From contig NZ_RSDW01000001.1 in the NCBI RefSeq assembly GCF_003945235.1, positions 1,620,001-1,652,000 of the forward strand: a stretch of 32,000 nt of DNA, read 5' to 3'. Below the pieces are notes generated by a model that was not told the origin of the DNA, did not search any database, and worked only from the letters and a program-made list of their open reading frames with translations. A program made the position numbers and the translations under genes. The stretch is from Edaphobacter aggregans. GTDB taxonomy: Bacteria > Acidobacteriota > Terriglobia > Terriglobales > Acidobacteriaceae. Below are positions 1 to 32,000 of this stretch, in pieces. Numbering within the stretch: the stretch's first letter is position 1; every line of letters starts with the position of its first letter.

Positions 1-127
1 GGTCATACCCATAAGACGACAGTCCATACGAAATCACCCCGTCTTTCACCTGTTTCTCACTAAACGGGGCGATCATTCCATGATCAATCGCCTGCTGCCG
101 AATCCAACGGTCACTTTTAATGGCCAC
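1..127 (-). CDS. dcd: dCTP deaminase, N-terminal 42 codons (gene runs off the left edge)
   Basis: Absent from the ORF track because it is truncated. Minus-strand translation from GTG (127-125) gives [42 protein letters not shown], which matches the conserved Dcd N-terminus (IKSDxWI...GMIxPF...SYGxSSYGYD). A purine-rich SD-like run AAGAGGAAGGGA lies at 137-148 and an in-frame TAG at 149-151. Confidence 0.7.
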
Positions 128-253
128 TCGTTTGCTTCCCTTCCTCTTCTATTTCATGGTCTCAACTGTCGCAAAAGCAGGGCAAATTGGCCGCCGTACA
201 ACCCTTTTCCCGTTGCCTCATTAGATTCTTCATCTTACGGTAGCGTTCTGGCG

Positions 254-282
254 TTGACAATCTCCGTGCGAGTTTCTAACAT
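254..282 (+). promoter_or_regulatory. candidate sigma70-type promoter for the IHF-like gene
   Basis: TTGACA (254-259), a 17-nt spacer, then TAACAT (277-282), about 65 nt upstream of the ATG at 351. Pattern match only. Confidence 0.35.
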
Positions 283-350
283 CACCGTACTAAACCCAGG
301 TCGGAAGTACCGCGTTTCACACAAATTACAGCCCAAGGACGGCGCCCCAA

Positions 351-620
351 ATGATTAAGCAGGATTTGATACAAAGGGTGGTTGAGCGAACTGGCCTGCC
401 AAGGACGAAAGCAGAGGCCGCCGTGGACGCAATCTTCGAGAGCATGAAAGCTACTCTCGTCGCTGGCGACCGCATCGAGCTCCGCGGCTTTGGCGTCTTC
501 ACCGTCAAGCCAAGGAAAACCGGCATCGGCCGCAATCCAAGAACAGGCGCCGAAGTCACGATCGCTCCTGGCAAAGCGGTCCGCTTCAAGCCCGGCAAAG
601 AGCTGCATCTGCTCAACTAA
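351..620 (+). CDS. HU/IHF-family DNA-binding protein (IHF-like)
   Basis: 89 aa. The HU/IHF fold signature is present: LRGFGVFTVKPRKTGIGRNPRTGAEVTIAPGKAVRFKPGKEL (beta-arm RNPxTG, F.PGKEL tail). AAGGA lies about 12 nt upstream of the ATG. Confidence 0.9.
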   Translation: MIKQDLIQRVVERTGLPRTKAEAAVDAIFESMKATLVAGDRIELRGFGVFTVKPRKTGIGRNPRTGAEVTIAPGKAVRFKPGKELHLLN

Positions 621-645
621 GCGCCGCGAAGCGACTCCTGCTTCA

Positions 646-3204
646 TCACATCAGGTGAACTGCATCCACGTCCACCACCAGGTTCCGTCGCGGAATTCCC
701 TGCGCGTCGGCAAACCGAAGCATCGCGCGCAAAGCCTCCCCCAGCACCTGTCTTCGCTCAGCCTTCAGCACAAAGTGATACCTGTAAATTCGCTTCAGCC
801 GCACAATCGGCGCAGCCGCAGGCCCCAGTACCCGCACCTTCTCCAACCGCGTCTGCTGAAACCACCGCCCCAGCACACTTGACCACCCAGTAGCCTCCTC
901 AAGCTTCTCGCTTTGGATCACCACATTCGCCAGCACAGCATAAGGCGGATAGTGCATCCACCGCCGATACTGAAGCTCCTTCGCCACGAACCCCGGATAA
1001 TCATGCTGCCCCGCAAACTGAATCGCATAATGATCCGGATGATATGTCTGCACCAACACCTTCCCCGGCAGATCCCCGCGCCCTGCCCGGCCTGACACCT
1101 GCGTCAGCAGCTGAAACACTCTCTCCGCCGCGCGAAAATCCGGCAGCCCCAGCGCAAAGTCCGCGCCGATCACGCCCACCAGCGTCACTCCATGAATATC
1201 GTGACCCTTCGCAATCATCTGCGTTCCCACTAGCAGATTGATCTCCCCCGCATGAAGCCGCGACAGCAGCCGTTCCATATCGCTGCGACCTCGCACCGTA
1301 TCGCGATCCATCCTCCCAATCCGCGCTCCGGGAAACAGCTCCTGCAACCGCTCCTCTCCTTGCTGCGACCCCGCCCCCAAAAAATAAAGATGCTCGCTCT
1401 CACACTTCGGACAAGTCTTCGGCACCCCACGCCGAAACCCGCAGTAATGACACTCCAGCCGCTGCCCCGGCTGAGCAATCGCATCACTCCCGCTCACCGG
1501 CTTGTGATACGTCATTGAGATCGCGCAGTTCTCACACTCAATCTTCCCGCCGCAACTTCTGCACATCACCACAAACGAATACCCGCGCCGATTCAGCAGA
1601 ATAATCACCTGCTCGCCGCGATCCAGCGTAGCCTGCGTCTCTTCAATCAGCTTGCGCGAAAAAATCTGCTCCTGCCCCGTCTCCTTGAACTCATTGCGCA
1701 TATCCACCAGTTCCACCGCTGGCAACGGACGGTCCGCCACCCTCTGTCGCATCTCCACCCGCGCATACCGGCCCTTCTCTGCATTCGCCCAGCTCTCTAG
1801 CGAAGGCGTCGCCGACCCCAGCACCACCACGGCATCATTCAACTTCGCCCGCATCACCGCCACATCGCGCCCGTGATACCGCGGAGTCTCCTCCTGCTTA
1901 TAACTTCCGTCATGCTCCTCATCGACAATGATCAGCCCCAGCTTCGCCACAGGAGCAAACACCGCCGACCGCGTCCCCACCACCACCCTCGCCTCACCCC
2001 GCCGAATCCTATGCCACTGCTCAGCCCGCTCATCCGGCGTCAACTGCGAGTGCAGCAACGCCACCTCATCCCCAAACGCAGCCACCAGCTGCCCCGTCAT
2101 CGCTGGAGTCAGCCCAATCTCCGGAACCAGCAACAGCGCACTCTTCCCTGCATCCAGAGCCCGCCGCATCGCCGCAAAATAAACCGTAGTCTTTCCCGAC
2201 CCCGTCACCCCATACATCAGATGCGGCGCAAACCCACCCTTCGCCATTGCCGCCGCAATCGTCCCCAGAGCCTCCATCTGAGCCTCATTCAGCGCGTGTT
2301 CATGCGCATGCTTCTTCCCATGAGCCCCCACCCCACCCAGATGAAAATCCTCCGCGACCTCCTCAATCGCCACCAGCCCCCGCTTCACCAGAGTCCCCAG
2401 CGTAGACTCAGGGGCCCCAGGCAAACTCCCCCGCAGATCCAGCACCCGCATCCGCCCACCCACCGCCGCCAACTCAGCCATCACCGCCAGCTGATTCTCA
2501 TTCAGCCGAGGCAGCCGCTTCCCCATACCTGATACCTGATACCCGCCACCCGATACCTCATTCGCTACATCCTCTTCTCCACCCCCTGTCTCATGCCTCA
2601 CCAAGACGGCCACCCGCTCCAGCCTTCGAGCATCCCGCTCCTCCGCCAACGCCTCCCTCGTCAGCCACTTCTTCCGAACCATCCCCTCCAGCAAACTCTT
2701 ATTCGCTCCCGTGGCCGACCGCAACGCCGAAATCTTCGCCGCCTCCCCATCCTCCAAATAGTTCAGCACCGAATACTCGCGATTCTGCTCCTCCACACTC
2801 AGCTTCGACCGCCGCGAACTCCCCTTAGCCGCCCCCTCATACAGCACCCTTCTCCCGGCCTCGGCAATTCGATACACCACATGCCGCTTGACCTCCGCCC
2901 CCAACGGAAGCATCCCCCGCAACACCTCACCCAACGGAGCCACATAGTATGCCGCAATCCACCGCGCCAACTCCATCAACTCATCCGGCAGCAGCGCCGC
3001 ATCATCCAGTACTTGCTGCACCGGCTTGATCTCAAAATCATCCTTAGGCGCATCCTCGTGCACCCGCACCACCACACCCATCAGCCGCTGCCCGCTAAAA
3101 GGCACCAACACCCGAGCCCCCACCACCGGCACCACCCCATTCACCGCATAGGTAAACATCTGATCCAGAGGCACCGGCAAAGCAACGTCACAAAACAAAG
3201 GCAT
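646..3204 (-). CDS. priA: primosomal protein N' (replication restart helicase PriA)
   Basis: 852 aa. Walker A GVTGSGKT, DExH box DEEHD, and the Cys-rich zinc module CRSCGGKIECENC...CHYCGF...CPKCES typical of PriA. It is longer than typical PriA because of a Gly-rich insertion (see findings). Confidence 0.95.
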   Translation of the reverse strand: MPLFCDVALPVPLDQMFTYAVNGVVPVVGARVLVPFSGQRLMGVVVRVHEDAPKDDFEIKPVQQVLDDAALLPDELMELARWIAAYYVAPLGEVLRGMLPLGAEVKRHVVYRIAEAGRRVLYEGAAKGSSRRSKLSVEEQNREYSVLNYLEDGEAAKISALRSATGANKSLLEGMVRKKWLTREALAEERDARRLERVAVLVRHETGGGEEDVANEVSGGGYQVSGMGKRLPRLNENQLAVMAELAAVGGRMRVLDLRGSLPGAPESTLGTLVKRGLVAIEEVAEDFHLGGVGAHGKKHAHEHALNEAQMEALGTIAAAMAKGGFAPHLMYGVTGSGKTTVYFAAMRRALDAGKSALLLVPEIGLTPAMTGQLVAAFGDEVALLHSQLTPDERAEQWHRIRRGEARVVVGTRSAVFAPVAKLGLIIVDEEHDGSYKQEETPRYHGRDVAVMRAKLNDAVVVLGSATPSLESWANAEKGRYARVEMRQRVADRPLPAVELVDMRNEFKETGQEQIFSRKLIEETQATLDRGEQVIILLNRRGYSFVVMCRSCGGKIECENCAISMTYHKPVSGSDAIAQPGQRLECHYCGFRRGVPKTCPKCESEHLYFLGAGSQQGEERLQELFPGARIGRMDRDTVRGRSDMERLLSRLHAGEINLLVGTQMIAKGHDIHGVTLVGVIGADFALGLPDFRAAERVFQLLTQVSGRAGRGDLPGKVLVQTYHPDHYAIQFAGQHDYPGFVAKELQYRRWMHYPPYAVLANVVIQSEKLEEATGWSSVLGRWFQQTRLEKVRVLGPAAAPIVRLKRIYRYHFVLKAERRQVLGEALRAMLRFADAQGIPRRNLVVDVDAVHLM

Positions 3205-3258
3205 CCCACTAGCCTAATGCTTCCAAGCCATCCACCGCTCTGTGTGAAATAGCTATCG

Positions 3259-3675
3259 TCAACTCCTCCGCAACACCCACAACGATCCCGACACCACCAT
3301 CCACGCCAACGCCGCCAACCCCAGCGACACCCACGAGCTATGCGCCGGCAAAAATCCCCACAACACCAGCGCAAACGCCATCAGCCCCATCGCCCCCAAA
3401 GCCGCACCAAACGCATCGAGCGCCGCCGCCTCCCGACCCCGCAGTCTCCCGTCGCGTCCAATCTCTTTCTTCTTCCGCACCTCATGCTCTTCGATCAACG
3501 TCGCTCCCGCCGGAAAGATCGCTGGAAATGCCATAAACAGCCCTCCAATTACCGGCCCCCATCGTTTCGCGATCAGCCCCACCGCCATAGTCACCAATCC
3601 CCCCAGCATGAACCGCACCACATGCTCGTGGACCTTCGTATCTTTAAGCACTGAAAAATTAGCTTCGATCCTCAT
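3259..3675 (-). CDS. DUF3147-like small integral membrane protein
   Basis: 138 aa, about 4 hydrophobic helices. Motifs FMLGGLVTMAVGLIAKRWGPVIGGLFMAFPAIFPAG resemble the DUF3147 family (by recollection). It lies 4 nt downstream of its paralogue. Confidence 0.65.
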   Translation of the reverse strand: MRIEANFSVLKDTKVHEHVVRFMLGGLVTMAVGLIAKRWGPVIGGLFMAFPAIFPAGATLIEEHEVRKKKEIGRDGRLRGREAAALDAFGAALGAMGLMAFALVLWGFLPAHSSWVSLGLAALAWMVVSGSLWVLRRS

Positions 3676-3679
3676 GCAC

Positions 3680-4021
3680 TCACCGCAGCAGTACCCACCC
3701 CAATCCCAGCGAAATCCCCAGCCATATTGGCAGTAACGACAACGTCGTCCACGCCGCCGATCTCTTATACCGCATCAACACCAAACCCACCGCATAGGCA
3801 TACACACAAAATGCGATCGCCCCCAACACCATCGATCGCGCCTCCGTAGCCGCATACCCTTTACCTTGGCGAGCAATCGTCATCCCCACCGTCGCCAGCG
3901 CAATCGAAGGTGCCGCGCCAAACAAACCCGCAAAACTCTTGGGCCGCAACACATCACCCAACAACGCAAACGCGCTGATCACAACCCCACCGATCAGAAA
4001 CCTCATCAACAGTTCTTCCAT
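3680..4021 (-). CDS. DUF3147-like small integral membrane protein
   Basis: 113 aa. RFLIGGVVISAFALLGDVLRPKSFAGLFGAAPSIALATVG matches the DUF3147 pattern as I recall it. Paralogous to the adjacent ORF. Confidence 0.65.
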   Translation of the reverse strand: MEELLMRFLIGGVVISAFALLGDVLRPKSFAGLFGAAPSIALATVGMTIARQGKGYAATEARSMVLGAIAFCVYAYAVGLVLMRYKRSAAWTTLSLLPIWLGISLGLGWVLLR

Positions 4022-4048
4022 TCGTCGCTGACCACATCCGCTCGCAGC

Positions 4049-4594
4049 CTAAGCAGCCTTCTTCGCCTTCTTTATCAATCTCTCCGCTACTGCAATCTCC
4101 TTGTACCCCAGCAGCTCGTATTTCTTGCCCTCCAACCGGTGGTAATTGACGAAGAAATCCTCCAATTCGCGCAAAAACTGTTTGGGCAAATCACTCAGCT
4201 TCCGCACGTTTTGATACATATGGTTAGCCTCTGCAATCGCGACCAAGCGGTCATTGCGAATCCGCTTCTTGCCATCCACCTGCTCTCCTTCGATGACGCC
4301 AATCAACCGCGAAGGCACCAGAACTCCAGGAAATGCCGGCTCATCCATCAACAGCAGCACATCAATCGGATCGCCGTCATCCGCCAGCGTCTTCGGAAGA
4401 AATCCAAAGTCATACGGAAACGTCATCCCCGCTGGTAACACCTTCTTCAGCGCAAATATCTCCTGCTCCGGATCAAAGGAAAATTTATTTCGGCTGCCCT
4501 TAGGCGTCTCAACAATCACCTGCAACAAGCCCTTCTTCAGCACCGGCTCAAGCCGTGACGGATCTGCAAGTCCATACTTTTTCTTCGGCGCCAT
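4049..4594 (-). CDS. ppa: inorganic pyrophosphatase (family I)
   Basis: ETPKGSRNKFSFD...FPYDFGFLPKTLADDGDPIDVLLL is the family-I PPase active-site region. The track ORF begins with GTG at 4597. I prefer the ATG at 4594, with AAGGAG ending 4 nt upstream. Confidence 0.9.
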   Translation of the reverse strand: MAPKKKYGLADPSRLEPVLKKGLLQVIVETPKGSRNKFSFDPEQEIFALKKVLPAGMTFPYDFGFLPKTLADDGDPIDVLLLMDEPAFPGVLVPSRLIGVIEGEQVDGKKRIRNDRLVAIAEANHMYQNVRKLSDLPKQFLRELEDFFVNYHRLEGKKYELLGYKEIAVAERLIKKAKKAA

Positions 4595-4783
4595 CACGCT
4601 CCTTTTATTACAAGACTGTTACAAAATTTAGAGACCACATCCACATTTGAGGTTGCCATTCCCCTTCTGTACGTGAACGCGCAAGCCAACGGAACCGTAA
4701 CAGGCCCCTTAGCCAATTCTCCTGCGATACCCTGAACCTGCATCAGCATCGGTCTGCAAGCTCGACACGGGGTATACGTTCGC

Positions 4784-5464
4784 ATGGACAACAAGGCGAT
4801 TCCGGCAATCATCCTCCTGCTCCTTACTCTCGGCTGTAACGCGCCGCAACAAACTCCATCGCGTCCATCGAGTGTCGTCCAGCAAACGCAAGCCAAACCT
4901 GACTCCCTTTTCCCCACCACCTCCCAGAACTTCGACTACTACCTCCTCAACCTCTCCTGGTCGCCCGAGTTCTGCCACTCCCACCCCACAGCAGCCGAGT
5001 GCGCCCAGCACCCCGCCTTCATCCTCCACGGCCTATGGCCCCAGAACCTCAACGGCACCTACCCCCAGAACTGTTCCAACGCCCCCGGCCCTCGCAATCC
5101 CTCACAACACAGTGACATCTACCCCGACCCCGGACTTCTCAAGCACGAATGGCGGACCCATGGCACCTGCTCCGGCCTCTCCCCCGACGCCTTCTTCACC
5201 CTCGCAAGCACCGCCTTCCACAGCATCGTCATTCCGCCCGAGCTCATCCAGCTCACCCACCAGATCTCCATGCCACCCGAACAGATTCTCGCTCTCTTCA
5301 CCGCCAGCAATCCGAATCTCTCCCGCGAAAACCTCGTCCTGAGCTGTGGCAACAACTACCTCACCGCCGTCGAAGTCTGTCTCGACAAAAACCTCCACCC
5401 CACCGCCTGCGGCCCCATCCGCTCCTGCCGAGCCAACACCGTTCGCGTCCCACCCCCACAATAG
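4784..5464 (+). CDS. ribonuclease T2-family protein with lipoprotein-type signal peptide
   Basis: CAS I FILHGLWPQ and CAS II LKHEWRTHGTC catalytic motifs. N-terminus MDNKAIPAIILLLLTLGC has a hydrophobic core followed by a lipobox-like TLGC. Confidence 0.9.
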   Translation: MDNKAIPAIILLLLTLGCNAPQQTPSRPSSVVQQTQAKPDSLFPTTSQNFDYYLLNLSWSPEFCHSHPTAAECAQHPAFILHGLWPQNLNGTYPQNCSNAPGPRNPSQHSDIYPDPGLLKHEWRTHGTCSGLSPDAFFTLASTAFHSIVIPPELIQLTHQISMPPEQILALFTASNPNLSRENLVLSCGNNYLTAVEVCLDKNLHPTACGPIRSCRANTVRVPPPQ

Positions 5465-5495
5465 TCTCTCCAGCATCCGTTAAGACCGTTGCCTT

Positions 5496-5594
5496 TTGTC
5501 ATCCCGCAGGAATCCTGGCTGCGGTATTTGGGTGAAGCGAAGGGCTTTAGCCCTGCGAAAAAGATCACGGAGCGAGAAAGGGGCTTTAGCCCCT
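5496..5594. repeat. intergenic hairpin repeat cluster
   Basis: A TTGTCATCC core (5496-5504) is followed by the inverted repeat CCGCAG/CTGCGG (5504-5524). Two near-identical palindromic units follow: AGGGCTTTAGCCCT (5541-5554) and AGGGGCTTTAGCCCCT (5579-5594). The TTGTCATYY core recurs at 19855 and 19919. Confidence 0.55.
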
Positions 5595-5731
5595 GAGGTA
5601 TGATTCCACGCCGTCGCCCCAGAAACCTGTCAAGTCCAAAATCCACATATTCCATTACCAATCAACAACATCCAAGTGCCATATCATTCCTTCCCATCCG
5701 CTATAATAGAAATAGAGCAATTCCAATGAGC

Positions 5732-5766
5732 AAAGCCTCGGCCCACCAGCCGGGGCTTTCTCTTTG
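5732..5766 (+). terminator. Rho-independent-terminator-like hairpin with no gene directly upstream
   Basis: AAAGCCTCGG (5732-5741), loop CCCACCAG, CCGGGGCTTT (5750-5759). This is a 10-bp stem with one G-U pair on the + strand (it would be an A-C mismatch on the minus strand), followed by CTCTTTG. A TATAAT lies at 5702-5707. Confidence 0.35.
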
Positions 5767-5876
5767 CAATTGAGGTCTGACCGCAGTCCCGACTCAAATC
5801 TTTTATTTCTAATACTTTAGGACTCTCAGGTAGAGGGAGGGGGTACCAGATGAAACGCCACTGTTGTACACAGAAA

Positions 5877-6767
5877 CTAGCCCTTAGCTGGGGCCTTCAA
5901 CCCCATCTCCTTCATTACCATCTGCAGATCTTTCCACGCCTCACCCTTCTGCCGGGGGTCCCGCAACAGAAACGCCGGATGATACGTCACCGCCAGCTTC
6001 GCCCCACGACACTGATGCCACTGCCCTCGTAGCGAACTGAGCGACCGTTTCACCCCCAGCAGATACAGAGCCGCCGTAGCCCCCAGTGCCACAATTACCT
6101 GCGGCTGCACAACATCAATCTGCTTGAGCAGGAACTGCGAGCAGGTATTCGCCTCCACCGGCTCGGGGACCCGATTCTGCGGAGGCCTGCATTTCACAAT
6201 ATTGGCGATATAAACTTCCTCACGCTTCAGCCCCATCGCCCCAATCATGTTGTTCAGCAGTTGCCCGGCCTTCCCTACAAACGGCAGCCCCTGGACATCT
6301 TCATCGGCCCCCGGCCCCTCACCCACAAACATCAACCGGGCGTTCGGATCGCCATCGCCAAACACAATCGAACGCCGCCCCGCATACGCCAGCGGACACC
6401 GCGTACAGTCGCCGATCTCTTCTCGAACAGCAACAAGCGCACCAGCCTTCTCCCGGGCAGCCACACGGCTCTCAGGCAGAGGTGCAAGATCATCGAAACT
6501 CACAAGCTTCGGAATCGCCGTCTCCAGATAATTTGTCTCGGCAGAAACAACTGGCGGAGTACTGACTTCTACAACCGCCGTAGACTCAACTACAGCAATC
6601 CGAGGTTCTGCCACCGCCTCCACAACAACATCACCAGTCGAACCGGCAGGCTTCGAGGATTCCGAAGATTCCACAAAGACCAGTTCGCCCCGGCGATAAA
6701 ACTCATAGATACCCATGTCACGGAAGTACTCGACATACGCCCGCAACTGCTCCACGTCACCAGCCAT
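5877..6767 (-). CDS. uracil-DNA glycosylase, family 4, with a ~110-aa N-terminal extension
   Basis: GDCTRCPL...GDGDPNARLMFVGEGPGADEDVQGLPFVGKAGQLL...IVKCRPPQNR...HPAFLLR are family-4 UDG motifs, including the Fe-S cysteines. Confidence 0.9.
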   Translation of the reverse strand: MAGDVEQLRAYVEYFRDMGIYEFYRRGELVFVESSESSKPAGSTGDVVVEAVAEPRIAVVESTAVVEVSTPPVVSAETNYLETAIPKLVSFDDLAPLPESRVAAREKAGALVAVREEIGDCTRCPLAYAGRRSIVFGDGDPNARLMFVGEGPGADEDVQGLPFVGKAGQLLNNMIGAMGLKREEVYIANIVKCRPPQNRVPEPVEANTCSQFLLKQIDVVQPQVIVALGATAALYLLGVKRSLSSLRGQWHQCRGAKLAVTYHPAFLLRDPRQKGEAWKDLQMVMKEMGLKAPAKG

Positions 6768-6809
6768 AGCTCTATCGTACCGCGATGGGATACCGCAATG
6801 AACTCGTGA

Positions 6810-7025
6810 CTAGTGGACCGTAGGAATATCCAGCGTCGGCTCTGCTGGCCGCTCGGGAAGAACGAACTTCACATGCCCCTGCCTGATCTCGTCCTGCGCC
6901 ACCCTGCAAGCCTTCATCGACTTGGCAACGATCAGCGGCGAAGCACCAGACTGCAACTGCCGGGCCCGTCGTGCTGCGCCTTTTACCAGGCTGTATTTGT
7001 TAAACATCGAGTTCTCGATCGTCAT
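6810..7025 (-). CDS. rpoZ: DNA-directed RNA polymerase subunit omega
   Basis: MTIENSMFNKYSLVKGAARRARQLQSG fits the omega N-terminal helix pattern (NxYxLv..aakRARQL). The track ORF extends to 7163 and would overlap gmk. I use the internal ATG at 7025-7023, preceded by GGGGG about 7 nt upstream. The gene sits directly after gmk, as in many bacteria. Confidence 0.8.
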   Translation of the reverse strand: MTIENSMFNKYSLVKGAARRARQLQSGASPLIVAKSMKACRVAQDEIRQGHVKFVLPERPAEPTLDIPTVH

Positions 7026-7102
7026 GTGTGACCCCCGTAGTCTGAATTTATAACTCAGCCCAGCCGAAAGCGCACTCACAAATCGCAGTGGATAAACAGT
7101 CT

Positions 7103-7762
7103 CTATCTTTCGAAAGTTTTCAAGGCCGCCAGCAGCTTCGGCGAAGCCGCATCCGTTCTGCAACTTGCCGCAAGTGCCTTTACCCCATCGGTGACCCCGC
7201 GCTCCGCCAGAACGATCGCCCGCATCTCCGCCACAGCCTCATCCAGAACATCGTTCACCAACGCATACTCGTAGTCCCACACCTGCTTCAACTCATTCCG
7301 CGCCTCAGCCAACCGCTTCTGAATCACGACCTCCGACGTCATGTTCTCAGCCTCGCTCCTGTTCCGCAGCCGCCTCTCCAGCACCTCCGGACTAGGTGGC
7401 ACAATGAAGATCGACACTGCCTCCTGCATCTTCTTCATTACCTGCACAGCACCCTGCACATCGATGTCCAGCAGCAGGTCTTTCCCGTGATCCTTCGCAA
7501 TCCGCAGCGACGACCGAGCGGTACCATAGTAGTTCCCGAAGACCTCTGCCCACTCCAGGAAGTCCCGCTTCATTACCATCCGTTCAAACTCGTCGCGGGT
7601 CGTAAAGTGATACTCCCGCCCATCCTCTTCCGATCCCCGTCGTGCCCGAGTCGTATATGAGATCGAAAACTCCATCCCCTCCACCAGCGTCCGCAGCTGA
7701 CTCACCAACGTCGATTTGCCCGAACCCGAGGGCGCCGAAATAATAAAAAGTATCCCTGCCAT
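7103..7762 (-). CDS. gmk: guanylate kinase
   Basis: P-loop SAPSGSGKSTLV, then SYTTRARRGSEEDGREYHF (GMP-binding region). Confidence 0.95.
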   Translation of the reverse strand: MAGILFIISAPSGSGKSTLVSQLRTLVEGMEFSISYTTRARRGSEEDGREYHFTTRDEFERMVMKRDFLEWAEVFGNYYGTARSSLRIAKDHGKDLLLDIDVQGAVQVMKKMQEAVSIFIVPPSPEVLERRLRNRSEAENMTSEVVIQKRLAEARNELKQVWDYEYALVNDVLDEAVAEMRAIVLAERGVTDGVKALAASCRTDAASPKLLAALKTFER

Positions 7763-7818
7763 GCGTCCTTAGAAAAGCTGCCTCACCTGAATCTTCAGTG
7801 TACCGCCCCACACCACAT

Positions 7819-8724
7819 CTACTCGATATTCTGGACCTGCTCCCGCGCCTTCTCGATCACAGCTTTCATCTCCAGCCCCAGTTCCGTGATCCGCAGACTA
7901 TTCTCGCCGGTAGCCCCGTTAGTCTTCGACAACATCGTGTTAGCCTCGCGGTTCAACTCCTGCAACAGAAAATCCAGTCGCTTACCCAGTTCCCCACCCT
8001 CATCCAGCAGCGCCACAAAGCGATCCACGTGCGTACGCAGTCGAACAATCTCCTCTTCAATATCACTCTTCTCTGCCAGTACCGAAGCCTCCGTCAGCAC
8101 CCGCTCCTCATTCACTGAAACACCCTGCGTCAGTTCCACCAGTCGCGCCCGCAGCCGCTCAAACTGCGCCTCCCGCACACCATTCCGCAGCTCAGCCATC
8201 TCCTCCCCGAACGCCCGCAACCGCTGCATCGATGACAGCAAATCATCTCCCAGCGCAGCGCCCTCGAGCGCCCTGGCAGCATTCAGCTTCTCCACCAGAA
8301 CAGGAATCTGCTCGATCACCGCTGCATCCAACTCCGGCGTCTCCCCCAACCCCACATTGGACTCCACACTCATCACCCCCGGAATCCGCAGCAAAGCGCT
8401 CAGATCGGGCTCACCTGCAATCCCATGAGCACTAGCCGCCTCACGAAACGCCTTCACATAAGCACCCAGCAAATCCGCATTCAGCTGAACCTCAGTGCTC
8501 ACCCGCCGCTCCACCTGCAGCGTCACATCCACATGCCCCCGCCGCAACCCATCCTTCAACAGTTTTCGAATCTGCGCCTCCAGACCATCAAAGTACGAAG
8601 GCATCCGGAAACTCAGATCCAGAAACCTATGATTCACACTCTTCATCGTCAGCGTAAAGCCCAGCCCCTCACCGGCTGAACCCCGCACACTAGCAAATCC
8701 CGTCATCGAATAAATCTCGCTCAC
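7819..8724 (-). CDS. yicC: YicC-family stress-induced protein
   Basis: 301 aa. SMTGFA N-terminus, C-terminal EELNREANTMLSK and EQVQNIE, typical of YicC/YloC. The GTG start overlaps the upstream stop (GTGA). The alternative ATG at 8706 gives MTGFA. Confidence 0.85.
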   Translation of the reverse strand: MSEIYSMTGFASVRGSAGEGLGFTLTMKSVNHRFLDLSFRMPSYFDGLEAQIRKLLKDGLRRGHVDVTLQVERRVSTEVQLNADLLGAYVKAFREAASAHGIAGEPDLSALLRIPGVMSVESNVGLGETPELDAAVIEQIPVLVEKLNAARALEGAALGDDLLSSMQRLRAFGEEMAELRNGVREAQFERLRARLVELTQGVSVNEERVLTEASVLAEKSDIEEEIVRLRTHVDRFVALLDEGGELGKRLDFLLQELNREANTMLSKTNGATGENSLRITELGLEMKAVIEKAREQVQNIE

Positions 8725-10592
8725 GCAATTCCCTCCACCGTCACCACGCCCTCACCATTGCCCGCAACAACCGGAGCCACATCGCTGAACTGCATATCAT
8801 AAAGCCGCCGATAGGTCCCCGAGTGTCGCATCAGCTCTTCATGCGTCCCCATCTCACTAATCTGCCCATGCTCAATTACCGCAATACGCGTAGCCTTCCG
8901 CACCGTCGACAAACGGTGCGCAATCACAAACACCGTCCGCCCCCGCATCAAATTCGCCAGCGCCGCCTGCACATACTGCTCACTCTCGGTATCAAGAGCA
9001 GAAGTAGCCTCATCCAAAATCAATATCGGAGCATTCTTCAGAATCGCCCGAGCAATCGCCAACCGCTGCCGCTCGCCCCCGCTCAATCGCAATCCCTTCT
9101 CGCCAATCTTCGTGTTGTACCCATCCGGCATCCGTAAGATGAAGTCATGCGCCAGCGCCATCTGGGCCGCCTCCTGCACCCTGCTCAGCGGAACATCCGG
9201 CTGCCCATACGCAATATTGTTTCGCACAGTATCGTTGAACAGCACCGTCTCCTGCGTCACCTTGCCGATCTGCTTGCGCAGTGAATCGATCGTCACATCC
9301 CGCAGGTCGTACCCATCAATCAGGATCCTGCCTTCATTCACATCAAAGAACCGCGGAATGAGATTCACTAGAGAAGATTTGCCCGCGCCACTCGGCCCCA
9401 CCAGCGCAATCACCTCACCCGGATGCACCGTTAGATTAATTCCGCGCAGCACCTGCTTGGTCTCGCCCTCCTCACTCTCATACGCAAAACCAACGTTCTC
9501 AAATTCAATCCCTTTGCTGAAGCCCTTCAGCGCAAAGGCCCGCTTCTTCTCCTGAACATCATCCTGCGCATCCATGAACCGGAAGATATCTTCACTCGCA
9601 CCCAGCGCCTGTTGAAAACTGTTATAGAACGCAGCAAACTTCCGCACCGGGTCATACAACGTAAATACTGCAATCAGAAAGGTGATAAACGATCCAGCCG
9701 TCATCTGCTTATGCTGAATACTCACCCGCCCCAGCAGCAGCAATAGCGCAATCGCCATCGACGCAATTAGATCCATCAATGGCGAACTGATCGCCTGCAC
9801 TTTCACCGACTTCAAATTCGCATCGAACAGCCTTCGCGCGGCACGGCGAAAGCGGTTCATCTCCCACATCTCCATCCCGAACGCCTTCACAATTCGATTG
9901 CCGGTAATCGTCTCGTGAAGGATATTCTGAATCTCCGCCAGCTTATCCTGCCCCTTACGTGTCGTCTGCCGCACACCACGCCCAATGCGCCGAGCCGACA
10001 AAATCACTACCGGCAGAAACAGCAACAACACCCACGCTAGCTTCCCGCCGACGATGACCACCGCGATGGCCGTGAAGACTAAAGTAAAAAACTGCTGCAG
10101 AAAATCGCTCATCACACTCGACATCGCAAACTGAACCTTCTCGATGTCGTTGATCAACGTCGACAGCAGCGTTCCCGTCGTATGCTTCTGAAAAAAAGCC
10201 ACCGACCGCCGCAGAACAGCATTGTAGAGGTCATTACGCAAATCGGTGATCATGCCAAACCCAGCACGATTCACCAGATAGGTGCCGAAGTAATCACACA
10301 CCGATTTCAAGAATGCTGAGCCAACCAGCGCCACCGCCACCACAGTCCAGGCGTTGTGGAAGTGGCTCGGCAGAAGCCACTGCAGGTTGATGACATGATC
10401 CGTATGCGGAATGCGAAACAGTAGTACCAATCCCGGCGGCGCATCCGGGCTCAGCACATTATCGAAGATCGGCTTCACCAGCAGAATCCGAAACGCCGCC
10501 ATCGCGCCGACAATCGCCATCAGCACCACAGACGCCAGCGAATACAGCACATAAGGCCGCACATACATCAGCAATCGCCAAATGCGCTTCAA
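8721..10592 (-). CDS. ABC exporter, fused permease/ATPase (MsbA-like lipid exporter family)
   Basis: 623 aa. A six-helix TMD is followed by Walker A GPSGAGKSS, signature LSGGERQR and Walker B ILILDEATSALD. TTG start at 10592 with GGAGAG 7-8 nt upstream. Substrate cannot be read from the sequence. Confidence 0.85.
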   Translation of the reverse strand: MKRIWRLLMYVRPYVLYSLASVVLMAIVGAMAAFRILLVKPIFDNVLSPDAPPGLVLLFRIPHTDHVINLQWLLPSHFHNAWTVVAVALVGSAFLKSVCDYFGTYLVNRAGFGMITDLRNDLYNAVLRRSVAFFQKHTTGTLLSTLINDIEKVQFAMSSVMSDFLQQFFTLVFTAIAVVIVGGKLAWVLLLFLPVVILSARRIGRGVRQTTRKGQDKLAEIQNILHETITGNRIVKAFGMEMWEMNRFRRAARRLFDANLKSVKVQAISSPLMDLIASMAIALLLLLGRVSIQHKQMTAGSFITFLIAVFTLYDPVRKFAAFYNSFQQALGASEDIFRFMDAQDDVQEKKRAFALKGFSKGIEFENVGFAYESEEGETKQVLRGINLTVHPGEVIALVGPSGAGKSSLVNLIPRFFDVNEGRILIDGYDLRDVTIDSLRKQIGKVTQETVLFNDTVRNNIAYGQPDVPLSRVQEAAQMALAHDFILRMPDGYNTKIGEKGLRLSGGERQRLAIARAILKNAPILILDEATSALDTESEQYVQAALANLMRGRTVFVIAHRLSTVRKATRIAVIEHGQISEMGTHEELMRHSGTYRRLYDMQFSDVAPVVAGNGEGVVTVEGIA

Positions 10593-10650
10593 TCCGCCAC
10601 TCTCCAGATCCTCATCCCGCTGGGCATCTCTCTATTCTATTGTCGCCGCC

Positions 10651-11577
10651 CTAGCGCGGCATGTCCCGATGCGCCGTCTTCACCCGATAGCCCGCCGCCG
10701 CCAATCGCTTCTTCATCTCTTCTGCAATAAACACCGACCGATGCTGCCCGCCCGTACATCCAAACGCCACCGTCAGATAGCTCTTACCCTCCTTGATGTA
10801 GTGCGGCAGCAGAAACTCCAGCATATCCATCGTCTTATCCAGAAACTCCGCCGTCTGCGGAAAATTCCGCACATACTTCGCCACCTTCGGATGCCGTCCC
10901 GTCAGCTTGCGAAACTCCGGCACGAAATGCGGATTCGGCAGAAATCGCACATCAAACACAAGGTCCGCCTCAGGAGGTACACCGTTCTTGAACCCAAAAC
11001 TATTCGAAGAAATAGTGAGATTAAGATCGCTCTCCTCGCGCTGAAACTGCGCATTGATGTGCGCCCGCAGATCGTGCACATTGAACTTCGTCGTATCCAG
11101 CACAATGTCGGCGACGTTGCGAATCGGATCCAGGCGCTTACGTTCCGCTCGGATAGACTTCACTACCGTATCCTGACGCCCCATCGGATGCGGCCGCCGC
11201 GTCTCCGAAAATCTCCGGATCAGCGCGTCTTCACTCGCCTCCAGATACACCACCCGTGTCGGCAGCACGCGACGCACCTTCTCCAGGATCGCCGGAAACT
11301 CTTCCAACCGCATCCCCTCGCGCACGTCCACCACCAACGCCGCCCGTTCAATCTCCGCCGACTGGCGCACCAGATCTGCAAAACGGGGAACCAGCTCTAA
11401 CGGAAGATTATCGACCGAGTAGTATCCCAAATCCTCGAACGTCTTCAGGGCAGAAAGCTTTCCCGATCCCGATAACCCCGTCAGAATCACAAGCTCCCGC
11501 TGCTTCTCCGGCGTCTCATGTTTCGCTGCCTTTTTCCTCTGCTCACGTGGCATGCTGGAATCGTAGCATCCCTCCAC
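10651..11577 (-). CDS. rapZ: RNase adapter protein RapZ (YhbJ family P-loop NTPase)
   Basis: LTGLSGSGKLSALKTFEDLGYYSVDNLP and C-terminal GCTGGQHRSV motifs. Start is uncertain: GTG at 11577 or ATG at 11553. Confidence 0.9.
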   Translation of the reverse strand: MEGCYDSSMPREQRKKAAKHETPEKQRELVILTGLSGSGKLSALKTFEDLGYYSVDNLPLELVPRFADLVRQSAEIERAALVVDVREGMRLEEFPAILEKVRRVLPTRVVYLEASEDALIRRFSETRRPHPMGRQDTVVKSIRAERKRLDPIRNVADIVLDTTKFNVHDLRAHINAQFQREESDLNLTISSNSFGFKNGVPPEADLVFDVRFLPNPHFVPEFRKLTGRHPKVAKYVRNFPQTAEFLDKTMDMLEFLLPHYIKEGKSYLTVAFGCTGGQHRSVFIAEEMKKRLAAAGYRVKTAHRDMPR

Positions 11578-11604
11578 GAATCGCGAGTCTGACCAGCTAG
11601 CCCC

Positions 11605-12243
11605 CTACGGCACTTCGATCAGTTCCATCTTCCCATCGCGCTTGCGGTGCAGCACCATGGCCTGCCCCTTCATATCGCGGAACACAAACACATCGCGATC
11701 CCGGAAAGCGGCCTCTTTCACCGCCTCCTCCAGCGACATCGGCCGCAGCGCTACACCATCCGTCGAGCGCGATACATGCGGCTCAGGCAAAGGCGACAGT
11801 GACGGGAACGAATGCACCAGCATAGGAACCGCCTTCCGCCCATTGCTGCTCTTCACCGCAACCTTGGTCGCAGGAGCTTTGGTCACGATTAGGCCCGCGC
11901 CGTCATGCGTAACCTTGCTGGCCGCCGTTTCTTTGGCATCGGTTTTCGGATGCCGCTTGATCGTCGCATGCTTCTTCTTGTGCCGGATTGCCTGCTTCTC
12001 CAGCTTCTCCAGCGCATCACGCAGCGCCAGAACCATCTCTGTCTCTTCGCATCTGGCGACCAGCTTCTGGTGACGCGTCTGCACCGTCACCTCGGCAATC
12101 TGCCGGTACTTATCGGTACTCAGCGTGACATGCACATTGCCGGAGTTGCCGACGATCTTCGCAATTCGCGCCAGACCCTCTTCAACCTGCAGCTTCAATT
12201 TCTTCGTAATGGTTGTCTGTCTACCTGTGTACTCGACGTCCAT
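11605..12243 (-). CDS. hpf: ribosome hibernation promoting factor, long form
   Basis: MDVEYTGRQTTIT... N-domain plus a C-terminal dimerisation-type domain (DVFVFRDMKGQAMVLHRKRDGKMELIE), joined by a long basic linker. I prefer the ATG at 12243, with GAGGTG 6 nt upstream, over the track's GTG at 12252. Confidence 0.9.
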   Translation of the reverse strand: MDVEYTGRQTTITKKLKLQVEEGLARIAKIVGNSGNVHVTLSTDKYRQIAEVTVQTRHQKLVARCEETEMVLALRDALEKLEKQAIRHKKKHATIKRHPKTDAKETAASKVTHDGAGLIVTKAPATKVAVKSSNGRKAVPMLVHSFPSLSPLPEPHVSRSTDGVALRPMSLEEAVKEAAFRDRDVFVFRDMKGQAMVLHRKRDGKMELIEVP

Positions 12244-12282
12244 TCGGCTCACCTCGTCTTTTTACTAAAACTTCTGCTCGGG

Positions 12283-13965
12283 TCAGCGTACACGACGTTG
12301 GTGGGTACTTGGAATCTGCATATCTTCTCGGTACTTCGCCACCGTCCTGCGAGTCACCTGAATTCCCTGCCGCTGCAGCTCGGCCGCCAGTTGGTCATCG
12401 GTCAATGGTTTACGCTCATCTTCCTCTTCAATCAACTTCTTCACCTTGCGTTTCAGCAGCACAAGCGGCAAATCTCCGCCCTCTGGCCCGTTCACGCCTT
12501 CCGAGAAGAAGAATCGTAACTCAAATACCCCTTGCGATGTGTGCACATATTTATTTGCCACCGCACGGCTCACCGTCGACGGGTGCACCCCGATCTCCTC
12601 GGCCACCTCTTTGATCATCATCGGCTTCAGAGCCTCCACCCCATGCTCCAGAAACTCCGTCTGCCGCCGCACGATCACCTCGCACGTCCGGACGATCGTA
12701 TTCTTCCTCTGCTCGATGTTCCGCAGCAGCTGGATCGCCGACTTATACCGCTCCTTCACATACTCCTTGACTTCCTTCTCCGTCTGCTTCTGCTGCAGCA
12801 TCTTCCTGTAACCCTGGTTCAGTCGCAGCGTCGGCATATCTTCCTCGTTCATCACCACAACGTACTTATCGTCGCGCTTTACAAATGCGACGTCGGGCTC
12901 GATCAGCCGCGTCTCGCTCTGGTTATAGCGCTGTCCCGGCCTGGGATCGAGTGTCCGGATAAATTCCACTGCCGCCTGCACCTCATCCGAAGTCCGCCCG
13001 CAGCTCCGCGTCAACTCGCGCATGTCCTTCTTCTGCAACAGCGGCAAACAGTTCTCCACGATATGCGTAGCCGTTGCAAACACATCCACATTGGCACCAC
13101 CGCCCATTGCATGCGCAGCACCATTGCTTCCCGCAGCCTTCTGCCGCCTTCGCAACACAATCGCCGCCTCGGCTTGCTGCGCCTTTATCTGAATCAGCAG
13201 GCATTCCCGCAGATCTCGCGCGGCCACGCCCACCGGATCCAGATGATTGACAATCCCGCGCGCCTCCGCAACCACGGCCAGCAATCTCTCTCGTTCCTGG
13301 TCCGCGGCAGCTGCAATCTCTACAGCTTCCTCCTCAGCGGAACCAGCCTGCTCCGCTTCGGGATCAAAACGGTACCCGAGCTTCCCCTTCGTCCCACGCT
13401 CAAACGGAATCGGCACCGACCGCACAGGCACCCTGAACTGCATCAGCGACTCCACTAACTCCTCATCGCTCGCCGTCAGATACCCATTCTCGTTTAGATT
13501 CCCCACCACCAGCTCCGCCGCCTCTTGCACCTCGGGCGACAGCGTCAACGAACCAAGCTGCCACATCAGGTGATCGCTCAGCGTGCTCGGCTGCGAAAGA
13601 AAATTCTCAAACGAAGGCTTGTCGTACTCCTCAAAATTCGAAGCCGTCTTGAACCCCGGATCAAGATAATCCTGAAAGTAGCTCCCGAAGTCGATCTCGT
13701 CGAACGGATCCTTCTCCACCCTCTCCGTTTCGGCCACAACCTCTTCAGCCGAACGCTCTCGATCCCCTTCGATTCCCGCGCGCTCCTCCAACGGAACGCC
13801 GGACTCTTCCAACTCCTCCAACACCGGATTCTCCACCATCTCGGTGTTGATCATCTCTTTCAACTCAAGCTTGTTCAGCGCCAGCACACTGACCATCTGC
13901 ACCAGTCCAGGCGTAAGCACCTGCCGTTGCGAGACTTTTACATTCAGCTTGGGTTGCAGCAACAC
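12283..13965 (-). CDS. rpoN: RNA polymerase sigma-54 factor
   Basis: 560 aa. N-terminal LNVKVSQRQVLTPGL (region I), HTH, and the RpoN box ARRTVAKYREDMQIPS. GTG start with AGGAGA 9 nt upstream. Confidence 0.95.
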   Translation of the reverse strand: MLLQPKLNVKVSQRQVLTPGLVQMVSVLALNKLELKEMINTEMVENPVLEELEESGVPLEERAGIEGDRERSAEEVVAETERVEKDPFDEIDFGSYFQDYLDPGFKTASNFEEYDKPSFENFLSQPSTLSDHLMWQLGSLTLSPEVQEAAELVVGNLNENGYLTASDEELVESLMQFRVPVRSVPIPFERGTKGKLGYRFDPEAEQAGSAEEEAVEIAAAADQERERLLAVVAEARGIVNHLDPVGVAARDLRECLLIQIKAQQAEAAIVLRRRQKAAGSNGAAHAMGGGANVDVFATATHIVENCLPLLQKKDMRELTRSCGRTSDEVQAAVEFIRTLDPRPGQRYNQSETRLIEPDVAFVKRDDKYVVVMNEEDMPTLRLNQGYRKMLQQKQTEKEVKEYVKERYKSAIQLLRNIEQRKNTIVRTCEVIVRRQTEFLEHGVEALKPMMIKEVAEEIGVHPSTVSRAVANKYVHTSQGVFELRFFFSEGVNGPEGGDLPLVLLKRKVKKLIEEEDERKPLTDDQLAAELQRQGIQVTRRTVAKYREDMQIPSTHQRRVR

Positions 13966-14181
13966 GTCCTAAGTTCTCCTGCGTCTTCCTTGCGTCGCAC
14001 CTTGCTGTCGGTGCGAGTTGTCCGGCGCTAGCCGAGTCGTCTCGGCACTCCCGGTCCTCGCTTGGGCCCAGTCTACACGTCTGAATCCGTTGGTGTAAGT
14101 CTACCCCCGCAACGGCTCGAGTGGGGTGCACCGATAGCACAGCACCCTTACAACAGAAGTTGTATCAATACAATCGCAAAC

Positions 14182-14910
14182 CTAGTCCATCGAAAATTTC
14201 TCACCTAGGTAGATCCGTCTCACCTCCGGATCACGTCCCAGATCACCCGGCGTCCCCGCCTTAAATATCTTTCCTTCATTGATGATGTAAGCCCGATCTG
14301 TCACCGAAAGCGTCTCCCGAACGTTATGGTCCGTAATCAACACACCGATCCCGCTCCTCTTCAAATCGAAGATGATCTCCTGCAGATCCAACACCGCAAT
14401 CGGATCAATCCCCGAGAACGGTTCATCCAGCAGAATGAACGCCGGTTCGATCGCCAGGCAACGAGCAATCTCCACCCTTCTGCGTTCTCCACCACTCAGC
14501 GCATACCCACGCGTCTTGCGAACATGTCCCAGATTCAACTGCTCGATCAGCTTTTCAGTCCGCGTGCGCCGACTCTCCCAGCTCAACTGCTGTGTTTCCA
14601 ACACTGCCAGAATGTTGTCCTGCACCGTCAGCTTGCGAAACACCGACGGCTCCTGCGGCAGATAGCTAATCCCATAGTTCCGCGCCCGCAGGTACATCGG
14701 CAGCCGGCTGATATCGTGCCCATCCGCCAGCACACTGCCCGAATCCGGCCGCACCAGCCCCACAATCATGTAGAAGCTTGTCGTCTTGCCTGCGCCATTT
14801 GGCCCAAGCAACCCCACCACCTCACCCTGCTCAATCTGTAGGCTGACGCCACGCACAACCTGGCGCCCGCCGTAGGACTTCGCGATCTCCTCCGTCGACA
14901 ATGTCTTCAT
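14182..14910 (-). CDS. lptB: LPS export ABC transporter ATP-binding protein
   Basis: 242 aa. [37 protein letters not shown]. Position immediately upstream of rpoN matches the canonical lptB-rpoN linkage. Confidence 0.95.
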
Positions 14911-14912
14911 CG

Positions 14913-17516
14913 TTATTTCTTCACCTGCGTCTCCGTGCGAACCCTCTGTCCGGCACCACTGCTTCCATCATTAGAAACCACCACGCTCTCATCTCCCGAA
15001 TGGAACCGCAACGACGCACCCGTCACCGTTCCCCGTACATCATCGACAACCTTCGGCGGAGCGGCAGCCGTCCCCGTCAGCACAAACATCCCATCGCTTG
15101 CCGTGTACACCAGTTGCGTCCCCGTCGCTCGCCGGCCCGTCTGCTCGATCTCGATCTGCCCCGTAGCCACAATCCGCTCAACACTTCCCCCCATCATCCC
15201 GCCTGCAACACCGCCCGGCCCACTGACTGGCGCCGCCTTCGCTCCACTAGCCGTCTTACCTCCAGCACCCTGCGCAGGTTGCAGATAAACAGTAGCCTGC
15301 TCCCCTCTCATCCGGCTGTCTGCAGTCTCGACCAGCACCCCTCCGCTGAACTCCGCCTTCCGCGCCTCGTCCGAATAAATCAACTCCCGGCTAGCCACCC
15401 GCACCACCTGAGCTCTCCCCACTTCCTTCCCAACACCAATCTTTCCCCCACTCGTCCCTCCGGCCTTAGCCGAATTAGACGAATCAACCTTCCCCGCCCC
15501 GCTATTCACAAACACCGCATGAACCGCCATCGGAGCTCCCTGCCCCGCGCCTCGCGCGACCAACCGCCGCTCCTTCTGCTCAAACTGAAGCACCGGAGCC
15601 TCCACCTGCGACCCACCCTGCCAAAGCCGAGCCGCCCTCCCCGCCTCGCCATAAAAAATCGCCGTATCCGCCGCCCTTTTGAACTCCGCCCGCACTCCCG
15701 TCACATGCGCCACATCCTGCGACCCCGAAGCCGCCCCCTGGGCCACGCTATTCGGCTGCACATAGCTGGCCTTCACCGACCCCTCCGCCACTCCATCGCC
15801 GCTCTGCTGCTCCATCATCATCTTGTCAGCCCACAAGACACTACCCGCGTCTGAAACCTGCACCCCACCCGTCAGAGTCACACGATCCGTCCCCCCGTCG
15901 TAGACCGCTTTCTCCGCCGTGGCCCGTTGCTCACTCGGAGCACTCGTATCCCCCGCCTTCCGCGCCGGCGTAGACACCATCACCAGATGCCCCTGCTGCA
16001 CCGCAGTCGCAATCTGCTGCCCCCCCTGCCCCACACCACCGCCCTTGCCGTCCTTCTGCACCTGCCCCGCCGCCGTCGCCGTGTTGAACCGCACATCCAG
16101 CGAATCCCCTGAGCTCCTACTTTGCGCTCCCTTATCGCTCACCCGCACCAACTCCGTACGCCCGCGGCCATGTGCCTCAGAAATCTTCTGCGCCCCATCG
16201 ACCTCAACAAAATGCGCCGTCAGAACATCCCCCGCAATCTCGCTCCGGGTCGGCCCACTCCCACCCTTCACCGCCGCATTCAAAACCTTCAGCCGAGCAT
16301 TCCCACTCGCATTCGCATCCTGCAAACGAGACTTACTCTTCCCCTCCGGCACCATCGTTAGCTCCACCGTAGCCGCCGACAACTCCCGCTCACTCCAATC
16401 CTTCTCTGTCTCCGAAGCCCGCACCCGCTCCTTCACATGAACCGGCCCCGTCAGCACCACCTGCTGCAGTCTTCCCACCTTATCGAAGGCGCCTCTCCCC
16501 TCAGTCGCCTCTCCCGTCGCCTGCCGCAGCGGATCATCGGCCCCATACCGCACCCCACCCCACAACCGCGCCGACTGCATCTGGTTGCTCGCGTTCAACA
16601 CAATCTCACCTTGCTGCGAAGTCACCCTCCCGCCATCCGCCCCCGTCAGCACAACATCACCTTCACCCTCAAGCCGCTCCATCGACCCATCGTTCCGCAT
16701 ATGCGCCACCGCTCGCTGCGCCTGCGCCGTCTGCTGCCCCGTCGAACCTTTCTCGCCCACCGACACAAACTTTGCATTCTGCATCGTCACCAGCAGGCTC
16801 GCCCTGTCCATCTCGGCCCGCGACGCCGTCAATACCACCGGCCGCCCCTGCTGCAACCCATTCATCTTCACCGCTGACTGCAGCACCAGTACACCCGTAT
16901 CCGAGCTGTACTCCGCCCCTACGGCATGTCCCGTCATTCCGCGGAACTCAAACTCAACCTCCTGATCGGTCGCCGCCACCCCAAGCTTCTGCAAATAAAC
17001 TAACCCACTCGTCTTCACATGGATAAGCCGTTCACCGCCCGCGCCGCTCTCCTCCCAACCCGCCCCATGCAGGTCTTTGCCCGACGCATAGTCCATCTTC
17101 CCCTTCGCATCCGCCGCCGCCGGAGCCTGCAGATCGATATGAACCTCACCCACCGCCCGCACTACACCCGTGTTCTGATCCAGTTCAAACTCTTTGCCAT
17201 AAATCCTGTCAGCCCTGTCCTGCTTCCGGCCGTACACCACAATCCCCACATCATGAAGCGTGTACGTCCCATCCTTGCGCTGGACGGCCTTCGCCGCATG
17301 AAGCGTAAAGACCGTTCTGCCCTCCACTGTCTGCGACCACGTAAACGCATTGGTCTCCTGCCGGATATCCGCCCCCAGCTTCGCCGGCAAATCCTTGATA
17401 AACCGTGTCGCCCGATGATGCGCATAAACCAGAAAAGCAGCAATCACCATCACCAGCAGACCCACGCCCACCAGCAACCAAACCCGCAACCTCTCAATGG
17501 AAACCGAAACACCCAT
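14913..17516 (-). CDS. membrane-anchored protein with LptC-like N-terminus and repeated LptA/OstA-like segments
   Basis: 867 aa. A single N-terminal TM helix ([19 protein letters not shown]). Several segments then fit the OstA/LptA pattern (A.ka.Y....d.v.LTG.V.v......l.ADk), e.g. [38 protein letters not shown] and [30 protein letters not shown]. Its stop lies 2 nt before the lptB start. Confidence 0.6.
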
Positions 17517-17594
17517 CTACTTCTATCTTCTCACCCGCACCCAACTCCGCGCCCCCCACCATTTCCCTGAACCCTGAAGGTCTAAACTATCCCA

Positions 17595-18290
17595 ATGGCC
17601 GACCAACTCTACCTAAGCCTCTGGTTCCCCAACTTCCGCCTCGAAGCGCTCCCCGAAAAGCTAACCTCGGTCATGCGCCAATTCGCCCTTATCAGCGGAG
17701 AAAAAAGAGTCGCCGCAGCCAGCGTCTACCCCATCGGCTTCAACGAAGCCCCCACCTACCAGCGCATCTACGTCAACGACGACCGCTCCCAGGACACCGA
17801 AGATTCCATCATCGAAAACGCCGTAGCCGAGGCCATCGAGCAACTCCACGACGACATGGCCTACGAGTTCGAGATGCGATGGAAGCTCTGGGTCCCCGAA
17901 AACGACACCCCACCCTCCGCAGCACCCGACCCCGACATCGACCAGGACGACGACTACGACTCCCTCATCCACCTGGACACTCTTTGGAAACTCCAGCCCG
18001 CCACCGTCCGGATCCTCGGCCTCGGCCCCAACTTCGATGACGCCAGCTTCGAGCAAAACGGACACATCCGCATCGACTTCGGCCTCGACACCCCTTGGCT
18101 CGCCGAAACCCTCGACGAAGAAGAGCTGGACGAAGATGCAACCAAACACATCCAGCAGAACGTCGAAAAACTCCTCGCCTTCACCCTCTCCGTCGAAAAG
18201 CACTGCGGCATCTCCAGCCGCCTCCTCTGGACCGAATCCGGCGAACCCCTCGCCCAGAAACTAATCGAGCGCCTCCAGCGCCTCAACTGA
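17595..18290 (+). CDS. hypothetical acidic cytoplasmic protein, no recognised domain
   Basis: 231 aa. C-ending codon usage matches other + strand genes in this part of the window. Asp/Glu-rich tracts (PDPDIDQDDDYD, LDEEELDED). No signal peptide or TM helix. No SD upstream; a TAAACT (17583-17588) ends 6 nt before the ATG. Confidence 0.6.
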   Translation: MADQLYLSLWFPNFRLEALPEKLTSVMRQFALISGEKRVAAASVYPIGFNEAPTYQRIYVNDDRSQDTEDSIIENAVAEAIEQLHDDMAYEFEMRWKLWVPENDTPPSAAPDPDIDQDDDYDSLIHLDTLWKLQPATVRILGLGPNFDDASFEQNGHIRIDFGLDTPWLAETLDEEELDEDATKHIQQNVEKLLAFTLSVEKHCGISSRLLWTESGEPLAQKLIERLQRLN

Positions 18291-18423
18291 TTGCAACCGT
18301 TACACAAAGCTCACAGCCCAAGGCTCGCCGTTCTTTTCGTTTGAACCTGCAACTAAAACGCGTGTATAAGGGATACCGTCTAAATCCCAGCCATCTCGCG
18401 GGCCACATGACTAAGGAGCAACA

Positions 18424-19743
18424 ATGATCTCTCGACGTGAATTTCTAGACGGCCTCGCCGCAACTGCCGCAGGTGCAGCCATCAGTTCCACCGCCAAAAG
18501 CTACGCCCAGATTATCGGCGCCAACGACCGCGTCAACTTCGCCATCCTCGGCCTCAACGGACGCGGCTACGCCCACCTCTCCGCCCTCAAGAACAACGAT
18601 GCCTCCGCCCGCGTCACCCATGTCTGCGACGTCGACACCACCATCCTCAAGAAGTTCTCCGGCAGGGCCGAAAAAGAGCTAGGCTACGCCCCCACTGCCG
18701 ACCAGGACTACCGCAAGATCCTCGCCTCCAAAGACGTCGACGCAATCACCGTCGCCCTACCCGACCACTGGCATGCCCCCATGGCCATCCTCGGCCTCCA
18801 GTCCGGCAAGCACGTCTACGTCGAAAAGCCCTCCAGCCACAACCCCCGCGAGGGCGAACTCCTCATCGAAGCCCAGAAGAAATACGGCAAGCTAGTCCAG
18901 GTCGGCGACCAGCAACGCTCCTCCGACTACACCATCAAAATCATCCAGCAGGTACACGACGGTCTCATCGGCGAACCCTACTACGCCAAGGCCTGGTACG
19001 TGAACAAGCGCAAGTCCATGGGCTACGGTAAACCCGCCGCCGTACCCGCGACTCTCAACTGGGACCTCTGGCAAGGCCCCGCACCGCGCTCCGAGTACGT
19101 CGACAACGTCCACCCCTATAACTGGCACTGGCTCACCCGCTACGGCACCGGAGAAACCCTCAACAACGGCACCCACGAAGTCGACGTCTGCCGTTGGGCG
19201 CTGGGCGTCGAATATCCCACCCGCGTCACCGCCTCCGGTGGCCGCTACAACTTCAAGGACGACTGGCAGTTCTACGACACCCTCAACACCAGCTTCGAGT
19301 ACCCCGGCAAAATGATCAGTTGGGAAGGCCGCTGCTGCCAGGGCATGAAGATCTACGACCGCGAGCGCGGCTCCTCCATCCTCGGCACCAAAGGCTCCCT
19401 CCTCATCGACCGCGACGGCTACGAGCTCTACGATTGGAACGGCAAGAAGACCGACGAGTTCAAAACTGGCTCCCAGACCTCAAGCACCGACACCGTCGGA
19501 CGCGACTCCATGACCGACGCCCACTTCCTCAACTTCATCAACGGCATCCGCCGCGGCGAGAAGCTGAACTCGCCCATCCCCGTAGCCAACGTCAGCGTGA
19601 CGATGCTGCAGCTCTCCAACATCGCCTACTTCACCAACCACGAACTGACCATCGACACAGCAACCGGCCACGTCAAGAACGACCCCGAAGCCATGAAGCA
19701 CTGGGGCCGTAGCTACGAAAAGGGCTGGGAAGTCAAAGTCTAA
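18424..19743 (+). CDS. Gfo/Idh/MocA-family oxidoreductase with twin-arginine signal
   Basis: TAT motif SRREFL plus an AxA-like cleavage region. Rossmann segment VNFAILGLNGRGYAH, then EKP motif VYVEKP. AAGGAG lies 7 nt upstream of the ATG. Confidence 0.9.
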   Translation: MISRREFLDGLAATAAGAAISSTAKSYAQIIGANDRVNFAILGLNGRGYAHLSALKNNDASARVTHVCDVDTTILKKFSGRAEKELGYAPTADQDYRKILASKDVDAITVALPDHWHAPMAILGLQSGKHVYVEKPSSHNPREGELLIEAQKKYGKLVQVGDQQRSSDYTIKIIQQVHDGLIGEPYYAKAWYVNKRKSMGYGKPAAVPATLNWDLWQGPAPRSEYVDNVHPYNWHWLTRYGTGETLNNGTHEVDVCRWALGVEYPTRVTASGGRYNFKDDWQFYDTLNTSFEYPGKMISWEGRCCQGMKIYDRERGSSILGTKGSLLIDRDGYELYDWNGKKTDEFKTGSQTSSTDTVGRDSMTDAHFLNFINGIRRGEKLNSPIPVANVSVTMLQLSNIAYFTNHELTIDTATGHVKNDPEAMKHWGRSYEKGWEVKV

Positions 19744-19770
19744 CGAACATCCCGTACTCCAACTGAAAAG

Positions 19771-19796
19771 GGTCGTCCACAAGGGCGGCCTTTTTT
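19771..19796 (+). terminator. Rho-independent terminator after the oxidoreductase gene
   Basis: GGTCGTCC (19771-19778), loop ACAA, GGGCGGCC (19783-19790). This is an 8-bp stem with two G-U pairs, followed by TTTTTT (19791-19796), 28 nt after the stop codon. Confidence 0.7.
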
Positions 19797-19816
19797 CTTG
19801 CTCCTAACGGGTTTCT

Positions 19817-19962
19817 GCCGTTGCCGCTGCTGTTGCTGTTGTTTGTCCTTTTAGTTGTCATCCTTGAAGAGGATCCGCATCTGTCGTGGCCTGTCCTTCT
19901 GTCTCACTGCACGAAAATTTGTCATTTCGACCGAAGCTGCTCACGGTCTTATCGTGAGCAGC
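19817..19962. repeat. intergenic repeat block (triplet-periodic tract plus two TTGTCATYY hairpin units)
   Basis: Nine consecutive GYY triplets (19817-19843). TTGTCATCC (19855-19863) is followed by ATCCT/AGGAT. TTGTCATTT (19919-19927) is followed by the perfect 9-bp inverted repeat GCTGCTCAC/GTGAGCAGC (19936-19962). Same core as at 5496. Confidence 0.55.
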
Positions 19963-20037
19963 GCAGCGGAGAAACCTGCTTCTCTACCAACACAGCTTCC
20001 TGGCCAGCGAAATTTTTTCTCATCCACAGAGACCGTC

Positions 20038-21552
20038 CTACCAGGCCCCCTGCTTCCCGCCATACCACCACACCAACCCAACCGTAAGCGTGTCCTGATT
20101 CTGCGAAAGCACCCCAACCCTATTCGTCAAAAAGAACGGCACATTGGTCCAATCACGCCGATACTCCAGCCGCGACAGCAGCCCATCCGACACCTTGAAC
20201 TCATATGTCCCGGTAAACTCCTTCAGCGCCTGCGTCGTCCCGCTGAACAAACCACCGCGATCCGAAAAATACTCCGTCCGCCCCGCCAGCGCCATCCGCG
20301 GAGTCCACTGATACCGCGCATACCCCGCTCCCCCAATCACATGCTTCGGAGCCGATGACATCCCAGGCCCCGCATGCGCCCACACCCTCGAAACCTCATA
20401 ATCTCCCTCCAGCGCCAGCGTCACCTTCGGCGTCGCATTCCAGGTCGCATACGTATCGAAGATGTGCAGCTTGCCATCCGGCGCCGGAGTAATCGGAGCC
20501 AGACACAGCCCCGGCTGCACTGGAGTCCCGCAGCCCGACACCGGCGTTACATCCGGATTGTCCTGCCCAAGATAGTAGTTCACCGTCCACGAAATATTCT
20601 TCGTCGGCTGAGCAACAAACCCAAACAACTCATCCTTGAACGAGTTCGTAGGCTCCGACTGCTCCGTCCCATTCACAATCCAGTAATTCGCCGACAGCTT
20701 ATCGTTGATCTTGTAGTTAGCCCGAACCCCCATGTGGTAGAATGGCAGATAATTGAACCAGAACGACCGCGTGTAATTCATCTGGTCCTTCGTATAGTTC
20801 CCTTCAATCCCAATCGAACTCGCCCACTTCCCAAAATCCACCGTCAGTCCCTTGCTCAAAGGAAACACATACGTCCCATACGCCTGAAAGATGTTTCTAT
20901 AGACCTCGGGCCGAGGCTCATTCGCCGGATTGCCCTGTAACGTCTCCGTAGCCTGCCCAAACTGTAAATCCAGCCGAACCCCGTAACGCCGCCCCTCCTC
21001 GACACTGGGATCAAGCGCCAGAACAACGCCCGCCTGATTCAAACTGAACGCATTGCTCAGCACATCGTAGGCCCGCAGATATTGCACGCGCCCAATCGGA
21101 TGATTGAAGTCATACCCATAGTAGCCATCGAAGTAATAATTGAGGGTAGCTCCCCCCGGCAACTGAGCAGGCAAGGGAAGAGCCTGCGATCCAGGCGCGT
21201 TGGCAGCAGCCGTCGCACTCTGAGCATTCACCGCACCCACCGGCCCAGTCGCATCAGCCACAACCGGCATCGACGTAGCATCCGCTTCCGCCACCACCGC
21301 GCTCGACAAACTCGAAGAAGCCGCCGACACCACCGCCCCATCCGCAGCCGGAGCGTTCACCACCGTCTGCCGCTGATTCAACTGCTTCTCCAGCACAGCA
21401 ACACGCTGCGTCAAATCGCGCACCGTTTGCCGCAACTCCTCCACCTCAGCATCCTTCGAAGAAGCAGCCACTTGTGCCTCAACCCGGACACCAACCAGCA
21501 GCGACAACAAAACCAGAACAGCGCAAAACACAAATCGACTGATTGAACGCAT
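20038..21552 (-). CDS. outer-membrane beta-barrel porin with N-terminal coiled coil
   Basis: 504 aa. Signal peptide (VFCAVLVLLSLLVGVRVEAQ), heptad-like segment EELRQTVRDLTQRVAVLEKQL, then alternating aromatic/Gly-rich beta-strand pattern ending in an aromatic residue (..GKQGAW). It resembles OmpL-like 'bbp2' porins by recollection. Confidence 0.7.
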   Translation of the reverse strand: MRSISRFVFCAVLVLLSLLVGVRVEAQVAASSKDAEVEELRQTVRDLTQRVAVLEKQLNQRQTVVNAPAADGAVVSAASSSLSSAVVAEADATSMPVVADATGPVGAVNAQSATAAANAPGSQALPLPAQLPGGATLNYYFDGYYGYDFNHPIGRVQYLRAYDVLSNAFSLNQAGVVLALDPSVEEGRRYGVRLDLQFGQATETLQGNPANEPRPEVYRNIFQAYGTYVFPLSKGLTVDFGKWASSIGIEGNYTKDQMNYTRSFWFNYLPFYHMGVRANYKINDKLSANYWIVNGTEQSEPTNSFKDELFGFVAQPTKNISWTVNYYLGQDNPDVTPVSGCGTPVQPGLCLAPITPAPDGKLHIFDTYATWNATPKVTLALEGDYEVSRVWAHAGPGMSSAPKHVIGGAGYARYQWTPRMALAGRTEYFSDRGGLFSGTTQALKEFTGTYEFKVSDGLLSRLEYRRDWTNVPFFLTNRVGVLSQNQDTLTVGLVWWYGGKQGAW

Positions 21553-21771
21553 AAACCTACCTCTCTAAAGGTCTCCAGCAGAACACAAACCGCATAGATT
21601 TTTCATAAAGGCCCCATAACGAAACCCTAATCAACCCGTAAGAGAATCTCCGATAAATCTCCTGCCATCTTTAGTCTTTGCGCATGTTCGTCATCCATTA
21701 CGCCTTTTTTACGAGCGAAGTAGTGAAATATACATGGTCGCGCTGAACAACGCCGCCAGGAGAAAACTGAG

Positions 21772-21996
21772 GTGAACACCTTTCTTACCCGCAGACCGCT
21801 TCTCGTAAATGCCACACAATGCACTCAACCCACCACTATCTTCACTCACTGCGGCCATCGCAAAGCCTATCCCGGAGACTGGATCATCGAAGGCGAAAAT
21901 GACGATCGCTACATCGTCGACAACACCTTCTTCCAGCTCGCCTTCGCTCCCATCCCTTCGGAGTCCTCGAACGAAGGACGACACTACGGCTGCTAG
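21772..21996 (+). CDS. small hypothetical protein (PGDWII motif)
   Basis: 74 aa. GTG start with AGGAGA (21758-21763) 8 nt upstream. The C-terminal two-thirds has strong GC3 coding periodicity. The motif AYPGDWIIEGENDDRYIVDNTFF is reminiscent of small beta-rich proteins often seen in phage and other accessory contexts (weak recollection). Confidence 0.45.
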   Translation: MNTFLTRRPLLVNATQCTQPTTIFTHCGHRKAYPGDWIIEGENDDRYIVDNTFFQLAFAPIPSESSNEGRHYGC

Positions 21997-22175
21997 TTCC
22001 GCCACCCAACCTTGCTCATCACAACCCACCTGACCCACCGCACCTCAAGGGCCAGCAAAAGAAAAGCGCAGTGCATAGCATGCCTCTCGTATGCGAACCT
22101 CCAGAACCCCCGCTCTTATCTCTTACCTCCGAAGCAACTCCTAGCGAGCAGCAAGCGTGTAAGCAAAACCTATCG

Positions 22176-22697
22176 ATGCAGACACGCAAAGCACAGTCGC
22201 GAGACGCGAGAGCCATCCAGCAACTCATCGATAGCTTCACCCACGACGGCACACTGCTTCCACGTTCCTACTCGGAGATCTGCCAAAATATCGACACCTT
22301 CACGGTCGTCGAGTCAGAAGGCGGCCAGTTCATCGGCTGTGCAGCACTCCATGTCTACGGCCCTCACCTCGCTGAGGTGCGCTCCATCGTCGTCCGCCCA
22401 GATATCGCAGGACACGGAGCAGGCAGCCTCCTCGTCCAATCCCTCCTGCGTCAGGCGGAGCAGCGCGGCATCCAATGCGTCTGCCTCTTCACCCGCATTC
22501 CAACCTTCTTCGAACACTTCCGCTTCCAGATCACGCAACACCAGTTGTTCCGAGACAAAGCCCTGAAAGACTGCCAGCACTGTGCAAGACGCAACGCCTG
22601 CGACGAAACCGTGATGGCCCTCGGAAAGCTGCCCCCACTTCTTCCCGACTCCACACATCACCCGCAACATGGAGGATTCGTGCAGTTGCAACTTTGA
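22176..22697 (+). CDS. GNAT N-acetyltransferase, short ArgA/NAGS-like family
   Basis: MQTRKAQSRDARAIQQLID...LLPRSYSEICQNIDTFTVVE..IGCAALHVYGPHLAEVRSIVVRPD..GHGAGSLLV and a C-terminal KDCQHCARRNACDE motif fit the COG1246-type short amino-acid acetyltransferases. The track ORF starts at 22071 (GTG). I use the ATG at 22176, which aligns with the family N-terminus. Confidence 0.8.
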   Translation: MQTRKAQSRDARAIQQLIDSFTHDGTLLPRSYSEICQNIDTFTVVESEGGQFIGCAALHVYGPHLAEVRSIVVRPDIAGHGAGSLLVQSLLRQAEQRGIQCVCLFTRIPTFFEHFRFQITQHQLFRDKALKDCQHCARRNACDETVMALGKLPPLLPDSTHHPQHGGFVQLQL

Positions 22698-22854
22698 TTA
22701 CCCATCCTGCCGAGTGAATAGCAGACGCGGCCAAAACACTGCTACTGTCAATGACATTCGATGGTAGAGATGAAACGAATGCGGTCATCGCCATAAACGA
22801 ATGCAAGAGCTCACAAGTTTCTGCTGCACTTAGAACCTTGGAAAGGAAAGAAAG

Positions 22855-23031
22855 ATGGAATACGACAAATTCAAAAATGATGCTTCGGTCTACCAATCCA
22901 CTGCCCGCGCCGAAGACGGAATCCAGCCGCAAGGCCGATGGAGCGCCCTATGTGAAGGCGTACTCATTCCTATCGGCTCACTCTTCGCAGTCTTTCTGAC
23001 CATGCTCGGTCTCATGCTGATCGCTGACTAG
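22855..23031 (+). CDS. candidate 58-aa tail-anchored membrane protein (below the track's 60-aa cutoff)
   Basis: ATG preceded by GGAAAGGAAAGAAAG. Translation MEYDKFKNDASVYQSTARAEDGIQPQGRWSALCEGVLIPIGSLFAVFLTMLGLMLIAD has one C-terminal TM helix. Third positions are mostly C/G. Confidence 0.3.
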   Translation: MEYDKFKNDASVYQSTARAEDGIQPQGRWSALCEGVLIPIGSLFAVFLTMLGLMLIAD

Positions 23032-23074
23032 GCACCCGTTCTGGCACAAAATCGAGAATGGCGACTCCGGAGAT

Positions 23075-25192
23075 CTACCCTGCCACCACAATCTCCGAAA
23101 AATCCGCGATCCCTGAAAAATCCCCCAGCACCTTCTCCAGCAGCGCCAGTCGATTCGCCCGCACTGCCTCATCCGGAGCCATCACCATCACTGCATCGAA
23201 AAACGCATCCACCTGAGGCCGCAGCGTAGCAATCGCCTCCAGCGCCGCAGCATAACTCTTCTCCGCACGCAACGAAGAAACCCGCACAGCCAACTCCGTT
23301 GATCGCGCCGCCAGCGCCTTCTCCGTAGGCTCCGTCAACAAAACATCCTCCACACGAGCACCTGAAGCAATCCCCTTCTCTCCAGCCTGCGAAAGAATAT
23401 TCTTCATCCGCTTGAACGCCGCCGAGACCGCAGCAAAATCGCCCGTATCTCCGGAGGAAGCCCCGCGCACCGCAGTTACAGCTTCCGCCCGAGCGACCGC
23501 ATCCCGAACATCCTCCGCCCCCGCAGCGAGCACGGCCTTCACCACGTCATAAGCCTGCCCCTTCACCTCGCGCAGATAGAACTCCAACCGTTCCTGCAGG
23601 AATCCAAGCACCTTCGCCGCCAGCGCTTCATTCTGCCCGCAGGCCGCACCTGCAACCTCACGCAGCGTCAGCGGCAACGCAACCCCGCTCTCCGCCAGAA
23701 TCTTCACAATCCCATTCGCCGCCCGCCGCAGCGCAAACGGATCCTTCGATCCCGTAGGCTCCAGCCCGAGCCCAAACATCCCGGCAATCGTATCCGCCTT
23801 GTCGGCAATCGCCAGCAACGCACCCTCAACCGTCCGCGGAACCGAGTCGTCCATCGACTCCGGCTTGTACTGGTCATAGATCGCATCGCTCACAGCAGCC
23901 GAATATCCCTGAGCCCGCGCATACAACCCACCCACAACTCCCTGCAACTCCGTAAACTCCTTCACCAACTCCGTCGTCAGATCGGTCTTCGCCAGCACTA
24001 CAGCCTCATCCAAAGCCACCGGATTCAAATCACATCCACGAGCCAGCACCAACCCCGCCAACGCCGAAGCCAACTTCCGCACCCGCGCCGACTTCGCCGC
24101 ATAACTCCCAAGCTCTTTCTGAAACGTAACGTTCTTCAGCAACTCAACGCGTTCCTTCAAACACACCCGCTGATCGAACTCCCAGAAGAATCGCGCATCA
24201 TTAAACCTCGCCCGCAGCACCCGCTCATTCCCATGCCGAATCACCGCCTCACCCGCAGCATCAGTCTCCGTATTCAACACCGCCAGAAAATGCGGAGCCA
24301 GCTTCCCATCCTTATCCTCCACAGCAAAGTAGCTCTGATGATCCCGCATCACTGTCACCAGAACCTCCTCCGGCAGCGCCAGAAACTCCGGCTCAAATCC
24401 ACCCAGAATCACCGAGGGCCACTCCGTCAGATGAGTCAGCTTATCCACCAACCCATGATCCTCACGCCACCGCAACCCTTCCACCGTCCGCGTTACCTTA
24501 TCCAGAGCCTTCCGAATCCTCTGCCGCCGCACCTCCACACCGGCAAGCACAAAGCCCGCAAGCAAAGCATCCTCATACTCACTCGGAGCCTTCACGGCAA
24601 TCGCCCCATCCCCAAACAAAACCCGATGCCCATACGTCACCGCACCGGCCTCATACCCACCAAAACTCACCGGAACCGTCGCCTCACCCAGCAACGCGAC
24701 CATCCACCGCACCGGCCTCACAAACCGCTCCGGCTTGCCCGCCCGCCAGTACATATTCTTCGCCCAATAAATTCCCGCCAGTTCCTTCGGCAACTCCGCC
24801 GCAATCACCTCCGCAGCCCCCCGCCCAACCTTCACTACCGTCGCCGCAAGATACTCACCTTTCGCATTCGTAACCGTCTTCAGCTCCTCAACAGCCACGC
24901 CAGCCTTCTTCGCAAATGCCAACGCCGCCGGAGTAGCCACCCCATCCTTGTACGCGACCTTCACCGAAGGCCCCACCATCTCCTCCGCAACATCCTCCTG
25001 TCGCTCCGCAACATCTTTCACCCAAACCGCAAGCCGCCGCGGAGTAGCAAAGCTCTTGCTCTCCACCCCCGACGCCACAAGCCGCTCCCGCTCCAGCATC
25101 TTCACCACACGCTGCTCAAGCTCAGCCTGTGCCCCGGCGATCATCCGCGCCGGAACCTCCTCCAACCCAATCTCAAACAAAAACTCCGCCAT
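23075..25192 (-). CDS. glyS: glycine--tRNA ligase beta subunit
   Basis: MAEFLFEIGLEEVPARM matches the GlyS N-terminus (..LvEIGtEElP). Length is about 705 aa and it sits downstream of glyQ. The track ORF begins upstream at a TTG (25219); I prefer the ATG at 25192. Confidence 0.95.
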   Translation of the reverse strand: MAEFLFEIGLEEVPARMIAGAQAELEQRVVKMLERERLVASGVESKSFATPRRLAVWVKDVAERQEDVAEEMVGPSVKVAYKDGVATPAALAFAKKAGVAVEELKTVTNAKGEYLAATVVKVGRGAAEVIAAELPKELAGIYWAKNMYWRAGKPERFVRPVRWMVALLGEATVPVSFGGYEAGAVTYGHRVLFGDGAIAVKAPSEYEDALLAGFVLAGVEVRRQRIRKALDKVTRTVEGLRWREDHGLVDKLTHLTEWPSVILGGFEPEFLALPEEVLVTVMRDHQSYFAVEDKDGKLAPHFLAVLNTETDAAGEAVIRHGNERVLRARFNDARFFWEFDQRVCLKERVELLKNVTFQKELGSYAAKSARVRKLASALAGLVLARGCDLNPVALDEAVVLAKTDLTTELVKEFTELQGVVGGLYARAQGYSAAVSDAIYDQYKPESMDDSVPRTVEGALLAIADKADTIAGMFGLGLEPTGSKDPFALRRAANGIVKILAESGVALPLTLREVAGAACGQNEALAAKVLGFLQERLEFYLREVKGQAYDVVKAVLAAGAEDVRDAVARAEAVTAVRGASSGDTGDFAAVSAAFKRMKNILSQAGEKGIASGARVEDVLLTEPTEKALAARSTELAVRVSSLRAEKSYAAALEAIATLRPQVDAFFDAVMVMAPDEAVRANRLALLEKVLGDFSGIADFSEIVVAG

Positions 25193-25259
25193 CGCTCTCA
25201 ACTCAAATCCCGCCATCAAGGCGCATCTCGAAATCGATCAAACACAAATGTTCGGGTGC

Positions 25260-25289
25260 CCCATCCTTCGCGCTTTTGCGAAGGGTGGG
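25260..25289. repeat. hairpin element in the glyQ-glyS spacer
   Basis: CCCATCCTTCGC (25260-25271), loop GCTTTT, GCGAAGGGTGGG (25278-25289). This is a 12-bp stem with one T-G position (it would be C-A in the minus-strand mRNA). GCGAAGGGTGGG-type hairpins look like a dispersed acidobacterial repeat, by recollection only. Confidence 0.5.
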
Positions 25290-25300
25290 AGAGTAGCCAC

Positions 25301-26278
25301 TCAACCCGCCACAACCTCAGCATCCAGCGCCGCCAAAGCCACACCCTGAGCCGCATAAGCTTTAGCGACACCCACCACCAGCGTCCGAATCCGCGCCATC
25401 ACACCCACACGCTCAGTCACCGAAATCGCCCCGCGAGCATCCAGCAAATTAAAAACATGCGAGCACTTCAGCGCCAGCTCATAAGCCCCCAGCACCGGAA
25501 ACCGCTTCAGCATCAGAGCATCCATCCCCTCAAAACCCTTGGCCTTCTCCAGCAGCGCCAGACACTCCGCCTCATACAACTCCAAGTGTTTCCATAAAGA
25601 TCCCACATCCGCATAGTCGAAGCTGTAGGCCGAAAACTGCTCCTCCTCGGCCAGCCGCATCTCGCCATACGTCACCTTGCGGCCCGTATCGCGTTCCACC
25701 GCCCACACAATGTCATAGATCGAATCCACATCCTGCAGAAACCCGGCAATCCGCTCCAACCCATACGTAATCTCGCCGCAGATCGGATCCAGATCCATCC
25801 CGCCACACTGCTGAAAGTATGTGAACTGAGTAATCTCCAACCCATCAAGCATCACCTGCCATCCAACGCCCCACGCGCCACCGACAGGCCACTCCCAGTT
25901 GTCCTCTTCGAACTTGATGTCATGCTCTTTCAGATCAATCCCAATCGCCATCAGCGATTCCAGATAAAGCTCCTGAATCCTCACCGGTGGCGGCTTCAAA
26001 ATCACCTGTAACTGCGTATGCCGAAACAGCCGATTCGGATTCTCCCCATACCGTCCATCCGCCGGCCGCCGCGAAGGCTGCGCATAAGCAATCCTCACCG
26101 GCTTAGGCCCAAGCACCCTGAGAAACGTATCTGGAGACATAGTCCCCGCGCCCACCTCAACGTCATAAGGCTGCTGCAAAACACACCCCTGCTCTGCCCA
26201 GAACCGCTGCAGCCTGAACAAAAGCTCCTGAAACGTAAGCGCACGTTGCTCCCCGACCCTTGAAACCGATTCAGTCAT
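25301..26278 (-). CDS. glyQ: glycine--tRNA ligase alpha subunit
   Basis: [44 protein letters not shown]...[20 protein letters not shown] is near-identical in pattern to the GlyQ core. I use the ATG at 26278 rather than the TTG at 26341 that overlaps the upstream stop. Confidence 0.95.
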
Positions 26279-26337
26279 ATCTCTCTCATCAATATCCGGC
26301 AATCCTTTGATTCTACCGTCTCGAAGCCCCGCCCTCC

Positions 26338-27420
26338 TCAATTCGGCTTTGTAAGTACGTGCCGGTTGCCAATCTCTGGGGCGAGCGACGGATCACCAGG
26401 CACCGTCGTCGGATCGGACTGCACCTTCGCATCCGGAACCGGAACTGAAATTCCCGCCGGGCGGATGAAGAAGTGATTGCCCTTGTCAATCTTTACCGCC
26501 ATCCCATATTCGCCCGCAGAAAACTTTGCCGGGCGCGGAAACTCTACGATGTACCGCTCCCGCACCATCGTCATAAATCGATTCAAAGTCAATTCAAGTC
26601 CACTTTCCTTCGTCATTTGCACAATGCCCCCGCTCAATTCGCACAAAGATTGGAACGGATTCTCACGGTTCGCTCTCTCCAGAAAAACCGAACCGGCACC
26701 CCACGGAACAGGCACTACTCCAAAAACCGCTATCCCCGACTCCTGATCGTAAAGTCTTAGCGCATTCCACGGATTCACACTCCCCTTATCATTCCCATCC
26801 GTCACCGCGAGAATCACCCTCCGCCCAGGAAGCCTGTACAACTGCTCGCTGATGACAGTCATCGCATCCCAAAGATGAATCGGATTCCGACACGGCGCCG
26901 CACCCTTGTCTTTTACGCGATTCGTCCACGACTCTAACGCTTTGTCGACCCCTTCCTTCAGTTGCAAACGGTCGGCTGGAACACCACTTGCAGTTCGATT
27001 CAACTCACAATCCAACGCATAAATAGAAACATGATCCTTCGCATGAAGAGACAGCGGTGCAAGATTCGTGATCGCATCGCCAACCTTCGGCATCAACTCT
27101 GCTGCACCGGTTACATCCAGCAGAATGGACAGCGAAATCGGATCGTCATCCTCAAGACGAACATGCGACGCATGAAACCACGGTCCCTCATCAAAGTTCA
27201 CCCAAAATCTGTTCGCCGCAATTGGCTTCGCAATCCGCTCCCGATTCGGCCCGAGCACCAACACGGGTATCTGGATCGTATTCGCATAAACATGCAGCGT
27301 CGTCACGCCCCCATCCTGCATCGTCGGTTGATCCTGCGCTGCGAGCGTCCCTCCACTCCAAGCCCACAACCCACTCAGCAGAATCCCGGCACTTCCCGCC
27401 ATCAGCCGATGACTCACCAT
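26338..27420 (-). CDS. secreted VWA-domain protein (VWFA-related acidobacterial domain type)
   Basis: 360 aa. Signal peptide ending TLAAQ. An N-terminal beta region ([17 protein letters not shown]..) is followed by a VWA-like core [12 protein letters not shown]...HVSIYALD...[13 protein letters not shown]. The MIDAS position reads DVTGA, not DxSxS. Confidence 0.75.
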
Positions 27421-27431
27421 CTCCCCGAAAG

Positions 27432-27588
27432 TATGCCAGAGAAACGCGCGGAGGTCTCTCTATCGCGCTAGCCCTATCCGTCCCCGCCGATCAAGGCCGT
27501 TCCCTGGATCCTCGCCACCACCTACGTCGTAGTCGTCTTTTCCATCGTCATCCAGGGCGGCTCGATGGACCTCTTCCTCCGCCGCTTC
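27432..27588 (+). pseudogene. 3'-terminal remnant of a CPA1-type Na+/H+ antiporter gene (frameshifted, 5' part missing)
   Basis: Frame A (27432-27494) reads YARETRGGLSIALALSVPADQ, matching the conserved (W)aGmRGavSlAlALslP motif. Frame B (27496-27588) reads AVPWILATTYVVVVFSIVIQGGSMDLFLRRF, matching the last TM helix (..tf.VVlfSllvQG.t...LlrrL). Frame B has a TAG at 27469-27471, so a 1-nt indel near 27490-27500 is needed to join the two frames. No upstream part exists, because the VWA gene start abuts at 27420. Confidence 0.6.
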
Positions 27589-27774
27589 ACCCCAAAACTA
27601 GGTACTTATCCTGAGCACAAGCCGTGTGCCCCATCCAAAGCGCGCCTGCTCGAGCGAAGGTTGGGGTCTCAAAGGAAGTTGAAGGAAGACGAGTCAGAAG
27701 TTGTTCGAAATTTTCATTCATCCAAATGGAACCACCAGCATCCTATTATCCAGTCAGGAGATTCGAACCGAAAA

Positions 27775-28545
27775 ATGAAACCTACTGGAAACACCATCCT
27801 CATCACCGGTGGCGGCACCGGAATCGGTCGCGGCCTCGCAGAAGCCTTCCACAAACTCGGCAATAAAGTCATCATCGCCGGCCGCCGCAAGCAGGTCCTC
27901 TACGAGACCACCGCCGCCAACCCCGGCATGGCTTCCACCGTTCTCAACATCGAAGACCCCGCCGACATCCGCAAGGTCGCCGCGCAACTAGCGAAGGACC
28001 ACCCCGCCCTCAACGTCGTCATCCACAACGCTGGCATCATGCGCCCCGAAAACCTTCTGGCTCAACCGGAAACCGCCGACGCCGAAGCCATCGTCACCAC
28101 CAACCTCCTAGGCCCCATCCGCCTCACCGCGGCCCTGCTCCCCCAACTCCAGAAGCAACCCCACGCCACCATCGTGACCGTCACTTCCGGCCTGGCCTTC
28201 GTTCCCCTGGCCATCACCCCCACTTACTGCGCCACAAAGGCCGCCATTCACTCCTGGAGCCAGTCCCTCCGCTACCAGCTCAAATCCACCAACGTCGAAG
28301 TCGTCGAACTCGCCCCGCCGTACGTCCAGACTGAACTCATGGGCAGCGCCCAGGCCGCCGACCCCCGTGCCATGCCTCTCAACGACTACATCAACGAGGT
28401 CCTCGAAATAATCAAGACCCAGCCCAAAGCCACCGAAATCCTCGTCGAACGCGTCAAACCTCTCCGCTCTGCCGAACACAGCGGTACAGAAAGATACGCG
28501 GCATTCTTTAATCAATTCAACGACGCCATGAACCACCCCGATTAA
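27775..28545 (+). CDS. short-chain dehydrogenase/reductase (classical SDR, DltE/COG3967-like)
   Basis: ILITGGGTGIGRGLA (TGxxxGxG), NAGIM, and catalytic YCATKAAIHSW (YxxxK). The track ORF begins at 27565, but that part is the antiporter remnant. I use the ATG at 27775. Confidence 0.9.
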   Translation: MKPTGNTILITGGGTGIGRGLAEAFHKLGNKVIIAGRRKQVLYETTAANPGMASTVLNIEDPADIRKVAAQLAKDHPALNVVIHNAGIMRPENLLAQPETADAEAIVTTNLLGPIRLTAALLPQLQKQPHATIVTVTSGLAFVPLAITPTYCATKAAIHSWSQSLRYQLKSTNVEVVELAPPYVQTELMGSAQAADPRAMPLNDYINEVLEIIKTQPKATEILVERVKPLRSAEHSGTERYAAFFNQFNDAMNHPD

Positions 28546-28591
28546 ACTCGTCTCCACGGAGTCGCTACGACAGATTCAAGATTTTTGCAAT

Positions 28592-28623
28592 CAGAGGCCT
28601 CAAGCTAAGCCTTGAGGTCTCTG
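28592..28623. other. 13-bp-stem hairpin in the convergent spacer, located at the skew switch
   Basis: CAGAGGCCTCAAG (28592-28604), loop CTAAGC, CTTGAGGTCTCTG (28611-28623), with one G-T position. Neither strand has a flanking U-tract, so it is not a canonical intrinsic terminator. Confidence 0.5.
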
Positions 28624-28718
28624 TAAGGCAAAGCAAGAGCACCAAGGATCTGCGGCGTGACCACCAGAAGAGGAAACGCAACGGCAACCATGAAGAGCTC
28701 GTGGGGCTAGTTATGAGT

Positions 28719-29018
28719 TCATAAAGGCCGGACCAGGGGAAGGTCGTCTTCGTTGTTGTTCTGGTGGAGCTTGATCTTGATGTTGTCCCAGACGTTGTCG
28801 CTTGGCTCGTAGACGGGTTCGAAGAGACTCTTGGCGTGCTCAGCAATGGTCTCGAGATCGCGGACGAGCGCGGCACAGTCGGGATTTTTCTGGAGGAAGC
28901 TCTGGAGTCGTGGGTCCGTGCTGACGCGTCCGTTGGTCGCAGCAAAGAGATCTGGCAGGTATTGTTCAAATTCTGCAATGGTCATAGTTTCTGGATCTGG
29001 GAAGATAAAGTCGGTCAT
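28719..29018 (-). CDS. anti-sigma-factor-like protein (N-terminal anti-sigma domain only, no TM segment)
   Basis: 99 aa. The ATG overlaps the sigma gene stop (ATGA, 29015-29018). The pattern FEQYLPDL....[24 protein letters not shown] resembles the anti-sigma domain with a degenerate H-x3-C-x2-C (one Cys only), followed by the common P..VW..I motif. Confidence 0.5.
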
Positions 29019-29677
29019 CGCGCCGCCTCCTGGAGGCCGGTCTGCTGGGTGAGCTGTTCGGGTTGGCGAAGGAGCTCGCGGAGCTTGAGCCGGGCCTTAT
29101 GGAGTTGGGATTTACTGTTGCCTGTTGAACATTCGAGCATCGTGGCAATCTCATTATGCTCGAAGCCTTCTACGTCATGAAGGACAAAGACCATGCGGTA
29201 GCCGGGAGGAAGCGAGGCGACGGCGCGTTCGAGGGCGACGCGGTCGACTGAGCCTGAGAGTTGCGGATCGCGGCTGCCGAAGTCGCGCTTGGGTGCATCT
29301 TCTTCCGATGGATTGATGGTCTCCTCGAGCGAGACGAGGTTGAGGCCTTTTTTGCGGAGGTGCATGAGGACGAGGTTCACCGTGAGACGGTGGAGCCAGG
29401 TCGAGAAGGCGGACTCTCCGCGGAAGCTGCCGATTTTGCGGAAGAGGTGCAGGAATGCCTCCTGGGTCATGTCCTCGGCTTCGGAGACATTGCCCAGCAT
29501 CCGAAGGCAGAGTGTATAGACGCGGCGTTTATGCAGGGCATAAAGCTTGGAGAACGCTTCCGCGTCTCCCGCTTTTGCGGCTTCGATGGCTTCCGCCTCA
29601 CCAGCGATGGGCGGATTACGTTTAAAGAGGCCTGGAACGGGCTTGGGCTCTGTCATCTGTAGGCCTTCTGAACTCAT
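29015..29677 (-). CDS. ECF-type RNA polymerase sigma-70 family factor
   Basis: Region 2: [61 protein letters not shown]. Region 4: [46 protein letters not shown]. An alternative ATG at 29656 has GAAGG upstream. Confidence 0.9.
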
Positions 29678-29682
29678 AGGCT

Positions 29683-29709
29683 GGACTCCGTGGTTTTGTT
29701 GTCGTTCAC
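29683..29709 (-). promoter_or_regulatory. candidate ECF-type (autoregulatory) promoter
   Basis: The minus strand reads GTGAAC (29709-29704), 17 nt, then GTCC (29686-29683), resembling GGAAC-N16/17-CGTC-type ECF promoters. It would place the TSS near the first ATG, favouring the second ATG (29656). Pattern match only. Confidence 0.25.
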
Positions 29710-29827
29710 CGCTTCGTTTTGCCTATCTGAAGCCTACCGTAAACGGGGGAGAGCTGCTTTGTATAAAAGACACAAATTACTTTGAGTCGTGTTGAGCGCA
29801 AAAGGTTGTGTCGCCGGTTAAGCCGAC

Positions 29828-29836
29828 TGTGGATAA
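29828..29836 (-). promoter_or_regulatory. perfect consensus DnaA box (TTATCCACA on the minus strand)
   Basis: The + strand reads TGTGGATAA at 29828-29836, in the 177-bp thiF/ECF-sigma spacer. An AT-rich 28-mer (29758-29785, 6 G/C of 28) lies nearby. A single box could occur by chance. Confidence 0.3.
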
Positions 29837-29854
29837 ACCTATGAAAATGAAAGG

Positions 29855-30952
29855 TCAGGAGCCTATAAACCGGGCGTAAAGAGAGCGGGCAATGGTTACG
29901 TCGGTGGTGCCCTGGATAATGGCGCGGCCATCCGCAAAGAGAGTGAGGGTGTGTGGCGGGCGGTCGAAGCGGAGGAGGAGTTCGTTGAAACGGACCTGAC
30001 CGTGGGGTGCCAGACGGTCGCGCATCGCGGCGAAGTCGACGGGGCGGTGATGCTCATGGATCTGGACGGAATTTCGACCGCAGAGTGTGATGTGCGGGCG
30101 GCCTTCGCCGGCGAGATGCGTGAAGACTCGTTGGGCGCAGACGGTGCATGCGGGGTTGGGTTTGGAGGTGCTGATCTCGCTACGGTCGTTGGTCCAGAGG
30201 TCGAAGGAGAGGAGGGTGCGGCGGATGAGGTGGGGCTGGCCGGTGAGCAGTTTGAGGGCTTCGGTGACCTGGATGGAGGCTGCGAGGTTGACAGCGGTGG
30301 AGAGGATGCCGGAGGTGTCGCAGGTCTCGACGGGGCCGGAGGGGGGCTTGGGGAAGAGGCAGGCAAGACAGGAAGTAGGAAGTAGGGAGTAGGAAGTAGA
30401 AGGCGGAGAGGTCGGGTCAGGTTTGGGGAGGATGGTCATGGTGGCGGCGTAGGCACCGATGGCGGCGGCGTAGATCCAGGGCTTGGATTGCTGGACGGCG
30501 TAGTCGTTGATGAGGTAGCGGGTTTCGAAGTTATCGGTAGCGTCGAGGATAATGTGGGCAGCGGCGAGGAGTTCGTGGATGTTGGCGGGGACGAGGTCGG
30601 TGATCTGAGGATGGACGGTGATGGTGGAGTTGAAGAGGGAAATCTTGCGGCGAGCGGCTTCGGCCTTGGGGAGGGATTGGATGGCGTCGGACTCGTCGAA
30701 GAGGATTTGACGCTGGAGGTTGGAGGATTCGACGAAGTCGCGATCGATAAGGGTGAGAGTGCCAATGCCGGCGCGGGCGAGCAGAGAGGCTGCTGCTGCT
30801 CCGGTGGCTCCGCAGCCGACGACGGCGATGTGGGAGGTGGCGAGCATCTGCTGTCCGGCGGGGCCGATTCCGGGAAAGAGGATCTGACGGGAGTAGCGGT
30901 CGTCGGAGGTAATTTCAGAGGCGGCGGTAGGTAGTTGTGAAGACTGAGGCAT
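29855..30952 (-). CDS. ThiF/MoeB/HesA-family E1-like adenylyltransferase with C-terminal extension
   Basis: RYSRQILFPGIG..GQQML, nucleotide-binding VVGCGATGAAAASLLARAGIG.LTLIDRDFVESSNLQRQ, Zn-type cysteine pairs (CLAC, CTVC), and a ~90-aa C-terminal domain ending LFADGRAIIQGTTDVTIARSLYARFIG. Confidence 0.85.
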   Translation of the reverse strand: MPQSSQLPTAASEITSDDRYSRQILFPGIGPAGQQMLATSHIAVVGCGATGAAAASLLARAGIGTLTLIDRDFVESSNLQRQILFDESDAIQSLPKAEAARRKISLFNSTITVHPQITDLVPANIHELLAAAHIILDATDNFETRYLINDYAVQQSKPWIYAAAIGAYAATMTILPKPDPTSPPSTSYSLLPTSCLACLFPKPPSGPVETCDTSGILSTAVNLAASIQVTEALKLLTGQPHLIRRTLLSFDLWTNDRSEISTSKPNPACTVCAQRVFTHLAGEGRPHITLCGRNSVQIHEHHRPVDFAAMRDRLAPHGQVRFNELLLRFDRPPHTLTLFADGRAIIQGTTDVTIARSLYARFIGS

Positions 30953-31179
30953 GGCGTGGCTTTGTGCGCCCTAAGACGCTGCTCTTTCGTAGTATAGGGG
31001 GTATAGCAAAAGCATGGTTGCGCGGGAGCTGGCGGACTCCGCAGAGAATTCCGGCATCCAAGCTTGCAGAGCTTGCTGGCGCAAGTTCAGCGGTTCGCCG
31101 CGTGGGCGGAGGTACGCTTACGTGATGCTGGATAGGGATGCGTGGCTAGGACGGCGTGATTTTCAACAGGAACAGATGG

Positions 31180-32000
31180 GTGTTTTTTTTGGGTCATGGA
31201 CGGAGAGATCGAGCGCCAGCGTCACGCAGCAGGGTGGGGCTGGGCCTTGTCTTTTTGTTGATGACTGGTTTCGCCCATGGACAGGTGGTGAGTCAGGAGA
31301 TGCAGGCGACTGGCTCCGCTGTGGAGGTAGAACAGGCAGCTCCGCTGGTACCTCCTGCGGCTGATCCTCAAGCTCCTACGGCTTTGTCGCCGCAACAACA
31401 GAATGAGGGATTGCCAGCTAGTCGACCGGAGTTGGCGACGACTGTGTGGCAATGGAAGGGCATCCGGGTCGACAAGATCGAGTTTGAGGGAGTGATGTTC
31501 GATGCCGATGATCCGCTTCTGAAAGAGTTAGACCAAAGAGCGGGAGAACCGCTCGATCCGATGAAGGTGCGGGCAAGCACGCGGAGACTGTTTGCCAGTG
31601 GGCGCTATCGCGACATTGAGGTGCGTGGGGTGAGACAGGGCGATGGGATGACGTTGATCTTTGCTGGGGTCCCGCAGTTCTTTGTGGGGCGAGTGACGAT
31701 TGCGGGGGTAAGGGACGATCAGCTGACATCGCTGCTGAAATACGGAACCCAACTCTCGCCGGGAACGCCGCTGTCGCAGGGGGCGATACCGGCTGGGTCC
31801 ACGGGAATCAAACAGCTTCTGGAACTGCAGGGACGACATGAGCCCAAGGTCTCGGCGGCCACGACGGCAGATAAAGAGAATCACCAGATGAATGTGGCGT
31901 ACACGGTCGATATTGGGCCACAGGCGCGGGTGGGACAGGTGACGATTGTGGGAGCGGACCCTGGGCTCACGGTGGAGGAGTTTCGCAAAATAGGCAGACT
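31180..32000 (+). CDS. bamA: outer membrane protein assembly factor BamA, N-terminal part (runs off the right edge)
   Basis: Open frame from 31150 to the window end; absent from the ORF track because it has no stop. Signal-like RRDRAPASRSRVGLGLVFLLMTGFAHG/QV. POTRA-like repeats follow: IRVDKIEFEGV..D..L...L....GEPLD...V....RRLFASGRYRDIEV and VGRVTIAGV.., ARVGQVTIVGADPGLTVEEFRK. I propose the GTG at 31180 as start (AGGAA 7 nt upstream), but the start is uncertain. Confidence 0.7.
   Translation, partial: MFFLGHGRRDRAPASRSRVGLGLVFLLMTGFAHGQVVSQEMQATGSAVEVEQAAPLVPPAADPQAPTALSPQQQNEGLPASRPELATTVWQWKGIRVDKIEFEGVMFDADDPLLKELDQRAGEPLDPMKVRASTRRLFASGRYRDIEVRGVRQGDGMTLIFAGVPQFFVGRVTIAGVRDDQLTSLLKYGTQLSPGTPLSQGAIPAGSTGIKQLLELQGRHEPKVSAATTADKENHQMNVAYTVDIGPQARVGQVTIVGADPGLTVEEFRKIGR

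What the first reader, a model, noticed from the sequence alone, without database searches (positions are those of the whole stretch)
28546..28718. Sharp, coding-strand-independent GC/AT-skew polarity switch (origin-type sign change or rearrangement breakpoint)
From position 1 to about 28.55 kb the + strand is C>G and A>T, whichever strand the genes are on. From about 28.7 kb to the end it is G>C and T>A, again regardless of gene strand. My hand counts of G/C on single 60-nt lines are as follows. Left side: 18601 (+ gene) 11/27, 24001 (- gene) 8/27, 28141 (+ gene) 10/29, 28501 8/20. Transition: 28561 14/14. Right side: 28681 21/12, 29041 (- gene) 25/13, 30481 (- gene) 24/8, 31621 (+ gene) 26/11. 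As a result, synonymous codon endings depend on replication strand, not on gene. NNC dominates in the RNase T2, Gfo, SDR and thiF genes, and NNG in priA, glyS and bamA. Leading strands are generally G+T-rich, so a negative-to-positive switch is the signature of a replication origin, and this sign is unchanged if the window is reverse-complemented. Several points argue against a simple origin call. There is no dnaA or dnaN here. The two flanking genes converge on the point. The 173-bp spacer has no DnaA-box cluster. Two gene remnants lie within 1.2 kb. An inversion, rearrangement or assembly junction is therefore an equally live explanation.
Basis: partly seen in the sequence, partly recalled or inferred. 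Interest (0 to 1): 0.75.

Follow-up and report, generated by a model that had tools for sequence, protein, structure and literature searches.

The report
Edge of a 27-kb chromosomal inversion
The abrupt flip in G-versus-C strand bias is real, but it marks one end of a roughly 27-kb piece of an Edaphobacter chromosome that was turned around, not the replication origin; this is an ordinary kind of rearrangement, unusually easy to see here because the genome's strand bias is so strong.

Summary
GC skew on the + strand is about -0.31 over 1-28,545 and +0.28 over 28,719-32,000. The change point is at 28,558 (support 28,550-28,667) and holds whichever strand the genes are on (third-codon-position skew -0.4 to -0.8 on the left, +0.35 to +0.74 on the right).

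The origin reading is refuted and the inversion reading is supported. In relatives the gene order is aroK/AI-2E, then antisigma-ECF-thiF-bamA-tamB...recO-MGMT, then SDR-glyQ-glyS...priA. This run is colinear with one skew sign. In the window's species (NCBI-labelled Edaphobacter aggregans, 6.15-Mb contig), the roughly 26.7-kb block from antisigma to MGMT/abhydrolase is flipped.

The window holds the junction between the SDR stop and the antisigma stop. Conspecific metagenome contigs carry the reciprocal junction (abhydrolase start against aroK start) about 26.7 kb to the right, with the opposite skew change (+ to -). DNA homology to non-inverted relatives stops exactly at the two stop codons that flank the 173-bp spacer.

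The junction occurs in at least five independent assemblies, so it is not a chimera. There is no DnaA-box cluster, dnaA or dnaN. No inverted repeat or IS was found at the junctions, so the recombination mechanism is unknown, as is the true origin's position.

The parts
1..28545 (.). Left flank ('G block'), + strand C>G. It holds priA, 2x DUF3147, ppa, RNase T2(+), UDG, rpoZ, gmk, yicC, an ABC exporter, rapZ, hpf, rpoN, lptB, an LptC/LptA-like gene, o17595(+), Gfo(+), a BBP2 porin, GNAT(+), glyS, glyQ, o26338 and SDR(+). Its order and polarity match those in relatives.
   Evidence: Pfam hits. Skew. Synteny with L002, L083, L085, L139/L140 and L141.
27775..28545 (+). SDR oxidoreductase, the last gene of the un-inverted flank. 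Its stop codon is where homology to the ancestral W|G arrangement ends.
   Evidence: Pfam adh_short, E=5e-40. The ortholog is 89% identical in protein and 85% in DNA, and sits in L139/L140 between MGMT and the o430-glyQ genes. Homology ends at window 28,545 = L140 16,330.
28546..28718 (.). Inversion junction: a 173-bp spacer between the convergent SDR and anti-sigma stop codons. The skew change point is at 28,558 (support 28,550-28,667). GC content is about 50%. It has no DnaA box.
   Evidence: No blastn homology to the intergenic DNA of either ancestral breakpoint in L138 or L140.
28592..28623 (.). A 13-bp-stem hairpin (CAGAGGCCTCAAG-CTAAGC-CTTGAGGTCTCTG) just downstream of SDR. It is probably a terminator-like stem-loop. 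It is retained in strain L087 with changed stem and loop bases.
   Evidence: Read from the sequence and aligned to the L087 spacer. The terminator scan did not flag it because it has no T run.
28628..28704 (.). A strain-specific stretch of about 77 bp. In 97-98% identical strains (L087/L088) it is replaced by 6 bp. It weakly resembles the GCAAAGG-rich DNA that follows the anti-sigma gene in the non-inverted relative L138.
28719..32000 (.). The first 3.3 kb of the inverted block of about 26.7 kb ('T-W'), + strand G>C. It holds the anti-sigma-like gene 28719-29018(-), ECF sigma 29015-29677(-), ThiF/MoeB-type adenylyltransferase 29855-30952(-) and the 5' end of bamA, about 31153-32000(+). In conspecific contigs the block continues with surA-like, tamB, BON, ubiA, pheA(PDT), lon, DUF488, thiS, moaE, VWA, inositol-P, Fer4, DinB, recO, an ArsP-like permease, MGMT(-) and abhydrolase(-).
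   Evidence: Pfam hits. L133/L134. L135/L136/L137. Skew. Third-position skew of the abhydrolase is +0.38, the same sign as the block.
27487..27668 (+). Non-coding filler upstream of SDR. It holds a short ORF-like stretch (27487-27600, a possible gene remnant, unverified) and a REP-like element, 'REP-A' (27626-27668).
   Evidence: REP-A copies also lie in both ancestral breakpoint intergenic regions in relatives (L005 4596-4636; L140 16271-16314).
29828..29836 (-). The single perfect DnaA-box 9-mer TTATCCACA, in the thiF-ECF intergenic region. It is conserved at the same place in relatives but is isolated. It is not part of the junction.
   Evidence: L003 11111, L006 11204.

Best explanation
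The skew flip at 28.55-28.67 kb is the left breakpoint of a single chromosomal inversion of about 26.7 kb.

The ancestral order is preserved in relatives: ...S15 peptidase - zfCDGSH - AI-2E - aroK | antisigma - ECF - thiF - bamA - surA - tamB - ... - lon - thiS - moaE - VWA - recO - ArsP - MGMT | SDR - o26338 - glyQ - glyS - ... - rpoN - ... - priA. All of this lies on one replication arm with one skew sign. In the lineage of the window, the segment between the two bars was flipped. This joined the antisigma stop to the SDR stop (the window's convergent 173-bp spacer). It also joined the start of the block's last gene to the aroK start (a divergent 500-bp spacer, about 26.7 kb to the right of the window's junction).

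This clade has accumulated a very strong replication-strand mutational bias, mostly at synonymous third positions. The flipped block therefore carries the opposite bias to its new neighbours. That gives an origin-type switch (negative to positive) at one end and a terminus-type switch (positive to negative) at the other.

Shown here: the two synteny breakpoints, their orientation logic, both skew switches, and the fact that the inverted state is derived. Inferred: the block, rather than the rest of the chromosome, is now replicated against its skew, which would place bamA, tamB, lon and recO head-on to the fork. Also inferred is that the event is young relative to the time the skew needs to re-equilibrate, because |skew| in the block is undiminished. 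The event is older than the 2-3% divergence among strains that share it. The recombination mechanism is not established, because no inverted repeats or IS were found at the junctions.
For: 1. The ancestral link from T to Y. The run thiF-ECF-antisigma-aroK-AI-2E lies on one strand with uniform skew in at least 50 of 80 Acidobacteriaceae loci. The closest non-inverted relative, L138 (TamB 92%), has S15'-zfCDGSH'-AI-2E'-aroK'-antisigma'-ECF'-thiF'-bamA with skew +0.2 to +0.4 throughout.

2. The ancestral link from W to G. The run recO-ArsP-MGMT(-)-SDR(-)-o430-glyQ-glyS is contiguous in L139/L140, the same contig as L138. Related W-G arrangements occur in L002, L083 and L085. In L016's contig, thiF and glyQ lie 28 kb apart on the same side of that contig's switch. 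In L006's contig, thiF is at 360.5 kb and priA at 410.8 kb, and all sampled DNA has + skew.

3. The window's species. On contigs 97-98% identical to the window, the block runs antisigma...recO-ArsP-MGMT-abhydrolase and then meets aroK(+)-AI-2E(+)-zfCDGSH-S15. Skew stays positive for about 26.4 kb and flips to -0.2 to -0.33 at L135 position 17,200, exactly at the abhydrolase|aroK spacer. Third-position skew is +0.38 for the abhydrolase and -0.41 for aroK.

4. Homology ends at the junction. Homology to ancestral-type relatives ends at window 28,545 (SDR stop, against L140) and resumes at 28,721 (antisigma stop, against L138; 28,715-28,726 against L006, L003 and L005).

5. The topology fits one inversion. 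Stop meets stop at one junction and start meets start at the other.

6. The junction is real. The window's proteins are exact matches to an NCBI Edaphobacter aggregans genome on a single 6,152,256-bp contig. The same junction is present in L087, L088, L090, L091 and one further JGI contig from different samples.

7. There are no oriC features.
Against: The reciprocal junction was seen in conspecific strains that are 2-3% divergent, not in the window's own genome, which the tools withheld.

The junctions are not perfectly clean. The 173-bp spacer has no detectable homology to either ancestral intergenic region. About 1.4 kb at the other junction (L135 16,050-17,428) has no counterpart in L138/L140; it consists mostly of the abhydrolase gene, which is absent from the closest non-inverted relative, plus a short duplicated MGMT 5' fragment. 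Extra insertion or deletion events must therefore be assumed.

No inverted repeats or IS were found to explain the recombination.

Which partner is now mis-oriented relative to the fork was not measured. The polarised-substitution test was uninformative.
Confidence: 0.9

Rival explanations
1. The spacer is, or immediately adjoins, the chromosomal replication origin. On this reading the skew minimum marks where the two replication forks diverge.
For: The polarity is of the origin type, negative to positive. Most genes on the left lie on the - strand, which would be the leading strand if forks left from here. Several relatives (L006, L008, L016) also show origin-type switches within 0.1-7 kb of the thiF block.
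Against: A reciprocal switch from positive to negative lies only about 26.7 kb away in conspecific contigs. The orthologous antisigma|aroK and MGMT|SDR intervals in relatives have uniform skew, so no origin existed at either ancestral breakpoint, and an inversion cannot create one. The spacer is 173 bp at 50% GC, has no DnaA box, and varies by a 77-bp indel between strains. There is no dnaA or dnaN in the 32-kb window or in the roughly 27 kb examined to its right.
Confidence: 0.03
2. The junction is an assembly artefact: a chimeric join or a mis-oriented contig.
For: Skew jumps are a recognised signature of misassembly (PMC7717575). Two metagenome contigs end near the junctions: L089's contig starts inside the antisigma gene, and L087's contig and L137 both end about 300 bp past aroK.
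Against: The same antisigma|SDR junction is present in a single-contig isolate genome and in at least five independent assemblies from different samples and assemblers. One contig, Ga0209060_10000507, carries both junctions.
Confidence: 0.02
3. The arrangement arose by several rearrangements rather than one inversion. Examples are translocation of the glyQ-priA block, or nested or sequential inversions around a nearby origin.
For: Both junctions carry extra, non-homologous DNA: the 173-bp spacer, and at the other junction about 1.4 kb without a counterpart in L138/L140, mostly the abhydrolase gene, plus a duplicated MGMT 5' fragment. The neighbourhood is rearrangement-prone in relatives. An older polarity boundary lies 2 kb beyond the far junction, and the third-position skew of the S15 peptidase gene there differs between lineages.
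Against: One inversion between two intergenic regions explains both new adjacencies, both gene orientations and both skew switches. The content and order inside the block are unchanged relative to L138/L140.
Confidence: 0.05

Closest known systems
Local GC-skew reversals caused by chromosomal inversions (the class that skew-based quality-control tools such as SkewIT detect; PMC7717575)
   Same: There is an abrupt reversal of skew that is independent of coding strand and bounded by two switches of opposite sign. Both switches coincide with synteny breakpoints, and the gene content inside the block is reversed relative to outgroups.
   Different: The contrast is unusually high (third-position skew from about -0.7 to +0.7), so the breakpoint can be placed to about 100 bp. 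No flanking inverted repeats, rRNA operons or IS elements were found, although these usually mediate such inversions. The event is fixed in a species-level cluster and is not an assembly error.
Bacterial oriC (the skew minimum with DnaA boxes and an AT-rich unwinding element, usually next to dnaA/dnaN)
   Same: The sign of the skew change, negative to positive, and its sharpness.
   Different: There is no DnaA-box cluster, no AT-rich unwinding element and no dnaA or dnaN. The switch is not conserved at the orthologous site in relatives. A compensating opposite switch lies 26.7 kb away.
Origin- or terminus-centred symmetric inversions ('X-alignments'; from established knowledge, not tested here)
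   Same: It is a large inversion of core genes that became fixed in a lineage.
   Different: Symmetric inversions keep each gene's leading or lagging status and leave no skew discontinuity. This one lies within a single replication arm and does leave a discontinuity.

Membership tests
Replication origin (oriC) | Cluster of DnaA boxes (TTATCCACA-like) in the non-coding region at the switch | tested here: not met
   There is no box in 28,546-28,718. In 32 kb there are 7 matches at one mismatch or fewer, against 3.9 expected, and at most 2 fall in any 500 nt.
Replication origin (oriC) | AT-rich DNA-unwinding element in or next to the switch | tested here: not met
   The spacer is about 50% GC, against 58% for the window. 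It contains a GC-rich hairpin and no AT tract.
Replication origin (oriC) | Linkage to dnaA, dnaN or other origin-proximal genes | tested here: not met
   Pfam annotation of the window and of about 27 kb to the right found none.
Replication origin (oriC) | Unique global minimum of cumulative skew, with the opposite switch about half a replicon away | tested here: not met
   In conspecific contigs the opposite switch lies about 26.7 kb away. The whole replicon could not be read.
Replication origin (oriC) | The switch is conserved at the orthologous position in relatives | tested here: not met
   Skew runs uniformly through antisigma|aroK in L138 and most of the 80 loci, and through MGMT|SDR in L139/L140.
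Replication origin (oriC) | Marker-frequency peak or initiation activity | not testable with these tools
   This needs read depth from growing cells or an autonomous-replication assay.
Chromosomal inversion breakpoint | The skew switch coincides with a break in synteny relative to outgroups | tested here: met
   Homology ends at 28,545 (against L140) and resumes at 28,715-28,726 (against L138, L006, L003 and L005).
Chromosomal inversion breakpoint | A reciprocal breakpoint with the opposite-sign switch and complementary new adjacency | tested here: met
   The abhydrolase(-)|aroK(+) junction lies at L135 positions 17,171-17,667, and skew flips from positive to negative at about 17,200. This was seen in strains 97-98% identical to the window, not in the window's own genome.
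Chromosomal inversion breakpoint | The segment's internal order is conserved but its orientation is reversed relative to both flanks | tested here: met
   The order from the T-W genes through ArsP and MGMT is the same in L133-L137 as in L138-L140, and the flanks Y and G are swapped.
Chromosomal inversion breakpoint | The junction is supported by independent data and is not an assembly artefact | tested here: met
   An isolate genome plus at least five metagenome contigs carry it.
Chromosomal inversion breakpoint | Inverted repeats, IS or recombinase sites at both ends (defines the homologous or site-specific subclass only) | tested here: not met
   No shared sequence longer than 14 nt was found between the two junctions. 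There are no notable repeats in 27.3-29.1 kb. REP-A copies in the ancestral intergenic regions of relatives are in direct relative orientation.

The most novel reading that the evidence does not exclude
The inversion may sit within about 2-3 kb of the true chromosomal origin, and that origin may not be linked to dnaA. An older origin-type polarity boundary lies just beyond the far junction, between AI-2E or rsmE and zfCDGSH-S15 peptidase. It is sharp in L016. Three other lineages (L006, L008, L016) have independent origin-type switches within 0.1-7 kb of the same thiF block, each with a different partner. If so, the DNA downstream of thiF would be an origin-proximal rearrangement hotspot in strongly skewed Acidobacteriaceae, and the window's switch would be the origin's own skew boundary displaced by about 29 kb.
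Probability: 0.15. Interest if true: 0.45.

Novelty: new member of a known kind. Interest (0 to 1): 0.2.

Why it matters
The main value is as a caution and a calibration. In genomes with extreme strand bias, an origin-type skew switch in a short window is not enough to call oriC, because a 27-kb inversion gives the same local picture. The case is also a clean natural experiment. About 20 core genes, including bamA, tamB, lon and recO, have apparently been switched between co-directional and head-on orientation. Their skew is so far un-ameliorated, and the event is bracketed in time: absent at about 88% DNA identity and shared at 97-98%. It could therefore be used to measure how fast strand bias re-equilibrates, and whether head-on orientation is tolerated in Acidobacteriaceae. 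It does not reveal a new kind of element.

Tried and rejected
- Source genome look-ups. The only positional hint is that the anti-sigma gene is locus tag EDE15_1366 on a 6,152,256-bp contig.
- DnaA-box scans of the window and of the relatives' switch regions found no cluster.
The junction was instead reached by walking along strain contigs with TamB and VWA.
- The search for inverted repeats or IS at the two junctions found nothing. A REP-mediated origin was considered, but the REP-A copies are directly oriented and absent from the present junctions.
- Polarised window-versus-L087 substitutions were used to try to read the present fork direction. The block gave G>A 25 and C>T 7; the flank gave C>T 28 and G>A 7. 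These ratios only mirror third-position base content and are prone to mis-polarisation, so the test is inconclusive.
- A horizontally acquired island was rejected, because the block consists of syntenic core genes.
- A terminus or dif site was rejected, because the polarity is wrong.
- My reading of the 27,487-27,600 stretch as the C-terminal remnant of a cation antiporter has no Pfam support and no homolog in relatives.

Full report
**1. The observation**

The window is 58% GC with an exceptionally strong strand bias. In 1-kb windows, + strand GC skew is -0.15 to -0.47 from 1 to about 28.5 kb and +0.17 to +0.42 from there to the end. At 200-nt resolution the zero crossing lies between 28,500 and 28,700. 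The cumulative G-C minimum is at 28,557. A two-segment likelihood change point is at 28,558, with support 28,550-28,667. Its log-likelihood ratio is 326, against at most 37 in block shuffles.

The bias does not depend on which strand a gene is on. Twenty-one genes were scored on the left, 17 on the - strand and 4 on the + strand. All have + strand third-position GC skew of -0.40 to -0.79. The three - strand genes scored on the right have +0.35 to +0.74. AT skew changes in the stated direction but weakly and not uniformly.

**2. What is around it**

The left side holds these genes: priA, two DUF3147 genes, ppa, an RNase T2 (+), UDG, rpoZ, gmk, yicC, an ABC exporter, rapZ, hpf, rpoN, lptB, an LptC/LptA-like gene, o17595 (+), a Gfo oxidoreductase (+), a BBP2 porin, a GNAT (+), glyS, glyQ, o26338 and the SDR (+). 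The right side holds the anti-sigma-like gene, an ECF sigma factor, a ThiF/MoeB-type adenylyltransferase (all on the - strand) and the 5' end of bamA (+). There is no dnaA or dnaN.

There are seven DnaA-box matches at one mismatch or fewer in 32 kb, against 3.9 expected, and none lies in the spacer. The one perfect box (29,828-29,836) is isolated in the thiF-ECF intergenic region. The spacer is about 50% GC and contains a GC-rich hairpin at 28,592-28,623.

**3. Whose genome**

GlyQ and ThiF homologs place the window in Acidobacteriaceae, near Edaphobacter. The window's PriA, SDR, anti-sigma and ThiF proteins are exact matches to an NCBI genome labelled Edaphobacter aggregans. That genome is a single 6,152,256-bp contig, and the anti-sigma gene is locus tag EDE15_1366. 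The DNA of that record could not be fetched.

**4. Relatives lack a switch at this position**

Eighty thiF loci were retrieved from GTDB species representatives. About 75 of them keep thiF-ECF-antisigma together. In nearly all strongly skewed genomes the skew continues unchanged for at least 9 kb beyond the anti-sigma gene. The conserved continuation lies on the same strand and is aroK, an AI-2E transporter, a small conserved gene and rsmE, found in 29-55 of the loci. DNA homology between the window and its closest relatives (L006 91%, L003 84%, L005 83%) stops at 28,715-28,726, the anti-sigma stop codon. Nothing from the window's left side appears downstream of the anti-sigma gene in any relative.

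**5. The two sides were once colinear, 28 kb apart**

In L016's contig, thiF (1,453,498-1,454,595) and glyQ (about 1,482,524) lie on the same replication arm with the same skew sign. In L006's contig, thiF is at 360.5 kb and priA at 410.8 kb, and all sampled DNA has positive skew.

The closest non-inverted relative has TamB 92% and VWA 92% identical to the window's species. It is represented by contig_125223 (180,633 bp) and a second contig from another sample. It reads: S15 peptidase' - zfCDGSH' - AI-2E' - aroK' - antisigma' - ECF' - thiF' - bamA - surA - tamB - BON - ubiA - pheA - lon - DUF488 - thiS - moaE - VWA - inositol-P - Fer4 - DinB - recO - ArsP-like - MGMT(-) - SDR(-) - o430 - glyQ - glyS. 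From zfCDGSH onward its skew is +0.15 to +0.45 throughout. The SDR there is the ortholog of the window's SDR (89% protein identity). Homology to the window ends exactly at the SDR stop (window 28,545 = L140 16,330).

**6. The reciprocal junction exists**

The window's ECF sigma protein is found unchanged on six metagenome contigs, and four of the five with readable DNA carry the same antisigma|SDR...glyQ junction at 97-98% DNA identity to the window.

I walked rightward along two 68-kb contigs using TamB and then VWA as handles. The block continues exactly as in the non-inverted relative as far as recO, ArsP-like and MGMT(-). An abhydrolase(-) follows. The sequence then meets aroK(+), AI-2E(+), zfCDGSH(+) and S15 peptidase(+).

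Skew stays at +0.1 to +0.5 for about 26.4 kb. It flips to -0.2 to -0.33 at L135 position 17,200, in the divergent abhydrolase|aroK spacer. Third-position skew is +0.38 for the abhydrolase, -0.41 for aroK and -0.43 for AI-2E. One contig, Ga0209060_10000507, contains both junctions.

This is the signature of one inversion between two intergenic regions: antisigma-stop/aroK-start and SDR-stop/upstream-gene-start. Stop now faces stop in the window, and start faces start at the other end. The flipped segment measures about 26.7 kb. The inverted state is derived. It is confined to the window's species-level cluster, while every outgroup that was informative for a given adjacency has the colinear form.

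**7. Consequences and mechanism**

The skew is a historical record of mutational asymmetry, concentrated at synonymous sites. Flipping the block leaves that record pointing the wrong way, hence an origin-type switch at one end and a terminus-type switch at the other.

Neither ancestral breakpoint had a switch, and the block has uniform skew. The origin therefore lies outside the block, and the block is presumably now replicated against its skew. That would put bamA, surA, tamB, lon and recO head-on to the fork and thiF, ECF and antisigma co-directional. This last step is inferred, not measured.

|Skew| in the block equals that of the same genes in the non-inverted relative, so amelioration has barely begun. 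The event predates the 2-3% divergence among strains that share it and postdates the split from the roughly 88% identical relative.

I found no inverted repeat, IS or recombinase site at the junctions. REP-like elements do occupy both ancestral intergenic regions in relatives, but in direct relative orientation. The recombination route is therefore unknown, and illegitimate recombination is the default guess.

The junctions also carry extra DNA. One item is the 173-bp spacer, which varies by a 77-bp indel between strains. The other is about 1.4 kb at the far junction with no counterpart in L138/L140, made up mostly of the abhydrolase gene, plus a short duplicated fragment of the MGMT 5' end. 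Small additional events must be assumed.

**8. Rivals**

An origin at the spacer is contradicted by sections 4-6 and by the lack of any oriC feature. An assembly chimera is excluded by the isolate genome plus five or more independent assemblies. A multi-step history cannot be fully excluded because the junctions are not clean, but one inversion suffices. An acquired island is excluded, because the block is syntenic core DNA.

**9. What remains open**

The true origin was not located. About 2 kb beyond the far junction there is an older polarity boundary, between AI-2E or rsmE and zfCDGSH-S15. It is sharp in L016. The S15 gene's third-position skew differs between lineages: -0.26, +0.15 and +0.43. 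L006 and L008 have their own sharp origin-type switches within a few kb of thiF, with unrelated partner genes. This could mean a rearrangement hotspot next to an origin that is not linked to dnaA, or simply several independent inversions. I could not test this. A polarised-substitution test of the present fork direction was uninformative.

**10. Verdict**

This is a real, sharply resolved feature with an ordinary explanation: a breakpoint of a 27-kb intra-arm inversion. Skew jumps of this kind are a known signature of inversions or misassemblies (PMC7717575).

The unusual aspect is the strength of the strand bias in this clade, which makes the breakpoint readable to about 100 bp. A 2015 survey placed the mean strand-composition bias of Acidobacteria (0.009) well below the phyla it ranked highest (0.100 and 0.071) (PMC4613354).

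Noticed in passing
whole window; loci L003-L082: Strand bias is extreme in this clade. Third-position GC skew is +/-0.4 to 0.8, and 1-kb skew is 0.2-0.45 in most Edaphobacter, Tunturiibacter and Granulicella loci. Sister Acidobacteriaceae are near zero over the same genes, for example L028, L038, L047 (E. aggregans DSM 19364), L052 (E. modestus), L066 and L067. A 2015 survey gave Acidobacteria a low mean bias (0.009, PMC4613354). This suggests a lineage-specific change in replication or repair asymmetry.
   Followed up: partly
L006 ~14,800; L008 ~11,160; L016 18,251; L003 ~14,900; L135 ~19,300: Several relatives have their own origin-type skew switches 0.1-7 kb downstream of thiF, each with different genes on the far side (S9 and S15 peptidases, alaS, prolyl oligopeptidase). 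The S15 peptidase gene next to AI-2E or rsmE has lineage-dependent third-position skew: -0.26, +0.15 and +0.43. This may be a rearrangement hotspot or may reflect proximity to the real origin.
   Followed up: partly
window 29828-29836 (-); L003 11111; L006 11204; L016 11140; L004 11122: A single perfect, or one-mismatch, DnaA-box 9-mer TTATCCACA is conserved in the thiF-ECF sigma intergenic region across relatives. It is isolated, so it is not an oriC. It might be a regulatory site.
   Followed up: no
window 27626-27668 (REP-A); window 19914-19996 (REP-B): There are two families of short intergenic repeats. REP-A (~45 nt, GGGTGCCCCATCC...GGTTGGGG) recurs in L005, L138 and L140. REP-B (~85 nt, ...TGTCATTTCGACCGAAGCTGCTCACG...GTGAGCAGCGCAGCGGAGAAACC...) recurs downstream of the anti-sigma gene in L003 (two copies), L005, L006 and L138. 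Both ancestral inversion breakpoints lie in intergenic regions that carry REP-A in relatives.
   Followed up: partly
window 28628-28704: This stretch of about 77 bp in the junction spacer is replaced by 6 bp in strains that are otherwise 97-98% identical (L087, L088). The junction spacer is therefore still changing.
   Followed up: yes
window 20038-25192: The porin-GNAT-glyS stretch is only about 90% identical to strain L087, with 52 gap openings, while the flanking DNA is 97-98% identical. This is probably a recombination import or a fast-evolving region.
   Followed up: no
window 27487-27600: A short ORF-like stretch upstream of SDR (...AVPWILATTYVVVVFSIVIQGGSMDLFLRRF...) looks like the C-terminal end of a membrane transporter. 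It has no Pfam hit, is frameshifted in L087, and is absent from the non-inverted relatives L139/L140.
   Followed up: partly
L089 record position 1; L136 and L137 contig ends: Metagenome contigs break near both junctions. One starts inside the anti-sigma gene. Two from different samples end about 300 bp past aroK. This could reflect repeats or strain heterogeneity at the junctions. No contig with the ancestral joins was seen at 97% identity or above.
   Followed up: no
window vs L047: The source genome is labelled Edaphobacter aggregans. Its ThiF is only 79% identical to the best-segment match in the E. aggregans DSM 19364 locus, which has weak skew. The label probably covers two different species.
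   Followed up: no
window 18424-21552: The Gfo oxidoreductase and BBP2 porin lie between o17595 and GNAT in this species. They are absent from the same interval in L085 and L083, so this is a lineage-specific insertion inside the otherwise conserved glyS...lptC stretch.
   Followed up: no
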